From an uncultured Anaerolineales bacterium (GTDB lineage Bacteria; Chloroflexota; Anaerolineae; Epilineales; JAANWY01): 64,000 bases of DNA. The stretch spans positions 14,510-78,509 of the forward strand of contig CAZHMV010000002.1 of NCBI GenBank assembly GCA_964532665.1, given 5' to 3'. A program made the translations under genes and the position numbers. The notes under the pieces were generated by a model. The model did not search any database. It had not been told where the DNA came from and saw only the letters and a program-made list of their open reading frames with translations. How positions within the stretch are numbered: the first letter of the stretch is position 1; every line of letters begins with the position of its first letter. This document shows, piece after piece, positions 1-64,000 of this stretch.

Positions 1-466
1 GGCTGGCTCCGTCGAGATGGCGTAGGCAATTCGTATAGAAACCTGCGCGTATCTAATTGGCAGGCGCTGCGTTGTATCCCATGAAAGAGCGAGTTGGGAG
101 AAGAGTTTTCACATTCATTACACTTTCACAAACTGGTGGTAACATACGAATGTGAGAATCGTTTTCAGAAGCAGAACGCGTAAGATTCAATGCCATCACC
201 TCATCGAATTGGTACGAGGCCGGGGTGCAGATTTGCAGATGTATGTAAGTGGCACAGTATTGCCCCCCTCAGGAGGCCCGATATGACAACCTTGATCATC
301 ATCATAGCTCTGACATTGTTACTCGTCTGGTCAAATACGGAAGGCTCACGCGCCTAGTCAAAGTATTGCAGACTGTGAGAAGCCGGGCGCTGCCTATGGC
401 CGTGTAGTGGTTACTGGATAGCGGATGATCTGAGACGACCGATTGCATCTTCTTTTCTCCTCCTTT

Positions 467-506
467 GACAAAAGGGGCGAGACCCCAGAGGTCTCGCCCC
501 TTTTGT
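467..506. terminator. bidirectional rho-independent terminator hairpin
   Basis: 11-bp perfect stem GGGGCGAGACC/GGTCTCGCCCC followed by TTTTGTGT (+) and TTTTGTC (-); immediately 3' of the minus-strand hydrolase gene. Confidence 0.6.
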
Positions 507-529
507 GTGCCTGCTGTGCGAACAAGTAT

Positions 530-1216
530 TCACAGAGCGTAGCTCTCGCCGGGCTTGAGCACTACCACGCTGCTGTTCGTCTCATCCTTGACCTGCGCAG
601 CCCAGGCATCAACATCCTGTGCAATGAGATCAAAGGTATTGTAGTGCATCGGGATGACCACCTTCGGGCGAAGGAACTTGACCGCCTGTAGAGCATCCCT
701 CGGGCCCATTGTGAAATTGTCTCCAATGGGCAAGAGAGCCACGTCGATCTCGTTCATGTCACCATACAACTTCATATCCCCAAAGAGGGCAGTATCGGCG
801 GCATCATAGATCGTAGCGCCACCGGTCGTGACCAGAAAACCTGCCGGGTCACCACCGTAGCGCCCGTCTGGTAACATCGAGGTGTGATGTGCTATGGTCA
901 GTTGGACACGACCAAAGGGAAAGTTATAGCCACCTCCGATGTTCATCCCATGGCCACTTTCTGCCCCTTGCTCCTGGCAATAGTTGACGACCTCAAAGGT
1001 AGAGATGATTGTAGCACCCGTTCGTTTGGCAATCTCCACCGCGTCGCCCACGTGATCGAAGTGACCGTGGGAAATGAGGATGTAGTCAGGACTAACATCG
1101 TCTGGTCCGACGTCTGCCATGGGGTTATCAGACAGGAATGGATCGATTAGTAGCGTCGCGTCATCGCTCTCAACGGTCCAACACGCGTGACCGTGCCATG
1201 TGAGTGTTACCGACAT
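530..1216 (-). CDS. MBL-fold metal-dependent hydrolase (UPF0173-like)
   Basis: 228 aa; HGHFDH (HxHxDH) metallo-beta-lactamase motif; intact ORF. Confidence 0.85.
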   Translation of the reverse strand: MSVTLTWHGHACWTVESDDATLLIDPFLSDNPMADVGPDDVSPDYILISHGHFDHVGDAVEIAKRTGATIISTFEVVNYCQEQGAESGHGMNIGGGYNFPFGRVQLTIAHHTSMLPDGRYGGDPAGFLVTTGGATIYDAADTALFGDMKLYGDMNEIDVALLPIGDNFTMGPRDALQAVKFLRPKVVIPMHYNTFDLIAQDVDAWAAQVKDETNSSVVVLKPGESYAL

Positions 1217-1417
1217 AGATGCGACCTCCTTGCTGACACTGAAGAATGGGTGATGGGTCGGTTATGGGGTTCCAGTAGCCTCTCATGCAGGCTGACCTCA
1301 TTATAACACATTTTCCAACTCTAATGCAACACTCAGGCAACTCTCATCTTCCCTTAATCTTCAGCCTATATCCTTATGTACGACAATAAAGGTGACTAAC
1401 CTCCACCCCGAATTGTT

Positions 1418-1478
1418 GGCCCGAGATTGTCGCTCATGGGCAGAGTGGCAACCGTCGGGCCGTTGTTTTTGTGCCGGG
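1418..1478 (+). terminator. hairpin GGCCCGA..TCGGGCC followed by GTTGTTTTTGTG; end of first of two tandem non-coding units
   Basis: 7-bp GC stem with long loop then U-rich tract; read directly. Confidence 0.35.
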
Positions 1479-1663
1479 AGTCTAATCTCGGACGCGATGG
1501 GCGAAGGTCTCTGACCGAGCCGTCCCCTCAGTCAGAGACCTTCGGCAATCCAGCGGGCTGAGGGCAAAAGTCTAATCTTGGGCTAATCAAACTCTCATCT
1601 TCTGTTAATGTTTGGCACGCACAATGTAGCTGTCAGAGATTACCCCCCCTGACAGAAACGAGG

Positions 1664-1712
1664 GCTGGTTCATGGGGCGGAGCCAGCCCTCGCTTTCTTT
1701 TGTCACATGAAA
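1664..1712 (+). terminator. rho-independent terminator (GAGGGCTGG..CCAGCCCTC + GCTTTCTTTTGT)
   Basis: 9-bp GC-rich stem + U-tract; ends second tandem non-coding unit. Confidence 0.5.
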
Positions 1713-1749
1713 CTTCGGAAGTTTGACTAATCCCTAGCCGCTGCCATCC

Positions 1750-2220
1750 TCATGAAGCAGCCTTCTCTCGCAGCCGGCGCTCCTGCCGTGCCTCGGCCGC
1801 CTTCCATCGCCGCTGCTCCTCTTCTGTTTGCACGATGAGCGGCCGAACGGCCGTTGGCTGGCCGGCCTCGTCCAGCGCAACGTACACCAGATAGGCGGAT
1901 GACGTGTGGGTGACAGAACCGTCCAGGACATTCTCCGCCGTGACTTTCACGCCAACTTCCAAAGAGGTGTGCCCCACCCAGTTGACCTGCGCCTCCAGTG
2001 TCACCAGATGGCCGACGTAGACCGGCTGCAGAAAAGTCATCGTGTCCATAACAACGGTCACTACGGGCCGGCAGGCATGGCGTGTTGCACAGATGCCACC
2101 GGCGGTGTCCACCAGCTTCATGATGGTTCCACCATGCACATTCCCCATGGGATTGGCATCGGAGGGCATCATCAACTGGCTCATTACAGTTCTGGATTCT
2201 TCGACGGTCTTACCTTCCAT
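1750..2220 (-). CDS. acyl-CoA thioesterase, hotdog fold (YciA-like)
   Basis: 156 aa; NPMGNVHGG motif typical of YciA/acyl-CoA thioester hydrolases; start may be the internal Met (MSQLMMPSD). Confidence 0.8.
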   Translation of the reverse strand: MEGKTVEESRTVMSQLMMPSDANPMGNVHGGTIMKLVDTAGGICATRHACRPVVTVVMDTMTFLQPVYVGHLVTLEAQVNWVGHTSLEVGVKVTAENVLDGSVTHTSSAYLVYVALDEAGQPTAVRPLIVQTEEEQRRWKAAEARQERRLREKAAS

Positions 2221-2226
2221 GATTCT

Positions 2227-3066
2227 CTACATCTCCCCTTTCGGGTACGATCCGAGTATTCGCAGGTAAGAGGCAATCTCTTTCAGGTGGTTGATCCCAT
2301 TGCGGCAACGTTCCTCGGCCATGCTGCCGGCAAAGTCGAGATAGAAGAGGTACTCCCACGGCTTTCCTTTCAGGGGGCGTGACTCGATCTTGGTCAGGTC
2401 GATGTCACGCAACGCGAAAACACTCAGGGCCTTGAAGAGTACGCCGGGAACGTTCTTCGTGGCAAAAACGATGGAAGTCTTGGCCGGCAGTGGCGGTTCA
2501 ATCGGCTCGCGACCCATGATCAGAAACCGGGTGTAGTTCTCCGGGTTATCTTCAATTCCTTCTTTCAAGATCTCCATTTCGTACACCTGAGCAGCGCGCT
2601 GGCTTGCGATGGCTGCCGCGTCTTTGAGCCCTTCGGCCTTGATCAACGCCACGCTGCCGGCCGTGTCGTAGGTCGAGATGCGTTCGATGCCGGGTAGCCA
2701 GTCCAGCGTCTTTTCGCACTGGGCCAGTGCCTGAGGGTGCGAGTAGATCCGGCGGATGTCGGTGAGCTTTGTACCCGGGTTGACAATCAGGCAGTGGATG
2801 ATGCGCAGGTAGTGCTCACCGACGATGGAGAGATCGTGCTCCAGCAACAAGTCATAGTTGCGGTGAATGCTGCCGGCCAGGGAATTCTCGATGGCGACGA
2901 TCCCACGCTCGCACTTGCTGGCCTCGACACACGCAAACACCTCGTCGAAGGTCTCGCACGGCACCGGCTCAATCGCCTCACCGTCGAAGAACTCAACCGC
3001 CGCTGCTTCGCTGAAAGCGCCGCGCTCGCCCTGGAATGCTACTCGTAAGGTTCTCTTGTCCTTCAT
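2227..3066 (-). CDS. pheA: prephenate dehydratase with ACT domain
   Basis: 279 aa; ESRP signature (TKIESRPLKG); PDT + ACT architecture. Confidence 0.9.
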   Translation of the reverse strand: MKDKRTLRVAFQGERGAFSEAAAVEFFDGEAIEPVPCETFDEVFACVEASKCERGIVAIENSLAGSIHRNYDLLLEHDLSIVGEHYLRIIHCLIVNPGTKLTDIRRIYSHPQALAQCEKTLDWLPGIERISTYDTAGSVALIKAEGLKDAAAIASQRAAQVYEMEILKEGIEDNPENYTRFLIMGREPIEPPLPAKTSIVFATKNVPGVLFKALSVFALRDIDLTKIESRPLKGKPWEYLFYLDFAGSMAEERCRNGINHLKEIASYLRILGSYPKGEM

Positions 3067-3110
3067 GCACCTCTCCTTGCAAGATCTTGCTTCTGCACAA
3101 CAGAGGTGCG

Positions 3111-3190
3111 CAAAACGTGAAGCGTGAAACGCGAAGACCGTAGGTGTGTCGCGTGATCATCACGTTTCACGTTTTACGTTTCACGCACGC
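3111..3190. repeat. family-B heptamer-array hairpin (CGTGAAA/ACGTTTT arms); right arm overlaps the argH stop
   Basis: aaaacgtgaagcgtgaaacgcgaag ... cacgtttcacgttttacgtttcacgc inverted arrays read directly. Confidence 0.75.
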
Positions 3191-4577
3191 GTTGCTGAGC
3201 CTCGCTTGCTGTCGTTAACAGCTCGCGGGCCTGGGCAATCTGGTGTTGTACCGCCGTCGGCGCTGTCCCGCCAATCACATTCTTGACGCGGATCGAGCGA
3301 CTGAAGTCAAACGTCTCGTAGACGTCTGCTTCAAAGGCGGCGTGCTCGGCCTGAAAGTCTTCGATGGACAACTGCCGCAACGCCACATCTCGCGCGCCTG
3401 CCTTGCGAACCAGCCGGCCTACCACGCCGTGGGCTTCGCGAAACGGGACGCCGCGCCGCACCAGGTAGTCGGCCAGGTCGGTGGCGAGCGTCGCATCGTC
3501 CAGGGCCGCTGCCATACGCACTTCGTCCACGTGCAGCGTCCCGACGACGCCGGCTACGACAGGCAAGGTTATCACAAGGGTATCGATGCTGTCAAACAGC
3601 GGCTCCTTGTCCTCCTGCAAGTCCTTGTTGTAGGTGGACGGCAGCCCCTTCAATGTCGTCAACAACCCGACCAGGTGGCCGATCAGCCGGCCGGCCTTGC
3701 CCCGAGACAGCTCCAGGGCATCCGGGTTCATCTTCTGCGGCATCAGGCTCGATCCGGTGGCGTAGGCTTCGTCGATATGCACAAAGCCAAACTCGTCGCT
3801 GGAGTAGAGGATCAGATCTTCGGCCAGCCGGCTCATGTGCACGCCGATGAGCGCGGCCGCGAAGAGGAACTCGGCGATGAAATCGCGGTCGCTCACGGCG
3901 TCCATACTGTTCGGGGTAACACTGTGAAATCCCAACTCCCGGGCCAGGAAATCGCGGTCGATTCCCAGGGCGTTGCCGGCCAGCGCGCCGGCCCCCAGAG
4001 GCAATACGGCTGTGCGTTCGGTGCAGCCGGCCAGCCGCTCCCGATCCCGCTGCAACATCCAGAAGTACGACATCAGCCAATGGCTGAAGAGCACCGGCTG
4101 CGCCTGTCGCAGATGGGTATAGCCCGGCATCAAGGCATCCAGGTGCGCTTCGGCCTGGGTGATGATAGCGTGCTGCAGCTCCTGCAGGTGCTCGTCGATG
4201 CGGTCGATGGCTTCCAGCAGGAACAGCCGCACATCAGTGGCTACCTGGTCGTTGCGGGAGCGACCGGTGTGCAGCTTGCCGGCCACCTCGCCCACCCGTT
4301 CGTGCAGCCGGCGCTCGACCGCGGTATGGATGTCCTCGTCGCCCGGCTTCACCTCGAAGGTGCCGGCGGCGAACTCGCCACGCACCTGCTCCAATCCGTC
4401 GATCAGCGTGTCACGCTCGGTCTCGCTGATGAGGCCGGCGCGCGCCAGCGCCCGGGCGTACGCCACCGAGCCGGTGATGTCAGCGTCGTACAGCCGGCGG
4501 TCGAACCCGATGGAGGCGTTGAACTGCTCCATCAGCTCGTCGGTCGGTTTTTCAAAACGTCCACCCCAGAGTTTCAT
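3174..4577 (-). CDS. argH: argininosuccinate lyase
   Basis: MKLWGGRF N-terminus, fumarate lyase family; GAGGG Shine-Dalgarno 8 nt upstream of ATG 4577 (track ORF uses upstream GTG 4589). Confidence 0.93.
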   Translation of the reverse strand: MKLWGGRFEKPTDELMEQFNASIGFDRRLYDADITGSVAYARALARAGLISETERDTLIDGLEQVRGEFAAGTFEVKPGDEDIHTAVERRLHERVGEVAGKLHTGRSRNDQVATDVRLFLLEAIDRIDEHLQELQHAIITQAEAHLDALMPGYTHLRQAQPVLFSHWLMSYFWMLQRDRERLAGCTERTAVLPLGAGALAGNALGIDRDFLARELGFHSVTPNSMDAVSDRDFIAEFLFAAALIGVHMSRLAEDLILYSSDEFGFVHIDEAYATGSSLMPQKMNPDALELSRGKAGRLIGHLVGLLTTLKGLPSTYNKDLQEDKEPLFDSIDTLVITLPVVAGVVGTLHVDEVRMAAALDDATLATDLADYLVRRGVPFREAHGVVGRLVRKAGARDVALRQLSIEDFQAEHAAFEADVYETFDFSRSIRVKNVIGGTAPTAVQHQIAQARELLTTASEAQQRVRET

Positions 4578-4585
4578 GGTTACCC

Positions 4586-5854
4586 TCACGTCCGATAGTC
4601 CGCATTGATCCGCACGTAGTCTACGGACAGGTCACACGTCCACACGGTCGCCTCGTCATCCCCAAGCCCCAGATCGATGATGATGTCGATGTCCTCGCCA
4701 GCCAAGATCTGCGCCGCAGCCGCCTCATCAACCCGAAAAGGCCGGCCATCCCTCACCAACTGTAGCGACCGCCCCCCGAGTTCCTCCGAGTTCCCCTGAG
4801 TTCCCCCCAGTTCCCCTCCGCCTTCGGCAAACCACAACCCAATCCGCTCCGGATCCACCTCCACCCCGCTGTACCCGACCGCCGCCAGCACGCGGCCCCA
4901 GTTGGCATCTTCGCCGTGCAAGGCGGTCTTGACCAGGGGCGAGCGGGCCACGGCCGTGGCGACCTGTTTGGCATCGCCGGCTGATGGCGCTCCGCGCACG
5001 TGGATCGTGATGAACTTAGTGGCTCCTTCGCCATCACGTACGATCTTCTGCGCCAGGGTGGTGGCGACGGCTGTCACGGCATCCCGGAACGCGCCGAATT
5101 TCTCGGAGTTGGGATGGTCGATGCTCACGCCGGATGCCCCGTTTGCCAGCAGCAGGACCGTGTCGTTGGTGCTGGTATCGCCATCGACGGTGATGCAGTT
5201 GAAGGAGCGGTCCACGGCATGGCGCAGGGCCTGATCCAGCAGGTCGGGGGGCACGGCGGCGTCGGTGGCCAGCACGGCCAGCATGGTGGCCATGTTGGGG
5301 TGGATCATGCCGGCCCCCTTGGCCAAGCCGGCCACCGTCACGTCGCCGGCGCTGAGCCAGACCCGCACGGCGGCTTCCTTGGGCACGGTGTCGGTGGTCA
5401 TGATGGCTCGCGCGGCGTCGTGCCCGCCGTCGGGGGCGAGGGTGCTTGCGGCATGGGTGATGCCGGCGGCGATCCTGGCCATGTCCAGCGGCTGCCCGAT
5501 CACACCGGTGGACATCACCCACACCTGATCCGGCTCACAGCCGGCGGCCTCGGCCGTGAGCTCCGCCATGCGTCGGGCATCCCGCAGGCCCTGGTCGCCA
5601 GTGACGGCGTTGGCGTTGCCGCTGTTGACGACCACGGCGCGGATCGCGGTGGGATTCCGCGCCAGCAGTGCCTGATCGTACAGCACAGGCGCCGCCTTCA
5701 CGCGGTTGGTGGTGAAAACCGCCGCGGCCGTGCACGGTCGCTCCGACACCAGCAGGGCCAGGTCCAGCGCATCGCCAGGCTTCAGGCCACAGTGGACGCC
5801 GGCGGCGCGGAAGCCGGCCACATCGGTGATCGATCCGTCCGGAGTTCTTTGCAT
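4586..5854 (-). CDS. argJ: bifunctional glutamate N-acetyltransferase / amino-acid acetyltransferase ArgJ; carries in-frame repeat insert near C-terminus
   Basis: conserved ArgJ core and C-terminus (...TVWTCDLSVDYVRINADYRT); likely start MQRTPDGSITDV at 5854 (track ORF runs to 6097 through a repeat); ~16-aa GGELGGTQGNSEELGG insertion. Confidence 0.9.
   Translation of the reverse strand: MQRTPDGSITDVAGFRAAGVHCGLKPGDALDLALLVSERPCTAAAVFTTNRVKAAPVLYDQALLARNPTAIRAVVVNSGNANAVTGDQGLRDARRMAELTAEAAGCEPDQVWVMSTGVIGQPLDMARIAAGITHAASTLAPDGGHDAARAIMTTDTVPKEAAVRVWLSAGDVTVAGLAKGAGMIHPNMATMLAVLATDAAVPPDLLDQALRHAVDRSFNCITVDGDTSTNDTVLLLANGASGVSIDHPNSEKFGAFRDAVTAVATTLAQKIVRDGEGATKFITIHVRGAPSAGDAKQVATAVARSPLVKTALHGEDANWGRVLAAVGYSGVEVDPERIGLWFAEGGGELGGTQGNSEELGGRSLQLVRDGRPFRVDEAAAAQILAGEDIDIIIDLGLGDDEATVWTCDLSVDYVRINADYRT
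4768..4830. repeat. GAGTTCC (GGAACTC) 10-bp-period tandem array inside argJ, in frame
   Basis: cgagttcctccgagttcccctgagttccccccagttcccc read directly; same unit as carB insert at 8724-8832 and intergenic 5995-6060. Confidence 0.8.
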
Positions 5855-5994
5855 GATCTGCCTCTTTGAGCTCGCATGTTCGATATGATACAAACGCCCG
5901 ATCGCCCTTAATCCCGACAACAGCGACCCATCGGATGCCCGCCGTCTTCTCCAGGCGACTTGAGACGAAGGTTGGCCCTGAGCTATTGCGCTCT

Positions 5995-6060
5995 CTTCAG
6001 TTTTCCTGAGTCCCTCCGAAGTTCCTCTGAGTTCCCCTTCTCCTTCAGTCTCGCTTGAAC
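5995..6060. repeat. GAGTTCC-type array at the argG 3' end / argJ upstream region
   Basis: tgagtccctccgaagttcctctgagttcccc; overlaps the last codons/stop of argG. Confidence 0.6.
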
Positions 6061-7304
6061 TTCGCGTAGTCCGGCTGACGATAGCGCGACACGCCAAAGC
6101 CGTCGATTTCCATCAGGGCCCGCACTTTCATCGGCAATCCGAAAAGATTGATGAAGCCCACGGCGTCCGTCTGGTCGTAGACGTCCTCCTGGCCGAAGGT
6201 GGCGAAGTCCTCGCGGTACAGGCTGTGAGGTGAGCGCCGGCCGGCCACGGTGCAGTTCCCCTTGTACAGCTTCAGCCGCACCTCGCCGGTCACTGTCTCC
6301 TGAGTCTTCTGCACAAAAGCGTCCAGGGCCTCGCGCAGCGGCGTGAACCATTTGCCGTAGTACACGATTTCGGCGTAGCGTTGGGCGATTACATCCTTGT
6401 AGTGGAGCGTGTCACGATCCAGACAGAGCGACTCCAGCTCCTTGTGAGCGATGCTGAGAATCGTTCCCCCGGGCGTTTCGTAGATACCTCGTGACTTCAT
6501 CCCAACCAGCCGGTTCTCGACCAGGTCCACACGACCAACCCCGTGTTCCCCACCGATGGCGTTGAGCTTCTCGACCAACTCCACCGGTCCATAGACAACA
6601 CCGTCAATCTTCACCGGGACCCCTTCCTTGAACTCGATGGTCACATAGCGTGGCCTGTCCGGTGCATCCTCGGGGGCCACCGTGAGGATGAACACGTCCT
6701 TGTCCGGCTCGTTCCACGGGTCTTCCAGCAGGCCGCCCTCGTGGCTTATGTGCCAGAGGTTGCGGTCGCGGCTGTAGATAGACTTCTCCGTAGCAGCCAC
6801 CGGCACATCATGGGCCTTGGCGTAGGCCAGTGCATCCTCGCGGGACCGGATGTCCCATTCCCGCCAGGGCGCGATCACCTTGAGTTTGGGGTTGAGTGCC
6901 TTGTACGTCAGCTCAAAGCGCACCTGGTCGTTACCCTTGCCGGTGCAGCCGTGGGCGACGGCGTCGGCACCTTCCAGCTCTGCGATCTCGACCTGCCGGC
7001 GCGCGATAAGCGGCCGCGCAAACGACGTCCCCAGCAGGTACTTGCGCTCGTAGACAGCGCCGGCCTGCAGCACGGGCCAGATGAACTCCGTGACGAACTC
7101 GTGCCGCAAGTCGTCGATGTAGACCTTGCTGGCCCCGGTGGCCAGACCCTTCTCCTCCAGCCCTTCCAACTCCTCCCCCTGGCCGATGTTGGCCGAAAAG
7201 GCAATCACCTCGCAGCCGTAATTCTCCTTCAGCCAGGGCACGATTACCGACGTATCCAGACCGCCGGAGTACGCCAGTACCACTTTTTGGATCCGATCTC
7301 GCAT
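6045..7304 (-). CDS. argG: argininosuccinate synthase
   Basis: 419 aa; [11 protein letters not shown]-loop; AAGGAGG RBS 9 nt upstream of ATG 7304. Confidence 0.95.
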
Positions 7305-7317
7305 TGCTTATACCTCC

Positions 7318-7417
7318 TTGTTAGTGATCAGTGAACAGTAATCAGTGAACAGTAATCAGAAATCGGTGGCCGAAGCAACTGATCACTGATCACTGATTAC
7401 TGATCACTGATCACTGG

Positions 7418-7425
<8 letters not shown>
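7318..7425. repeat. family-A heptamer-array hairpin (CAGTRAT x4-5 / ATYACTG x4-5) between carB stop and argG RBS
   Basis: gtgatcagtgaacagtaatcagtgaacagtaatcag ... ctgatcactgatcactgattactgatcactgatcactg; terminal cagtaa supplies the carB TAA stop. Confidence 0.85.
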
Positions 7426-10813
<3,388 letters not shown>

Positions 10814-10844
10814 TGATACTTGTCAGATCGAGAAAAGCCGGCTA

Positions 10845-10925
10845 AAATACAGTAAACAGTGATCAGTCATCAGTGATCAGAATATCACACTGATGACTGA
10901 TCACTGATAACTGGACACTGGTCAC
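10845..10925. repeat. family-A heptamer-array hairpin upstream of carB
   Basis: cagtgatcagtcatcagtgatcag aatatcaca ctgatgactgatcactgataactg. Confidence 0.85.
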
Positions 10926-10941
10926 TGAAAAGGGAGGCTTG

Positions 10942-11400
10942 ATGGATCCTCGAATGGCAGCCCGAGAATGGTTTCTGGATAAGCCGGGCAACAACAAATA
11001 CGACATTGAAGTTCACGTTCAGCGATCTTTCTGGCATAATGGTTTCGGTGAAGCCTTTTTCCGCTGTACGAAAGCGGATCCTCCGTACAAATGTGTCGGG
11101 TTCTGGCGTGGCCAGGAAATCGAGTTCGAGTGGGTGCCTCGCCAATGGCTGACCCTGTCTATGCAGGAATACGATGCCGGTGTTGTCGATGGTTTCAGCG
11201 GCGTCATGCACCTTAAACCCTCACTTCGGTACACTGTCGTCGCGTCGTCGAATAGTCACAACCCCGATGAGGGGGAGCCGGCTGAAGCCGAACCCACCAC
11301 TCAGGAGCAGTTTGTTGTCGAATGGCACGTTCGCGATGTCGAGCAGCGGCTGCGCGAACTGGCGGAGCAGGCCGGCGTGCGAGATGTGCAGCGGGTGTAG
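10942..11400 (+). CDS. hypothetical Trp-rich protein of atypical composition, inserted between carB and carA on the opposite strand
   Basis: 152 aa intact ORF; AGGGAGG RBS 4 nt upstream of ATG; A/T-rich third codon positions unlike flanking genes; no recognisable domain. Confidence 0.45.
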   Translation: MDPRMAAREWFLDKPGNNKYDIEVHVQRSFWHNGFGEAFFRCTKADPPYKCVGFWRGQEIEFEWVPRQWLTLSMQEYDAGVVDGFSGVMHLKPSLRYTVVASSNSHNPDEGEPAEAEPTTQEQFVVEWHVRDVEQRLRELAEQAGVRDVQRV

Positions 11401-11496
11401 GGTGCAGATGCAGCCGCGTTGCCGGCGAGAGCCGCCGAATGAATTCGCCGGCTGATACCGCCAAACCCGTTGAAACGGGTTCGGATCGCTTGTCGA

Positions 11497-11525
11497 ACGC
11501 GCTTCAGCGCGTTTTCGGTAGCAGG
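11497..11525 (+). terminator. hairpin GAACGCGC-TTCA-GCGCGTT + TTTCGG
   Basis: 8-bp stem then U-run; 3' of the + strand ORF, next to a second hairpin AACCCGTT-GAA-ACGGGTT. Confidence 0.4.
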
Positions 11526-11533
11526 CCGCGAAT

Positions 11534-12700
11534 TCATTCGTGGCCGGTGTCAGCCACGAATTCACTCGTTGCTTGCATCATCTCTGTAAACCGCCGAAAC
11601 AAATACATCGCATCGTGCGGCCCGGGCGATGCCTCCGGGTGGTACTGCACACCAAAAGCCGGCCACTCCCGATGCTGCAGCCCCTCCACCGTCCCGTCGT
11701 TCAGATTCACGTGCGTCACCTCGACACTGGCCGGCAGCGAATCCGCATCGACGGCGAAGCCGTGGTTGTGGGTGGTGATCTCCACCGCACCGGTGGCCAG
11801 CTGCTTCACCGGTTGATTCCCCCCCCGATGGCCGAACTTCAGCTTATAGGTCGATCCTCCCAGTGCCAACCCGAGAATCTGGTGCCCCAGGCAAATGCCG
11901 AAGATGGGCACCCGCCCAAGGAGTTGCCGAACGTTCCGCACGGCATAGTCAGCGGCGGCCGGATCGCCAGGACCGTTGGACAGGAACACGCCCTCGGGCC
12001 GTAGATCGAGAACGTCTTCAGCCCCGGTGTAGGCCGGCACCACCATCACCCGACAGCCGTGGTCGTGCAACAGGCGCAGGATGTTGTGCTTGATGCCGAA
12101 GTCGTACGCGACAACGCGGAACGTCGGAGCATCAGCAACGATTTCCTTCGCTTGACCCGGGAGCGCCGGACGTACTCCTCCACGCCAGGTGTACGCCTCC
12201 TTGCACGTGACCACTTCCACCAAATCCCGCCCGACCATGGCCGGCGCCTGCCGGGCTTTACGGACCAGGCTGCCGGAGTCGAGATCCACTGTTGATAGGA
12301 CGCCTCGCATAGCGCCTTCGGACCGAATGTGACGAACCAGGGCGCGGGTATCGACGTCGGTGATGCCCACCACGCCGTGCTCACGCATCCACGATTCCAG
12401 ATCGGACCAGGCGCGCCAGTTGCTGGGCCAGGCGTGATACTCGCGCACCACAAAGCCCTCCACCCAGGGCCGGCCCGATTCCAGGTCATCCGGGTTTACC
12501 CCCACGTTGCCGATGTGCGGGGTCGTCATGACCACGATCTGGCCGCAGTACGACGGATCGGTCAGAATCTCCTGGTAGCCGGTCATCGACGTGGTGAACA
12601 CCACCTCGCCGGCCCGCTCGCCAGTCGCCCCGAACGCCCGTCCTGCAAAAACGGTTCCATCTTCTAGAGCCAGCAAGGCCGGCTGCTGTAGTCCCCTCAT
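11534..12700 (-). CDS. carA: carbamoyl-phosphate synthase small subunit (glutamine amidotransferase)
   Basis: CPSase small-chain N-domain + class-I GATase (GICLGHQ..H..E); likely start [15 protein letters not shown] (track ORF runs upstream through repeat B2). Confidence 0.93.
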
Positions 12701-12702
12701 CT

Positions 12703-12740
12703 CACCGAATACGCAATACGCAATACGCAGTACGAACGCC
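12703..12740. repeat. family-B half element (ACGCAAT ACGCAAT ACGCAGT ACG), one arm only
   Basis: ctcaccgaatacgcaatacgcaatacgcagtacgaacgcc between GNAT stop and carA start. Confidence 0.7.
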
Positions 12741-13246
12741 CTATCCGGCCGCGACCGACATCGTCTGACCCACCAACTCGTCCGCTGCATCCTTCTTGTC
12801 GAGAACCATCGCCACCTCATCACACTCTGGAAACTTGGCGCAGTGCACACAATCCTTCCAGACTTTGCGAGGGAAGCGTTCCATCTCCGTCACCGCGAAA
12901 CCCAGCTTCTCGAAGAAGCCGACCGCCTTGGTCAGCGTGAACACGGTCGGAACCCTGATTTCCTCCGCATCGATCAGAAGCTGCTCCACGATGGTCCGGC
13001 CGACCCCGTTCCCCTGACGGCCAGGGCGGATCACCACCGACCGGACCTCGGCCAGCTCCGGCCCCAACACGACCAGCGCCCCACAGCCGGCGATCCCCTG
13101 TTCGTCCTCGACGACGACCCAACTGCGGATGCTCTCGCACACACTGTCCAGCGAGCGCGGCAGCACGTCGCCGGTTGTGCGGAACCAGTAATTGACCAAA
13201 TCGGTAATCGCTTGTGCGTCAGCCAATGTGGCCCTTCGCAACTTCA

Positions 13247-13247
<1 letters not shown>
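12741..13247 (-). CDS. GNAT-family N-acetyltransferase; candidate short-form N-acetylglutamate synthase
   Basis: 168 aa; acetyl-CoA motif [15 protein letters not shown]; embedded between argD and carA in the arg cluster. Confidence 0.7.
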
Positions 13248-14467
<1,220 letters not shown>

Positions 14468-14486
14468 GATTTGCTCCTTCGATGAG

Positions 14487-14572
14487 AAGTACTGCGTATT
14501 GCGTACTGCGTAGCGTGATCTTCGGCGCCACGTTTTACGCAATACGCAATACGCAGTAGGCAATAGGCTCAC
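14487..14572. repeat. family-B heptamer-array hairpin between argB stop and argD RBS
   Basis: agtactgcgtattgcgtactgcgtag cgtgatcttcggcgccacgtttt acgcaatacgcaatacgcagtagg. Confidence 0.85.
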
Positions 14573-15321
14573 CCTACGACAGCAGTTCCAGCACCACCCG
14601 CCAACCCCGCCAGATCGGTGATCCTCGCCTCCCGCACGCCGGCGGCAACCGCCGCCAGCGCCGAGCGCACTTTGGGGACCATGCCGTCGCGAATCGTGCC
14701 ATTTTCAATCAGCTCTTCGGCTTCCGCAGCCGACAACTGGCTGACGACCTGGCCATTGGCCAGAACGCCGGCCACGTTGGTCAGGAAGTACAGCGCGGAC
14801 GCGCCGAGCGCCCGCGCCACGCCCGTGGCGACGTGGTCAGCATTAACGTTGTAAGTCTGGCCGTCGAAACCCAGCGACACCGGCGACATTACCGGGACGA
14901 TACCCTGCTGTAGCAGCATCCGCAGCGGCTCCGGATCCACTTCGACGACACGCCCGACCCAGCCCAGGTCGCCGGCCGGGTGCACCATCTTCTCAACCCG
15001 CACCAGACCAAGATCGACGCCGCTGAGTCCGAGGGCAGGCACGCCGGCCATGGTCAGCCGCGCCACCAGCCGCTTGTTGACCCGCCCGCTCAGCACCATC
15101 TCGACAACCACCAGTCCGTCGTCGTCCGTGACGCGCAGCCCTTCGACGAAGCGCGGTTTCAGTCCCAGTGTCTTCTGGAGCCACGCAATCTCCTTGCCAC
15201 CGCCATGCACGATGACAACATGCTCCTCCATCCGCGCCACCGTTTCAGCCAGCGCGCAGAGAAACGCGTCATCACCTGCCTGACTTCCACCCACTTTAAG
15301 AACAATCGTCGGTTCATCCAT
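14569..15321 (-). CDS. argB: acetylglutamate kinase
   Basis: 250 aa; amino-acid kinase fold, LKVGGS N-terminal motif; GAGGA RBS. Confidence 0.93.
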   Translation of the reverse strand: MDEPTIVLKVGGSQAGDDAFLCALAETVARMEEHVVIVHGGGKEIAWLQKTLGLKPRFVEGLRVTDDDGLVVVEMVLSGRVNKRLVARLTMAGVPALGLSGVDLGLVRVEKMVHPAGDLGWVGRVVEVDPEPLRMLLQQGIVPVMSPVSLGFDGQTYNVNADHVATGVARALGASALYFLTNVAGVLANGQVVSQLSAAEAEELIENGTIRDGMVPKVRSALAAVAAGVREARITDLAGLAGGAGTAVVG

Positions 15322-15342
15322 CGATCGAGTCCTCGGTACAGA

Positions 15343-15420
15343 GTATTGCGTCTTGCGTCTTACGTCTTGCGTATTTCATAGACGTAAGACGCAAGACGTG
15401 AGACGTGAGACGTCTCACGC
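15343..15420. repeat. family-B heptamer-array hairpin (GCGTCTT / AAGACGC variants) between argC stop and argB
   Basis: gtattgcgtcttgcgtcttacgtcttgcgta tttcatag acgtaagacgcaagacgtgagacgtgagacgtctcacgc. Confidence 0.85.
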
Positions 15421-16428
15421 CTCCAACCCTGCCACCTCCTCCATCCCAAACATCACATTGAAGTTCTGCACCGCCTGGCCAGACGCGCCCTTGATCAGAT
15501 TGTCAATCGCCGAGCAGACGATCAGTTGGTCGTTGCCGGCCGGCGTGAGCGAGATGACACAGCGGTTGGTGTTGACCGCGTGACGCAGGCTCGCCAGTTG
15601 GCCCGGCGGCAGGATGTGCACGAAAGGCTCGCCGGCATACATCTCGCGATACAACGCGTGCAACTTGCTTTCGGACCAGGGCTTCGCCAGGGTGACGTAC
15701 ATGGTGGACAGGATGCCCTGGTTGACCGGCAGCAGGTGGGGGGAGAAGGTCACGCTGAGAGGCCGGCCCAGCGCCGTGCCCAGCTCGGCTTCCATCTCCG
15801 GGATGTGTCGGTGGCAATGCCCGATGTTGTACGGCGAGAAGTTGTCGTGTGCCTCCACAAAGTGGGTTTTCAGGTTCAGCCCGCGTCCGGCCCCCGAGAC
15901 GCCCGACTTGGAATCGACGATGATGGAGTTACCGGCAATGAGCCCCTGCTTCGCCAGCGGATACAGGCCCAGAATCACGCTGGTGGGGTAGCAACCGGGG
16001 TTGGCTACCAGCCGCGCGCCGGCGATCTCCTCGCGATAAAGCTCGGTCAGGCCGTACACCGCCTCGGCCAGCAGGTTAGTGGCGGTGTGGGGCGTCTTGT
16101 ACCACTGCTCGTACACCTTCGGGTCCGACAGCCGGAAATCTGCGCTCAGGTCGATGGCGCGCACGCCGGCTTCGACTACCCGCTGCACCGTGGGAATCGA
16201 CGCCCCGTGCGGCAGGCACAGAAGCGCGGCATCCACCTCATCGACGGGCGCTTCGTCGGTGGGAATGAGGGGGATGTCCCACGGGCAGGCGAAGACGTCG
16301 GACAGCCGGCGGCCGGCGGATCGCTCCGACGTGGCAAAGCGGATTTCGGCGTTGGGGTGCCGGCGAATGATTTTTGCCAGCTCGAATCCGGTATAACCAG
16401 TTGCACCAAAGATACCTACTCTAAGCAT
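15415..16428 (-). CDS. argC: N-acetyl-gamma-glutamyl-phosphate reductase
   Basis: start MLRVGIFGATGYTGFEL (ATG at 16428); Cys active-site region; track ORF runs further upstream. Confidence 0.93.
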   Translation of the reverse strand: MLRVGIFGATGYTGFELAKIIRRHPNAEIRFATSERSAGRRLSDVFACPWDIPLIPTDEAPVDEVDAALLCLPHGASIPTVQRVVEAGVRAIDLSADFRLSDPKVYEQWYKTPHTATNLLAEAVYGLTELYREEIAGARLVANPGCYPTSVILGLYPLAKQGLIAGNSIIVDSKSGVSGAGRGLNLKTHFVEAHDNFSPYNIGHCHRHIPEMEAELGTALGRPLSVTFSPHLLPVNQGILSTMYVTLAKPWSESKLHALYREMYAGEPFVHILPPGQLASLRHAVNTNRCVISLTPAGNDQLIVCSAIDNLIKGASGQAVQNFNVMFGMEEVAGLEA

Positions 16429-16762
16429 GATCCTTCTCTCCTGAGGACAACGGGCGATAGTTGGAGGAGACGTAAGCCATTCGGGTACTTGACATGTCAA
16501 TGCATCAAAAAAGCCCTCCAGGTTATCTGGAGAGCTCCGATTGCGCGTGTTACGACGCCGTCGTCGTGGGTGCAGGACTATCCAGACCCTGGCCGTTTGG
16601 TGAGGCCGGGACGACGACGCAGACGAAGTTCAAGCACAAAGGTCTGGATATCCATAGCCATCTCTTGGGGCAACAGTATAGCATGAAAATCCTGTCCTGT
16701 CAAACGTGAAAGCGCGGTAGTCAGAAGGCACAAGAGTCCGCCAGTGTACCGCGCAGCGGCAT

Positions 16763-16802
16763 CACGCCAACAAAAGACGGGCACCATCTCTGGTGCCCGT
16801 TC
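16763..16802 (-). terminator. rho-independent terminator of cspA
   Basis: minus strand AACGGGCACC-AGAGAT-GGTGCCCGTCTTTTGTTGG directly after the csp stop. Confidence 0.65.
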
Positions 16803-16822
16803 TTCGGTCAGCTTCGCCTCAG

Positions 16823-17032
16823 CTAGAGCTTGACGACACTGACGGCTTGCGGTCCCTTGGGGTTCGATTCCACGGCGAATTCCACGCGATCGCCCTCGTC
16901 CAAATTACGGAATCCATGGCCTTGAATCTCAGAGTAGTGAACGAAGACATCCTCGCCCTCTTCTCGCTGAATGAAGCCATAGCCCTTGCTACCATTGAAC
17001 CACTTCACGGTTCCGGTGATACGCTCGGTCAT
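16823..17032 (-). CDS. cspA: cold-shock protein (CspA family)
   Basis: 69 aa; KWFN..KGYGFI RNP1 and VFVHY RNP2 motifs. Confidence 0.95.
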
Positions 17033-17174
17033 TGCTGAGTTCCTCCTTTCGTGTGAATTTGTTGCAGGACGGGCTCAACCATGCTCCGAGCCACAAAAAA
17101 CGACCGCCCTGGCGAGTAGCCTTGGCGGTCGAGACGTGCGCGTTCCGAAACAAAACTTACTGCGTCCTACTGGT

Positions 17175-17207
17175 ACTTATGATAGCATACTTTCGCTTAT
17201 TTGTCAA
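17175..17207 (-). promoter_or_regulatory. sigma70-like promoter for cspA with ~140-nt 5'UTR
   Basis: minus strand TTGACA-17 nt-TATCAT; long leader typical of cold-shock genes. Confidence 0.45.
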
Positions 17208-17546
17208 ATCGCAACGTAGAGGGCTTGCGCAGCCAGTCCAGACGGGGAGATTCTCATGGATGATGACACTTGACGGCCGGCGGCACGACCTTCTGCCCCC
17301 CGGATCCCCCGGCGTCCTCGCAGGGCGGGTCTTCGTGAGCCTGACCTTCCACGATGTAGGCGATCACCATCGGCTGCACGAGACGGTGCAGGGGATTGGC
17401 CGGCGCTGTTAAGCGACCCATGGTCAGGTAAGGTATCTGCGGACAGCAATGTCCGCACCATGAAGTGCAACCTCCACGATCAATTCGCGATCCCCGATGG
17501 CGTAGAACATTTGTCAGTCCCCAACCTGAACAAGGTAAGCGGATTG

Positions 17547-18128
17547 TTACAGCAGTGAGATGTCAGCCTCTACGAGATTATCAAGCAAGGTTTGAGTTAT
17601 ATCTCGCGCCAAAATAATCAGCCGTCTGTTCCTGTCGTACTGTTCGCCGTCAAATTCCATTTTGCGGCCGTGGAACAGGTTGTTCCGAATCTGTCGCACG
17701 ATCTCCATCATTGCTTCGAAGGCATCTCCTGTCCAACACTCCGCTATTTCAGGCCGGCAAAGATCTGGATTGCGACGACGCATATTGCCTTCGCAATTAG
17801 CCAGGGCGTCCTGAGACACAAAGTCTGCCTTATACAAGAGAAACATCGTAGCTCGAATCACTCTATCGTTCGGTCTGAAGTTTCTCATCGAGTCGCCGAC
17901 AAAGCCTTCGCAAGCTAATCGGCCCGCCAGTCCCCTCACTTCAGGTACAGAGTTCCAGAAATAAGCCCCGAACCTGTCACAGAAACTGCCGAAGGTGCCT
18001 ACTTGACGATTGGTGCGCCAGTAGCCCTCCAACCATTCGTATGCTTCGTGAAACGCCCGGCGCGCTTCGCGGTATTCCTCATCACTTTGAAGGCGATGGC
18101 GAAAGAGCTGGATCTCCTCGGCGGTCAT
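17547..18128 (-). CDS. hypothetical protein with HEPN-like Rx4HxR motif (RNNLFHGR) near C-terminus; possible abortive-infection/toxin-type RNase
   Basis: intact ORF; GGAGAA RBS 8 nt upstream of ATG 18128 (MTAEEIQLF); lower GC (~50%) than surrounding genes; all-helical composition. Confidence 0.45.
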   Translation of the reverse strand: MTAEEIQLFRHRLQSDEEYREARRAFHEAYEWLEGYWRTNRQVGTFGSFCDRFGAYFWNSVPEVRGLAGRLACEGFVGDSMRNFRPNDRVIRATMFLLYKADFVSQDALANCEGNMRRRNPDLCRPEIAECWTGDAFEAMMEIVRQIRNNLFHGRKMEFDGEQYDRNRRLIILARDITQTLLDNLVEADISLL

Positions 18129-18426
18129 GACATTCTCCAATCGTCTGTCTGCTCGTGCTCTGTCTTGAGCGTATACTAACCTGCACCGTGCGTCCATAAC
18201 CTAGGGAGGGGAGTCCAGTTTTCGGGGCTAATCATACAGAGACCGATGGGTGAAAGGACGTTGCCGCCCAGTCCGGCTCCCACAAGCCGACTGTTACCCG
18301 ATCGACATCGCGGGACAGGGCTCAAGTTTCGTCGTATCTATTTGTGGAAACTCATGTGGTTGTCGCCATGAGCGTACATGAGCCCACCGGTACATCGGAC
18401 GATCGTAGTGACGCCAAGATCGCTGA

Positions 18427-19440
18427 TTATCGCGACTGATGATTCACCAATGGTAGATAAACCATATATGAGTATGCAACTTCAATGGTCTCCGACAGAC
18501 CGTTCACAACCCTCCAGTACGAGGGGGGGCCACATACAGTAGGATTACTTGATCTTAATCCTGTTACCTCACCTAAGATCGTGAGGGCAACCTTGGCTGT
18601 TCCGGGCTTTATTGTCCGAAAGCTGAACGTGAATGACGACTGGCCACCTGGCACCAATATCAGATGCTGCATGACGGGCCCCTGACCGGAAGGCTCTAGC
18701 ACAGGAGAGCCTCTGACGTAAAGAGTCAACTGGGGCATTCCAAAACAGAATCGTTCGCTGCTGTTGTAAATATAGGTCGTTACTTCAAGGGGTTCCCCCA
18801 TGCTAAGGGAATTCCTCGAAGGCACGACTTCCGCTCGGAAGGTGTTATTCTGGAGTGTTAGCGTTGGGGTTGGGGTTGGCGTATTTGTTGGAGTACGGGT
18901 GATTGTCGGAGTCACTGTACACGTAGCTCCAGGTGTGGGTACCCCAAAGTGCCGGGCGACGTTATTGGTCTCATCGAGTTCGGCCACATCGTTAAATACG
19001 TCTACTACAACCGCAGTGATGGTTCCCCTGCCGGACAAACAGGTTTCTTCATCTGCATCTAGACCACCGACTGTTTCGAGACGCCCCCCAATTCCATACA
19101 ATTGAACGTCGAACGCAGCTGCCGGGGCTTCTCCTCTGTTCAAAATGCACGCCCTATAGGAATATCCCCAAACACCTGCACAACCGTGTCCGGATCCGCC
19201 ATTATCTACACTGGATACCATCAAGTCGGGGAGTGGTACAGAGGGCATTGATGTCGCGGTGGCCGTTGACGTGAAAACTTGCGTTGTTTGGTCACTCAAC
19301 GCTGAGGCATATGTCCGATCTGGTTCTTCCCAGCTGTTTCCCCTCAGATACGCCGGATGGCTTGACGTTGCCGAAACCACATCGATCAGCATAATAATGC
19401 TGACCATGCTAGTGACCATCCAAGCTCGTATGTTTCTCAT
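18427..19440 (-). CDS. secreted protein with CARDB-like domain and Thr/Pro linker
   Basis: N-terminal signal/TM (MRNIRAWMVTSMVSIIMLIDVVSA); CARDB-like segment ...AFDVQLYGIGG...ETNNVA; PTPTPT linker; low GC. Confidence 0.6.
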   Translation of the reverse strand: MRNIRAWMVTSMVSIIMLIDVVSATSSHPAYLRGNSWEEPDRTYASALSDQTTQVFTSTATATSMPSVPLPDLMVSSVDNGGSGHGCAGVWGYSYRACILNRGEAPAAAFDVQLYGIGGRLETVGGLDADEETCLSGRGTITAVVVDVFNDVAELDETNNVARHFGVPTPGATCTVTPTITRTPTNTPTPTPTLTLQNNTFRAEVVPSRNSLSMGEPLEVTTYIYNSSERFCFGMPQLTLYVRGSPVLEPSGQGPVMQHLILVPGGQSSFTFSFRTIKPGTAKVALTILGEVTGLRSSNPTVCGPPSYWRVVNGLSETIEVAYSYMVYLPLVNHQSR

Positions 19441-19938
19441 GTCTTCTTTGCTTTCCGCTTCTGCTAGCTGATTGCCCATATGCTCTTAATCGCTACGACG
19501 GCATCGTCAAGCCTCCCACGGTCGTCACCCCCCTAGCTGGCATGGCCTAGATCGGCCAGTGCAACAGCCTTTATTCGCAGCCCGCCTGCTCCATGAGAGC
19601 CGCACGGTTGTGTGAAACCAGCCCCCACACATGCAAACGCCAACTCTGGACGGGAGACGTCCAGCCGCTGGCGTCGTGTTAAGAGTCTACATCTGTTGTA
19701 TTGTCTTGGCAAAACCAAGTACAGGGCCAAGATCATTCCAGTTCCCCCTTGCCAACCACGTAAGAGAAGTAAGATCAATGGTCTATCGGATTATACCAGA
19801 AGCAATCGGGGCGCGTCAACTGTTTTTTCAGAAGATACGATTCCGTTACCTTTGACCTGGATTGTAAAATCCAGGCCGAGGACAGTCGCGTAACGTAATG
19901 TTACGGTGTCGAAACCCGTCATTGTACCTGAAAGGTTA

Positions 19939-20051
19939 CTACTCAGCCACCCTCCCGCAGGTTGCGATGCGCAATGGTTTTGCATCCGCAAGCGGCCTTG
20001 AAGCAGCGATTCTGGGCCAGAAAGGCTCCAAACCTGCGGGAGGGTGAGTAG
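19939..20051. repeat. ~113-nt element with 22-nt terminal inverted stems (CTACTCAGCCACCCTCCCGCAGGTT ... AACCTGCGGGAGGGTGAGTAG), copy 1; flanked by direct repeats TACC(C)TGAAAGGT
   Basis: read directly; second copy at 49301-49414 with identical termini and diverged interior. Confidence 0.8.
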
Positions 20052-20631
20052 CTACCCTGAAAGGTCGGAAACGGGGCCTGGACCATTCCGATTTCCTGTC
20101 AGACTTGCGGCCGGCATAACATACGGCCGAATAAGTCCGTTATTATATGGAAGGGGGGGTCATCATCTTCAACTCCGTCATAGACTCGATAGAGACAGCC
20201 CAGCCGGCATGATGGTGTCGGCAAGGCTCTCACATTGTCGCCTGTCGCCGGCGTCGAGGTTCGCAACTCTGACTGCGTTTACACTCTTTTAACAGCCGGC
20301 TAAACACCACGTAACACTCGCGTGCGATGATGTCACCGCACCGGACGATGACCTGTAAGTACCTGCCAGGTTTCGGCGGGACGAAGCAGATGCTCTCGCC
20401 GCCACAGTCATTCACAGATTTTTCAAAGAATATTTAGCCAGCAGTGCTCGCGGCGTCTCAGTTCTGTGGTATACTATTGACTGCCGCGAATCGATCGTGT
20501 ATCTGCATTCGGCCGAGGCATGAGATTGCCTGCCCCTCGTGCGTTGACGTCTCCCTGTGGGGAGTGTTGATCGCTCTCTCCAGAGGCTCCTGCTGAGACG
20601 GCGAGTTTGTCCAGATGGAGGAGCAAAGCGC

Positions 20632-21120
20632 ATGAAGATAAGATGGGTCACAGCTTGTGTCGCCGCATTGGCCGTGCTGGCGCTCGGCTCACTAACTGTC
20701 TTCGCGGAATCGCCCAGACCAGAGTGTGACAGAACCGATTCCGCTAGCCTGTGCCAGGCCAATATCACGATATTCGTGTTTGTGGACCGTGTCACAAGCG
20801 GTGGTGGCGCGTTCTACGAAAGTGGCGTTGATTCCCCCCTGGAGGGTGCTCGGATTACTTTCGTCATGCCCGACGGCAGCCGGCAACAGGAAGTCACCGG
20901 CCGCACCGGGCTTCTCAGCTTCCCGGACGTCAACTTTTTGCCCGGGGACGAGGCATTCATCGAGGTTGAATACCCGGCCCGGTACCGCGATGCCGCACTT
21001 GTTCCATGCCGCAGCAGCCCCGTGCGCCGGCGCATCACGCACGATGCCTTCGGCTCCTTCGGTTCGACGCAGGTTGTCTTTTGTGCCAGGCAGTATCTGT
21101 CCACCCCGACCGGGCCTTGA
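20632..21120 (+). CDS. secreted hypothetical protein
   Basis: GGAGGAG RBS 7 nt before ATG; signal peptide MKIRWVTACVAALAVLALGSLTVFA; no recognised domain. Confidence 0.55.
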   Translation: MKIRWVTACVAALAVLALGSLTVFAESPRPECDRTDSASLCQANITIFVFVDRVTSGGGAFYESGVDSPLEGARITFVMPDGSRQQEVTGRTGLLSFPDVNFLPGDEAFIEVEYPARYRDAALVPCRSSPVRRRITHDAFGSFGSTQVVFCARQYLSTPTGP

Positions 21121-21169
21121 GTGAATCCCTGCTCGGTGGCACGACATGCCCAAACGGAGGTGACGGCCG

Positions 21170-21763
21170 TCAACGCGGGTCGTCGGTTCGATTCATGATG
21201 GACCAGCCGGCCGGCAGCAAGACGGCCGCCAGCACCAGCTTGATGGCATCGCCAATCAGGAACGGCGCCATGCCCAGGGCCATGGCCTGCGCCAGTCCCC
21301 CCACGAAGCGCGCCAGCCAGGAGACACCGCCGGCATAGATGATCACGTTGCCCATCACCATGGCCAGCGCGGTGGTCAGCACGCGGCGGTCCCAGCCCCG
21401 CTCGGCCAGCCAGCCGGCGGCGAAGGCGGCGGCCGGGAAAGCGATCAGGTAGCCGCCCGTGGGACCAAGCAGCGTGACGAGACCACTGTGTCCCAGGGCG
21501 AAGACGGGCAGGCCGGCGGCACCTTCGGCCAGGTACAGCAACAAGCTCCACGCACCCAGCCGGCTGCCCAGCAGCGCCCCGGTCAGCAGCACGGCAAACG
21601 TCTGGCCGGTGATGGGCACGGGGGTGAAAGGCAGCGGGATCGACACCTGCGCCGCCGCCGCGTTGATCAGGCTGAACGCGATGACCAGCATCACATCTCG
21701 CGTCAGGCTAGTGTGCGGAATCAGCACGTCAGACATGGTTAGCGCACGGGAGTTCGATTGCAT
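21170..21763 (-). CDS. bioY: biotin transporter BioY (ECF S-component)
   Basis: ~190 aa, 5-6 TM helices, BioY family pattern; no bioMN nearby. Confidence 0.85.
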   Translation of the reverse strand: MQSNSRALTMSDVLIPHTSLTRDVMLVIAFSLINAAAAQVSIPLPFTPVPITGQTFAVLLTGALLGSRLGAWSLLLYLAEGAAGLPVFALGHSGLVTLLGPTGGYLIAFPAAAFAAGWLAERGWDRRVLTTALAMVMGNVIIYAGGVSWLARFVGGLAQAMALGMAPFLIGDAIKLVLAAVLLPAGWSIMNRTDDPR

Positions 21764-21812
21764 CCTTCATTTCTCCTGAAAGTAAACTTCAACATACATA
21801 GATGAGACGTTG

Positions 21813-22592
21813 TCATGTCCTATATGGCTGCCGTTCCACGAACAGCGTGATCGCCTCGAAGCCGGCCTCCCGTGCTATCTCTAACCCCCGTGCAACACCG
21901 TCTCCCAGGTGGCTCGTCCTGTGTGCGTCGGTCCCGACGGTCAGAACCTCGCCGCCCAGTTCGCGATACCATTGCACGACCGTCGGGCCGGGTAGCGGCT
22001 CTCCCACCGGATAGCGTAGCCCGGAGCAGTTGATCTCGATGCCGAGGCCGCGATCGATGAGGCTTTGAAGTGCGGCACGAATCAGATCGGCGTAGGGCGT
22101 CGGATCGAAGGTGCTGTGCCGTTTCGGCAGGTCCAGGTGGGCCAGCACGTCGAAATCGCCAGCCCGGCATAGCCGCACCAGCTCCTCGAAGTAGGCACGC
22201 CAGGCAATCTCGGCTGGCCGGCCATCGAAAAACTCTGGTCGGAAGGTGGGACGATCGTCCACCCAGTGCAGGGAACCGATCACGAAATCAAACGGGTAAG
22301 CAGCGAGCAACTCCGCTGTCTCGTCGGGATAGCGATGCGGCTCCCCGACTTCCACGCCGCTCCGGATCGTCAGACGATCGCCGTAGCGCCGGCGTGCGAC
22401 CTCAACGGCCTCGAAGTAGGCCGCCGGCTCGAAATAGCGGTAACAACTGTCAAGATGCTCGAAGTCCGCATGTTCGGTGAATGCAATTTCCTGCAGGCCG
22501 ACCTCAATCGCCCGCCGACATACGGCGTCCAGCGTGTCGTGGGCGTCGCAGGAAAAGGTGGTGTGGGTGTGGTAGTCTGCGAAAGGGTTCAT
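21813..22592 (-). CDS. PHP-family histidinol-phosphatase (HisJ/HisK type)
   Basis: 259 aa; DYHTHT metal-binding start; PHP fold. Confidence 0.85.
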   Translation of the reverse strand: MNPFADYHTHTTFSCDAHDTLDAVCRRAIEVGLQEIAFTEHADFEHLDSCYRYFEPAAYFEAVEVARRRYGDRLTIRSGVEVGEPHRYPDETAELLAAYPFDFVIGSLHWVDDRPTFRPEFFDGRPAEIAWRAYFEELVRLCRAGDFDVLAHLDLPKRHSTFDPTPYADLIRAALQSLIDRGLGIEINCSGLRYPVGEPLPGPTVVQWYRELGGEVLTVGTDAHRTSHLGDGVARGLEIAREAGFEAITLFVERQPYRT

Positions 22593-22623
22593 ATCGTATC
22601 CAGGTTAGCCGGCAGGGAGGGGC

Positions 22624-22682
22624 ACAGTGAGCGTCTTGCGTCTTGCGTCTTACGTCTTACGCAAGACGCAAGACGCAATTAT
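22624..22682. repeat. family-B heptamer-array hairpin (GCGTCTT x3 / AAGACGC x3) between proS stop and phosphatase start
   Basis: gcgtcttgcgtcttgcgtcttacgtcttacgcaagacgcaagacgcaatt. Confidence 0.85.
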
Positions 22683-24133
22683 CAATATGCCTTCGCAAAC
22701 ACCGCCTGCTCCTCGGCTTCCTCGCCGCAGAAGAGGCATTTGCCAGCCCCCTCGGGCTGCTCAAAGGGGACACAGCGGATGGTTGTGCCACCCAGTTCGG
22801 CTTTGGCGCGATCTTCGCACGTCCCGCTGCCGCACCACCAGGCGTAGGCGAACCCGTAGCCGCCGGCCTCGGGCACGACCTGGCGGAAGGCGTCCAACGT
22901 TTCAGGATAGAAGCTATTCTCGCGGAGAAATGCTTTGGCCTGCTCGAACAGACTGGCCTGGATCTCCTCCAGGAGTTCGGGGATGCGCGCCGGCACCTCG
23001 GCCATGGGAACGATGGATTTGCCTTCGCGGCCAGAGACATCGCGCCGGGCGATCACCACCTGGTCGTTCTCCACGTCACGTGGCCCCACATCGATGCGCA
23101 CCGGCACGCCGCGCATCTCCCAGTCGTTAAACTTGAAACCGGGACGCAAGCCCTCACGCTGATCCATTTCGACCCGCACGTCAGCCGGCAGGCTCCGGGC
23201 CACCCGCTCGGCAGCCGGCATGACGATCGCGCGCTCGTCGTCAGTCCGCCAGATGGGCACGAAAACAACCTGGATCGGGGCAACTCGCGGCGGCAGCCGC
23301 AGTCCCTGGTCGTCGCCGTGGACCATGATGATGGCACCGACGAAGCGGGTGCTCAGGCCCCAGCTCGTCTGATGGACGTACTGGAGTTCGTTGTTCTCAT
23401 CCAGGTACTGCGATTCAAAGGCGCGGGCGAAATTGTCGCCCAGATTGTGGCTCGTGCCGGCCTGGAGCGCCCGCATGTCCCGCATCATCGCCTCGATGGT
23501 GTAGGAGCGGACAGCGCCGGCGAACTTCTCGCTGTCGCTCTTGCGGCCGGGGACTACGGGCACCGCCGCGACGTTTTCGGCAAAATCCTGGTACACGCCC
23601 AGCATGCGGATGGCTTCCTCTTCGGCCTCCTGGGGCGTGGCATGGGCGGTATGACCTTCCTGCCACAGGAACTCCAGCGTGCGCAGGAAGGGTTTCGTCC
23701 GCTTCTCCCACCGCACCACGTTGCACCACTGATTGATCAGCAAGGGCAGATCACGGTATGACTGAATCCACTTCGCGAACATGGCGTTGATGATGGTCTC
23801 CGAGGTTGGCCGGACAACGTAGGGCTCCTCCAGCTCCTCGCCACCACCGATTGTGACCAGGGCCAGCTCAGGCGAAAACCCCTCGACGTGCTCGCTCTCT
23901 TTCTGGATGAAGCTATAGGGAATAAACAGCGGAAAATAGGCGTTCTTGTGCCCGGTGGCCTTGAAACGTTCATCCAAGGCCGCCTGGATATTCTCCCAAA
24001 TGGCATAGCCGTATGGTCGAATGACCATGGAGCCTTTCACCGGCGCGTAGTCGGCCAACTCGGCCTCGCGGATCACGTCGAGATACCACTGAGAAAAGTC
24101 CTCGCTCTGGGGCGTTACCCCTTTACTTGACAT
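22682..24133 (-). CDS. proS: proline--tRNA ligase, archaeal/eukaryotic-type (class II, no INS domain)
   Basis: ~483 aa; MSSKGVTPQSEDFSQWY start; C-terminal Zn-binding Cys cluster; type seen in Thermus/Deinococcus and Chloroflexi. Confidence 0.92.
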   Translation of the reverse strand: MSSKGVTPQSEDFSQWYLDVIREAELADYAPVKGSMVIRPYGYAIWENIQAALDERFKATGHKNAYFPLFIPYSFIQKESEHVEGFSPELALVTIGGGEELEEPYVVRPTSETIINAMFAKWIQSYRDLPLLINQWCNVVRWEKRTKPFLRTLEFLWQEGHTAHATPQEAEEEAIRMLGVYQDFAENVAAVPVVPGRKSDSEKFAGAVRSYTIEAMMRDMRALQAGTSHNLGDNFARAFESQYLDENNELQYVHQTSWGLSTRFVGAIIMVHGDDQGLRLPPRVAPIQVVFVPIWRTDDERAIVMPAAERVARSLPADVRVEMDQREGLRPGFKFNDWEMRGVPVRIDVGPRDVENDQVVIARRDVSGREGKSIVPMAEVPARIPELLEEIQASLFEQAKAFLRENSFYPETLDAFRQVVPEAGGYGFAYAWWCGSGTCEDRAKAELGGTTIRCVPFEQPEGAGKCLFCGEEAEEQAVFAKAY

Positions 24134-24143
24134 GCAAACTCCT

Positions 24144-25052
24144 TCAGAAGAAAATGTGACCATCGACCGATCGCATCACTTGACCGCCAACCCGCACGTG
24201 AAGCTCATCTTCTGTTGTATCGACCGTCACGTGGACCAGACTGGGCCGGCCAATCTCGAATCCCTGCTCACAGTGGATGCGCGTCACCGGCTCCACGGGA
24301 ATGACCCGGTGGTGTATCAGATAAGCGCCCAGCGCACCGTTGGCGCTGCCCGTTGCGGGATCTTCATCCACGCCCAGAGGAGGCGCAAAGACTCGCACGT
24401 GGGCTGTGGTATCCTTCCTGATTGTTTCCAGACTGTATACGAGGATAGAATCTACCTGTGCTACGGCACAAATCTCGTCCAGGATTGCCCGGTGCGGCCG
24501 GGCATCTTGAACCGCCTCAAGGGTCTTGAAAGGGACGATCAGGGTCGGCATTCCGGTTGACACCCGTTGAATGGGCAGGGGGAGTTCGAGCAAGGTGTCA
24601 ACAGGTGTGTTCAGGCCGGCAGCGACCGCACTCAGTGCCTCCAGAGACTGACCGAATGAGGGCGGCTTCTCCGTAAGGACAACCCGGCCGATGTCATCGC
24701 CGTCCACGTATAGATCGATCCGCAACAGGCCGATGTCCGTTTCGGTGACAACCTGGGTGATCGGTTCCTGCAGATCGAAACGCCCTTCCTTTGCCAGTAC
24801 GTACGCTGTGCCCAGTGCCGGATGCCCGGAGAAAGGCACTCGGGTGCGCGGCGTGAAGAAACGCACACAGAAATCGGCATCGTCGCTCTCCGGAAAGGTG
24901 ACGAAGGCCGTTTCGACTGGCTTCATACCCCGTGCAACCTCCTGCATTTCCTCCCAGGAGAGCCCGGCAGCGTCTGGCACAACCACAACCGGGTTCCCAC
25001 CGAAGGGGGTTTCGGCAAAGACGTCAGCTTGTATGAACCTCAGCTTGCGCAC
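24144..25052 (-). CDS. PhzF-family isomerase
   Basis: 302 aa; N-terminal FxQxDVF..PFGGNPxxVV pattern of PhzF/DAP-epimerase-like fold. Confidence 0.85.
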   Translation of the reverse strand: MRKLRFIQADVFAETPFGGNPVVVVPDAAGLSWEEMQEVARGMKPVETAFVTFPESDDADFCVRFFTPRTRVPFSGHPALGTAYVLAKEGRFDLQEPITQVVTETDIGLLRIDLYVDGDDIGRVVLTEKPPSFGQSLEALSAVAAGLNTPVDTLLELPLPIQRVSTGMPTLIVPFKTLEAVQDARPHRAILDEICAVAQVDSILVYSLETIRKDTTAHVRVFAPPLGVDEDPATGSANGALGAYLIHHRVIPVEPVTRIHCEQGFEIGRPSLVHVTVDTTEDELHVRVGGQVMRSVDGHIFF

Positions 25053-25110
25053 AATTCGTCTCCTTAACTACCGCGTTGTACGGGTCGGCCGCGTGGCCTC
25101 TGTCTTGTGC

Positions 25111-25785
25111 TCAATCATAGGCAATGGCCGGCCTGTCGTGGCATGCCATGGCCGGCTCAATGTCCAGCACTTTGTAGCCGTAGGCATTGATCACCCACGT
25201 ATCGCGATACCGGCTTTCGGTTGCTTCCCGAGGGTCATAAACGTGCTGATGGCCGTGAATCAAATATCGCGGCCGGAACGTCTCCATGAACCAACGGAAC
25301 ACGCGGAAGCCTCGATGAGCGGGGTCTCGACCGTCATGGATCCCCAGCGGCGGCGAGTGGGTCAGCAGGACGTCCAGGTACCGCCCATGACGCAAGCGTT
25401 GGATGAGGAGATGAGGGATGAGTCCAAGAACCTTGCGCCACATCTCGCCCTCGGTATATTGATGATACGGGCGTCGGTTGTACCGGATGGACCCCTCGAG
25501 GCCAGCCAGGATCAGGCCGCGATGATTAACAACGCGACCATCCAGATTCACAGCACCACCAGGTGCCGGCTTGAGCTTGATACCAGGATAACTACCCCGT
25601 ACCGGCGGACAATGGTTGCCCAGCACGTAATAGAGAGAAACGTTTAACATCGTGACCACATACTCGATGTAGTGGAACGGGAGATCGCCGCACGACAGGA
25701 CCAGTTCAACATCGGCGAATCGTTCCGTGACCCGCTCGCTGTAGATTTGCCTGGCCACCTTATCGCTGATGGCCAGGACCCTCAT
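25111..25785 (-). CDS. calcineurin-like metallophosphoesterase, divergent from lexA
   Basis: motifs GDLPFH, GNH, HGHQH; likely start MRVLAISDK. Confidence 0.8.
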   Translation of the reverse strand: MRVLAISDKVARQIYSERVTERFADVELVLSCGDLPFHYIEYVVTMLNVSLYYVLGNHCPPVRGSYPGIKLKPAPGGAVNLDGRVVNHRGLILAGLEGSIRYNRRPYHQYTEGEMWRKVLGLIPHLLIQRLRHGRYLDVLLTHSPPLGIHDGRDPAHRGFRVFRWFMETFRPRYLIHGHQHVYDPREATESRYRDTWVINAYGYKVLDIEPAMACHDRPAIAYD

Positions 25786-25999
25786 CGCGGTGGCCTTTCC
25801 ATGAGAGATAATGTTTCCATTCCCGCACGTGTATCCAGGACCCCTACCCATGCATTTTGAGGCCCCGATCCTTCAACAGGTGAAGAACCAGGGCGCTTGG
25901 TTGACAGAAGATAGTATAACGTAGACAGCAAAGATTGTCAAACTCAATACACTGGCGATGGCTATCGCTCAGATGTTCCGAACGAATTTTCTAATTGAC

Positions 26000-26029
26000 T
26001 TGACATAGAACACACGTTCGTGGTATAAT
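26000..26029 (+). promoter_or_regulatory. lexA promoter (TTGACA-18-TATAAT) with embedded LexA operator AGAACACACGTTCG (GAAC-N4-GTTC) at 26007-26020
   Basis: consensus hexamers read directly; palindrome matches the Gram-positive/Chloroflexi Cheo-type SOS box CGAACRNRYGTTYC; GAAGGAG RBS at 26057. Confidence 0.7.
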
Positions 26030-26072
26030 AGCGTCAACTTCGGCTTTCCGTGTCTGAAGAAGGAGATCATAG

Positions 26073-26732
26073 ATGACGGATTTCAGCGAACGCTTTGAGA
26101 GTTTGTCGGATCGCCAGCAGAGGATCTACCGTTTCATCCGCCACTTCTCCCGGGAGCATCACTATCCGCCCACCATTCGGGAAATTGGCAGTGCCCTTGA
26201 CATTACCTCAACATCTGTGGTTAATTACAATTTGAACAAGCTTGAGGACGCCGGCCTCATCGAACGAGATCGTGAGGTTTCGCGGGGACTCAAGATCACA
26301 GATGATGCTGATTGGGAGTCACGGGGCATGGTCTCGGTGCCGCTTCTGGGCGCTATCGCTGCCGGCGAACCCATCCCGGTCCTGGATGACAGCATCACAC
26401 CCTACGGCAACGAGGTAATTCAACTGACCCGAGACATTTGCAAGGACGAGCAGGGCATCTACGCGCTGACGGTCAAGGGCAACTCCATGATCGATGCCCT
26501 CATCAACGATGGTGACATCGTCATCATGCGGCACGAGGAGACGGCCGGCAATGGTGACATGGTCGCCGTGTGGCTCAAGGACCAGGAGTCCACAACGCTG
26601 AAGCGATTCTTCCACGAAGGGGACCGGATCCGTCTGCAGCCGGCCAACCCGACCATGGACCCGATCTACGTCGATCCGGAAAACGTTGAGATTCAGGGCA
26701 AGGTCGTTGCCGTCATCCGCAGCCTGAACTAG
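26073..26732 (+). CDS. lexA: LexA repressor (S24 peptidase)
   Basis: 219 aa; wHTH N-domain, Ala-Gly cleavage site (AIAAGEP), Ser/Lys dyad (GNSM...K). Confidence 0.95.
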   Translation: MTDFSERFESLSDRQQRIYRFIRHFSREHHYPPTIREIGSALDITSTSVVNYNLNKLEDAGLIERDREVSRGLKITDDADWESRGMVSVPLLGAIAAGEPIPVLDDSITPYGNEVIQLTRDICKDEQGIYALTVKGNSMIDALINDGDIVIMRHEETAGNGDMVAVWLKDQESTTLKRFFHEGDRIRLQPANPTMDPIYVDPENVEIQGKVVAVIRSLN

Positions 26733-26808
26733 CGCAGTTCGGCGGAAATCCTTCATCCGCATTTGCTCAATGGGAATCGCCAGATCTCCGTTCCCTCCTT
26801 GACACAGA

Positions 26809-28536
26809 ATGTACTTCGACACTCTGACCATCTCGGCGATTGCCGATGAGCTTCGTGCGCAGGTCGTCGGCGGGCGGGTGCAGCACGTGGTACTGCCGGA
26901 CGAGCTGTCAGTCGCGCTGGAGATCTACGCCCATGGGCAGCGGCGTTATCTGCTGGCTTCAGCCAACGCGCAAACTGCGCGCGTGCACCTGACGGACGAG
27001 AAGATCCGGCGCGGCGTGGACACAGAGACGCCCCTGCTTCTGCTGCTCCGCAAATACGTGCGGGGTGGGCACCTGGTCGAGGTGGTGCAACCACCATGGG
27101 AACGCATCCTCCGCCTTCGGTTCGGTCACCCGGAGGGTGAAACGACGTTGGTTGTGGAGACCATGGGCCGGCACAGTAACATCATGCTGCTTGTCCCGAG
27201 TCCAATCGAGGGGCTCGATGAGGGCAACGTCGTGCTCGATGCCGTCAAACGGGTGACGCCGGCCATGAGCCGCGTGCGCCCGATCCTCCCACGGACCCCC
27301 TACCAGCCGCCCCCACCCCAGGACAAACTCCCCCCAGATCAACTCACAGAACGCCGCATACGTGACATGCTAGATGCGGCCGATCCGGATGAACCGTTGT
27401 GGCGGGTTCTGTTGCGTGGCATCCTGGGTCTCAGCCCGCTCTCAGCCCGCGAGGTGGCCTACCGGGTGGCCGGCCACCCCCGAGCTCCGGTGAGCGCGGT
27501 CGAGATGATCTCCCCTTTGCCCGAAGCGATAGCGGCCTTGTTCGCGCCGGTGGGAACAGGCGACTGGCAGCCCACGTGGGTGCGCGAAAATGACGAAATC
27601 ATCGCCTTTGCGCCCTACCCTCTGACCCAATACGAGAGCTACGAGCCGGCCAACAGCATCAGCGCGATCGTCGGCGCGTACTTCGCCCAGGAGATCGGGC
27701 GTGACACCTACGCGCAGGCACGCGGCAGCGTGCAGGCGCTGATCGACGAGGCTCGCGGGAAGCTGGAGCGCCAACGGCAGTCACTACAGCGATCCCTGGT
27801 TAGTCAGGAGGAGATGAGCCGGTTGCGGCAGAGCGGTGAGTTGATCCTGGCCTACCAGTGGCAGATTGGACCGGGTCAGACGGTGCTCGAAGCACCGTAC
27901 GAAATCGGCGGCGAACCACTCCACATCCAGCTTGATCCGGCCAGGACGCCGGTGGAGAACGCCCAGGCTTACTTCGAGCGATACGACAAGGCGAAGCGGG
28001 CCGGCCAGCACGTGCCCACCCGCATCGCCAGCACGAAGCTGCGGTTAGACTACCTGGAGCAGTTGGCAACCGATCTGGCTCTCGCGGAGAGCCGGCCCGA
28101 CATCGACGCGGTGCACGAGGCGTTGGTGGATGCCGGCTTCGTCCCGGAGAAGCGCCGGCGCCGGCCTTCGGGCCGCAGCCAGCCGATCCGGGTTGAGATC
28201 GACGGTTTCACGGTTTGGATTGGGCGCAATGCCCGCCAGAACGATGATGTGACGTTCAAGCGCGGTACGGCCAACGATCTCTGGTTGCATGCCAGAGGCA
28301 TCCCCGGGGCGCACGTGGTCATCAAGCAGGCCGGCCACCCCGCGCCCGAGCCGGTGATCCTCGCTGCAGCGCAGCTTGCTGCCTATCATTCCAGCGCTCG
28401 CAACGACGCGCGCGTGGCTGTAGACGTCACCGAAGTCCGTCACGTCCGTCGCATCAAAGGCGGCGCACCCGGGCAGGTGGTGTATTCGCATGAGCGTACG
28501 CTGCATGTGGAGCCCAGGCGGGAGAAAAGAGATTAG
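26809..28536 (+). CDS. rqcH: RqcH / NFACT-family ribosome quality-control protein (FbpA-like)
   Basis: 575 aa; NFACT-N (MYFDTLTISAIADEL..GRHSNIMLL), coiled-coil middle, NFACT-R/DUF814 C-terminus. Confidence 0.88.
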   Translation: MYFDTLTISAIADELRAQVVGGRVQHVVLPDELSVALEIYAHGQRRYLLASANAQTARVHLTDEKIRRGVDTETPLLLLLRKYVRGGHLVEVVQPPWERILRLRFGHPEGETTLVVETMGRHSNIMLLVPSPIEGLDEGNVVLDAVKRVTPAMSRVRPILPRTPYQPPPPQDKLPPDQLTERRIRDMLDAADPDEPLWRVLLRGILGLSPLSAREVAYRVAGHPRAPVSAVEMISPLPEAIAALFAPVGTGDWQPTWVRENDEIIAFAPYPLTQYESYEPANSISAIVGAYFAQEIGRDTYAQARGSVQALIDEARGKLERQRQSLQRSLVSQEEMSRLRQSGELILAYQWQIGPGQTVLEAPYEIGGEPLHIQLDPARTPVENAQAYFERYDKAKRAGQHVPTRIASTKLRLDYLEQLATDLALAESRPDIDAVHEALVDAGFVPEKRRRRPSGRSQPIRVEIDGFTVWIGRNARQNDDVTFKRGTANDLWLHARGIPGAHVVIKQAGHPAPEPVILAAAQLAAYHSSARNDARVAVDVTEVRHVRRIKGGAPGQVVYSHERTLHVEPRREKRD

Positions 28537-28686
28537 AGATTGGAGATTGGAGATTTCTCTACCGTGCACTTTTCGAGGGAAACGAGTTGTCAAGCCACCA
28601 CCGTAGGTGCTCTCATCCTGAAAAGTGTACGGTAGAGAATTGGAGATTCGAGATCCGGTCTCCAATCTCCAATCTCTAATCTCTCA
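28533..28686. repeat. nested palindrome: outer 25-bp arms of GATTGGA/AGATTAG heptamers, inner 17-bp arms, ~45-nt loop; between convergent rqcH and CYTH genes
   Basis: agattagagattggagattggagat...ctctaccgtgcactttt...aaaagtgtacggtagag...atctccaatctccaatctctaatct. Confidence 0.85.
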
Positions 28687-29194
28687 GGTCGGCATACGAG
28701 CCGGCAATCAGGTCAGCCTCACCGATACCGAAAGCTTGCAGCATCTCCTCGGCTTGAGCACGACATGTCTCCTCGCTGCGGCCGTCGATCACCATCACCT
28801 CGAACTCGATAAACGTGCCCAGCCCCCGGACCGTGTCCAGGTGGATTCGGACGTTGTCCACCTGCCACAACTCGCGCCGTTTGTGCACCTGCGTCAGCAC
28901 GCCCAGGGCGTCGGACAGGAGCCGGCGGATACCGGCTGCGTCCTGAACGAGTACCACCTGGAAGTCGCTCGCCTTCGGGGCCGGCTGGTCGGGCCGGCGG
29001 TAGAACACCAGTTGGTCCACCCCGGGCTCCTGCTCGCGGAGCTTCAGCCGGCCCGCCGGCACCCGGAAGTACGTGTCCGTCTGCTGGATCGTTGCTACGT
29101 GCCGTGCCCCAACGTGGCCGGCGGTCTGACGTGCGCGATCCAGGTTCGCATATCGAGCCTTGATTTCAATGTTCTTCACGTCTCGCTCCTCCAC
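28676..29194 (-). CDS. CYTH-domain protein (class IV adenylate cyclase / triphosphate tunnel metalloenzyme)
   Basis: 172 aa; N-terminal EIKARY (ExExK) motif. Confidence 0.8.
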   Translation of the reverse strand: MEERDVKNIEIKARYANLDRARQTAGHVGARHVATIQQTDTYFRVPAGRLKLREQEPGVDQLVFYRRPDQPAPKASDFQVVLVQDAAGIRRLLSDALGVLTQVHKRRELWQVDNVRIHLDTVRGLGTFIEFEVMVIDGRSEETCRAQAEEMLQAFGIGEADLIAGSYADLRD

Positions 29195-29225
29195 AACTAA
29201 GCGCCTGCCTGGAAATGAGTTCCCA

Positions 29226-29258
29226 ACAGACCCTAAAGGTTTCGGAAACCTTTAGGGT
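29226..29258. repeat. 33-bp perfect palindrome AGACCCTAAAGGTTTC-G-GAAACCTTTAGGGTCT, copy 1
   Basis: identical copy at 34408-34440; the two bracket the first ABC operon. Confidence 0.9.
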
Positions 29259-29417
29259 CTACGCTAAGGGTTCGTCCAGGAACAGCTTCCGCTTTGGGGA
29301 AGTATCAAGGATCGCGTTCTTGTTCAGGCCCAGAACCCTTGAGGGTGGCTGAGCAGCGACCCCGGGACTTAGGATACCCTAAGGATGGTCTGGCGTCAAC
29401 TGCAATTCGCGTTGGAA

Positions 29418-29453
29418 AGAGGTAGTTGACATTTCGCTGCCGTGGTAATACAA
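29418..29453 (+). promoter_or_regulatory. sigma70-like promoter TTGACA-17-TACAAT
   Basis: ggtagttgacatttcgctgccgtggtaatacaattag read directly; upstream of 29597 ORF. Confidence 0.45.
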
Positions 29454-29596
29454 TTAGTAACCACACGGTAGATACCAAGAACCGGGTTATTGAACCTTTT
29501 GCGACTGCAATGAGTATTCTTGGTGTAGCCGGAGCTCTGCAGACGCGTCTGTCCGGGCGCTGCTGCGTGATCAACGCTTCCATTGGGTGATAGCTT

Positions 29597-30160
29597 ATGC
29601 GTTCACGCAACCATCGACCAAAAGACCAATTGGATCTGCTCATACAGCAGGCACTCATTGACAGTGTGGCCGGCGAGGAGCCGCCGGCCCATGTCTGGGA
29701 GCGCATCCGTGCTCGACTGACTCAAACGGATCGCCGCCCCTCGGTTCGCTGGACCGGACTGGTACTCCAGGGAGCCTTGCTGGCTTTCCTTCTGATGTTG
29801 GGCAGCATATCCACCTGGCAGGAGCGCCTGGACGAGCCATTCCGGGCAATGCCGTCGGAGGTTGCCCCCGAAGCGTTGCCGGCATTGGGCAACAGTGACG
29901 CAATGAAGACTCAGATCGAGTCTACTGGCGCTGTGGTCGATACGGTGGAGATCGCGCTCCTGCGTGAGTATTCATCTCTGCAAACCCGTGCCCTGATCAC
30001 CGAAGAGATCCATCGACGGGCTCCGGGGATTGCTGTCCCGGCGGTTGACATTCCGCCCCATCCTGACAGTCCGCAGGCGAAGGCGCTGCACGCACAGCCT
30101 CAGACAGGGTCCGGGCTGGAGGGGCTGCCGGTGTATACGCCAGGTCCCATCTGGCAGTAA
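29597..30160 (+). CDS. hypothetical single-pass membrane protein (anti-sigma-like topology)
   Basis: 187 aa; short cytoplasmic N-domain, TM WTGLVLQGALLAFLLMLGSI, Pro-rich C-terminus; no cognate sigma gene adjacent. Confidence 0.4.
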   Translation: MRSRNHRPKDQLDLLIQQALIDSVAGEEPPAHVWERIRARLTQTDRRPSVRWTGLVLQGALLAFLLMLGSISTWQERLDEPFRAMPSEVAPEALPALGNSDAMKTQIESTGAVVDTVEIALLREYSSLQTRALITEEIHRRAPGIAVPAVDIPPHPDSPQAKALHAQPQTGSGLEGLPVYTPGPIWQ

Positions 30161-30370
30161 CAAGGCGTTGGGGTAAAGGTCGCACTGCGCTCCGGCTGGA
30201 TCTGGCGATCCAGCCGCTGGGCGACGGATTTGACAATCCGTCGCGAGCAGTAAGTGTCACTTTTGCCGCGATGCAAAAAAGGAGGTGAGACCAGCTCAAA
30301 AACACATCTTGCAGTTCGCAGCTTGTCGATGCAATTCGTGAACCAACGATCACAAAAGGAGGAGTAACGA

Positions 30371-32266
30371 ATGCGTAAGTTTCTAATTCTCGCGACCATC
30401 GTGGCAGTTCTTGCCGTCTTCGGTGCTGCCTGTGGGCAGCCGACACCCCAGACGGTGGAAAAGGTTGTCAAAGAAACCGTGGTCGTGCAGCAGAAGGTCG
30501 TACAGACCAAAGAGGTCGTCAAGGAGAAGCAGGTTGAGGTGGTCGTGACGGCCACGCCGGTGCCCGGGGAGGAAGTGGTCACCGCTGACATCAACTGGGG
30601 GACTGAGCCTCCAACGGCCGATCCAGCCCTGGCAACCGATACGACTTCGTCCAGCGTCATTGGCTCGATCTTCATGGGCCTGACAGACCTGGATGACAAG
30701 ACGCAGAAAGCCGTTCCCTCGTTGGCAACCGACTGGGAGGCGTCAGATGACAACACGGTCTGGACGTTCCACCTGCGTGACGACGTTCCGTGGGTAAAGT
30801 ACAACCCCACGACCGGCGAAGTGGAGCAGGTGAAGGACGCCGACGGGAACCCCCGCATGGTGACAGCTCAGGACGTGGTCTACGGCGTGAAGCGCACGAT
30901 TGACCCGCGCACCGCTTCGGACTACGCCTACATCATGTACATCATCAAGGGAGCGGAGGATCTGAACACAGCGGATCCAGCAGCCGAGAACTTCCAGGAA
31001 CTGCTGGATAGTGTCGGCGTCGAGGCCGTGGACGACCATACGGTGAAGTTCACTCTGGAGTATGGGGCCGGTTTCTTCCCGCAGATTACGAGCATGTCTA
31101 CCACCTATGCGATGCCCCAGTGGGTCATCGAGGATAAGGGTGAACGCTGGATTGAGCCGGGCTTCATCGCGACCAACGGCGCTTACGTAATGAAAGAGTG
31201 GGTCCACGGCGATCACCTGACGCTGGAAAAGAACCCGTACTGGCCACTGTGGGGCTCGGACTGGGCCTCCGGCAACGTCGAGCGGGTCTACGGTGTCATG
31301 ATCACCGAAGCTTCGACCGCCTTCGCACTGTACGAGAACAACGAGTTGGACACGGCTGGTGTGCCGCTGGAGCAGATTGAGCGTGTCAAGGCGGACCCGC
31401 AGCTCAGCAAGGAATTTGTGAACGCGCCTATCAACTGCACGTACTACTACGGCTTCACCACGCAGAAGCCGCCGGTGAACGACGTGCGCGTCCGCAGGGC
31501 CCTGTCCATGGCCATCGACCGCGGAACGCTGGTTGAGACGGTGACGAAGGGCGGCCAGATTCCGGCCAACACCTTCACCAACCCGCTGAACTTCGGCAGC
31601 CCGGCCGGCGACACCGACATCGCCCCCTGGGCACTGACAAAGGAACAGGGTGGTTGGGGATATGACAAGGCTGTGGAAGAGGGCAAGAAGCTCCTGGCGG
31701 ATGCGGGCTATCCCGATGGCGCCGGCCTGGACATCACGCTGATGCACAACGTCAGCGAGGGCCACGCCAAGATCGCCCAGGCCATCCAGGCCATGTGGAG
31801 CACAGCCTATCCGCAGATGAACGTGAGCATCGAGACCCAGGAGTGGAAGGTCTATCTGGACACTATCAGCGCCGACACCCCCATCGAGGACGTGCCTCAG
31901 GTATGGCGGCTGGGTTGGTGTGCCGACTACCCCCACGCCAACAACTGGGTGCATGAGGTCTTCAACCCTGAAGCGGGGGCCAACCGGGTGCGCATGAGCC
32001 CCGACGATCCGCAGGTGGGTGATCTGGTGAAGGAATTTGCTGAGACCACAGTCAAAGCTCAGACGGCCTCCCCGGATGAGCAGGTCAAGCTGTATAAACA
32101 GGCCGAGAAGCTGCTGGTCGATGATATTGCCGCCATTGCGCCCATCTACTACTACACCCGCGTGAACGTCACGAAGCCGTGGCTACAGCGGAGCTACGAC
32201 CCCATCAAGCTGCACGCGTTCAAGTGGCAGATCGACTGGAACGCGAAACAGGCCGCGACGAAGTAG
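30371..32266 (+). CDS. ABC transporter substrate-binding lipoprotein, family 5 (Opp/Dpp-like), operon 1
   Basis: 631 aa; signal + Cys (LAVFGAAC), SBP_bac_5 fold; AAAGGAGG RBS. Confidence 0.9.
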   Translation: MRKFLILATIVAVLAVFGAACGQPTPQTVEKVVKETVVVQQKVVQTKEVVKEKQVEVVVTATPVPGEEVVTADINWGTEPPTADPALATDTTSSSVIGSIFMGLTDLDDKTQKAVPSLATDWEASDDNTVWTFHLRDDVPWVKYNPTTGEVEQVKDADGNPRMVTAQDVVYGVKRTIDPRTASDYAYIMYIIKGAEDLNTADPAAENFQELLDSVGVEAVDDHTVKFTLEYGAGFFPQITSMSTTYAMPQWVIEDKGERWIEPGFIATNGAYVMKEWVHGDHLTLEKNPYWPLWGSDWASGNVERVYGVMITEASTAFALYENNELDTAGVPLEQIERVKADPQLSKEFVNAPINCTYYYGFTTQKPPVNDVRVRRALSMAIDRGTLVETVTKGGQIPANTFTNPLNFGSPAGDTDIAPWALTKEQGGWGYDKAVEEGKKLLADAGYPDGAGLDITLMHNVSEGHAKIAQAIQAMWSTAYPQMNVSIETQEWKVYLDTISADTPIEDVPQVWRLGWCADYPHANNWVHEVFNPEAGANRVRMSPDDPQVGDLVKEFAETTVKAQTASPDEQVKLYKQAEKLLVDDIAAIAPIYYYTRVNVTKPWLQRSYDPIKLHAFKWQIDWNAKQAATK

Positions 32267-32353
32267 TGAGGGTTTCTGGGTGGCTGTGCAACCTGGTTGC
32301 ACAGCCACCCATCTTCACCAGCGGTTGTGCGCAACCGGCGAGAGAGGTAATGC

Positions 32354-33328
32354 ATGACTAAGTATATCGTCCGCCGAATCCTGTGGTTTATCCCGGTCCT
32401 GTTGGGTATTCTGCTGGTTACATTCTTGCTGTCGCACGCTATTCCAGGCGGGCCGTTTGATTTCGCCGGGGATCGAAGCCTGCCAGAGAGCATCCGGGAG
32501 AACCTGAAGGCGAAATACCACCTGGATTGGCCGATGTGGAAGCAATTTGCATCCTATCTGTGGGACCTGGCGCATCTGGACATGGGCCCGTCGTTCCGAT
32601 ATCGAGCGCAGACGGTGAATGATATCATTGGACGCACGTTCCCTATCTCCTTTCAACTGGGTGTCATGTCCATCTTGCTGGGACTGATCATTGGGATTCC
32701 GGCCGGCACTGTCGCAGCGCTCAAACAGAACACCTGGGTGGATTATTCCAGTTCTTTTATCGCCATTCTGGGTATTTCAATTCCCAACCTGGTGTTGGGA
32801 CCGTTTCTGATCTACGCCTTTGCCGTGAAGTTGGGCTGGCTGCCGGCGGCGCGTTGGGGGACAGATTATTCTCAACTCTATCTGGGCGTCATCCCACCGC
32901 CCACTTTGAACTTCTGGCAACATGCTATCTTACCCGTCATCACGTTGGGTACAGGCCAGGCGGCCGTTTTTGCCCGTTTGACTCGAGGTAGCCTGCTGCA
33001 GGTGATTCGCGAGGATTACATTCGAACCGCCCGGGCCAAGGGGCTGCGCGAGCGAGCCGTGATCGTGGGCCATGCCCTCAAGAATTCGCTGATCCCGGTC
33101 GTCACCATCCTCGGTCCCCTCTTCGCCGCCCTCGTCACCGGGACATTTGTGGTGGAACAGATTTTCGGCATCCCGGGGATGGGCACGCACTTCATCACCA
33201 GCGTGGGGAACCGGGACTATCCCGTAGTCATGGGCACAGCACTGGTGTACGCCGTCCTGCTGGTGATTGCAAATCTGCTCGTGGACATCACCTATGCCTG
33301 GCTCGATCCACGGATTCGCTACGAATAA
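32354..33328 (+). CDS. ABC transporter permease (OppB/DppB-like), operon 1
   Basis: 324 aa; BPD_transp_1 EAA region. Confidence 0.9.
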   Translation: MTKYIVRRILWFIPVLLGILLVTFLLSHAIPGGPFDFAGDRSLPESIRENLKAKYHLDWPMWKQFASYLWDLAHLDMGPSFRYRAQTVNDIIGRTFPISFQLGVMSILLGLIIGIPAGTVAALKQNTWVDYSSSFIAILGISIPNLVLGPFLIYAFAVKLGWLPAARWGTDYSQLYLGVIPPPTLNFWQHAILPVITLGTGQAAVFARLTRGSLLQVIREDYIRTARAKGLRERAVIVGHALKNSLIPVVTILGPLFAALVTGTFVVEQIFGIPGMGTHFITSVGNRDYPVVMGTALVYAVLLVIANLLVDITYAWLDPRIRYE

Positions 33329-33364
33329 CCGTTTGTCTGAGAACAATCTCTGTCGTGAGGAGGA

Positions 33365-34396
33365 TTGATGGCCGCTGAAACCACGATGGGGCCAATGGGC
33401 CGACCGGACGACATTACCCAGCGTCCTGCGCGGAGTCCCCTGCACGATGCGTTTCGACAACTTCGCAAGAATCGCGTCGCGATAGCGGGTGGGATCTTTA
33501 TCATTCTGCTGCTGATCGTTGCAACGTTTACGGATACAAGCGTCATTGCTCTGTTTACGGGTGGAAAGGTGAAGCCGCTGCTCGCCCCCAGGCACTACGC
33601 TGCTGCTAATTTCAAGGCCGTCGATGTCGGCCTTTGGGAAACTGCCGGCGGGCAGTTCTACCCTCTCGGCGCGGACTATCTGGGACGCGACATTCTGAGT
33701 CGGACGCTGTATGGCACTCGTGTCTCGCTCTCCGTCGCCTTTGTGGCTGCTTTTGTGAGTCTGGTCATCGGCGTCACGTATGGCCTGATCTCGGGTTATT
33801 CCAGCGCTCGCGTTGACAATTTCATGATGCGGGTGGTGGATTTCCTCTACGGGTTCCCTATCATCGTTTTCATTATTTTGATGCAGGTGTACTTCAAAGC
33901 CCTGGCACGTAGAGGCGGCGGGGGGGGCATTGCCGCGACGTTCATCAACATCGATAAGGCTATGGGTGGCATGTTCTTCCTGTTCATCGCCATTGGTGCT
34001 GTTAACTGGTTGGGCATGGCGCGTATTGCTCGCGGCCAGACCCTGTCGTACAAGGAAAAAGAGTTTATCGAGGCTGCTCGATCCATCGGCGCCCGTGATC
34101 GTCGCATCATCTTCTCCCACATTTTGCCCAACATTATGGGGCCATGTATCGTGTACGAGACGCTCCAGATCCCCGGCTATATCTTTCTGGAGGCTTTTCT
34201 TAGCTTCATCGGGCTGGGTGTCAACCCGCCGACGCCAAGTTGGGGCCTGATGATTTCTGAGACGTACGGAGCGCTGCGCACATTTCCACACGAGTTGTTC
34301 GTGCCGGCCATCGCTCTAACGCTCACGACCCTGGCTTTCAACTTCCTGGGTGATGGTCTGCGTGACGCCTTCGACCCGCGACTCAGGGGCACCTGA
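33365..34396 (+). CDS. ABC transporter permease (OppC/DppC-like), operon 1; contains a G8 homopolymer at ~33911-33918
   Basis: 343 aa; permease fold; no ATPase genes follow in this operon. Confidence 0.88.
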   Translation: MMAAETTMGPMGRPDDITQRPARSPLHDAFRQLRKNRVAIAGGIFIILLLIVATFTDTSVIALFTGGKVKPLLAPRHYAAANFKAVDVGLWETAGGQFYPLGADYLGRDILSRTLYGTRVSLSVAFVAAFVSLVIGVTYGLISGYSSARVDNFMMRVVDFLYGFPIIVFIILMQVYFKALARRGGGGGIAATFINIDKAMGGMFFLFIAIGAVNWLGMARIARGQTLSYKEKEFIEAARSIGARDRRIIFSHILPNIMGPCIVYETLQIPGYIFLEAFLSFIGLGVNPPTPSWGLMISETYGALRTFPHELFVPAIALTLTTLAFNFLGDGLRDAFDPRLRGT

Positions 34397-34407
34397 CGCC
34401 CGAGGGA

Positions 34408-34440
34408 AGACCCTAAAGGTTTCGGAAACCTTTAGGGTCT
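34408..34440. repeat. 33-bp perfect palindrome AGACCCTAAAGGTTTC-G-GAAACCTTTAGGGTCT, copy 2
   Basis: identical to copy 1; sits between the permease stop and the DUF3179 lipoprotein start. Confidence 0.9.
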
Positions 34441-34442
34441 CC

Positions 34443-35564
34443 ATGGCCATCATCGTCTTCGCGATGCTCACGTCTTGTAGCCTCCCAGGTCCCCCCACCT
34501 CGAAGATTGAAGCCTTTGCGCCGACGCCGGCAGTCACCTTGCTCAACCCTCGCGATCTGGTGACTGTCCTGCCCCGGGACGCCATTCCGGCGATCACCGA
34601 CCCCCAGTTCGACAGCGTGGGCACAGCCCAATCCTACATGAATGCCGACGAACAGGTCATTGGCCTGGCGATCCATGGCGAAGTGAGAGCTTACCCCATC
34701 AACATTCTCAGCCGGCACGAAATCGCGAACGATGTGGTCGGCGGAGAACCCATCGCCATCACGTGGTGCCCGCTATGCTACTCGGCCCTGGTCTTCAGCC
34801 GGCGTGCCAACGGGGACGAACTGACCTTTGGCGTTTCCGGCAAGCTATACCAGAACAACCTGATCATGTACGATCACCAGACCGACAGCCTGTGGAGCCA
34901 GCTCCTGGGACAGGCCGTGGCCGGCCCTCTGTCGGGCACGCACCTCCGCCTGATAGTGGCCAGTCAGAGCACGTGGGAGGACTGGCGCGCAGAGCACCCA
35001 GACACCCTGGTTCTATCCAAACCCAAAACGTTGAAGGTGTTCCTCGGTACGGCGGACGTCAAGGACCCGATGTACAATTACTCCGTGGATCGATATCGGA
35101 GCTACTACGCGTCGCGAGACCGGGGAATTGTGAACCGCAACATCCCGGAGGATACCGAGGCCAGTGTGAAGGAGCGCGTTCTGGGGCTCCGGATCGGAGA
35201 TGAGGCGAAGGCCTACTTTTTCCGTGATCTGGCACAGGTGGGGGTTGTCAACGACACGCTCGCCGGCCAACCCATTCTCATCACCTTTGATTTGAAAAGC
35301 GAGAATGGCGCCGGCTTCGACCGCCGGCTCAACGGCCAGGTCCTCACGTTCTCGGCGACCAAAAGCGGTGGGAATTTGGCCCTACAAGACCAGCAGACCG
35401 ACAGCCGGTGGAACGGGCTCACCGGGCGAGCTGTGAGTGGGCCGTTGGCGGGCCAGCAACTACGCCGGCTGCCGACAACGTACGCCTTCTGGTTCGCCTG
35501 GAAAGCACACTTCCCTGAGACACAGATCTATCAACATGGCGCTCTACCGACAAGAACTCCTTGA
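34443..35564 (+). CDS. DUF3179-family lipoprotein (duplicated module with WCPLC motif)
   Basis: start MAIIVFAMLTSCS (lipobox); PIAITWCPLCYSALVFSR and repeated module QTDSLWSQLLGQAV / QTDSRWNGLTGRAV. Confidence 0.7.
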   Translation: MAIIVFAMLTSCSLPGPPTSKIEAFAPTPAVTLLNPRDLVTVLPRDAIPAITDPQFDSVGTAQSYMNADEQVIGLAIHGEVRAYPINILSRHEIANDVVGGEPIAITWCPLCYSALVFSRRANGDELTFGVSGKLYQNNLIMYDHQTDSLWSQLLGQAVAGPLSGTHLRLIVASQSTWEDWRAEHPDTLVLSKPKTLKVFLGTADVKDPMYNYSVDRYRSYYASRDRGIVNRNIPEDTEASVKERVLGLRIGDEAKAYFFRDLAQVGVVNDTLAGQPILITFDLKSENGAGFDRRLNGQVLTFSATKSGGNLALQDQQTDSRWNGLTGRAVSGPLAGQQLRRLPTTYAFWFAWKAHFPETQIYQHGALPTRTP

Positions 35565-35738
35565 CGCAACGAATCGGCGTGGTAGCCACTCAGCCTGGCG
35601 ATTGAAATCGCGGCAACCCTTGCGAAGCCGGCCTGCGCCGGCTGAACACCAGTCGCCGAAGGGCGACTTCGCAAATGTTGGTGCAGTTTCAACTGCCGAA
35701 ATGTGTTTTACGTTTCACGCGGTCAGAAAGAGCAGCAA

Positions 35739-36647
35739 ATGAAGAAACTCTGGATACTGATTGCAACACTGACCGCCCTGGCTGCGGCGTGTACCAGCCC
35801 GCCGCCGGCCCCCGCCGGCAAGATCATCTTCGAGTCCTATCGCGACGGCAACGCCGAAGTCTACATGATGGACGACGATGGCTCCAACCTGGTCAACCTC
35901 ACGCACAATCCCGCTTACGACGGCGTGCCGGCCTGGTCCCCGGACGGCACACAGATTGCGTTCACCTCCGAGCGGGACGGGCCGGCGAACATCTATCTGA
36001 TGGATCCGGATGGTGCCAACGTGGTGCAACTGACAAAAGCGAGCGGGAACAACGCCGTGCCGGCCTGGTCCCCGGACGGCTCCAGGATCGCTTTTCTCTC
36101 CGACCGGACCTACCACGTGCCGGCCGAAGGCGGATATATCGAAGTCCCGGCAAATAGCAAAATCTGGGTCATGAACACCGATGGCAGCGGAACGACCAGA
36201 CTGACCCGGGAGCTGGGCCTGGATATGTTCCCGAGTTGGGCGCCGGACAGCCAGCAACTGGTGTACATGAGTGTGCGGGACAATAATCCGGAAATCTATC
36301 TCCTGCGTGATGACAACGTTGAGGTGAACCTGACGAATCACCCGGCGCGCGACATGAATCCGGAGTGGTCGCCAGATGGCTCCAGGATCGCTTTCATGAG
36401 CAATCGCGGTGGGGATATGGACATTTATGTGATGGACCCGGATGGCAGCAACATCGTAAACCTGACAAACCACCCAGGCAATGATGGAGACCCCACCTGG
36501 TCGCCGGACGGCTCAAAGATTGCGTTCATCTCCGATCGAGATGGCAACACAGAAATCTACGTGATGAACGCCGACGGCTCTGACCAGCGCCGGCTGACCA
36601 ACGACCCGGCCAAGGACCAACACCCGGCCTGGTGGCAGCCGGACTGA
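35739..36647 (+). CDS. TolB-like PD40 beta-propeller lipoprotein
   Basis: signal MKKLWILIATLTALAAAC; at least 7 PD40 repeats (PAWSPDGSRIAF.SDR.G...IY). Confidence 0.8.
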   Translation: MKKLWILIATLTALAAACTSPPPAPAGKIIFESYRDGNAEVYMMDDDGSNLVNLTHNPAYDGVPAWSPDGTQIAFTSERDGPANIYLMDPDGANVVQLTKASGNNAVPAWSPDGSRIAFLSDRTYHVPAEGGYIEVPANSKIWVMNTDGSGTTRLTRELGLDMFPSWAPDSQQLVYMSVRDNNPEIYLLRDDNVEVNLTNHPARDMNPEWSPDGSRIAFMSNRGGDMDIYVMDPDGSNIVNLTNHPGNDGDPTWSPDGSKIAFISDRDGNTEIYVMNADGSDQRRLTNDPAKDQHPAWWQPD

Positions 36648-36678
36648 GCAGGAGAGCGGGGGAGTGAAGCAGCTTTCT

Positions 36679-36715
36679 TGACACAAGAGTTTGACTATGC
36701 TAGACTTCGCCGCAC
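36679..36715 (+). promoter_or_regulatory. candidate promoter TTGACA-17-TAGACT for ABC operon 2
   Basis: read directly upstream of 36794 gene. Confidence 0.35.
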
Positions 36716-36793
36716 CGTGATTTTCACGTGCTACTTCGCCCCAGCAACATCCACATTGTCATGAACAAAAGAAGGAAATAGGGGTCTCTCAAT

Positions 36794-38554
36794 ATGACGA
36801 GAAATCAGTGGATACTGGCAATTGGCGCAGTCGCCGTCGTGTTTCTCCTCGCGGTCGCCTGTGTTGCTATCCTCGCCGTCGGCATGCTGACCAGCCAGCG
36901 GGCGAGTTCACAGCAGGCAACGCCGGCCGGCCAACCGCCGGCCCAGGTCACGCAAGCACCTCAGCAACCCGAACAGCCTCCCGCCATCGGGCAAGAACCC
37001 TCGCCGACTGAGCAAGCCGGGTCAGGTGAATCCACCCAACCCCAGAAACGACGAGAGGGTGGCACGCTCGTCCTGGTTGGCGCCGACCCGGCCACCCTGG
37101 ACCCCGATCTGGTCACCGACTTCGACTCGGCCACCTACATCGTGGAAATCTTCAGCGGCCTGGTCAGCCTCAACCCCGACCTGCAAATCGTGCCCGATCT
37201 GGCCGAGAGCTGGGATGTGGATGAGTCCGGCACCGTCTACACCTTCCATCTGCGCCAGGATGCGCAGTTCCACGATGGGAAACCGGTCACGGCCCAGGAT
37301 TTCAAATGGTCCTTCGAGCGGGCGCTGGATCCGGCAACAGGATCGACGGTGGCCAGCCTATACCTCAACGACATCGTTGGGGCCATGGACAAGCTGGAGG
37401 GCAGGGCCAATGAAGTCAAAGGAATCCAGGCTATCGATGACCACACCTTGCAGATTACCATCGATGCACCCAAGGCCTATTTTCTTGCAAAGTTGACGTA
37501 TCCCACCGGCTTCGTCCTGGATCGGGAAAACGTGGAAAGTGGTGGGGAGACCTGGACCGATCACCCAAATGGCACCGGTGCATTCCGTCTGCGGGAATAT
37601 CGCTTGGGGGAAGAGATCGTCCTGGAGCGCAACCGATTCTACTACGGGGAGCCCAAGCCGGCCCTGCAGCGCGTCCGGTTCCTGCTGAGCGGCGGATCGC
37701 CGATGATCATGTACGAGAGTGGCGATATCGACGCCACCCCGGTCGGCCTGGCAGATATTGACCGTGTCCTGGACCCGAGCGATCCGCTCCACGGTGAACT
37801 CACCGTCGTGGCACCCACGCTGTCCACATTCTACGTCGGATTAAACAACAAAATCCCCCCCTTCGACGACCCGAAGGTCCGCCAGGCGTTCAACTATGCC
37901 ATCGACAAGGACGTGCTGGCGAATGTGGTTCTGCGAAAGACACGCGTGCCGGCCGAGGGCATTCTGCCCCCGAAGATGCCCGGCTACAACCCCGAACTCA
38001 ACGTCTACGACTTCGATGTCGAGAAGGCAAAGGAACTCATTGCCGAGTCCAGGTACGGGAGTGTGGATAAGCTGCCGGACATCACGCTGACCACATCGGG
38101 GGCCGGCTCCGAGCCTGGGACGGTGGCCACCGCCGTCATCGGTATGTTGAAGCAGAATCTGGGCATTGACGTATCGGTCGAGCTTGTGGAGTCCGCGGTC
38201 TACTTCTCGGAGGTCGGCGAAGGCAAGTATCAGATGTTCGTCCTGGGGTGGAGCGCAGACTACCCGGACCCGCAAGACTTCCTGGACATTTTGTTCCATA
38301 GTAAGAGCGCGAACAACCACACCAACTACTCCAATCCTGAGGTGGATCGCCTTCTCGAAGAGGCCCGGGTTGAGCAAGATCACGACAAGCGTATGCAACT
38401 ATACCAGAGAATTGAGCGCATGATTGTGGAAGACGCACCCTGGATTCCGTTGTTCCACAATGCCGAGTATTGGCTCACCAAGCCGTATGTGAAGGGAATG
38501 GTGTACCCGCCGGCGGTTGTGCCGCGCCTCAAGTACGTCTGGCTGGAGCAATGA
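36794..38554 (+). CDS. ABC transporter substrate-binding protein, family 5, operon 2
   Basis: 586 aa; N-terminal TM/signal, Gln/Pro-rich linker, SBP_bac_5 fold. Confidence 0.88.
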   Translation: MTRNQWILAIGAVAVVFLLAVACVAILAVGMLTSQRASSQQATPAGQPPAQVTQAPQQPEQPPAIGQEPSPTEQAGSGESTQPQKRREGGTLVLVGADPATLDPDLVTDFDSATYIVEIFSGLVSLNPDLQIVPDLAESWDVDESGTVYTFHLRQDAQFHDGKPVTAQDFKWSFERALDPATGSTVASLYLNDIVGAMDKLEGRANEVKGIQAIDDHTLQITIDAPKAYFLAKLTYPTGFVLDRENVESGGETWTDHPNGTGAFRLREYRLGEEIVLERNRFYYGEPKPALQRVRFLLSGGSPMIMYESGDIDATPVGLADIDRVLDPSDPLHGELTVVAPTLSTFYVGLNNKIPPFDDPKVRQAFNYAIDKDVLANVVLRKTRVPAEGILPPKMPGYNPELNVYDFDVEKAKELIAESRYGSVDKLPDITLTTSGAGSEPGTVATAVIGMLKQNLGIDVSVELVESAVYFSEVGEGKYQMFVLGWSADYPDPQDFLDILFHSKSANNHTNYSNPEVDRLLEEARVEQDHDKRMQLYQRIERMIVEDAPWIPLFHNAEYWLTKPYVKGMVYPPAVVPRLKYVWLEQ

Positions 38555-39477
38555 TCCAGTACCTGATACGTCGATTGCTATGGCTCCCGGTGTTGTTGGC
38601 CATCGTGACCCTGATCACGTATGCCCTGGGGCTGTACGGGCCGGGCGATCCGGTCAAGATTTCCATGGGACAAAACTACGATCCGAAAACCGCGGCGCGG
38701 GTTCGGCATGAACTCGGATTGGATCGACCCTTTTACATCCAGTATAGTGACTACGTGTGGGGGCTCCTGCATGGCAACCTGGGCGAGTCGATCAAGTATC
38801 GCCGGCCCGTGATCGACCTGATCAAGTCCCGCCTGTGGATTTCGTTTCAGCTCAACGCCGCCGCGCTGGTTCTGGGAGTGCTCATTGGCATTCCGCTGGG
38901 GGTGGTGGCCGCCGTCAGGCATCACACCTGGCTGGACTACACGATTGTGGCCGGCACGGTGGCCGGCATATCGGTCCCCACATTCGTCATAGCACCCATT
39001 CTGCTATGGTTTCTGGCAGCCCGTTTTCGCGTTCTGCCGTCTGGGGGTTGGGATGGCCTCCTGAGTACGAAGGCCATCATGCCCGTCGCTGTCCTGACGA
39101 CAGGCGTCGTTGCGGTGTTCGTTCGACAGACCCGGGCCAGTATGCTGGACGTGATCGGCCAGGACTACGTGCGCACGGCCCGCTCCAAGGGGTTGTCTGA
39201 GCGAGCGGTCGTGATGGCTCACGCGCTGCGAAATGCGCTGATCCCCCTGTTCACCATCTTCGGGCTAATGGTGGGCGGCCTGGTGGGGGGCACGTTCATC
39301 GTCGAACTGATCTTCGGCATTCCGGGGATTGGCCGGCTGGGGGTGGAGTCCTTCTTCGCCCGAGACTACCCGGTCATCATGGCGTTAACCATCCTGATCG
39401 CCGTTGCGTATGCCCTGGCGAACCTGCTGGTTGACCTGGGGTACAGTGTCATCGACCCCCGGATTCGGTACGGATAG
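38551..39477 (+). CDS. ABC permease (OppB-like), operon 2
   Basis: start MIQYLIRRLLWLPVLL overlapping upstream stop (ATGA). Confidence 0.88.
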   Translation: MIQYLIRRLLWLPVLLAIVTLITYALGLYGPGDPVKISMGQNYDPKTAARVRHELGLDRPFYIQYSDYVWGLLHGNLGESIKYRRPVIDLIKSRLWISFQLNAAALVLGVLIGIPLGVVAAVRHHTWLDYTIVAGTVAGISVPTFVIAPILLWFLAARFRVLPSGGWDGLLSTKAIMPVAVLTTGVVAVFVRQTRASMLDVIGQDYVRTARSKGLSERAVVMAHALRNALIPLFTIFGLMVGGLVGGTFIVELIFGIPGIGRLGVESFFARDYPVIMALTILIAVAYALANLLVDLGYSVIDPRIRYG

Positions 39478-39486
39478 CGATAGCGG

Positions 39487-40461
39487 ATGGCAAGAGTTGT
39501 TGATCAGCGGATGACAGTGCCGGGACGGGGGCTCGCTGACCAGGCGGTGCATCCTCGCAGCCGGTGGCGGGATTTCTGGCGACGGTTCGCCCGCAACCCC
39601 CTGGCGGTCGTCAGCCTGTTTATTGTGCTGGGGATGGTGTTTACCGGCGTCTTTGCGCCCTGGCTGGCACCTTACGATCCGACTGCGGTCAACTACGCCG
39701 AGGTCGAGCAGATGCCCACGCTGCGCCACCCCATGGGAACGGATGAGCACGGTCGTGATCAACTGAGCCGCGTCATCTGGGGCGCACGAACGGCGATCAT
39801 CGTAGCGCCTTCGGCGACGATCCTGGGGTTAGTGCTGGGGCTGTTGTTTGGGTCGCTGGCCGGCTACTTTGGGGGCTGGATCGACGGTTTGATCATGCGG
39901 GCCACGGACATTCTGTTCGCCTTCCCGGGGCTGCTATTTGCGATTCTCATCGCCGCGACGATCCAACCCCGTATCGAAGCCTGGATGCTGAAGTTCGAGA
40001 GGCTGAAGCCGTTTGTGAAGGCCGGCTACGCCGAATTCATGGTGGTGATCATGGCGCTCGGTCTCGTGAGTTGGGCCGGCCTGGCCCGCCTCATTCGAGG
40101 GCAAATTCTGACGCTGAAAGAACAACAGTTTGTCGAAGCCGCGCGGGCAACCGGTGTCCGACCCTGGCAAATCATCACACGCCACCTGTTGCCGAATGCG
40201 ATGGCACCGATCATCGTGTCCTTTTCCATGGGACTGGGTGGCGCCATCCTGGCCGAGTCCACGCTCAGTTTCCTGGGCATCGGCATCAACCCACCGACTC
40301 CCAGTTGGGGAGCCATGATTTACCAGAACTTCAACTTCTGGCGGAGCCCGGCAGCGCCAGTCTTGCTGTGGATCCCGGGCCTGATCGTTGCGTCGTTGGT
40401 ATTCGCCTTCAATTTCATCGGCGATGGGCTGCACGAGGCGTTGAACCCGCACCTGGAGTAG
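39487..40461 (+). CDS. ABC permease (OppC-like), operon 2
   Basis: 324 aa permease fold. Confidence 0.88.
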   Translation: MARVVDQRMTVPGRGLADQAVHPRSRWRDFWRRFARNPLAVVSLFIVLGMVFTGVFAPWLAPYDPTAVNYAEVEQMPTLRHPMGTDEHGRDQLSRVIWGARTAIIVAPSATILGLVLGLLFGSLAGYFGGWIDGLIMRATDILFAFPGLLFAILIAATIQPRIEAWMLKFERLKPFVKAGYAEFMVVIMALGLVSWAGLARLIRGQILTLKEQQFVEAARATGVRPWQIITRHLLPNAMAPIIVSFSMGLGGAILAESTLSFLGIGINPPTPSWGAMIYQNFNFWRSPAAPVLLWIPGLIVASLVFAFNFIGDGLHEALNPHLE

Positions 40462-40502
40462 TATTACGACGCGAGTTTGTCATCTGAGCGACCGTAGGGA
40501 GT

Positions 40503-40565
40503 GAAGAATCTAACATACTGCGTACTGCGTAGGAAAGTGGTCTGTGCAATACGCAATACGCAGTA
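40503..40565. repeat. family-B heptamer-array hairpin (ACTGCGT x2 / ACGCAAT ACGCAAT ACGCAGT)
   Basis: catactgcgtactgcgtaggaaagtggtctgtgcaatacgcaatacgcagtacgcaatg. Confidence 0.8.
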
Positions 40566-40586
40566 CGCAATGTTTGGGAGGAGACA

Positions 40587-41615
40587 ATGGGCACAATTCT
40601 GGAGGTTAAAGACCTCACGACCCGCTTTTTCACCGAGGACGGCACAGTTCACGCCGTCAACGGCGTGTCGTTCACGCTGGATGAAGGCGAGACGTTGGGA
40701 GTAGTGGGTGAGTCCGGTTGCGGCAAGAGCGTCACCATGCTGTCCTTGCTGCGCCTCATCCCGAGCCCGCCGGGTAAAATCGCCGGCAGCGAGGTTCTGT
40801 TCGAGGGGCGGGACCTGCTGAAGATGACCGATGACGAAATCCGTCAGGTCCGGGGCAATCAGATTGCTATGATCTTTCAGGACCCCATGACCAGCCTGAA
40901 CCCGGTATTGACCATCAATCAGCAGATCAGCGAGGCATTGCAACTTCACCTGGGGATGGACAAGGAACAGGCCCGCAAACGCACCATTGAGCTGCTGACG
41001 ATGGTCGGCATTCCGTCGGCGAGCGAGCGTGTGGATGATTATCCGCATCAGTTCTCCGGCGGCATGCGGCAGCGGGTGATGATCGCCATGGCACTGGCCT
41101 GCAACCCCCAGATTCTGATTGCCGACGAGCCGACGACCGCGCTGGACGTGACGATCCAGGCCCAGATCGTTGATCTGGTGAAGCGGCTTCAAGAGGACAT
41201 CGGCATGGCCGTGATTTGGATCACCCACGATTTGGGTGTCGTGGCCAGCATAGCCGATCGGATCAACGTGATGTACGCCGGCTTCGTCATCGAGACGGCC
41301 ACGGTCAAGGAACTGTACGCGGACCCTCGACATCCTTACACCCTTGGCCTCCTCGGGTCCATCCCCCGGCTGGACGAGGTACGACCGGAGACACTGTACT
41401 CCATCGAGGGAATGCCACCGGACCTGATCGTGCTCCCACAGAGTTGCCCATTTGCCCCCCGGTGTGTCTACGCCGTTGATAAATGTTGGGAGGGAAACCC
41501 GCCCCTCGTGCCCACAATATCCACGCGGCACCTGTCTGCATGTTGGCGCTGGGAGGACGTTTCCCTGCGTGATCTCTCTCGCTTGAAAGCCCACGCTGAA
41601 GTTGGAAGGGCGTGA
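40587..41615 (+). CDS. ABC transporter ATP-binding protein (OppD-like), operon 2
   Basis: Walker A GESGCGKS, signature LSGGMRQR, C-terminal oligopeptide/dipeptide transporter domain. Confidence 0.92.
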
Positions 41616-41624
41616 AGGAACATT

Positions 41625-41708
41625 CAGTGAACAGTAACCAGTGATCAGTAATCAGTGATCAGTGAATAGGATTCCGATTACTGATCACTGATTACTGATT
41701 ACTGAACG
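41625..41708. repeat. family-A heptamer-array hairpin
   Basis: cagtgaacagtaaccagtgatcagtaatcagtgatcagtgaa taggattccg attactgatcactgattactgattactg. Confidence 0.85.
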
Positions 41709-41727
41709 GAAGGGAGTCATTGATCGA

Positions 41728-42750
41728 ATGGCGGAAGCGCAGATGCAAACAATGGAAGTTCCTGAGCAAGCGGATGGCGACATCCTGCTTGAAGTAAAGG
41801 GATTGAAGAAATACTTCCCGATCACCGAAGGAGTCATCATTCAGCATCACGTGGGTGACATCAAAGCTGTGGACGGCCTCGACTTCTACATCCGCCGGGG
41901 TGAGACCCTGGGGCTGGTAGGCGAGTCCGGGTGTGGGAAGTCCACGACGGGACGCAGCATTCTGCAATTGTACGAGCCGACCGCCGGCGAAGTCTGGTTC
42001 AAAGGCGTGAACATCGCGCAGTTGCGAGGCGAGAAACTGCGCCGCATGCGTCGTGACATGCAGATGATCTTCCAGGACCCCTACGCGTCGCTGAATCCCC
42101 GCATGACGGTCGGCAACATTATCGGAGAGCCTCTGGAAGTCCACGGCCTGGCAAAAGGCAAGGAAAAGCAAGAGCGTGTTCAGGAGTTGCTGGAGGTTGT
42201 TGGCCTCAACCCCTACTTTGTCAACCGGTATCCCCACGAATTCTCCGGTGGTCAGCGCCAGCGCATCGGTGTGGCCCGAGCGCTGGCCGTCAACCCAGAC
42301 TTCATCGTGTGCGATGAGCCGATATCCGCGTTGGACGTTTCCATCCAGGCCCAGATCATCAACCTGCTGGAACAGTTGCAGGCAGACTTCAACCTGACCT
42401 ACCTGTTCATCGCCCACGACCTGGCCGTCGTTCGACACATCTCTGACCGGGTCGCCGTGATGTACCTGGGCAAGATTGTTGAGATTGCCGACCGCGCCGA
42501 GTTGTATCACAACCCGTTGCATCCGTACACCAAGGCGCTGCTGTCGGCTGTGCCGATCCCGGACCCCGCCGTTGAAGAAGGTCGCGAGCGGATTATCTTG
42601 ACAGGAGACGTGCCGAGCCCGGCCCACCCGCCGTCGGGTTGTCGCTTCCATACTCGCTGCCCTATCATGCAACGCCCCATCTGTGTAGAGGAAGAGCCAG
42701 AGATGTACGACCGTGGCGGCGAGCATTTCGTGGCCTGTCATTTGGTGTAG
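41728..42750 (+). CDS. ABC transporter ATP-binding protein (OppF-like), operon 2
   Basis: Walker [18 protein letters not shown]; C-terminal Cys cluster. Confidence 0.92.
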
Positions 42751-43086
42751 CGGGGTTGAACCTTTGCCGGCTGAATCTGGTAGTTCATTATAGATAAGGT
42801 CCAGAATTTGTTTAACGGCTTTGTGACTTGTATTATAGAATGCGAATGCCTTTGATGTTCTCTTGACCCGGGAAGGGGGTGGTGCAAACCGACCTACTGT
42901 GAGAGTGGCTCCTGGCCCAATCGGTTTCGAGACAGCAGTGATTCCTGGCGACGGTGTAGGCCGGCTGACGTGTCCGACCCAGGTGTTGAGTGGATGATAC
43001 CCACACCCCTGCCGAATTCTCACGGGTGTGTCAGCCCCGGGACTCCCTAACGTTCAGGAACCCCCATCAACAGTGAAGGAGGAGAA

Positions 43087-45033
43087 ATGAAAAAGCTTGC
43101 ATTGCTGTTTGGTATACTGGTCGTTCTTGGCCTTCTCGCGGCTTGCGCACAGCCAACGCCGCAAGTCATAGAGAAGGAGAAAGTGGTCGAAAAGACGGTC
43201 GTTGTCGAGAAGACCGTTGAGGTCGAGAAAGAAGTCGTCAAAGAGGTCGTCGTCACGCCGACACCACCCCCGCCAGGTGAAAAGACGATGGTCATCTGCC
43301 AGGGGCAAGAGCCGGATACGCTGTACATCTACGGCGGTGCCATGCTGGCTGCTTCCCACATCCGGAATGCAGTGTACGACGGTCCCATTGACAACCGATC
43401 CTTTGACTACCAGCCCATCATCCTGGAGAAGTTGCCCAGCCTGGAAGATGGGGATGCGGTGATCAACTCCGTTACCGTGAAGGCTGGTGACAAGGTGGTG
43501 AACGCCGCTGGCGATCCGGTGGAACTGGCGGAAGGGGAGAGGATCCGTCCGGCCGGCTGCCGCTCAGATGATTGCGCCATCGAGTACAAGGGCGGCGAGG
43601 TCCAGATGGATCAGATGGCCGTCACCTTCAAACTATTGGACGGCCTGAAGTGGTCGGACGGCGAGCCGCTGACCGCAGCCGACTCGGTGTATTCCTTCAA
43701 GCTGGCGAACGACCCGGATACCCCGAAGCCCAGCAAGTACACTGAAGAGCACACGAGCTCGTACGAGGCGACCGACGACCGGACCACGGTCTGGACCGGC
43801 CTGCCAGGATTCCTTGACGCCACGTACTTCACGAACTTCTGGACGCCGCTGCCGGAGCATCAGCTTGGTTCGATGTCGGCCGCTGATATTGTGGAGTCTG
43901 AAGAGGCCTCGCGCAAGCCTTTGGGTTGGGGACCGTTCATCATCACAGAATGGGTCTCCGGGGATCACGTCACCGCTGTGAAGAACCCGAACTACTTCCG
44001 GGCGAAGGAAGGCCTGCCCAAGGTGGACAAGGTGGTCTTCCGCTTCGTGGGTGAGGAGCCGAACCCGGCCATTGCCCAGGTAGTAGCCGGCGACTGCGAC
44101 ATCCTCACCCAGGATACCCACCTGGACGATCAGAGTGAGCTACTGCTCGAGCTTGAAAAACAGGGTCAGTTGGTCCCGACATTCGTCACCGGTACAGTTT
44201 GGGAGCACGTGGACTTCGGCATCAACCCGGTGGACAGCTATGACCGGCCGGACTTCTTCGAGGACGTGCGGGTGCGCCAGGCCATCGCCATGTGCCTGGA
44301 CCGGCAGGCAGTGGTAGACTCCGTGATGTTTGGCAAATCAAAGGTCATCCACTCGTATATCCCGGAAGAGCACCCGGTATACAACCCGGATGTCAAGAAG
44401 TGGCCGTACGACCCCGAGGCTGCCAAGAAGCTGTTGGAGGAGGTCGGTTGGACGGATACTGATGGCGACGGCATCCGCGAAGCCAAGGGCGTGGAAGGCG
44501 TTCCGGATGGCACCAAGATGGCCTTCAAGTGGCAGAGCACCACGGCTGCGTTGCGGGTGGCGTACATGCAGATCTTCAAGGAACAACTGGCCGAGTGTGG
44601 CATCGATCTGACCATCGAAAACCTGCCAGCCGGCCAGTACTTTGCCGACGGCCCCGAAGGGCCGCTGTTTGGCCGCCACTTCGACCTGGGCTCCTTTGCG
44701 TGGCTTACAGGCGTCGAGCCGCCATGTGATCTGTATCTCACCAGCGAGATTCCCAGCGAGGATACCGGCTGGGCGGGCCAGAACGATCCAGGCTTCACGG
44801 ATCCCGAGTACGATGCCGCCTGCAATGCTGCGTTACAGGCCCTACCTGGCACACCGGAGTATGAGCAGAACCACAAGCTGGCGCAGAAGCTCTTCTCCGA
44901 GAAGTTGCCGGTCGTCCCGTTGTTCCTGCGCACCAAGCTGGCAGCCTACCGGCCGGAGGTCACGGGCTTTATCATGGACCCGACCGCCAACAGCGAGACG
45001 TGGAACATCGAGAATTTCGGTTTCAAGCAGTAA
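43087..45033 (+). CDS. ABC transporter substrate-binding lipoprotein, family 5, operon 3
   Basis: 648 aa; signal MKKLALLFGILVVLGLLAAC; EK/V-rich then PPPP linker. Confidence 0.88.
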   Translation: MKKLALLFGILVVLGLLAACAQPTPQVIEKEKVVEKTVVVEKTVEVEKEVVKEVVVTPTPPPPGEKTMVICQGQEPDTLYIYGGAMLAASHIRNAVYDGPIDNRSFDYQPIILEKLPSLEDGDAVINSVTVKAGDKVVNAAGDPVELAEGERIRPAGCRSDDCAIEYKGGEVQMDQMAVTFKLLDGLKWSDGEPLTAADSVYSFKLANDPDTPKPSKYTEEHTSSYEATDDRTTVWTGLPGFLDATYFTNFWTPLPEHQLGSMSAADIVESEEASRKPLGWGPFIITEWVSGDHVTAVKNPNYFRAKEGLPKVDKVVFRFVGEEPNPAIAQVVAGDCDILTQDTHLDDQSELLLELEKQGQLVPTFVTGTVWEHVDFGINPVDSYDRPDFFEDVRVRQAIAMCLDRQAVVDSVMFGKSKVIHSYIPEEHPVYNPDVKKWPYDPEAAKKLLEEVGWTDTDGDGIREAKGVEGVPDGTKMAFKWQSTTAALRVAYMQIFKEQLAECGIDLTIENLPAGQYFADGPEGPLFGRHFDLGSFAWLTGVEPPCDLYLTSEIPSEDTGWAGQNDPGFTDPEYDAACNAALQALPGTPEYEQNHKLAQKLFSEKLPVVPLFLRTKLAAYRPEVTGFIMDPTANSETWNIENFGFKQ

Positions 45034-45177
45034 CCAGTCGGAGGGTCGATCTGGATCTCGGGAGCGGACTTGTGTACCTGAGCACTACGTCGGCCTGATG
45101 GTTGGGTTATCGCTAGGGATGGCAACACCCGAGGGTGTTGCCATCCCTATATTCGGCCCGCGTGGGAAGGTTGAACG

Positions 45178-46629
45178 ATGACGAATTACCTGATTCGACG
45201 CCTGATTCAAATGATACTTGTCGTGCTTCTGGCCACCGTGGCAATCTATTTCTTGCTCAATGTCGCCCCGGGTGGCCCGCTGTCTGGCCTGCGCCTTTCG
45301 GCCGACCGCAAACAGCGGGTCAGTGAAGCCGACATTGCTCGCCTGGAAGCCTATCTCGGACTGGACAAACCGCTCTATCTGCGCTACGTGGCCTGGTTGA
45401 TAGGTGATGACTGGATGGGAGCTAACTGGATGTATCTGGGACTGCGCGGCTACCCGGTGGGCAAAGACCACAAAGCTCGTTTCTGGAGCGAGCCTGGCGT
45501 CGCCCTGATCAAACCTGGCTATAAAGTGTGGGTCACGGGAGAGGCGGTCGGCGAGAATGTCATCCGGGCCACATCCATTGAAGCCAAGCCCAGCGGGACC
45601 CGGCCAGCCAATGTCCTTGAGGGAACGGTCGTGCGGGTGATTGGCTCGTCGATATCGCTGGATGTAGGTAGCATTCGAAAGGCCACCGTCGAAACCACCC
45701 CTGACACACGTTTCACGATCCCCAACGCGACTGCGCGTCCGGCCGGGGGCTCGTGGCTGAACCTCAGTTGGCTGCTGGGGCCGTATGGGCTGCTCGGTGG
45801 CTGGGCCGGGTTCCACAGCGACAATGCCGGCGTGCTCCGGCTGGACTGGGGAACCTCGTGGAAGATCGCCACCGGTCAGCCGGTTTCGATGTTGGTCCGC
45901 AGCCGGCTGGGTAATACCCTCTTACTCATGACATTGACGACCATTCTCTCATTGATCGTCGCGCTCCCTATCGGCATCGTCTCGGCGGTCAAACAGTATT
46001 CCCGCCTGGACTACACGGCAACGACCTTTGCCTTCTTCGGCTCGGCTATGCCCATTTTCTGGTTCGGGTTGATGCTGGTGCTGCTGTTCTCGTACTCCTT
46101 CCGGAGTTGGGGACTGCCCTACTTCCCGGCGGGTGGCATCATCAGTGTTCGGGCTGCCCCAAGCAGCAGTCTGTTGGGCGCGCTGAATGCCCCTCCCGGC
46201 GGCTTTGTAGATCGTGCCGTCCATCTCATCTTGCCTACCACCGCGCTCTCGCTGCTGTACATGGCCGGCTGGAGCCGCTTCATGCGCTCCTCGATGCTGG
46301 AAGTACTCCGGCAGGACTATGTGCGCACTGCCCGGGCCAAGGGTCTCATCGAACGTGTGGTGATCGCCAAGCACGCCCTGCGCAATGCCTTGATTCCGGT
46401 GATCACCGTCGTCGTCTTCCAGATCCCGACGCTTTTCGGCGGTGCGATCCTGACCGAAACGATCTTCAGCTACCCGGGCATGGGCCGGCTGTACTTTCAA
46501 GCTCTGGGGGCCGACGACTGGCCCGTGGTGATGGTGTTGCTCTTTATCACGGCCATCCTGGTGGTGGTGGCCATGCTGCTGCGTGATATTCTCTATACCA
46601 TCGTGGACCCGCGCATCCGTTTTGACTGA
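45178..46629 (+). CDS. ABC permease (OppB-like) with ~160-aa extracytoplasmic insertion after TM1
   Basis: 483 aa vs ~310 typical; N- and C-terminal permease segments conserved. Confidence 0.85.
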   Translation: MTNYLIRRLIQMILVVLLATVAIYFLLNVAPGGPLSGLRLSADRKQRVSEADIARLEAYLGLDKPLYLRYVAWLIGDDWMGANWMYLGLRGYPVGKDHKARFWSEPGVALIKPGYKVWVTGEAVGENVIRATSIEAKPSGTRPANVLEGTVVRVIGSSISLDVGSIRKATVETTPDTRFTIPNATARPAGGSWLNLSWLLGPYGLLGGWAGFHSDNAGVLRLDWGTSWKIATGQPVSMLVRSRLGNTLLLMTLTTILSLIVALPIGIVSAVKQYSRLDYTATTFAFFGSAMPIFWFGLMLVLLFSYSFRSWGLPYFPAGGIISVRAAPSSSLLGALNAPPGGFVDRAVHLILPTTALSLLYMAGWSRFMRSSMLEVLRQDYVRTARAKGLIERVVIAKHALRNALIPVITVVVFQIPTLFGGAILTETIFSYPGMGRLYFQALGADDWPVVMVLLFITAILVVVAMLLRDILYTIVDPRIRFD

Positions 46630-46658
46630 GGCAATGGAACAAAGAGGGAAGGTAAATC

Positions 46659-47582
46659 ATGGCTGTAACTGAGTTGCAGGCCGAAACGCTGCTAACTGTT
46701 GAAGAAGAAAGCCAGTGGGTCGTTGTATGGCGTCGCTTTCGCAAGCACAAGTTGGCTTTCGCCGGACTATTCACAATTGCCTTTTTTGTCATCATTTGCG
46801 CTCTGGCGCCGGTCATCGCACCCTACGACCCGATTAAAGATCAGAACCTGTTAAACCGTAATGCGCCGCCATCACTGGAACATCTGATGGGAACCGATCA
46901 GCTCGGGCGCGACGTGTTTAGCCGGCTGCTGTATGCCGGGCGAATTTCGCTCTTCGTATCCTTCACTGTGGTACTCGTCAGCGAAACCTTCGGCACAGTG
47001 CTCGGGGCGATCTCAGGGTACTACGGCGGCTGGGTCGATGCAGTGATCCAGCGCTTTGTTGAGTTTATGATCACCCTACCTCTTTTGCCGCTGCTCCTGG
47101 CACTCTCGGCGTTATTGGGGGGTGTCGCTATTCCTGGTATTCCGCGTGAGTGGAGCAGCGCCGTGATTATTATCATTATCCTCACTGTCTTCAGTTGGAC
47201 GCAAGCCTCTACCCTGGTGCGTGGCATGGTCCTGTCCTTGCGAGCCATGGATTTCACCGAAGCGGCTCGTGCGCTGGGGATGTCAAACCGACGCATCATC
47301 TTGCGCCACATGCTGCCCAACTCATTAGCGCCCATTATCGTCGATGCTACGCTGGGGTTGGGTACGGTGATCATTCTCGAGTCGGCCCTCAGTTTCCTGG
47401 GCTTCGGGATCCAGTTGCCGGTGCCTACCTGGGGCAACATGCTGAACGAGTACCAGAAGGACATGTGGACGCAGCCGGCCAAGGTCTTCTTCCCAGGCCT
47501 GGCAATCTTCCTGTGCACGCTAGCGTTCAACTACGTGGGCGACGGTCTGCGTGACGCCCTCGACCCACGCTTGAAGTTGTAG
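46659..47582 (+). CDS. ABC permease (OppC-like), operon 3
   Basis: 307 aa permease fold. Confidence 0.88.
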   Translation: MAVTELQAETLLTVEEESQWVVVWRRFRKHKLAFAGLFTIAFFVIICALAPVIAPYDPIKDQNLLNRNAPPSLEHLMGTDQLGRDVFSRLLYAGRISLFVSFTVVLVSETFGTVLGAISGYYGGWVDAVIQRFVEFMITLPLLPLLLALSALLGGVAIPGIPREWSSAVIIIIILTVFSWTQASTLVRGMVLSLRAMDFTEAARALGMSNRRIILRHMLPNSLAPIIVDATLGLGTVIILESALSFLGFGIQLPVPTWGNMLNEYQKDMWTQPAKVFFPGLAIFLCTLAFNYVGDGLRDALDPRLKL

Positions 47583-47590
47583 GGAGCAGG

Positions 47591-48133
47591 TTGTTTAATC
47601 AGCAAGACTACTCACCCCCTTCGCTACTGCGGTTGCTGGGGGTGATCGCTCTGGTCCTTTTGCTAAGCATCTATGGGCTCATCTCCCTGGACACGGGGGA
47701 CCTCTTATGGTTCTGGCCAAAGTTTGATACGCAGCCCACGGGTATGCTTATTCACTGTTACGGGCAAGACATCGCGCTTCAGCCGGACACGGTCGCCTTC
47801 TCCCGGATTGCTGCCCTGGTGAATCAAGGGTTATCCGGTGCCAAACGCTGGGACCCGCTTAGCCTTTCGGATGCGACCTACCAGGAATACCGGACAAGCC
47901 CGCGCATGATGACGCTGGAGTTGTACTACGAGCCTCCTATGCGCATACACTCGCAGTACAAGTTTTTTTCGGACATTGACACGCTGGTTGTTCCTCTGGA
48001 TGGCCGGCACGCCCGGTACAAAGTGGTCTTCGGTCGTACCCGGGGCATAACCGGGCCAGGGTCTTTTTCCCTTGCCACCGTACCATTGATCGCCGGCTAT
48101 TTGGAGCAAGAGGGTCTGTGTGTCAAGCCGTAA
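47591..48133 (+). CDS. hypothetical N-terminally anchored extracytoplasmic protein embedded in ABC operon 3
   Basis: 180 aa; one TM (LLRLLGVIALVLLLSIYGLISL) then ~150-aa domain; no known family. Confidence 0.5.
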   Translation: MFNQQDYSPPSLLRLLGVIALVLLLSIYGLISLDTGDLLWFWPKFDTQPTGMLIHCYGQDIALQPDTVAFSRIAALVNQGLSGAKRWDPLSLSDATYQEYRTSPRMMTLELYYEPPMRIHSQYKFFSDIDTLVVPLDGRHARYKVVFGRTRGITGPGSFSLATVPLIAGYLEQEGLCVKP

Positions 48134-48212
48134 GACCAGTAATCAGTAACCAGTGATCAGTGATCAGTGATCAGACAACTGATCACTGATCACTGTTCAC
48201 TGATTACTGAAA
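48134..48212. repeat. family-A heptamer-array hairpin
   Basis: cagtaatcagtaaccagtgatcagtgatcagtgatcag acaa ctgatcactgatcactgttcactgattactg. Confidence 0.85.
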
Positions 48213-48224
48213 AAGAGGGAGCCT

Positions 48225-49268
48225 GTGACTGAGAACACCACTAACGTATTGCTCGAGATCCGAGACCTCAAGACCTACTTCTACACCGAAGATGGTGTGG
48301 TGAAGGCGGTGGATGGTGTGAACCTGGTCGTCCATCGGGGCGAGACGCTGTGCCTGGTAGGCGAGTCGGGCTGTGGCAAGAGTGTGACCTTCCTGTCGGT
48401 TATGCGCCTGGTTGGCCAGCCCGGCCGTATCGTCGGCGGCGAGGTCATCTTTGACGGAGAGAACTTGCTGGAGTTGCCCGAGATCGACATGAGCCACATC
48501 CGGGGCAACCGGATGTCCATGATTTTTCAACAGCCAGTAAGCTGCCTGAACCCTGTGTTCACGGTTGGGGACCAGATCGCCGAGGTATTCGAGATTCACC
48601 AGGGACTCAGCAAAGAAGAAGCGCAGAAACGGGCTGTCCAGATGCTGCATACCGTCGGCATCCCCGAGCCGGAGCGTCGAGCTGAGTCCTTCCCCCACGA
48701 ACTCTCAGGGGGAATGGCCCAGCGGGTGATGATCGCCATGGCCCTGGCCGCCAACGCCGAACTCCTCATCGCTGACGAACCAACGACGGCTCTGGATGTC
48801 ACCATCCAGGCACAGATCCTCGATCTGATGCGCGAACTGAAAGAGCGAATCGGGACCTCCATCGTTTTCATCACGCATGACCTGGGAGTGGTGGCCGAGA
48901 TGGCCGACGCGGTAGCCGTCATGTATGCCGGCCATATTGTGGAGGACGCCGATGTTGACACGATCTTCTCTCATCCCATGCACCCCTACACGCAGGCGCT
49001 TCTGAGATCGATCCCTGTCCTGGGCATGATCAAGGAGGAACTGGACGTTATTCCGGGCTCCGTTCCAAATCTGATCAACCTGCCCCCGGGCTGTCACTTC
49101 GCGCCCCGCTGCCGCGCCCGGGTGGAGCACGGGCTGGATATCTGCACAGAAGTGGCCCCACAACTACTGCCAGTGGCCCGAGGGCATACCGTCCGCTGCT
49201 GGCTTTACGAAAGCGCCCCGGAGCATGGGCATCGGGCACCTATGCAGGATGAAGTGGTGATGGCATAG
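48225..49268 (+). CDS. ABC transporter ATP-binding protein (OppD-like), operon 3
   Basis: Walker [17 protein letters not shown]. Confidence 0.92.
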   Translation: MTENTTNVLLEIRDLKTYFYTEDGVVKAVDGVNLVVHRGETLCLVGESGCGKSVTFLSVMRLVGQPGRIVGGEVIFDGENLLELPEIDMSHIRGNRMSMIFQQPVSCLNPVFTVGDQIAEVFEIHQGLSKEEAQKRAVQMLHTVGIPEPERRAESFPHELSGGMAQRVMIAMALAANAELLIADEPTTALDVTIQAQILDLMRELKERIGTSIVFITHDLGVVAEMADAVAVMYAGHIVEDADVDTIFSHPMHPYTQALLRSIPVLGMIKEELDVIPGSVPNLINLPPGCHFAPRCRARVEHGLDICTEVAPQLLPVARGHTVRCWLYESAPEHGHRAPMQDEVVMA

Positions 49269-49300
49269 CTGGCGTTACATCTTTCGACAGCAGACTCGAA

Positions 49301-49414
49301 CTACTCAGCCACCCTCCCGCAGGTTACGATGACCGGTGCTTCTGACCGTGAGGCAAGGTCTTTGGCAGTGGTTTTTTGGCGGGAGAAGGTTCAAACCTGC
49401 GGGAGGGTGAGTGG
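49301..49414. repeat. ~113-nt element with 22-nt terminal inverted stems, copy 2; abuts the start of the last ABC ATPase gene
   Basis: ctactcagccaccctcccgcaggtt...aacctgcgggagggtgagtgg; flanked by imperfect direct repeat GCAGACTCGAA / GCAGAATCAA. Confidence 0.8.
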
Positions 49415-49443
49415 TCACGCAGAATCAATTATCGGGAGCGACG

Positions 49444-50430
49444 ATGACACAGAACGGATACAATCTGCTCGAGGTCAAGAATCTGGTTAAGTACTTCCCC
49501 GTACGGGGCGGCTTTCTCCAACGCATTCAAGCCTGGGTAAAGGCTGTGGACGACGTGAGCTTCACGATTCGACACGGCGAGACCTTTGGGTTGGTAGGAG
49601 AGAGCGGATGTGGCAAGACCACCATCGGGCGCACCATTCTGAGGCTCATCCCTGCCACCGCCGGCGAGGTGTACTTCGATGGGCAGGATGTCTTCGCAGT
49701 GGGCGGGCGACAACTGAAAGACCTGCGCCGGGATATGCAGATTATTTTCCAGGATCCCTTCTCGTCACTGGACCCACGCATGCCCGTCGGTGATATCATC
49801 GCTGAGGGATTACTGGTCCACGGTGTTGGTGACAGAAAAGAGCGCCTGCGAATTGTTCAGGATAGCCTGCTGAAGGTAGGATTGCATCCAGAGCACGCCC
49901 GGCGCTTCCCCCATGAGTTCTCCGGCGGCCAGCGTCAGCGTATCGGCATCGCGCGGGCGTTAGCCTTGCGCCCCAAGTTCATCGTCTGCGACGAGCCCGT
50001 CTCGGCCCTGGACGTGTCCATTCAGTCACAGGTTCTCAACCTGCTGCGGGAACTGCAGCGGGAACTGGGGCTGACCTATCTGTTCATCGCTCATAATCTG
50101 AGCGTGGTGGAGCACATCAGCGACCGGGTTGGTGTGATGTACCTGGGCAAGATGGTGGAGGTGACCGATCGTGAGACGCTGTATGCGAATCCCTTGCATC
50201 CTTACACCAAGGCCCTGATGTCAGCTATCCCCATCCCGGACCCACATCTCAAACGGGAAAGGATCATCCTGAAGGGGGATGTACCCAGCCCCCTGAACCC
50301 ACCGTCGGGCTGTCGGTTCCACCCGCGTTGCCCGGTTGCTATTGATGTTTGCAACAAGATCGAGCCTGAGCTTCGGAATGTGGGCGCCGGCGAGACCAAG
50401 CACTGGGTGGCATGTCACCTCGTCACCTGA
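49444..50430 (+). CDS. ABC transporter ATP-binding protein (OppF-like), operon 3
   Basis: likely start ATG 49444 ([11 protein letters not shown]) with GGGAG RBS; track GTG start 49411 lies inside the repeat element. Confidence 0.9.
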
Positions 50431-50443
50431 CGGTTGGGAGGTA

Positions 50444-52327
50444 TTACCGCCCGTTCCGCGCGATGAGTCGGGCGGCGTTGTCAACGTCGGAACCGGTTCC
50501 CACCAGCGTGACGGTGTCGTTGGCTCGCAGTGCAGTCTCGCGGTCGGGGACCAGGATATCTCCTCGGCGCTCGATCATTAACACGATCACATCACCGGGC
50601 AGCACTAGGTCGCTTAGACGCTGGCCAACCAGGTCCCGATTTTGCAGTTTCACCTCTCGCACTTCTCGTGCTTCGTCCACACCGGTGGTCAGGGAGAAGG
50701 CATCCGGGCTCAGGACCATGCTCTCCATGATAAGCACGGTGGAATAGGCGGGATTCACCACCCGTACTCCCAGCCTCCGGAATCTCTCATTTTGTGCCGG
50801 GTCCCGCACCCATGATACGATGTTCTCCACACCGTACAGCCCTCGTGCCATGCGGCATATCCGCAGGTTCTCGTCATCTCTCTCTTCCATCGCGACAACA
50901 GCTTTAGCTCTATCGACATCAGCTTCCCGCAGTGCATTCGGCAGGGACTGACGTGGGCGGCAGACGGCTGGGATTCCCAAAGCCAGCACCTGCCGATGCT
51001 GATCGCTATCCCCGCAAATCAGGATGGCGTCCAGATCATGTTCGCGCAGCCGGCGCGTGAGCAGGGCTGCGCTCTTGCGTGAGCCGATGACGAGCACCCG
51101 ATCCCGTTCCACAACCTGCTCTGGTACCAGCCGATTGAACAGGATTGGTGACAGCGTGCACGTGATGATGGCCACGAGAATGATGGCAGAGTTGACGGCC
51201 TCGGAGATGGCGCCCAGTTGCAATCCGATGGCCGCGGCAGCGATGATGAGGGAGAGACGCGAACTGAGGAGCACGCCGGCTGCCAGCGTCTCGCGCCAGC
51301 AATACTCGGAGCGGTAGAGCAGCGCCGGCACGAGTTTCACGGCGTAGGCGATGCCGATGAGAACGGGCACGAGCAGCAAAGCCGAGCGCGAACCGAGCAA
51401 GGCCGGCAGGTCGAAGTCTACGCCGACCATTATGAAGAAAATCGGGATGAAGAATCCGTACCCGACAGCGTCCAGTTTCTCCCGCAGCACAGAGCCGTCT
51501 CCCTCTGAGAGGAGGGAGACGATGGTGCCGGCCAGGAACGCCCCCAGTATGTTCTCGATACCCAGGCTCTCGGCCAGGGCAATAAACACCAGCGCCAGCG
51601 CGAACGAGCCCCGTAGCTTGATCTGCGAAGTAGCTGACGACAACTCCTCGAAAATGCCCTCTACTGGCAGGTGCCGTTGCAGGTGGTGCGCCAGCCGGTA
51701 AACAACCACGAAAGCGAGAAACAAGATCAGTATCAGCAACACATTCAGGGTTAGTCCCTGGCTCAGCAGCAGAACGTAGACGCTGATGAGGAGGATGCTG
51801 GCGAAATCTGCGATAAGCGATGAGACCAGGATCGATTGCCCATACCGGTTGCGTGTCAGACCCCGTTCTTTGAGCACCGGTACGACAACACCCAGGGATG
51901 TGGTGGAAAAAATCAAAGCCATCATCCACGGGTCGCCGATCAGCTCGCGGCCACGCAGGAAGAACGCAGCAACAGCTGAACCGACGAGTGTCAGGGCGAA
52001 TAACACCCCCCCGCTCACAAAGGGGTTAATGATTAGTCGCTTCAGGCCGGATGTATCGGTTTGAACTCTGCCACCTGAGACGTCACTAAAATCGATCTCC
52101 AGCCCGGAGAGAAACATCAAATAGGCGAATCCCAGAACGGACAGGACTTCGAGCAGGAAATTGTCGTGAACCAACTTCAGTCCGCTCTGACCTACGATCA
52201 TGCCGGCTATGATCTCCCCGACGACGGCGGGTATGATGAGGCTCTTTATGCGCGAAAGCAAGAGCGGAGCAAGAAAGGCAAGGCCTATGACAACCAGCAG
52301 AGGTATGAAGGAGATGTCTTCGTGCAC
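50444..52327 (-). CDS. CPA2-family cation/proton antiporter with TrkA-N/TrkA-C regulatory domains (KefB/KefC-like)
   Basis: 627 aa; ~12 TM N-domain, then TrkA-N and TrkA-C domains; convergent with the last ABC gene (13-bp gap). Confidence 0.85.
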   Translation of the reverse strand: MHEDISFIPLLVVIGLAFLAPLLLSRIKSLIIPAVVGEIIAGMIVGQSGLKLVHDNFLLEVLSVLGFAYLMFLSGLEIDFSDVSGGRVQTDTSGLKRLIINPFVSGGVLFALTLVGSAVAAFFLRGRELIGDPWMMALIFSTTSLGVVVPVLKERGLTRNRYGQSILVSSLIADFASILLISVYVLLLSQGLTLNVLLILILFLAFVVVYRLAHHLQRHLPVEGIFEELSSATSQIKLRGSFALALVFIALAESLGIENILGAFLAGTIVSLLSEGDGSVLREKLDAVGYGFFIPIFFIMVGVDFDLPALLGSRSALLLVPVLIGIAYAVKLVPALLYRSEYCWRETLAAGVLLSSRLSLIIAAAAIGLQLGAISEAVNSAIILVAIITCTLSPILFNRLVPEQVVERDRVLVIGSRKSAALLTRRLREHDLDAILICGDSDQHRQVLALGIPAVCRPRQSLPNALREADVDRAKAVVAMEERDDENLRICRMARGLYGVENIVSWVRDPAQNERFRRLGVRVVNPAYSTVLIMESMVLSPDAFSLTTGVDEAREVREVKLQNRDLVGQRLSDLVLPGDVIVLMIERRGDILVPDRETALRANDTVTLVGTGSDVDNAARLIARNGR

Positions 52328-52439
52328 AGTACTACACTCCTACAAACAACAAACGAATAATGTAGTAACAACTTTAGTCGTTGGTGAACGGCCGACGAAG
52401 TGCAAGAAATCAATCGGGGTACTGTAGCCGTTATTACCA

Positions 52440-52560
52440 ACAGATTTTCGCCACGCTCCAATAGACTCAGTAGATCCAAATTCTAAGCTCAAAGCGGACC
52501 ACAGTCCGCGTTTTAGCCGCTGGACTGTGGTCCAGCTAGAGCATTCTTGGATCTACTGAG
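52440..52560. repeat. twin mutually complementary hairpins within an outer 14-bp inverted repeat
   Basis: ctcagtagatccaa ... gcggaccacagtccgcgtttt ... gctggactgtggtccagc ... ttggatctactgag. Confidence 0.7.
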
Positions 52561-52561
52561 A

Positions 52562-52879
52562 CTAGTCGCCGGCAATGCCTTCCAATTCGGCTATCTGCGC
52601 ATCGATCCACGGCAGACCGGCGGCGTACCCAGGACCTTCCTGGAAGAACCGGCGGTTCAGATCGGTGGCGCTATGATGCTCAGGCGGCACGTCTCCTTCA
52701 GGAAAAATGGCCTCTGGCGGACATACCGGGACGCAAGCACCACAATCAATGCACACGTCCGGATCGATGTAGAACAACGGCCACCCTTGATCCTCAGGAC
52801 CAGGCACGATGCAATCGACCGGACACACATCTACACAGTCAGCTTCACGAGTACACAGTTCAGTGATAACGTACGTCAT
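52562..52879 (-). CDS. ferredoxin (7Fe type, FdxA-like)
   Basis: 105 aa; CxxADCVDVCP..C and CIDCGACVPVCP cysteine clusters. Confidence 0.9.
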   Translation of the reverse strand: MTYVITELCTREADCVDVCPVDCIVPGPEDQGWPLFYIDPDVCIDCGACVPVCPPEAIFPEGDVPPEHHSATDLNRRFFQEGPGYAAGLPWIDAQIAELEGIAGD

Positions 52880-52892
52880 TGATTCAGATCCT

Positions 52893-53006
52893 CCTCTGAC
52901 CAGTGATCAGTAATCAGTGATCAGTAATCAGTATTCGGCGATCAGTAATTGGCATCTGCTCACTGATTACTGATCACTGGATACCGATCACTGATCACTG
53001 GTTGCC
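52893..53006. repeat. family-A heptamer-array hairpin; right arm provides the TGA stop of the NYN gene
   Basis: ccagtgatcagtaatcagtgatcagtaatcagtattcggcgatcagtaattggcatctgctcactgattactgatcactggataccgatcactgatcactgg. Confidence 0.85.
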
Positions 53007-53483
53007 CAGTGTATCGTCGCGCTCCTGGAACAGCCTCAACCAGGTTTCTACTTCTTCGGGTGACAGCGGCTCATCTCGGGAGGAATCCTCTTGTGGTGTG
53101 GCCGGCGCGGTGAGTTCGCTGGCAAACTCCTCCGCCGGCATTGCACGCGCCCCTGCCCACCGCGCGGCAGACTGAATCTCCCGATCCGAGCTCACAACCA
53201 TCATTTGTGCCGGCTGCCGACTCGTCTCGATGAGACGCTTGAGCACAGCATCGGCGCTGGAATTGAAGGGGGCATACCGAACCATGATCCCCGATTGTCT
53301 CTGACGCTGTGCACCATGCACGGGAAACTCGCCAGGGTCGAAGACCACGGTGACCGGGGGATTGCCGTGCCGCCACCGCCACCGGGCCAGCAATTGGACC
53401 AGCTTCATCTCATCGTAGGGGTCCGCCAGCGAGAGGTCTGGCAGCCGACCGATCAGGTTATGCCCGTCAATCAGGTACCTCAT
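52995..53483 (-). CDS. NYN-domain (YacP/Rae1-like) predicted RNase
   Basis: 162 aa; N-terminal MRYLIDGHNLIG pattern of YacP-like PIN/NYN proteins; 4-nt overlap with upstream gene. Confidence 0.7.
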   Translation of the reverse strand: MRYLIDGHNLIGRLPDLSLADPYDEMKLVQLLARWRWRHGNPPVTVVFDPGEFPVHGAQRQRQSGIMVRYAPFNSSADAVLKRLIETSRQPAQMMVVSSDREIQSAARWAGARAMPAEEFASELTAPATPQEDSSRDEPLSPEEVETWLRLFQERDDTLGNQ

Positions 53484-54124
53484 GGCTGAAGCCGGCTGAT
53501 GTTCTCCTCGAACTCGCGCAGGGCCTGTTTCATCTGCTCTTGCCGCACGGCTGTGGTCAAATCACCCCGAGTGCGCTCCGTCACGCCCCGAACCATGTCG
53601 TTGGTGCGCCGCAAATTGCCCGTGATGGCACTGGGGAAATCCACGGTGCTGAGAACTGCGTAGACATCCTGCATGGCATTCAGGATGCGTTCGGCCTCGC
53701 CAACATCGCCGCGACGGATGAGGTCCAGCGCGTGCCGGCGCATCTCGCCGGCGGCCTCTCCCAGACCGTTGAGCCACGCCGCATCCTCCACCCGCAACTC
53801 CTCCGGCGTGGGCAGGGGTTCGTCGTGCATGAGCGCCCGGGTGATGTGCGCTTCTGCCAGCTCCTTCAGGGCGTCCTGGGTGTAGCCGGCAAACAGGATG
53901 TCGGGATGATCGGCCGCCGCCGCCCGAATGTGGCCCGCGATCTGGCCGGCATCCCTCAGAATGCTGTCAGCCACGTCCCACTCGCGGCGATGAGCCGCCC
54001 GAATGGCCCGCGAGGCGTGCTGGATCAACTGCCGGCTGAGTCGCAGCACCTCCTCTCGCGCCGTGTTCTTCGCTTCCAACCGTTCCAGAATCTGTTCCGC
54101 GATGGTTTCCAGGTTATTCAACAA
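53480..54124 (-). CDS. hypothetical all-helical protein with internal two-fold repeat (PhoU/DUF47-like or translin-like; unresolved)
   Basis: 214 aa; repeated ...DVADSILRDAGQIAGHI... / ...DVGEAERILNAMQDVYAVL... segments. Confidence 0.4.
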   Translation of the reverse strand: MLNNLETIAEQILERLEAKNTAREEVLRLSRQLIQHASRAIRAAHRREWDVADSILRDAGQIAGHIRAAAADHPDILFAGYTQDALKELAEAHITRALMHDEPLPTPEELRVEDAAWLNGLGEAAGEMRRHALDLIRRGDVGEAERILNAMQDVYAVLSTVDFPSAITGNLRRTNDMVRGVTERTRGDLTTAVRQEQMKQALREFEENISRLQP

Positions 54125-54135
54125 ACGACCTCAAT

Positions 54136-54927
54136 TCAGTACGCGGCTTTGTAGAATCCGCCGTCAACTTGCAGCGCGACACCGTTGATGAAGCCGGCCC
54201 GCTCTGAGGCTAGAAACGCCACAACGTCACCGAGTTCCTCGGGACGCCCCATGCGGCCAGCAGGGATGTTCCGCGTGATGCCGGCCGCTGCCTCCTCCAC
54301 GCTGATGCCGTCTCGATCGGCCCGAGCTTGCAGCAACTGTTGGACCCGCTCCGTCAGCGTCCAACCGGGGAGCACCGAGTTGACCGTGATCCCCTCGCCG
54401 GCCAGCTCGTTGGACAGGCTTTTGGTCAAACCAATCACGGCCATGCGGATGGCGTTGGAGAGCATCAGGTTGTCCAGGGGCATCTTCACCGAGATGGACG
54501 TGATGGTGATAATGCGACCCCAGCCGGCCTCGCGCATGTACGGCACAGTCTTATATGCCAGATGGACCGCGCTCATCAGCGTCAAGTCGAAGGCAGCCCG
54601 CCATTGATCCTCGCGCAGGTCGAAAAAGTTGCCCGGCGGGGGGCCGCCGGCGTTAGTGACCGCAATCAGCGGTGGTCCCAGTTCATCTACCGTCTGCGCA
54701 ACCCAATGATCGATCCCGTCACGGCTAGAGACGTCCGTGGGCACAGCCAGCACAACACTGCCGGTTGCTCCGCGAATCTCATCAGCCGTCGCATGTAGCT
54801 CATCTTCACGGCGGGCACAGATGGAAACCCTGGCCCCTTCACGTGCCAGACTCATGGCGGCCGCTTTGCCCAGGCCTTTACTGGATGCGGCGACCATGGC
54901 AACCTTGTCCCGGAGTCCGAGGTCCAT
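54136..54927 (-). CDS. SDR-family oxidoreductase
   Basis: 263 aa; N-terminal Gly-rich NAD(P)-binding motif, NAG and YxxxK regions. Confidence 0.88.
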   Translation of the reverse strand: MDLGLRDKVAMVAASSKGLGKAAAMSLAREGARVSICARREDELHATADEIRGATGSVVLAVPTDVSSRDGIDHWVAQTVDELGPPLIAVTNAGGPPPGNFFDLREDQWRAAFDLTLMSAVHLAYKTVPYMREAGWGRIITITSISVKMPLDNLMLSNAIRMAVIGLTKSLSNELAGEGITVNSVLPGWTLTERVQQLLQARADRDGISVEEAAAGITRNIPAGRMGRPEELGDVVAFLASERAGFINGVALQVDGGFYKAAY

Positions 54928-55330
54928 GCTTTCTCCTTTCGCGTTGAGAGAGTATTCGTTGAAGTGCCAGGCACATGAATTCTACACTACGGATTACATG
55001 TTGTCAACGAGCAACGACTCAGCCGTTCCCGTTGGGCAAAGTCTCCCGACCGCCGCCCCGCCAGCGGGTACTCGTCTCGAGATCCCCTGAATTCCTTGAG
55101 GCAGGGAATTCTTAACAAACAGAGCAAGTCTTCCTCACGGATCGAAAGAAACACGGATAGGATCTGACTTTCTCTGTTTTTATCGTTGGCGCGAGTAAGT
55201 CCCGGGTTAACTGGGTAGCAGGCCAATCGCATTGGCCGTCACTGGCCGGAGACGCCCAACACGGTTGGGCTTCCACCCATTTATGGGGTATCGCCCCTGA
55301 GTTTGTGGGGGTGTCGGATCGAACAGTTCC

Positions 55331-57145
55331 CTACGGGAAGAAACGCCGCCACAACGCATCCAGTACCGGAATCTCGACCCGGGCAATTGCCTGCGGAGCC
55401 GGGTACGGCGCGTACGCCTGGGCTCGATGACTGCGGGAAACAAGGGTGATGTAGAAATTGTAGATGCGCGTCTCCGGCACCATCGTTGCCCCCGGCGTCG
55501 CGGTTGGTGTGGCCGTAGGAGGGACTGTCCGCGTATAGGATGGCGTTGGAGATCGCGTGGCTGTCGGCGTGGCCGACGGTGTGTAGGACGGGGTAGGGGA
55601 TGGTACGGCCGTCCTGGTAGCCGTCGGCGTCGCAGTTGGCACGGGGGATGCAGTAGCGGTCCGTGTTGGTACAGGGGACTCCGTCGGCAAGGGAGATGGC
55701 GGCATGGTAGCTGTCGCGGTGGCCGTTGGCGTCATGGTAGGCACGGGAGAAGGTGTTGGGGGAGGGACGCGTGTCCGTGTAGCTGCCGGCGTCGCGGTTG
55801 ACGGGGGATCAACAACCGCACCCATTGTCACCGAGATCGCTCGTTGCGGCAGGGGACTGCGGTGTGGGCCACCAGTTGGGTCAGACCACTCAAAATACGA
55901 CCTCTGGGAATCGGTCCAGCTCGTGGAACCCTGGAAGACCGGAAGGAGTGTTCCGGTGATGTTGGTCGATACACGCAAGTGGATATCAACGGACTGAGGT
56001 GCACCGATCGTCAGGTTCTCGAAGTTGATGCGCACGGTGCCGGCGCCCGTGCCAACATCAGTCGTCGCGGGTGACAAGACCTGAACGTACTCGGAAGGGG
56101 CCAGTACAAGGGATGCCCGAGGAGCAACCAGCGTCCCCCGGTCGATCTGACTCATTCTGCCGTAGAAGTCCCGCATCATCTGGGGGACCATCCTGGGCAA
56201 CATCGAGAAGTCGAATCGGTCCACAAGGTTGGGATCGTAGTAGACCGATCCCCCTGTTGCTTCAGCTAACTCCCGTAGTGGCTTCAGGTATGGGAACCGC
56301 ATCAGGGGACCGGGCTCATTCCCCATCGGGACGACATTGACACGGATACCGTATGCCGTGGCCAGGTCAATCATCTCCGGGATCTGGTCCCGGTCCGAAT
56401 CCATATACGGCCCCCGGTTGACGACAAAAACCTCAACTGGATAGCCCTGTTCGGCATATCGGATTGCGACTTGCAGAGTCTCCGTCAGTCCCCTGGTGAA
56501 CTCGTACCACCCACTGGGAGCATGTTCGACGAGAGCGTCTATCGACGGGCGCGGGGCCAGACAGGGGTAATGGAGCATCATACTGCCACCATCCCCACCC
56601 ACGAGCCCCAGCATACCATCGCACAGGCCACTTTCAACCCAGAACCGGCGGAGCATGTCCAGAGCACTCTCCCAGGGTTCGTATCGGAATCCAAGCGGCT
56701 TCAATTCGTCAATCAACTCAGACCGTTGGGATTCGCTCAGCCCCCGCCATATCTCCTGCAGTGTTTCGGTGGGATTTGAAGAATCGGGAACGATGCCGTG
56801 ATTCAGGAGAACCGTGCTCAGGATGGCCTGCTGGTTGGAACCCAGGCTGTCGCCGCCCTCAAAACGCGACCCGTACGTCATGAAGGTACTGATGTCCAAA
56901 TTCCAGACCTGCACAGCTCCGGTCAGAGGAACGGCGGTAAACCGAAGTACGAAGTCTTCCCCATCGACGTAGGCCAGCTTGGGCATCTGCGTGAACCAGA
57001 AGCCTACACGAGGCCCTGGCCGGTCCACGGGAGGTAGTGGGTCAGTTGGAATATCGGGGTCGGCTGTCACAGTGATGGCACCCATGACAAAGGTGCCAAG
57101 GACAACAACGACCACAAGTGCGATTCGCGTTATGCCTCGTTTCAT
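55331..57145 (-). CDS. secreted hypothetical protein with ~140-aa Pro/Thr/Ser-rich low-complexity segment
   Basis: signal [28 protein letters not shown]; (A/P)TPT repeats near C-terminus; no confident domain. Confidence 0.6.
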
Positions 57146-57726
57146 AGACAAAGAGTCCCCTTAGGACAGGCTGGGGGGACAACCCAGGGTGTGATGTGAG
57201 GCCAGGACACGCGACAGAACCTGAACCAGATGACAGACGCGTGGTGGGCCGTGAACGATTGCTACTCTCATGCTCCAGAACTACATGCAGTTGGGCGCGG
57301 CTATTCTGCGCTGGTACGTAGGGCGCCGGCGGCGCCCCAGATCCACGATGAGAATCTCGTGATAGCCTGGCTTGGGTCGGACACGCTACATGTCAGTACA
57401 AAGTCCAAGATCCAGAGAACTCAATCTTCGCCAACAAGCCTAACAGGGCACTATATGTGCAACTCTGAAGCTGATGCCGACGTGGGGTGGAGGGAACCCG
57501 CGAGGGGCAAGAATCACAAAGGATTCCAGTGTAACAGTAAGGGCCTGGTGAGTTTCAAGCACTGCCCCCTGTCGGCTGCATGCTGCAACCGTGCCTATTC
57601 TACCCGAATTCTGGCTCTTCTGTCAATAGCTAACGTGGGCGATGGCCAGAAAATTCGGTCCCGTATCCAACGATTGCTGTACGGCTGCTATACGGACACC
57701 CTATGATGATATGCATCCTTTCCGCA

Positions 57727-57760
57727 CCGAGGCCGCTCGCAATGCGAGCGGCCTCTTATG
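57727..57760 (+). terminator. hairpin GAGGCCGCTCGC-AAT-GCGAGCGGCCTC + TTATGGG
   Basis: 12-bp perfect GC-rich stem; weak U-tract; sits in a ~700-bp non-coding block. Confidence 0.4.
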
Positions 57761-57874
57761 GGCGTAGATTATGAGGTCCGATGCCCTTTGCAGAACCACA
57801 TCGGATCTCTACCCGAAGTGCCGGCAATCGACCTGCCGGTTATTGATCCGATGGATTGGGCATCCAACAACAGC

Positions 57875-57903
57875 TATTGTACCCGATTTGCATGCTTTTG
57901 TCA
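57875..57903 (-). promoter_or_regulatory. consensus sigma70 promoter TTGACA-17-TACAAT firing leftwards into the non-coding block
   Basis: minus strand ggTTGACAaaagcatgcaaatcgggTACAATagct read directly; 3' of recR. Confidence 0.5.
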
Positions 57904-57936
57904 ACCGGCGCCGTCATCAGTCAAACACCACCGCTG

Positions 57937-58536
57937 TCACAATTCTCGCCGGCCTTCCAGCGCCCGTGCCAGAGTCACCTCATCAGCATATTCCAGGTCG
58001 CCGCCCACCGGCAGGCCGTATGCTGGACGTGTGACCCGCACCTCCAGCGGCTTGATCAGTCGCTCCAGGTACATGGCTGTGGCTTCCCCTTCCAAGTTGG
58101 GGTTCGTGGCCAGAATCACCTCGCTCACGGTATCGTGGCGCAGTCGGTCCATCAACTCGTCGATTCGCAAATCGGCTGGACCAATTCCCTCCACGGGCGA
58201 AATAGCTCCGTGAAGGACATGGTACACGCCCTTGTACTCATGCATGCGTTCGAGCGCCATCACATCGAGCGGTTCTTCGACTACACAGATGGTTGCGTGA
58301 TCACGCTCCAGGCCGGTACAGATACTGCATGGGCTGCGGTCAGCAATGTTGCAGCAACGCTCGCAGTAGACGACCTGTTCTTTCAGGTTGTGCAGCGCCT
58401 CCGCCAGCGCCAGCGCCTGCTCCTCCGGCGCACGCAGCAGATAGAACGTAAGACGTGATGCAGTTTTCGGCCCAATGCCCGGCAGGCGGCTGAATTCATC
58501 GATCAACCGCGAGACGGGCTTCGCCACGGTGCTCAT
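57937..58536 (-). CDS. recR: recombination protein RecR
   Basis: 199 aa; HhH, C4 zinc finger (CERCCN..CSIC), Toprim. Confidence 0.95.
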
Positions 58537-58537
58537 G

Positions 58538-58879
58538 CTAGAAACCCAGCCCCGGAATGTTCAGCCCACCAGTGAAAGCGCTCATTCGATCAGCCGCCAT
58601 CTGCTGGGACTTGTCAACCGCCTCGTTGACGGCCGCAACGATCAGGTCCTGGAGCATCTCAACGTCGTCCGGGTCCAGCACATCGGGATCGATCTCAACA
58701 GCCTGCAGCTTTTGGTGTCCGGTCATCACGACTTTGACCACACCCCCGCCAACTGTTACCTCGACGGTTTCCTCGCCCAGCTCTTCTTGAGCTCTCAGCA
58801 TCTCTTCCTGCAGCTTTTGGATTTGCTGCATCATCTGCTTCTGCTGACCCCCGCCAAAACCGCCTCTTCGCCTTGCCAT
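58538..58879 (-). CDS. ybaB: nucleoid-associated protein YbaB/EbfC
   Basis: 113 aa; conserved dnaX-ybaB-recR arrangement. Confidence 0.93.
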
Positions 58880-58884
58880 ATCAT

Positions 58885-60627
58885 TTACTCCTTCTCTTCG
58901 TCCGATGCCGGCAGATGTGTCTCAATCCCCGCAATCCGGGCACCGAACTTTTCAACAGCCGCCCGGATTACCGGGTCCTCGGCCGCCTGCTGATATTTGT
59001 CCTTCGGTCGCCGTTTTTGAACTTCCTGTACGGCCGTGCCCTTGTCCATCATGACGCACTGCACCTGAACCCTGGCACCCAGGACCCTTTGTAGCATGGC
59101 CGTTACCAGCGACTTGTTTTTCGGCTCTTCCACCCGCTGCCGGTGGAAAGGATAGAAAAAGCCAAGGGTTATCACGTCGCCGTCTACGGCCATGGGCGTG
59201 CAATCCTTGAGCAATGCCTCGACCATCCGGCTATGCGGACGAATCGCTGTGAGCAGTTCATCCCAGTTGGCCTTCACTGCATCGATGTCAATATTTCCAC
59301 TACGCTCAGCCGGTGTCGGCAAAGCCTCATCCTCACCGCTCCCAACAGCCGGCCCGGCCGCAGCGTCTGTCGTCCGGGTGGCCGGCGGCTCAACGGCTGT
59401 GGCTGGTGCCGGGGTGGGCTCCGCTGCCGGCGCTGGCTGCGCCCTGTCACGTGTCGCGCCGGACGACTGTGGTGCCTCTCGAACCGCTCGATCCTTCGTC
59501 TCGGTGGGGCGTGCTGGAGAGGACACCTCACGCACTGCTGGCCCGGCCGCATCCAACGTCATCTCGACAAAGGCCAACTCCAGGGGCAACTGCGGCTGTG
59601 CCCCGATCTTCAGGTTGAAGTCTGCCTCGGCGAAACAGCGGATGATCTTGATCAACCGCCGCCCCGACAACCGCACGACCTGGGCCTGCATTCGTTTCAG
59701 CGTAGCATCGGTCACGTTCACCAGACCGCGATTGCCCGCTTGGAGCAACAAGAGCCCGCGCAGGTACTCCAGCAACTGGCGCGTGAATTGCCGGGGATCG
59801 GCGCCGGCGTCCACCGTCTGGTTGATGAGGGCCAGGCCATCCGACGGGTTCCGGTCGATCAGGTGATCCACCAGCGTCGCCACGGCATCGCCGGCGACAG
59901 TGCCCAGCAGCGTCTGAACCTGCTCCAGGGTCACGGCGTCCTCGGCAAAGGCCAGCAGTTGATCCAGCAAGCTCTCCGAATCCCGGAGGCTCCCGGTGGC
60001 AGCCCGGGCGATGGCTTCGAGGGCAGCCGGCTCGGCCACCACACCTTCGGCTTCGCAAATCCGCTCCAGCTTGCCGATGATGGCCTGAAGGCTCACGCGG
60101 TGGAAATCAAAGCGCTGGCAGCGTGAGCGGATGGTCTCCGGGATCTTGTGCGGCTCCGTGGTGGCCAGCACGAACAGGGCGTGGGCCGGCGGTTCCTCCA
60201 GTGTCTTCAACAGCGCATTGAAGGCCGCGTTGGACAGCATGTGGACCTCATCGATGACATAGACTTTCTGCCGCGCCTCGTTGGGGGAGAAGTTGATCTT
60301 GTCCCGCAGGTCGCGCACATCATCCACGCCGGTGTTCGAGGCTGCGTCGATCTCGATGAGGTCCAGGTGGGAGCCATCGCTCATCGCCCGGCAGATGCGG
60401 CACTCATTGCACGGTCGTTGACCCTCCGGAGACAGGCAGTTGACTGCCTTGGCCAGGATACGGGCTACGCTAGTCTTGCCTGTACCGCGAGGGCCGGTGA
60501 AGAGGTATGCGTGGGCCACCCGTCCCGTCGCCAGTGCGTTACGCAACGTCTGAGTCACGTGATCCTGTCCGATCACATCCTCAAACGCCTGCGGACGCCA
60601 GCGACGATAGAGAGCCTGGGTAGCCAT
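58885..60627 (-). CDS. dnaX: DNA polymerase III subunit tau/gamma
   Basis: Walker A GPRGTGKTS, SRC motif, Zn Cys cluster; likely start MATQALYRRWRP. Confidence 0.93.
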   Translation of the reverse strand: MATQALYRRWRPQAFEDVIGQDHVTQTLRNALATGRVAHAYLFTGPRGTGKTSVARILAKAVNCLSPEGQRPCNECRICRAMSDGSHLDLIEIDAASNTGVDDVRDLRDKINFSPNEARQKVYVIDEVHMLSNAAFNALLKTLEEPPAHALFVLATTEPHKIPETIRSRCQRFDFHRVSLQAIIGKLERICEAEGVVAEPAALEAIARAATGSLRDSESLLDQLLAFAEDAVTLEQVQTLLGTVAGDAVATLVDHLIDRNPSDGLALINQTVDAGADPRQFTRQLLEYLRGLLLLQAGNRGLVNVTDATLKRMQAQVVRLSGRRLIKIIRCFAEADFNLKIGAQPQLPLELAFVEMTLDAAGPAVREVSSPARPTETKDRAVREAPQSSGATRDRAQPAPAAEPTPAPATAVEPPATRTTDAAAGPAVGSGEDEALPTPAERSGNIDIDAVKANWDELLTAIRPHSRMVEALLKDCTPMAVDGDVITLGFFYPFHRQRVEEPKNKSLVTAMLQRVLGARVQVQCVMMDKGTAVQEVQKRRPKDKYQQAAEDPVIRAAVEKFGARIAGIETHLPASDEEKE

Positions 60628-60749
60628 TCGATCTCCTTCCTGTGGGACCAATCTAAATATCTAGTTTACCATCGATAACCGGGAAACGCAAGTGCCTTTT
60701 TGTCCTACCCCTCGTTTCCTGCTATAATTGTACGCTGGAGGCAAGGCCC

Positions 60750-61895
60750 ATGGCAAAGGCGGAGTCCGTTGTAAGGCGAAAATCGAGGGACCAGGCTGGC
60801 CGGCGCGAGGCACAGAGCGACAGTGATCCCGATCCCGGCGCACTCATCCGCCGTTTGTCCACCTTGCGCTGGGTGCTCCCCCTGGCGATTTTTCTGGTTG
60901 TCGTTGTACACCAGGCTGCTGAGAACCGAACATTCGAACAGTGGCCGGCCCTCTACCGCTTCTTGTCCGGGGTCGCTATATACGGCTTCATCGGCCCAAT
61001 CGTCACTTTCTTCACCCTGAGTTGGATCACTGGCCAATTGAGGGAGAAAGAAGAGGCCGAAGGCAGGATCCGACAACTCAACTGGGAGCTGGAGCAACGC
61101 GTAGCACAACGGACTGAAGAACTGGCCCGGGCTTATGAAGAATTGCGAGAGCGGAACGAAGCTCTGGAAACCGCCAACGAGGAACTTAAGGAACTCGACC
61201 AACTGAAGTCCGATTTTGTCTCCATGGTCTCCCACGAGCTACGGGCTCCTCTCACCAATATCAATGGCTCTATCGAGTTGATGTTGACCGACGGTGATAT
61301 GGACCCCAATGCCCAGCGAACGATGCTCCGGATCATCGGTGAGCAGACCGCACGGCTCACACGTCTGGTCCAGGGGATATTGAACGTCAGCCGGATTGAG
61401 GCCCGCAAGCTGGAAATCCATCCACAGGCCATTGACGTCAAGCCGTTGATGGAAAAGGCCATTGAAAACCTGAGCCGGACTGAGAGTATTCATGAGTTTA
61501 AGTTACCCGAGAGGCCGCTCCCCCTCGTGTGGGCTGATCCAGATCGCCTCGAAGAGATTCTGGCCAATTTGATCGACAACGCCGTCAAGTACTCCCCTGA
61601 AGGTGGCACAATTAAGCTCTCGGCACGGGAGAGCGATGGCCGGCTTATCATCTCTGTAACCGATCCCGGCGTCGGCATCCCGGCCAAGGAGCTGGACAAG
61701 ATTTTCGAGAAGTTTCACCGGGTGGACCGGGGTGATGCGCGAACCACCTACGGGCACGGACTGGGACTCTACATCTCCAAGCGTTTTATCGAAGCTCATG
61801 GCGGCGATATTTGGGTTGACAGCAAGTTGGGTAAGGGCTCTACATTTAGCTTCACCTTACCCCTCGCGGACCCGGATCGCTTCAGAGCCAGGTAG
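60750..61895 (+). CDS. sensor histidine kinase (2 TM, coiled coil, HisKA, HATPase_c)
   Basis: H-box SHELRAPL; N/G1/G2 boxes. Confidence 0.9.
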
Positions 61896-61927
61896 CCGTT
61901 GAGCGCCGGTAGAAAGGACTGTCGAGG

Positions 61928-62623
61928 ATGGCAGCGGGCGATAAGGTCTTGGTGATTGACGACGATACCACGTTGCTGAACCTTCTTCAGCAAAGCCTGG
62001 GCAAAGCCGGCTATGAAGTCATCACGGCAACGAACGGGCTGAGTGGTCTACAAAAGATGTACGAGGAACGCCCGGACCTCATCGTCCTCGATGTGATGAT
62101 GCCGCGCATGGACGGCTGGGAAACCTGCCGGCGGGTCCGTGAGATGTCCCAGGTGCCCATCATTATGCTGACGGCCAAGGATGAGGAAGCTGACAAAATC
62201 AAGGGATTTGATTACGGTGTCGATGACTACGTCACCAAGCCTTTCAGCTTTGCCGAACTTACCGCACGTGTAGCAGCCGTGCTACATCGCACGCGCCAGC
62301 GACCGCCCCACCGCCGGCCGGCCATCTATCGCATCGATGACCTGGTGATCGATCTGGAGAACCGGCGTGTCACCAAGAACGGCGAAGTTCTCGATCTGAC
62401 GCCCACCGAATATCGGCTGCTGGCCACGCTGGTGGAGAATGCCGGTCGGGTTCTCTCCCACGAACAACTGTTGAGCGATGTCTGGGGACCGGAGTACGTG
62501 GATGATACCGGCTACGTCAAACGTTACATCTGGTATCTGCGACAGAAGCTGGAGGACGACCCCAGCCACCCCAGGTTCATTCTGACCGAACGCGGATTCG
62601 GCTACCGTTTCCGCAGAGATTAG
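61928..62623 (+). CDS. OmpR/PhoB-family response regulator
   Basis: receiver Asp pocket (DDD..D..K) + winged-helix Trans_reg_C. Confidence 0.92.
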   Translation: MAAGDKVLVIDDDTTLLNLLQQSLGKAGYEVITATNGLSGLQKMYEERPDLIVLDVMMPRMDGWETCRRVREMSQVPIIMLTAKDEEADKIKGFDYGVDDYVTKPFSFAELTARVAAVLHRTRQRPPHRRPAIYRIDDLVIDLENRRVTKNGEVLDLTPTEYRLLATLVENAGRVLSHEQLLSDVWGPEYVDDTGYVKRYIWYLRQKLEDDPSHPRFILTERGFGYRFRRD

Positions 62624-62652
62624 TCCATAAAACCGGAATTAACGGTATGTGT

Positions 62653-62692
62653 AGAGGCCCCGGGGTTCCCGGGGCCTCCTTTCGTTCGATGC
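62653..62692 (+). terminator. rho-independent terminator GAGGCCCCGGG-GTT-CCCGGGGCCTC + CTTTCGTTCG
   Basis: 11-bp perfect stem immediately 3' of the response regulator. Confidence 0.6.
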
Positions 62693-62714
62693 CAGGATGG
62701 GGGCGTACGGCCGG

Positions 62715-63509
62715 CTACTTCTGGTCCAGCAAGTACGTGACCAGGGCCTTGATCCGTTCCTTGGAGAGGACCTGGCCAAAGGATTGGGGCATTACACTCG
62801 CTGGACAGGGTCCCTGTGGGCACTGGGGTGCGATGAACGCATTGGGATCGACGATGGATTGGCGGATGTATGCCTCCGCACTTTCAACGCCGGCTTTGGT
62901 GGCCCGCTCCTCAGCCACCGTCCCGATATGGGTGAGGCTGGGACCAACCTGACCCTGGGATACCCCCTCGATGGCGTGACAACTGGTACAGCCCTCGGAC
63001 TTGAACAACTCTCCACCCACCGTGACCAACTGGGATTCGGGAATGGGCGTCTCTTCGACCGCCACCACGCCCTGTGGCAACTGGCCGGCTGTCGGCGCCC
63101 AGTTCATGATGAAGTTTGCAAGGTCCTGGATCTCGTCGTCGCGCAAGGGGCCACCGAACGTCTGACTCCACGGTTGCATCACGGTACCGGGCCGGCCGGC
63201 TGAGATCGTGCTCTTGAGGTAACTCTCCACAGAACCCGTCCAATCCTTCTGGGCGATGCGGCCATTGGGGCCCGTGTCAAACAGGGCTGGCGTATTCAGA
63301 GTCGGGCCGGTCCTGCCCTCCCCGTATGTCCCATGGCACAGCGAACAGCGAGCCTCGAACAGGGCAGCTCCGTTCTCAATGGATCGTGCGTGCTGTGCCC
63401 GGGTCCTCGCATCCAGGCCGGCCGCCAGGTCATTGACCCCAACGAAGAGGACAATGAACATGGTTGCCAGGATCAGCAACAGTCCAGCAGTAATCTCAAG
63501 ACGTGTCAT
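62715..63509 (-). CDS. membrane-anchored dihaem c-type cytochrome
   Basis: N-terminal TM; two CxxCH motifs (CSLCH, CTSCH) each followed by a Met-containing segment. Confidence 0.88.
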   Translation of the reverse strand: MTRLEITAGLLLILATMFIVLFVGVNDLAAGLDARTRAQHARSIENGAALFEARCSLCHGTYGEGRTGPTLNTPALFDTGPNGRIAQKDWTGSVESYLKSTISAGRPGTVMQPWSQTFGGPLRDDEIQDLANFIMNWAPTAGQLPQGVVAVEETPIPESQLVTVGGELFKSEGCTSCHAIEGVSQGQVGPSLTHIGTVAEERATKAGVESAEAYIRQSIVDPNAFIAPQCPQGPCPASVMPQSFGQVLSKERIKALVTYLLDQK

Positions 63510-63527
63510 GGGATGTCGCCTCCTATG

Positions 63528-64000
63528 TCAGTCGTGCTTGGCTTCTCGATGTATGTAGGCAACCTTTTCGGCAACCGTATCCTCAGGTTTCTTGGCGGGG
63601 TCCTCCCAATCGATCCTCATCGTAACTCGCTTGAGGTCCTGCTGCCACGGCTCAATGATCATTTCGACTTGTGTTCCTTCGCCGAAGGCCTCCAGGGTCT
63701 GCGCTTTGAAGTCCGCCAGGATCTGCTCAAAGCGCGTCGGATTTTCAGGGACGACAAACTCATCGACGTCATATACACCGATGGGGAGACTGTCGTAGCC
63801 CAGTTCTCGAACCGGACCAGGGCTGGTTACGAAGATACCAACCCCCTCCTCAGGAATGAATGACTGGAATATTTCAGCCTGTGGCGGAGCTGCGATGCCC
63901 CAACCAGGCGTACCCATGTAGCTTAACATCAACAGCACGATGACAGAGACCAAGCCCAGGAAGATGGCGATCGGGCGGTTCTTTGCCAGCCGACTCGGAT
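63528..64000 (-). CDS. hypothetical membrane-anchored protein, N-terminus probably beyond window end
   Basis: ORF continues in frame to the window edge; TM (VSVIVLLMLSYM) then soluble domain; no motif recognised. Confidence 0.4.
   Translation of the reverse strand, partial: PSRLAKNRPIAIFLGLVSVIVLLMLSYMGTPGWGIAAPPQAEIFQSFIPEEGVGIFVTSPGPVRELGYDSLPIGVYDVDEFVVPENPTRFEQILADFKAQTLEAFGEGTQVEMIIEPWQQDLKRVTMRIDWEDPAKKPEDTVAEKVAYIHREAKHD

Follow-up and report, generated by a model that had tools for sequence, protein, structure and literature searches.

Paired heptamer arrays form predicted stem-loops between genes of an uncultured Anaerolineae bacterium

The DNA analysed here, referred to as the window, is a stretch of 64,000 nt from an uncultured bacterium of the Anaerolineae (Chloroflexota), and its flanking proteins are closest to those of uncultured Anaerolineae MAGs. 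The window includes an arginine gene cluster, in which carB, argG, argJ, argH and pheA follow one another, and two operons for peptide transporters. Five sites, and only five, carry the arrangement 5'-(CAGTRAT)n-loop-(ATYACTG)n-3', which is referred to as family A (sites A1 to A5; Table 1). The first-pass annotation of this DNA had listed five copies of CAGTRAT arrays with inverted counterparts at these positions, and a scan of the window returned exactly those five.

Table 1. Positions of heptamer hairpins and neighbouring features in the window, with the Shine-Dalgarno sequence (SD) that follows them where one was noted.
Feature	Position	Strand	Setting and details
A1	7323..7415	-	between carB and argG; dG -61, z -11.6; argG SD AAGGAGG 6 nt beyond the stem
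A1 parts (sense - strand)	left arm 7415-7379, loop 7378-7360, right arm 7359-7323	-	left arm of CAGTGAT/CAGTAAT units
Predicted sigma-70-like promoter	10820..10848	+	TTGTCA-17-TAAAAT; 10/12 matches
A2	10850..10913	+	left arm 10857-10875, right arm 10888-10906, outer pairs 10850-10853/10910-10913; about three more degenerate units in the right arm, reaching 10927; then SD GGGAGG and ATG 10942 of a gene of 152 aa
A3	41625..41705	+	flanked by opp/dpp-type ABC ATPase genes; paired left arm 41639-41665, with two unpaired units ahead of it from 41625; right arm 41678-41704; SD GGGAG 6 nt on
A4	48137..48210	+	after a 180-aa gene (stop TAA 48131-48133) and before an ABC ATPase gene; arms 48143-48174 (left) and 48179-48210 (right), loop ACAA; SD GAGGGAG 5 nt on
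A5	52897..52997	-	between NYN_YacP gene and ferredoxin gene; on the sense (-) strand, left arm ~52997-52961, right arm ~52933-52897; SD GAGGAGG 2 nt on
B1	12704..12736	-	family B, one-armed array; upstream of carA
B2	14489..14562	-	family B (YTGCGTA...TACGCAR); arginine cluster, from stop to SD AAGGAG; dG -49, z -6.7
B3	40516..40571	+	family B; between opp permease and first ATPase gene; SD GGGAGG after
C1	15343..15415	-	family C (GCGTCTT...AAGACGC); arginine cluster; dG -45, z -9.9
C2	22629..22680	-	family C; dG -41.5, z -9.7
D1	28528..28686; hairpin of 171 nt (28520-28690)	.	family D (AGAGATT/GGAGATT + complement); dG -90.6, z -10.9
E1	3108..3188	-	family E (GTGAAAC...GTTTCAC); between argH and pheA
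carB, first in-frame insertion	9451-9577		8-mers GTGAGGGG facing CTTTTCCC; aa ~410-456
carB, second in-frame insertion	8725-8801		10-mers GAACTCGGGG; aa ~662-695
Decamer array, argJ	4773-4816		GGGGAACTCR / CCCCGAGTTC; inside the gene
Decamer array, argG-argJ spacer	6006-6035		same decamer family
Palindrome of 105 nt	11436-11540		solo copy; 25-nt terminal inverted repeats (CGAATGAATTCGCCGGCTGATACCG), two inner mini-hairpins
Space between two transporter operons	42751-43086		336 nt; three promoter-like sites, without a heptamer array
GC-rich hairpin	45034-45177 (stem ~45114-45149)		GGGATGGCAACACCC...GGGTGTTGCCATCCC; after solute-binding-protein gene
Spacer between two ABC ATPase genes	49269-49410		142 nt; non-heptamer hairpin CCCTCCCGCAGGTT...AACCTGCGGGAGGG, dG -57

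The repeat unit is strongly over-represented, as the sequence CAGTRATCAGTRAT occurs 17 times in the window and not once in 100 dinucleotide shuffles. A looser scan of the window, for at least two CAGTNNN units followed by a further CAGT, found ten arrays, which make up five pairs and correspond to the family A sites only. In each pair an array on the + strand is followed by an array on the - strand, an arrangement absent from the shuffles, and the earlier claim that every array has an inverted partner is thus borne out at all five sites. The predicted RNA folds of A1 to A5 each consist of one long stem of 23-42 bp, with dG values of -38.8 to -61.5 kcal/mol and z scores of -8.0 to -11.6, and no shuffled sequence equalled the real fold. 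The palindromic architecture and long stem that had been proposed are therefore recovered by folding, and the stems within operons include duplexes of 19 bp or more that are perfect or nearly so. The arms had been described as holding four or five heptamers; they are indeed tandem heptamer arrays, but their actual size is three to seven units, and the two arms of a hairpin are frequently unequal.

The family A unit can be read as the 6-bp palindrome TGATCA plus one base, which is a G in the left arm and a C in the right arm. Apart from R/Y variants, this seventh base is the sole difference between the arms, each of which is partly complementary to itself. All G-variant units contain TGATCA, and 20 of the 57 TGATCA sites in the window fall within the 466 nt of family A. 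GATC itself is common throughout the window, at an abundance near the Markov expectation, and is not unusual outside family A. The unit contains no runs of G, A2 contains a single GATAACTG unit, and a search of the whole window against Rfam 15 gave no match at gathering score. The heptamer is all that the five copies share, in that the number of units, their order and the loops all differ.

At four of the five sites (A1, A3, A4 and A5) the hairpin fills the entire gap between the stop codon of one gene and the SD of the next gene on the same strand, ending 2-6 nt before the SD. In two cases the hairpin also supplies the stop codon of the upstream gene, as had been noted previously. For instance, the carB stop codon TAA (7418-7420) lies within the degenerate first unit of A1, CCAGTAA, and the stop codon TGA (52995-52997) of the NYN gene, which is of the YacP type (Pfam PF05991), lies within the first unit of A5, CAGTGAT. 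The exception is A2, which is intergenic but not intercistronic, being situated between the divergent carB (start at 10813, - strand) and a conserved hypothetical gene of 152 aa that was counted as a real gene (18 homologs, 58-89% identity). The view that all copies are intergenic thus holds, whereas the stop-to-SD arrangement within an operon applies to four of five. A2 begins 1-2 nt after the end of a predicted promoter, which places it at the predicted 5' end of the transcript. Across all five sites, the right arm ends 2-25 nt before an SD and 16-35 nt before a start codon.

The first-pass annotation treated family A as a group of its own. The family is real, but it is not special, as arrays with a period of seven dominate the window: there are 24, against nine or fewer for each of the other periods from 5 to 12. 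The window has no fewer than five families of heptamer hairpins, family A included, and the five unit families together account for at least 11 two-armed hairpins, all of which fold strongly. At least six of these do not belong to family A (B2, B3, C1, C2, D1 and E1), with dG values of -27 to -91 and z scores of -4 to -11. At same-strand junctions that carry a heptamer hairpin, the hairpin ends 2-9 nt before the SD in seven of nine cases, and spacers longer than 30 nt in the arginine cluster hold a heptamer array in six of seven cases and a decamer array in the remaining one. D1 lies between the convergent NFACT and CYTH genes, where arrays of AGAGATT and AATCTCT prolong a unique inner stem to give a nested hairpin, an arrangement which suggests that heptamer arrays can grow onto an existing hairpin.

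Intrinsic termination was considered as a role for A1 to A5 and rejected. A terminator scan of positions 2500-16500 and 40000-54000, regions that leave out C2 and D1, called no heptamer hairpin as a terminator, A1 to A5 included, and no T tract follows the stems.

Tandem arrays are also found in coding DNA. The carB gene (7418-10813, - strand) has two in-frame insertions, one made of 8-mers and the other of 10-mers, and an alignment with E. coli CarB (1bxr_A) breaks exactly at both of them. The 10-mer array is 30 nt, or three units, shorter in a relative at ~85% nucleotide identity (L107, described below), with the reading frame kept. The decamers recur, as one and the same family, inside argJ and in the argG-argJ spacer, and the spacer array is present in L107 too. 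The in-frame arrays inside carB and argJ are suggestive of a mutational process that is indiscriminate with respect to its target.

Three further intergenic features of the transporter operons are not built from heptamers. The GC-rich hairpin that follows the solute-binding-protein gene occurs at the same junction, with a changed sequence, in all the relatives compared for these operons, L126, L128 and L129 among them. It thus illustrates, within the same operons, what a conserved structure looks like, and it probably stabilises or attenuates that transcript. A second non-heptamer hairpin occupies the spacer between two ABC ATPase genes, and the space between two transporter operons, with its promoter-like sites, probably serves the second of them as its regulatory region.

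Comparison with related sequences shows how the sites change over short evolutionary distances. Two JGI metagenome contigs (L001 and L002) are 99.98% identical to the window, and array length does not differ among these three assemblies of one population; thus, the arrays are not hypermutable. The Anaerolineae MAG K_2_bin.73 (L107), at ~85% nucleotide identity, shares the carB-argG-argJ-argH-pheA gene order and carries a family A hairpin between carB and argG, with ~9.5 units in the left arm and ~4.5 in the right. Here, the carB stop codon is a TGA within the first unit, and the loop is the reverse complement of the A1 loop in the window, which suggests exchange between the arms through recombination or template switching. 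E1 in L107 is ~93% identical to the window copy, as compared to ~85% for the flanking genes, with the number of units unchanged. Both A1 and E1 are missing from L003, a nearer relative as judged by argG, and E1 is also missing from L006. Upstream of the argG SD, a one-armed (TACGCAR)5 array is found in L003 and approximately two such units in L004.

A similar range of states is seen in the peptide-transporter operons, for which relatives at 93% (L126 and L127) and 83-84% (L128 and L129) protein identity were available. In L126 and L127 the A3 site has just one arm, an (ATYACTG)~6 array beside the SD, the B3 site holds a shorter hairpin and A4 is degenerate, being short and two-armed in L126. 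The A3 and A4 sites of L128 and L129 carry no array, while the B3 site is an empty spacer of 22 nt in L129 and a different one-armed heptamer array in L128. Arrays of other heptamers are also present at operon junctions in these relatives, with GTCGGCG units at 7864-8000 of L128 and GGATATT/GGGGATT-like units at 12762-13017 of L126.

In the case of A2, the predicted promoter is conserved in three relatives (L160, L161 and L162), and in each of them a heptamer hairpin begins 0-1 nt past the -10 element. The hairpin belongs to family A in the window and in L160, and is built from TGGAGAT units in L161 and L162. Thus, a large stem-loop has persisted at the predicted 5' end of the 152-aa gene's transcript while its repeat unit was replaced. 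Orthologous sites as a whole therefore show different unit numbers, an inverted loop, a single arm, another heptamer family, or nothing. The presence/absence polymorphism that was to be checked for at orthologous loci does not take the form of a fixed element gained or lost; unit number changes gradually instead.

Several observations bear on whether the hairpins are mobile. The loops of A1 to A5 are unrelated to one another, as are those of 17 hairpins from other genomes, and neither target-site duplications nor flanking direct repeats were found at A1 to A5. There is no Y1_Tnp gene in the window. In L160 and L161, a gene of this type (PF01797; IS200/IS605/RAYT-type) is present between the 152-aa gene and carA, where it is flanked by a 105-nt palindrome that is not of family A and by arrays of the 12-mer CCGCCGAATGRG. 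By analogy, the palindrome and its transposase look like a REPIN/RAYT-type system, of which the window retains a solo palindrome. Since the transposase flanks this other palindrome, family A is not the substrate suggested by the gene neighbourhood.

Family A is not confined to this lineage. A scan for (CAGTRAT)3, with one genome per species, identified arrays in Anaerolineae, Cyanobacteria, Bacteroidota, Acidobacteriota, Planctomycetota, Verrucomicrobiota, Deltaproteobacteria and others among the matches listed. About one-third of the arrays among these matches have an inverted partner, which almost always lies downstream (14 downstream versus none upstream in a strict test, and ~45 versus 2 in a lenient one, again among the matches listed). 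Approximately half of 40 two-armed hairpins in other genomes have an ORF that ends just before them and another that starts just after, and one-armed arrays show a weak bias of orientation toward ORF starts (24 versus 13). In addition, viral contigs from IMG/VR (L130-L148) contain 19 loci of the family A form and none of the reverse form. The viral palindromes lie between ORFs, at no more than two per contig, on related contigs with a GC content of 0.52-0.62, and have a common loop, AAAGGCAAA(A), in either orientation. The suggestion that this was a genome-specific system cannot stand given the same palindrome in many phyla and in viral contigs.

The polarity of family A is strong but not absolute. 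A rule without exception was rejected on account of 11 metagenome contigs (L149-L159; GC 0.62-0.68), from a few related samples, that carry the reverse form, (ACTGATC)n abutting (AGTGATC)n, as zero-loop perfect palindromes. As both polarities give the same duplex, the duplex leaves the fixed polarity unexplained.

Heptamer arrays of this kind have precedents. The STRR heptanucleotide repeats of cyanobacteria, reportedly described by Mazel et al. in 1990 and by Vioque in 1997, have been known since 1990 as tandem 7-nt intergenic units, with several unit families per genome. In the narrow sense, STRRs are direct arrays of STRR1-3 units in heterocyst-forming cyanobacteria. STRR1 (CCCCAGT) and STRR3 (CAACAGT) include a CAGT core, which family A shares, and a helix of RNase P RNA is lengthened by STRR units, which there occupy both arms of a stem. 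The resemblance to STRRs that had been pointed out for family A is upheld under a broad definition, as head-to-tail arrays of long 7-nt repeats that are mostly intergenic. It does not extend to the narrow definition, given the Anaerolineae host and the CAGTRAT unit, and the systematic palindromic pairing at operon junctions seen in family A is not part of how STRRs are defined.

A close match in sequence is offered by the TAACTGA direct repeats that precede start codons in Beggiatoaceae, Cyanobacteria and Bacteroidetes, for which recognition of arrays near the start by a translational regulator has been proposed (MacGregor 2015, PMC4679880). The units are one base apart (TAACTGA as compared to TCACTGA/TTACTGA), and both repeats are scattered over distant phyla. 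Like family A, TAACTGA arrays are intergenic and sometimes overlap the upstream stop codon, and they lie just ahead of starts in the orientation of the family A right arm; in Beggiatoa, 147 point toward start codons and 12 toward stop codons (PMC4679880). However, TAACTGA repeats are direct arrays of two to six units with no predicted structure, and only one of 170 sets is inverted, whereas family A is always paired. Moreover, family A arrays are followed by an SD, unlike TAACTGA repeats, and are hosted by a member of the Chloroflexota, a phylum not among the reported hosts of TAACTGA.

In terms of architecture, family A resembles the inverted pairs of GGGAATC arrays in Xanthomonas, of which there are 70-75 per genome (Rehm et al. 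2015, PMC4692102). These too consist of two nearby, convergent intergenic arrays with the potential to form a stem-loop or cruciform, and they keep their position between related species while varying in length. The Xanthomonas units belong to another phylum and are G-rich and quadruplex-capable, in contrast to CAGTRAT, and the polarity, the position between stop and SD and the several families per genome seen here are not described for the Xanthomonas pairs. A third comparison is with the REP, BIME and REPIN sequences of E. coli and Pseudomonas, which are thought to stabilise upstream mRNA segments (PMC3116915). Like family A, they are imperfect palindromes that abound in intergenic DNA and often separate genes of the same operon, but REPs have a fixed, non-periodic sequence and a REP-flanked RAYT gene, whereas family A is periodic and variable in length with unrelated loops. 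By analogy, family A probably works like REPs at the RNA level. Heptamers are said to be the commonest long simple repeats in bacteria and have been ascribed to polymerase slippage (Mrazek 2007, as cited in PMC4679880 and PMC4692102), and a literature search for heptamer repeats in Chloroflexi or Anaerolineae found no report. Family A is a real, lineage-wide and fast-changing variant of the arrays described in cyanobacteria, Beggiatoa and Xanthomonas.

The explanation favoured here, to which we give about an even chance of being correct, is that the arrays grow in place by slippage together with arm-to-arm template switching or recombination, and that, as generic RNA stem-loops where one cistron meets the next, they are tolerated and probably retained. 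Heptamer arrays would lengthen and shorten via replication slippage. The opposite arm would be produced through intra-strand template switching (quasipalindrome correction) or recombination of one arm with the other, and the same processes would maintain its approximate complementarity. Owing to the periodicity of both arms, a stem still pairs after units are gained or lost, and stems can thus grow; unequal arms are expected if each arm slips independently. Survival of a hairpin would be limited to gaps that tolerate extra DNA, either from stop to SD or from promoter to SD. Turnover in place is directly visible at orthologous sites as inversion of the loop and replacement of the family.

Once transcribed, as they presumably are, such hairpins would form a stem-loop of 23-42 bp, located at the 3' end of one cistron and at the 5' end of the next. 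The most likely effect would be a generic one: the stem-loop would block 3' exonucleases, shield the 5' end and probably serve as an RNase III substrate, allowing cistrons within one operon to decay independently. Selection would act on the structure and not on the heptamer sequence. The role in RNA stability or processing that was first suggested for the hairpins gains from their span between stop and SD and from the structure kept at a predicted 5' end, but not from any excess of G:U pairs on the sense strand. G:U pairs make up 21 of 379 pairs in the sense folds and 26 of 380 in the antisense folds, and counts that are alike on both strands argue neither for nor against an RNA role. Slippage fails to account for the fixed polarity or for the recurrence of one heptamer across phyla. 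In addition, the stop-to-SD position is also expected from neutral insertions into minimal spacers, which counts against the favoured explanation, and the short or different spacers of relatives at 83-84% protein identity, together with the loss of A1 and E1 from L003, indicate that the hairpins are dispensable.

A serious rival, which we consider possible though less likely, is that the hairpins are a neutral or selfish by-product of slippage and palindrome formation that persists wherever stop-to-SD spacers tolerate it, with no function as RNA or DNA. Tolerance alone would yield the observed positions, and the unequal arms, the absence of a G:U strand asymmetry and the arrays in the coding DNA of carB and argJ are all consistent with a lack of function. 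The same can be said of the absence of A1 and E1 from L003, and of the absence of the hairpins from slightly more distant relatives in which the GC-rich conserved hairpin persists. A by-product would not, however, be expected to remain after a conserved promoter in the window and in L160, L161 and L162 despite a change of family, nor to be conserved at 93% where the flanking genes are at ~85%, as with E1. The retention of A1, A4 and B3 at ~85% nucleotide identity and the same inter-ORF position across many phyla, for about half of 40 two-armed hairpins, likewise argue against this alternative.

The remaining alternatives invoke a dedicated protein. Mobile palindromes resembling REP/REPIN or MITE elements, copied to further sites by a transposase (such as one of the Y1/RAYT type acting on single-stranded hairpins) and perhaps carried between hosts by phages, would explain the family A form in many phyla, the replacement of the family at the A2 site and, since a sequence-specific enzyme would give it, the fixed polarity; the 19 viral loci with the common loop AAAGGCAAA in either orientation suggest copying of whole units, and relatives do carry a Y1_Tnp gene. 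A mobile, enzyme-driven origin is still considered because of the polarity, the recurrence across phyla and the phage copies, but it is unlikely. Unrelated loops in the five window copies and in 17 hairpins elsewhere, the lack of target-site duplications, orthologous sites whose differences lie in unit number and not in whether a fixed element has been inserted, the lack of Y1_Tnp in the window and the flanking of the relatives' transposase by another palindrome, with one solo copy in the window, all weigh against it. For the same reasons, earlier proposals of a MITE-like element or a REP system are not sustained, the heptamer alone being shared among copies. Arrays that serve as binding sites seem similarly improbable, whether for a translational regulator on (UNACUGA)n RNA near the start or for a DNA-binding protein or methyltransferase on phased TGATCA/GATC, with the left arm as a masking anti-sequence. 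The right arm, (TYACTGA)n, does point at the SD and start as in the Beggiatoa arrays, in L126 and L127 the place of A3 is taken by a one-armed (ATYACTG)~6 array adjoining the SD, and TGATCA, carried by every G-variant unit, is concentrated in family A. Against this, four other families of unrelated sequence have the same architecture and positions, the swap at the A2 site implies that no single sequence is required, GATC is ordinary elsewhere in the window, in other genomes one-armed arrays are weakly biased in orientation, and no candidate protein was identified. A bolder proposal, which we regard as a long shot if a marginally better one, is that the family A palindrome is a horizontally spreading, polarity-defined module, made or recognised by a dedicated nuclease, recombinase or RNA-binding protein and common to more than ten bacterial phyla and to phages, and that it would act as a plug-in stem-loop for transcript boundaries and independent cistron decay, with interchangeable families.

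The window presents heptamer arrays in a compact and testable form, as they occupy nearly every gap in an arginine operon and in two peptide-transporter operons. The intermediate states found in relatives (one-armed arrays, unequal arms and an inverted loop) and the retention of a hairpin at the promoter-proximal A2 site while its repeat unit was swapped also make the questions of function and origin more approachable. The fixed polarity and the use of one heptamer across phyla and viral contigs could point to an enzyme or to a mutational bias. If the hairpins are neutral, they would still signal a strong mutational process, specific to heptamers, in the Anaerolineae. If, on the other hand, they set mRNA boundaries, they may represent a bacterial route by which stem-loops of adjustable length are derived from simple repeats.

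Follow-up and report, generated by a model that had tools for sequence, protein, structure and literature searches.

The spacer between argB and argD in this member of the Anaerolineae raises the question of why a junction within a core biosynthetic operon should hold a large hairpin made of inverted heptamer arrays, and whether such hairpins belong to the arginine genes or to a wider class of repeat. The window referred to throughout is the whole stretch of DNA analyzed, 64 kb in length with a G+C content of ~60%. The element in question is as follows.

14489-14565, minus strand: the focal family-B hairpin in the argB-argD spacer, defined with an inverted-repeat finder and by folding

In the mRNA sense, its 5′ arm (TGCGTAY)n occupies positions 14536-14565 and its 3′ arm (TACGCAR)n positions 14489-14512, separated by a loop of ~23 nt. 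The arms are 23 nt long and 96% complementary, and the predicted folding energies are −51.1 kcal/mol as RNA (z = −6.9) and −29.8 kcal/mol as DNA (z = −6.2). The folded domain begins 5 nt past the argB TGA (14571-14569). The repeat stem ends at ~14489, which is 8 nt 5′ of the argD Shine-Dalgarno (SD) sequence GAAGGAG (14480-14474), with the argD ATG at 14467; the hairpin is therefore placed just upstream of the SD of the next gene, as the original prediction had it.

A strict autocorrelation scan of the 64-kb window yields 15 arrays of period 7, compared with 0 to 2 for each of the other periods between 4 and 12, and none in 100 dinucleotide shuffles (mean 0.0, maximum 0). The same loci emerge from TRF and from the inverted-repeat finder, and the inverted heptamer hairpins are found at the junctions for which they had been predicted. 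The 15 arrays resolve into 11 inverted-array hairpins (five of family B, five of family A and one of an AGAGATT class) and one lone direct array, giving 12 loci in 64 kb, a striking density. Every hairpin folds far better than its shuffles (z = −3.3 to −12.2), with predicted stems spanning 18 to 64 pairs. All 12 loci lie in spacers, one of them (3106-3188) overlapping a stop codon; 11 are between co-directional genes, and the AGAGATT hairpin separates the convergent NFACT and CYTH genes. The repeats occupy 11 of the ~25 same-direction spacers of at least 45 nt in the window. Because the argB region, hairpins included, is 100% identical in three independent metagenome assemblies, the hairpins are not an assembly artefact, and the same junctions also bear hairpins in relatives from other studies. 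JGI samples 3300023444, 3300023507 and 3300023503 contain this population. The heptamer-array hairpins of the window are thus confirmed as real. The loci other than the focal one are listed here.

3106-3188, minus strand: family-B hairpin of the AACGTGA sub-type between argH and pheA, 32-nt arms, z = −5.5
7323-7423, minus strand: family-A hairpin (CAGTRAW / ACTGATY) between carB and argG, z = −11.7
10850-10929, minus strand: family-A hairpin directly upstream of carB, z = −6.7
12707-12734, minus strand: lone direct array of TGCGTAT, 3.9 units, between the stop codon of the GNAT gene and the carA SD/ATG, no inverted partner, z = −0.1
15346-15413, minus strand: family-B hairpin between argC and argB, 5′ arm (YRCGTCT)5 and 3′ arm (ACGYAAG)4, z = −8.9
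22630-22679, minus strand: family-B hairpin of the TGCGTCT sub-type with a 3-nt loop, between proS and a PHP phosphoesterase gene, z = −8.7
28528-28684, no strand assigned: third-class hairpin (AGAGATT / AATCTCY) between the convergent NFACT and CYTH genes, −90.6 kcal/mol, z = −12.2
40516-40571, plus strand: family-B hairpin of the TGCGTAY sub-type between oppC and oppD, asymmetric with 2.3 + 3.7 units, z = −3.3
41623-41706, plus strand: family-A hairpin between oppD and oppF, z = −10.1
48137-48210, plus strand: family-A hairpin between a 180-aa ORF and an oppD-like ATPase gene, z = −9.6
52897-53003, minus strand: family-A hairpin between the co-directional NYN/YacP and ferredoxin genes, z = −9.8

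Several of these elements are closely fitted to the neighboring genes. The 5′ arm of 3106-3188 encodes the last argH codons and the TAA stop, an additional small palindrome at the argC-argB junction (GTGAGACGTCTCAC) takes in the argC stop codon, the 22630-22679 hairpin begins 3 nt past the proS stop codon, and the 40516-40571 hairpin ends 4 nt ahead of the SD GGGAGGAG. In 28528-28684, the outer arms enclose a second, inner stem. The lone array corresponds to what had been called a half element at 12703-12740, an apt description of an array without a partner. A fragment noted earlier at 35695-35720 does contain heptamer units, only ~2 of them (GTTTTACGTTTCACG), and is inseparable from chance.

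The arg genes are on the minus strand, and the Pfam order of the cluster is confirmed as argC, argB, argD, the GNAT gene, carA, carB, argG, argJ, argH and prephenate dehydratase, and Pfam likewise confirms ProRS, the PHP phosphoesterase and two Opp-type ABC operons. The genes flanking the focal hairpin and the putative promoter of the cluster are positioned as follows.

13247-14467, minus strand: argD (Pfam)
14569-15321, minus strand: argB (Pfam)
15415-16500, minus strand: argC (Pfam)
16675-16703, minus strand: sigma-70-like promoter upstream of argC, TTGACA-17-TATACT, 11/12 matches with an extended TG

Judged from its sequence, the promoter at 16703-16675 would start the arg operon transcript, hairpins included. 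Family B had been thought to occupy every junction of the arginine cluster; the actual count is 4 of ~9 junctions, the remainder comprising two with family A, one with a 10-mer array and two where the genes overlap and leave no spacer. Nor are the hairpins peculiar to this cluster, since the same structures are found in the two Opp operons and at the proS-PHP, NYN-ferredoxin and NFACT/CYTH junctions.

Forty family-B units phased on their core follow the grammar W-R-C-G-T-N-N, with C at position 3 in all 40, and G at position 4 and T at position 5 in 38 each. Three sub-types can be distinguished, TGCGTAY, TGCGTCT and AACGTGA. Alignment of the six family-B copies in search of a longer consensus leaves only an RCGT core in common, with a mean column identity of 40%. 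No longer consensus exists because the loops and flanks are not conserved; they are unrelated between copies, and no target-site duplications are seen. Family A in the same phase reads TCAGTGA, two bases from the TGCGTGA unit of the relative L004, so that the "families" are better described as classes in a continuum. Family B is then one unit class among family A, the AGAGATT class and others, rather than a dispersed repeat family with a longer consensus. The earlier observation that units vary from copy to copy around a constant inverted-array design holds.

The closest described kind is the heptanucleotide STRR repeat of cyanobacteria. These 7-bp repeats fold into hairpins between genes and inside operons; for those separating hupS from hupL in Anabaena, Nostoc and Lyngbya, an increase in transcript stability or translational coupling has been proposed (PMC2670836). 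The Nostoc heptamer repeat ATTGCGA, known as csR4 (PMC2408588), is one base from the TATTGCG unit of the present hairpins. Such structures had been thought unusual for a core operon; the STRR hairpins of filamentous cyanobacteria (PMC2670836) and the TAACTGA arrays described below (PMC4679880) are precedents. The likeness to STRR lies in the tandem unit of 7 nt, with period 7 specifically enriched in the window, and in the many dispersed, mostly intergenic copies, some of which are hairpins within operons. The differences lie in the host, which belongs to the Anaerolineae (Chloroflexota) and is not a filamentous or heterocystous cyanobacterium, in the dominant units (W-R-C-G-T-N-N, TCAGTGA and AGAGATT), and in the inverted, hairpin-forming arrangement, which is the rule here (11 of 12 loci). 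The canonical STRR1-3 units (CCCCAGT, TTGGTCA and CAACAGT) are absent among the window units; L151 is the sole relative with TTGGTCA-like units, which match STRR2. A literature search for heptamer repeats in Anaerolineae or Chloroflexi returned nothing relevant, and to our knowledge neither the replacement of units at orthologous junctions nor the excess of G over C in the 5′ arm (both described below) has an earlier description. The elements are best filed as STRR-like arrays, and what is new is their occurrence in Chloroflexota, the dominance of the inverted arrangement, the swapping of units at orthologous junctions and a constant polarity.

Family A also resembles the TAACTGA heptamer arrays of Beggiatoaceae, Cyanobacteria and Bacteroidetes, which consist of 2 to 6 copies a few nucleotides upstream of start codons (MacGregor 2015, PMC4679880). 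Those arrays occur in essential operons, have a scattered phylogeny without a visible mobility mechanism, are direct in 169 of 170 sets with one inverted, and rarely have a canonical SD on their 3′ side; related heptamers are rare (PMC4679880). In family A, the 3′ arms likewise run forward as T[ACT]ACTGA, with mixed variants, whereas the family-B units are unrelated. Furthermore, 11 of the 12 loci here are inverted pairs, SDs are present, and the lone array beside a start codon is G/T-rich. Membership in the TAACTGA direct arrays was rejected, as the unit differs and the loci are inverted rather than direct. A survey of the long simple sequence repeats (LSSR) of prokaryotes, in which heptanucleotide units predominate, distribution is sporadic and a slippage origin is proposed (Mrazek et al. 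2007, via PMC4679880), matches the present arrays in these three respects; as represented in that source it deals with direct arrays, and paired inverted arrays filling operon junctions fall outside its description.

Other comparisons are more distant. REP, BIME and REPIN elements are abundant intergenic imperfect palindromes, often within operons, for which mRNA-stabilizing roles have been proposed (PMC3733652); they are fixed sequences of 20 to 40 nt with a GTAG or CGTC head and cognate RAYT transposases (PMC3733652, PMC2817692, PMC3116915). The present elements share the intergenic and often intra-operon palindromes, but have no fixed sequence, consist of tandem 7-mers and vary by whole units, and no RAYT is found in the window ORFs scanned. 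Assignment to the REP/REPIN palindromes, with their shared sequence and GTAG or CGTC head, was rejected, the copies having only the RCGT core and 40% mean identity in common; MITE membership was rejected as well, in view of unrelated loops and flanks and the lack of visible duplications. Intercistronic RNase III sites occur in the early mRNA of phage T7, and in E. coli operons protective RNA structures shape the differential decay of segments. The E. coli case is documented in PMC5927463. These intra-operon structures are conserved unique sequences, not simple-sequence arrays, and offer a functional analogy without implying homology.

The argC-argB-argD region was compared between the window and eleven relatives. 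The closest genomes are MAGs of Anaerolineae and Anaerolineales; the window's ArgB is 93% identical to that of the "Anaerolineae bacterium" MAG L001 and 75% identical to that of an Anaerolineales MAG. The two spacers are given below, with ArgB identity in parentheses.

Window (100%): argC-argB GCGTCTY / ACGCAAG, 5 + 4 units; argB-argD TGCGTAT / TACGCAR
L001 (93%): argC-argB GCGTCTY / ACGCAAG, 3 + 2 units, exactly 21 nt shorter; argB-argD CAGTRAT (family A)
L149 (91%): argC-argB ACGTGAA ×3 / TCACGTT ×3; argB-argD CAGTRAT (family A), contig end inside the array
L150 (83%): argC-argB TACTGCG / ACGCAGT; argB-argD GCGTACT
L004 (82%): argC-argB GCGTGAT ×5 / ATCACGS ×3; contig stops short of argB-argD
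L152 (80%): argC-argB no hairpin, 36-nt spacer with a possible TCACGCATC remnant; argB-argD AGAGATT / AATCTCC
L151 (79%): contig begins past argC-argB; argB-argD TTGGTCA-like
L153 (75%): a long non-heptamer structure at argC-argB and at argB-argD
L002 (75%): argC-argB none, 25 nt; argB-argD no heptamer hairpin, contig end in the spacer
L155 (72%): argC-argB TGCGTAY ×8 / TACGCAR ×3; argB-argD none, 54 nt
L154 (70%): argC-argB TGCGTAN ×4 / TACGCAN ×3; argB-argD none, 42 nt
L156 (67%): argC-argB none, 58 nt; argB-argD none, 22 nt

A hairpin is present at argC-argB in seven lineages with ArgB identities of 70% to 100%, built from GCGTCTY, ACGTGAA, TACTGCG, GCGTGAT or TGCGTAY, and the units at argB-argD are TGCGTAT, GCGTACT, CAGTRAT, AGAGATT or TTGGTCA-like. 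In every hairpin-bearing lineage, the 3′ arm complements its own 5′ arm. Relative to L001 (89% identical), the indels measure exactly 21 nt at argC-argB and exactly 7 nt at the GNAT-carA junction, where L001 is shorter, so spacer length changes by whole units. Comparison across the relatives shows that unit sequence turns over quickly and that position and architecture persist. Hairpin-bearing spacers measure 79 to 152 nt; of the seven that lack a repeat hairpin, five are 22 to 58 nt (L156, L002, L155, L154), one is 36 nt (L152) and one is long (L153). The SD block GAGGACTCGATC on the 3′ side of the argC-argB hairpin is conserved. Neither junction bears a hairpin in the deeper relatives L002, L003 and L156, which indicates that the hairpins are not ancestral to the operon; they are derived within this sub-clade and are not operon-wide. 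They are also dispensable for arginine biosynthesis, being missing in L152 (argC-argB), L153, L002 and L156, which have the same operon. This orthologous two-junction series is an unusually clean natural experiment, in which structure is kept or regenerated and sequence is replaced in 7-nt units.

The argB-argD spacer of the window appears to have been swapped wholesale relative to L001, and such a replacement would suit miniature mobile elements of the REP/REPIN or MITE type, moved by a transposase elsewhere in the genome. The elements are palindromes, lie between genes and occur in many copies, and the same unit types recur at several loci. We nevertheless regard mobility as very improbable, because loops, termini and flanks are unconserved, target-site duplications are lacking and length differences amount to whole 7-nt units. 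A Pfam scan of ~50 window ORFs found no transposase, RAYT or reverse-transcriptase domains.

The hairpins are placed with considerable precision. In all 18 hairpin-bearing spacers, those of the window and of its relatives, the folded domain begins between −3 and +16 nt relative to the stop codon before it, and ends 0 to 52 nt ahead of the next start. At the loci where the SD was read (B2, B3, B4 and B6), it follows the hairpin by 2 to 11 nt. Strong stems directly after stop codons, one of them between convergent genes, could in principle be terminators or attenuators that split the arg cluster into separate units, and the window provides a site with which to compare them.

16777-16800, minus strand: canonical intrinsic terminator after the cold-shock gene, a GC-rich stem followed by CTTTTGTT

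Terminator and promoter scans of 2.5-17 kb, 21.5-30 kb and 34.5-54 kb detect this terminator at 16800-16777, but flag no heptamer hairpin on either strand, and intrinsic terminator identity was rejected on that basis. No T-tract is found 3′ of any hairpin on either strand, no promoter-like site follows one, and the nearby SDs also argue against the termination model, to which we attach next to no weight. The relatives differ in units and copy numbers and are equally free of T-tracts. The refuting outcome named earlier, identical hairpins kept as simple-stem terminators in related genomes, is thus not what is seen, and the view that these are not simple conserved terminators stands. Near-consensus promoters are found in the divergent promoter gaps, which contain no arrays, and a search of the whole window against Rfam 15 at gathering thresholds gave 0 matches.

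A further regularity concerns the order of the arms. Among their paired bases, the 5′ arms contain more G than C in 22 of 23 hairpins, a set that combines the window, the arg relatives and two Acidobacteriota loci and whose members are not all independent. This polarity reads alike on both strands. A scan of metagenome contigs for ACGCAANACGCAANACGCAA identified more than 120 contigs with G+C contents from 0.32 to 0.71. Where the flank is sufficient, 13 distinct hairpins have their complementary partner on the upstream side, against 2 that have it downstream, giving 5′-(TTGCGTN)n...(NACGCAA)n-3′, the same polarity as in the window. The same few units (ACGCAAN, TNACTGA, AGAGATT) recur across unrelated contigs and phyla, and in L092 and L093 a C-rich array lies behind a G-rich one to which it is not complementary. 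Strand-symmetric polarity could discriminate between RNA-level explanations, such as co-transcriptional folding or Rho avoidance, and DNA-level ones. As a speculation, placing the G-rich arm first may keep the C-rich, G-poor RNA strand from exposure to Rho during transcription, and would so restrict the loading of Rho within operons.

The two strands were compared by predicted folding to see whether pairing matters in RNA or in DNA. Within the window, neither the sense nor the antisense strand has an advantage, and their G-U counts are 16 and 18. When relatives are included, 13 of 19 spacers fold more stably as sense RNA (mean −4.1 kcal/mol, Wilcoxon p = 0.045), a bias driven mostly by the more degenerate hairpins (L155, L151, L004, L150). 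By these folding predictions, the bias is suggestive, not proof, of pairing maintained in the mRNA. Homogenization of a palindrome at the DNA level alone would equally give matching arms, and selection at the RNA level is not established, because the asymmetry is weak (p = 0.045) and absent within the window.

The reading we prefer, with a probability of about 0.55, is that the hairpins are STRR-like simple-sequence palindromes generated by slippage and arm homogenization, which would form stem-loops of the operon mRNA in the gap from a stop codon to the ribosome-binding site that follows. The origin is reasonably supported, and partly shown. Replication slippage would add or remove whole 7-nt units, and concerted evolution, through templated correction within the palindrome or through selection for pairing, would keep the arms complementary. 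Units would drift or be replaced, so that the sequence turns over fast and the design stays; neither a transposase nor a conserved element body would be needed. As for function, we infer an RNA-level role at operon junctions in stability, processing or coupling. The arrays would be transcribed within polycistronic mRNAs and fold in vivo, with the base of the stem abutting the upstream stop codon and its end lying shortly ahead of the next SD. Such a stem might block 3′-to-5′ exonucleases or serve as a site of double-strand-specific cleavage, allowing operon segments to decay independently. It might also close the distance from the stop codon to the next start, in which case translational coupling would survive an insertion of ~100 nt; this would explain why operon junctions tolerate no insertions other than self-folding ones. 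The hairpins are probably elements of stability, processing or coupling, or are tolerated because they fold away. Should the stems indeed couple cistrons or insulate them, they would offer engineering a set of simple intercistronic parts that can be tuned. The findings also bear on the purpose and origin of STRR and other heptamer repeats, and extend that question to Chloroflexota and, through loci seen in passing, to Acidobacteriota.

A serious rival, which we hold to be possible, is that the hairpins are a functionless by-product of heptamer slippage and palindrome homogenization in permissive spacers, where a self-folding insert is nearly neutral. The rapid turnover and outright replacement of units would fit this explanation, as would the absence of hairpins from several relatives with the same operon, the short ancestral spacers, the many unrelated types of junction (convergent genes included) and the strand symmetry within the window. 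Against it, seven lineages, the most distant with 70% ArgB identity, keep a hairpin at argC-argB, the 5′ edge abuts the stop codon in all 18 spacers, and there is the weak bias in sense-strand stability. Neutral generation should also yield both polarities, which is not what is seen in the 22 of 23 hairpins or, for the metagenome ACGCAA type, in the ratio of 13 to 2.

An explanation centered on binding would treat the heptamers as arrayed protein sites, either on RNA (for instance for S1, a CsrA-like factor or a cold-shock protein, following what was proposed for the TAACTGA arrays) or on DNA, with the inverted copy sequestering or regulating the binding-competent arm near the ribosome-binding site. 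The polarity places the A/C-rich arm beside the downstream start, and the family-A 3′ arms read TNACTGA forward beside start codons, as in Beggiatoaceae. The same few heptamers are found across phyla (PMC4679880), and a preprint reports expression effects on deleting heptamer repeats in Nostoc, with changed reporter output in both Nostoc and E. coli (bioRxiv 10.1101/2022.06.06.494920). This explanation is unlikely all the same, as the unit at a junction changes completely between close relatives, which fits poorly with a reader that recognizes sequence, and the lone GNAT-carA array has the opposite, G/T-rich sense beside its start codon. Lone ACGCAA arrays at 80 metagenome loci show only a weak sense bias relative to nearby ORF starts (27 versus 16, p = 0.13, by a noisy ORF heuristic).

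Two observations sit poorly with slippage followed by homogenization, the reading we favor. The recurrence of the same few units across phyla is not predicted by purely local slippage, and the 5′-arm rule has no demonstrated cause. Together with the G-rich/C-rich pairs of L092 and L093 and the metagenome polarity, they keep in view a different idea, namely that the arrays are written by an active, polarity-imposing process common to these phyla, or that the A/C-rich arm is read by a dedicated RNA-level system. We rate this as a long shot. In its active form, a break or stalled fork could receive G-rich heptamer repeats at both of its 3′ ends, which would then be joined. On either strand, such a product would automatically have its G-rich arm at the 5′ side and its C-rich arm at the 3′ side, and the process would allow the heterologous arm pairs of some metagenome contigs.

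Finally, the arrays affect gene annotation. Naive ORF callers extend argD and carA through them and generate false N-termini, and annotations of Anaerolineae MAGs will carry such errors. The read-through pseudo-peptide anticipated from the sequence is real, AYCVLRKT being present in the false N-terminus of the argD ORF. Of the false starts proposed earlier, those of argD and carA do run through arrays; the argC extension passes none.

The arms of the heptamer hairpins follow a common polarity. G exceeds C in the 5′ arm of 22 of the 23 hairpins taken from the window, the arg relatives (L001-L156) and the two Acidobacteriota loci L011 and L013; this polarity is strand-symmetric. ACGCAA-type hairpins, which are built from heptamers containing ACGCAA, show the same G-rich 5′ arm in unrelated metagenome contigs (13 versus 2). 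Neighboring arrays that are not complementary occur in some metagenome contigs, namely L092 (about 9204-9316), L093, L033 and L074, where a C/A-rich ACGCAAY array, with a start codon just downstream, comes immediately after a G-rich heptamer array. In these pairs, the polarity is maintained without pairing.

The heptamer-hairpin architecture is present in Acidobacteriota as well, since it is found 5′ of argB in L011 and L013 (Pyrinomonadaceae / Acidobacteria gp4 contigs). The units of these hairpins are GAGTTTC / GAAACTC and GTTTCAA / AACTCAA.

L011 3244-3367, heptamer-array hairpin upstream of argB
L013 6118-6244, heptamer-array hairpin upstream of argB

Other features of the window are as follows.

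6006-6035, GGAACTC-like 10-mer repeats in the argG/argJ spacer
7418-10813, minus strand, carB
8726-8801 and 9455-9571, minus strand, in-frame repeat arrays in carB
16823-17032, minus strand, cold-shock protein gene (CSD) directly upstream of the arg operon
35597-35697, imperfect palindrome with 48-nt arms in the DUF3179/PD40 spacer

The argG/argJ spacer contains no heptamer hairpin, and the GGAACTC-like repeats stand in its place. This class recurs at the arg junctions of relatives too, because the argB/argD spacer of the relative L154 (3283-3320) consists of GGAACTC/GGAGCTC units. Within carB, the in-frame arrays are composed of 10-mers (GAACTCGGGG) and 8-mers (CTTTTCCC, GTGAGGGG), and they give rise to two low-complexity protein inserts, located between CPSase domains that are complete apart from them.

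An interval of about 700 nt (10885-11565) separates carA from the family-A hairpin that precedes carB, and its only ORFs, of 108, 114 and 153 aa, lack a Pfam match. The interval is 89% conserved in the relative L001 and could represent either a small gene that has escaped annotation or non-coding DNA within the arg cluster. The stretch at about 17500-21000 has a G+C content of 0.53 versus about 0.60 in the rest of the window; most of its ORFs lack a Pfam match, one has a weak CARDB match, and the stretch may be acquired DNA. The CSD gene has a canonical terminator of its own. Cold-shock proteins are among the candidate heptamer-binding proteins of MacGregor (2015; PMC4679880), and the position of this gene beside the heptamer-bearing arg operon is probably a coincidence.

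The DUF3179/PD40 palindrome is non-heptameric, with arms that are 73% complementary and outer ends of GATTGAAATC…GCAGTTTCAAC; a family-B-like fragment follows directly. In L001, about 260 nt of inserted sequence lies between carA and the region downstream of it (6908-7170, versus about 11418-11484 in the window), bounded by the two arms of a long inverted repeat (CATGTCATTCCGAACGGAGCGCTAGCGGAGTGAGGAATCCCTG at one end and its complement at the other). This MITE-like palindrome is of another kind than the heptamer hairpins and is absent from the window. In the Anaerolineales relative L002, a short ORF 3′ of argB (8150-8250) is built from 12-mer repeats (CCCTTCGACAGG and CTCAGGACGCCG, three copies each), with one heptamer-like relic, CGCGTATTGCGC, before it.

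Follow-up and report, generated by a model that had tools for sequence, protein, structure and literature searches.

The window, i.e. the whole 64-kb stretch of DNA that was analysed, carries two copies of a short repeat with conserved ends and a variable core. Such a pattern could be produced by a non-autonomous transposable element or by a small structured RNA family, and both readings had been put forward in the initial annotation, with preference for the first. The questions raised by this locus are which of the two readings applies, which enzyme may move the repeats if they are mobile, and what they do at the sites where they reside.

Anatomy of the repeats

Both copies are retrieved with a family profile in nhmmer, and the same search finds no third copy in the 64-kb window. 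Each is 121 bp long; the length of ~113 nt given initially fell four bases short at either end. The features of the two copies, in window coordinates, are the following.

19927–19934, no strand: copy 1, left target-site duplication, CCTGAAAG, matching 20056–20063 at 8/8 positions
19935–20055, plus strand: MITE copy 1, 121 bp, with the long arm at the 5′ end on the plus strand
19935–19948, plus strand: copy 1, left outer terminal inverted repeat, GTTACTACTCAGCC, ISBst12-type, matching GTAACTGCTCAGCC / GTGACTACTCAGCA
19949–19963, plus strand: copy 1, 5′ inner arm, ACCCTCCCGCAGGTT, pairing with 20031–20045 in the predicted fold
20031–20045, plus strand: copy 1, 3′ inner arm, AACCTGCGGGAGGGT
20043–20055, minus strand: copy 1, right outer terminal inverted repeat, reverse complement GTAGCTACTCACC
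20056–20063, no strand: copy 1, right target-site duplication, CCTGAAAG, perfect
49290–49297, no strand: copy 2, left target-site duplication, GCAGACTC, matching 49419–49426 at 7/8 positions
49298–49418, plus strand: MITE copy 2, 121 bp, profile match, in gene-sense orientation
49311–49325, plus strand: copy 2, 5′ inner arm, occurrence of the 15-mer
49394–49408, plus strand: copy 2, 3′ inner arm, occurrence of the 15-mer
49419–49426, no strand: copy 2, right target-site duplication, GCAGAATC

Copy 1 matches the profile over its full length and has the ends GTTAC...GCTAC, while the left end of copy 2, GAACTAC, lacks one base relative to GTAAC; the terminal pattern of the window copies is 5′-GT(T/A)AC...G(C/T)(T/C)AC-3′. 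From the outside inwards, the element consists of outer inverted repeats of ~14 bp (of the GTAACTGCTCAGCC type), a 15-bp inner inverted repeat (ACCCTCCCGCAGGTT) and a fast-diverging interior of ~65 nt. The near-identical termini are present as they had originally been quoted, and the window contains exactly four occurrences of the 15-mer ACCCTCCCGCAGGTT, one per arm per copy, against 0.19 expected from dinucleotide-preserving shuffles. The interiors, which had been described as diverged yet alignable, are identical in 44 of the 72 aligned columns, and none of 1000 shuffles scores as high; judged from this alignment the two interiors are truly homologous, though diverged. The 121-bp elements contain spurious overlapping ORFs only, none of which has a Pfam match.

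On either strand, each copy is predicted to fold into one long hairpin, with energies of −45 to −59 kcal/mol and z-scores of −4.2 to −5.5. The predicted hairpin comprises an outer stem, a 3-nt bulge (GCC) at the 5′ side and a 15-bp inner stem that encloses the ~65-nt interior. Base pairing is retained in 89% of the outer-helix cells over 28 copies.

Target-site duplications and distribution of the family

A scan with the pattern CCTCCCGCAGG-N57-87-CCTGCGGGAGG, using one genome per species, retrieves at least 112 loci (L numbers below designate these loci and other contigs examined), of which at least 101 belong to at least 36 assemblies of Anaerolineae, Thermoflexales or other Chloroflexota; two assemblies contain at least 12 loci each. 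Among the matches listed, 63 family members could be oriented in ~0.75 Mb of fetched loci. Many of the Chloroflexota copies share the outer termini of the window copies, as exemplified by L012 (GTGACTACTCAGCCTACCCTCCCGCAGGTT...AACCTGCGGGAGGGTGAGTAGTCAC). The matches listed from outside the Chloroflexota are nine sphingomonad loci, one Latescibacterota MAG and one alphaproteobacterial MAG. The sphingomonad matches were rejected as family members, since they represent a different palindromic repeat that shares the 11-mer of the search pattern. This Sphingomonadales repeat is ~95–105 nt long and has the form CCCCTCCCGCAGGCGGGAGGGG ... CCCCTCCCGCCTGCGGGAGGGG (L023, L052, L054, L058, L065, L077, L079, L086 and L100).

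The element register, running from GTAAC to GTTAC with an 8-bp duplication outside it, was set by eye and subsequently fixed in the nhmmer family profile. In this fixed register the flanking octamers agree at 8/8 positions in 13 of the 25 full-length copies and at 7/8 positions in a further six, a level of agreement (seven or more) that is reached in 0 of 600 cross-pairings. With a looser test that allows variable offsets, 11/18 copies have exactly matching flanks of 7 nt or more, and the cross-paired controls do not exceed 6. The duplicated octamers vary between copies and show no obvious consensus. The target-site duplication is thus a fixed 8 bp, occurring in the same register in unrelated copies of other genomes. 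The direct repeats of ~10 bp that had been noticed on either side of the window copies do exist; their true length is 8 bp, and the longer repeats of 10–13 bp had taken in the outermost two or three bases of the element. Nor are the window copies the only ones, as the initial annotation had allowed for: copies are numerous, and in 19 of 25 the flanks agree at seven or more of the eight positions, so that the proposal of a mobile element withstands the objection.

The 121-bp elements are below ~300 bp and devoid of a transposase ORF, they possess terminal inverted repeats and a duplication of fixed length, and they are dispersed in multiple copies, all of which are properties of MITEs. The repeats in the window are two MITE copies of a widespread Anaerolineae/Chloroflexota family. 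No published description of the 121-bp family was found in a literature search, and a search with the arm sequence gave nothing relevant. The short arm has 0 matches in the viral contigs scanned. A metagenome scan for the arm variant specific to the window yields 11 stretches, ten of which are further MITE copies, the remaining one (L122) having no right arm nearby; none of the 11 is a full-length element, and all derive from samples other than those that yielded the window. Contig L037 terminates in a possible IS end, for which a metagenome scan retrieved 0 matches, and a plasmid megablast with the copy-2 region returned ABC-gene fragments only. A different arrangement is present in an Anaerolineae MAG, where L008:2226-2771 is a tandem array of five head-to-tail 114-bp units with one core hairpin each.

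Bacterial MITEs are known as Correia in Neisseria, RUP in Streptococcus pneumoniae, ERIC/IRU in enterobacteria and Nezha in cyanobacteria, and they can be co-transcribed with adjacent genes. The window elements resemble them in being non-coding, ~100–150 bp in length and multi-copy, in their terminal inverted repeats and long hairpin, in their duplications, and in their intergenic location in either orientation. Correia and RUP produce a TA duplication and are linked to other IS families. In contrast to Correia, RUP, ERIC and Nezha, the window elements are associated with a different transposase family and reside in a different host phylum, the Chloroflexota.

Relationship to the ISBst12 group of IS66

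The hallmarks of the IS66 family are ends that start with GTAA and an 8-bp duplication (PMC11946415). The window elements have GTAA-type ends and the 8-bp duplication, and they code for no transposase. As they contain no ORF, they are not IS66-family insertion sequences themselves but non-autonomous derivatives or hitch-hikers. Within this family, transposition of the ISBst12 group was shown by experiment only recently (PMC12898284, 2026). ISDge4 from Deinococcus geothermalis, a single-ORF member of this group, has the inverted repeats GTGACTACTCAGCA / GTAACTGCTCAGCA, together with a direct repeat of 8 bp (PMC12898284). The end consensus of the MITE family, GTAACTGCTCAGCC, equals the published repeats of ISDge4; it was also compared with GTAACTGCTCAGCCTG, GTAACTGCTCAGCT and GTAACTATTCAGCC, which are the ends of the elements described below.

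Plasmid pHTA426 of Geobacillus kaustophilus contains a 485-aa ORF with DDE_Tnp_IS66 (E = 1.9e-64) and zf-IS66 domains. The corresponding element measures 1635 bp, has the ends GTAACTATTCAGCC / GTATCTATTCAGCC and is flanked by the duplication AACTCGTC/AACTCGTC. Metagenomic homologues of its transposase, with 44–45% identity, lie in elements of 1565–1598 bp. Among the metagenomic ISBst12-type elements one has the ends GTTACTGCTCAG, another, in L139, carries GTAACTGCTCAGCCTG at either end, a third, with the ends GTAACTATTCAG, is flanked by the duplication ATAAAAAG / ATAAAAAG in L142, and the element in L147 has GTAACTGCTCAGCT at either end and the duplication CTTTGCTG/CTTTGCTG. Ends identical to those of the MITE are found in L133, L139 and L147. 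The relatives of P0187 include 120 close metagenomic transposases. In L136 (~444-527), the left end of an ISBst12-type element, consisting of the inverted repeat and a small adjacent hairpin (42 bp together), is tandemly duplicated.

The similarity between the MITE and the ISBst12 group, represented by ISDge4, the pHTA426 element and P0187/P0257, comprises the same inverted repeats, GT(A/G)ACT(A/G)(C/T)TCAGC, identical over 13–15 nt, as well as the 8-bp target-site duplication and a TGA triplet in the right end. The right inverted repeat (GCTGAGCAGTTAC) of ISBst12-group elements (L134-L145 and L147) contains the TGA with which the transposase ORF terminates, leaving only 8 nt of element after the ORF. 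The MITE has retained this TGA, which in copy 1 is located in the right outer repeat. Whereas ISBst12-group elements are 1.47–1.64 kb long and encode a DDE_Tnp_IS66 transposase of 449–505 aa, the window elements are 121 bp long without an ORF.

Neither the window nor the 112 listed loci (~0.75 Mb) contain an IS66-type transposase gene according to tblastn with the pHTA426 transposase (E ≤ 1) and a motif scan. Similarly, no transposases are found beside solo-arm or solo-end matches in L034, L046, L047 and L059, where the neighbours are ordinary genes. Full-length elements whose ends are identical to those of the MITE were obtained from Geobacillus, Deinococcus and unassigned metagenome contigs, and an Anaerolineae origin is not demonstrable for them.

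Three other small elements have ISBst12-type ends and perfect 8-bp duplications: L016:789-909, L016:~1088-1185 and L076:7271-7398. Their duplications are ATGAATTG, TGTCATGC and ACGTCGGC, respectively; the interiors are unrelated and lack the inner hairpin. From the shared ends of these elements it would follow that the ISBst12 type of transposase has mobilised several MITE families in these organisms. In two of the three, the interior abounds in short repeats like CACAGAG or CACAAAG.

The 121-bp repeats are, therefore, very probably non-coding MITEs with IS66/ISBst12-type ends that are mobilised in trans by an ISBst12-type transposase, where mobilisation in trans in this organism is suggested by the identity of the ends and the length of the duplication. 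An ISBst12-group DDE transposase, encoded elsewhere, would bind both element ends and either cut the element out or copy it. Insertion would proceed through a staggered 8-bp cut, repair of which would generate the 8-bp duplication.

The inner hairpin core

The inner arms are less readily understood than the outer ends. Unlike the window elements, the full-length ISBst12-group elements analysed do not have the inner 15-bp inverted repeat, and the core as a whole is absent from five full-length ISBst12-type elements. A simple origin as an internally deleted IS would consequently not explain the inner arms. Moreover, the same arms occur in other element classes, with a spacing of 89–96 nt in 98/106 instances. 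In these classes the outer inverted repeats are unrelated and the duplications measure 9 or 10 bp, and the interiors show no similarity beyond shuffles to those of the elements with ISBst12-type ends (class A). They are listed here with the caveat that each assignment is based on two to four copies read by eye.

Class B, MITE-like: outer end TAGGGCTTTCTCAAAGT, 10-bp duplication
Class C, MITE-like: outer end TGGCTACCTGACAGTTT, 9-bp duplication
Class D, MITE-like: outer end GGGTGCGTTTCA, 9–10-bp duplication
Class E, MITE-like: outer end (C/T)TCACTA(C/G)CCGACA, 9-bp duplication

Other-ended elements with the same arms and spacing are located in L004, L092, L026, L050, L028, L091, L101, L081 and L110, and short-loop derivatives that keep the arms occur as well.

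These observations raise the possibility that the inner core (arms CCTCCCGCAGGTT / AACCTGCGGGAGG, ~91 nt) constitutes a separate unit, either a REPIN-like or otherwise mobile palindrome or a selected module. Such a unit would have come to lie between the ends of several different transposons, the ISBst12 ends being just its current vehicle. REPINs are REP doublets that form hairpins; they are mobilised by RAYT without target-site duplication and occur with a RAYT gene. The core has a REPIN-like layout, in which two inverted, conserved short sequences are separated by a less conserved spacer of near-fixed length and form a long hairpin. In contrast to REPINs, the window elements combine 8-bp duplications with inverted repeats of the DDE type, and neither a RAYT-like gene nor any other recurrent neighbour is present beside the elements or cores in the loci examined. 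On these grounds the window elements do not belong to the REP/REPIN class. Against an independent core also speaks that a 'naked' core bounded by a recognisable duplication or ends belonging to it was not found, and that decayed arms exist, for example at L078:3852 and L034:180. In addition, the conservation of the arms is overstated, because the search pattern required them. A separate unit of this kind is considered unlikely, and it is likewise doubtful that the ~91-nt core is an independent module which, in Anaerolineae, has been packaged between the ends of at least five different types of transposon whose duplications are 8, 9 and 10 bp long.

The hairpin at the RNA level

The very stable predicted hairpins, the conserved ends with a variable core and some two-sided pair changes in the outer helix are also what a small structured RNA family would display, be it an sRNA or a cis-regulatory element, in which the closing helix and variable core were selected at the RNA level. 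The comparative data do not agree with such a role. There is no match in Rfam at the gathering thresholds, and at E ≤ 10 only microRNA-like hairpin noise appears. RNAalifold applied to 28 copies yields the invariant inner stem only, with a covariation term of 0.03 and no structure in the interior. When a hand-drawn two-helix structure is imposed, the double changes in the outer helix all fall in one sub-family (GTAACTGCCTACCC), and position 7 of the outer helix is unpaired in 9/28 copies, reflecting the same A/G difference as that between the two ends of ISDge4. Between co-directional genes the element is present in the sense orientation in 13 and in the antisense orientation in 12 copies, as counted from crude gene calls, which amounts to no strand bias. 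Copy-specific 8-bp flanking duplications, finally, are not expected of an RNA gene. The repeats thus correspond neither to a described RNA family nor to one defined by covariation on one strand, and the RNA reading offered as an alternative in the initial annotation is very improbable.

An intrinsic transcription terminator or attenuator whose hairpin simply recurs in intergenic positions would likewise have a GC-rich stem, and copy 2 indeed separates two genes of an operon; among the related short hairpins with the same stem, some, such as that at L026:6988, have a T-run behind it. The window copies, however, have no T-run after the stem. A terminator scan finds nothing at the closing stem, its one match being a 6-pair stem inside the interior, and shuffles give as many. 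Class-A copies are commoner between divergent genes (11) than between convergent genes (3), again according to crude gene calls. Since this reading also leaves the duplications and the IS-type ends unaccounted for, and the elements do not have the properties of intrinsic terminators, it is regarded as extremely improbable. An integron attC site is ruled out by the target-site duplications and the DDE-type ends.

Insertion sites and genomic context

The MITE interpretation is further supported by the surroundings of copy 2, which, as described before, lies between the last two ABC ATPase genes. It is flanked by an oppD-like gene, with its stop at 49268, and the start of an oppF-like gene, and is in the gene-sense orientation. 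Close relatives that share the gene order and have an 88–90% identical OppF possess an oppD-oppF spacer of 24 or 33 bp, compared with 176 bp here. The element is absent from the syntenic spacers of L117, L118, L120 and L121, which are diverged such that the exact empty site is not visible. Copy 2 is therefore polymorphic for presence or absence at an orthologous site. Together with the recurrent 8-bp duplication and the IS-type ends, the absence of this insertion in relatives bears out the earlier view of a non-autonomous transposable element. Within the window's own population, copy 2 is identical in three JGI metagenome contigs. Two independent short-read assemblies of this organism in public records are interrupted within the arms of copy 1 and copy 2 (L146 ends at window position 19961 and L116 starts near 49386), as expected for a repeat in short-read assemblies. 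The OppF-like protein is recorded in JGI metagenomes, and its closest named relatives are 'Chloroflexi' / 'Anaerolineae bacterium' MAG proteins, which places the window in the Chloroflexota.

The position of copy 2 bears directly on the start of the oppF-like gene. The GTG at 49411, listed as a start codon, lies inside copy 2 (49298–49418), as had been pointed out. The signals for an alternative start are located beyond the element:

49434–49446, plus strand: RBS GGGAG and ATG 49444 of the downstream ATPase gene, outside the element

Four public contigs are annotated with the 328-aa product that begins at ATG 49444, and this start is conserved in orthologues; a product starting from GTG 49411 is not on record in public gene calls. 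The true start of the oppF-like gene is thus almost certainly ATG 49444, not GTG 49411, as judged from these gene records, the orthologues and the preceding GGGAG, which would place copy 2 clear of coding sequence. The insertion adds a very stable predicted hairpin (−55 kcal/mol) to the presumed polycistronic oppD-oppF RNA, and conceivably this hairpin may have a regulatory effect on the transcript.

Copy 1 has a different setting:

~1-kb intergenic stretch containing copy 1: between a CARDB-domain gene (18427–19479, minus strand) and the region that leads to a BioY gene

Copy 1 is located ~115 nt past a site that resembles a promoter for the CARDB-domain gene. The resemblance of the reconstituted empty site to one half of a 33-bp palindrome, to which attention had been drawn, is weak: an equal score is reached by 0.4% of random pieces of the window (12 of 3000), and the other half is absent. 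The near-perfect 33-bp palindrome itself, AGACCCTAAAGGTTTCGGAAACCTTTAGGGTCT, is present in two copies, at window positions 29228–29260 and 34408–34440.

Several further repeats were observed in the window. Arrays of a 7-nt repeat in inverted arrangement (CAGTGAT / ATCACTG and variants) form long imperfect intergenic palindromes at 7313–7433, 10849–10944, 41617–41714, 48129–48226 and 52885–53003, and one such array lies directly upstream of the oppD-like gene. Short tandem repeats of (GCAATAC)n and its complement occur at 12695–12743, 14525–14576, 22630–22686 and 40546–40571, and (GAACTCGGGG)n is found with its complement ~3.9 kb away (8716–8795 and 4773–4814).

Implications

The repeats represent an ordinary kind of selfish DNA, with the conserved inner hairpin as an unexplained feature. 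Their analysis adds a MITE family with a link to the ISBst12 group of IS66 to the record of a phylum of which the mobile DNA has been very poorly described. For the window itself, the annotation can be corrected, as GTG 49411 falls within a transposon and the gene begins, almost certainly, at ATG 49444; the element also accounts for the enlarged spacer in the oligopeptide-transporter operon. The family constitutes a marker of strain-level variation and accounts for assembly breaks in Anaerolineae metagenome bins. If the inner core were truly an independent module, it would be a second-order mobile element that colonises transposons or, alternatively, a hairpin with a selected function, such as protein binding, RNA processing or insulation, that was acquired by several MITE lineages. 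Should it be confirmed that MITE classes share an inner hairpin, this would pose a small but real puzzle concerning the origin of MITEs and the exchange of modules between them.
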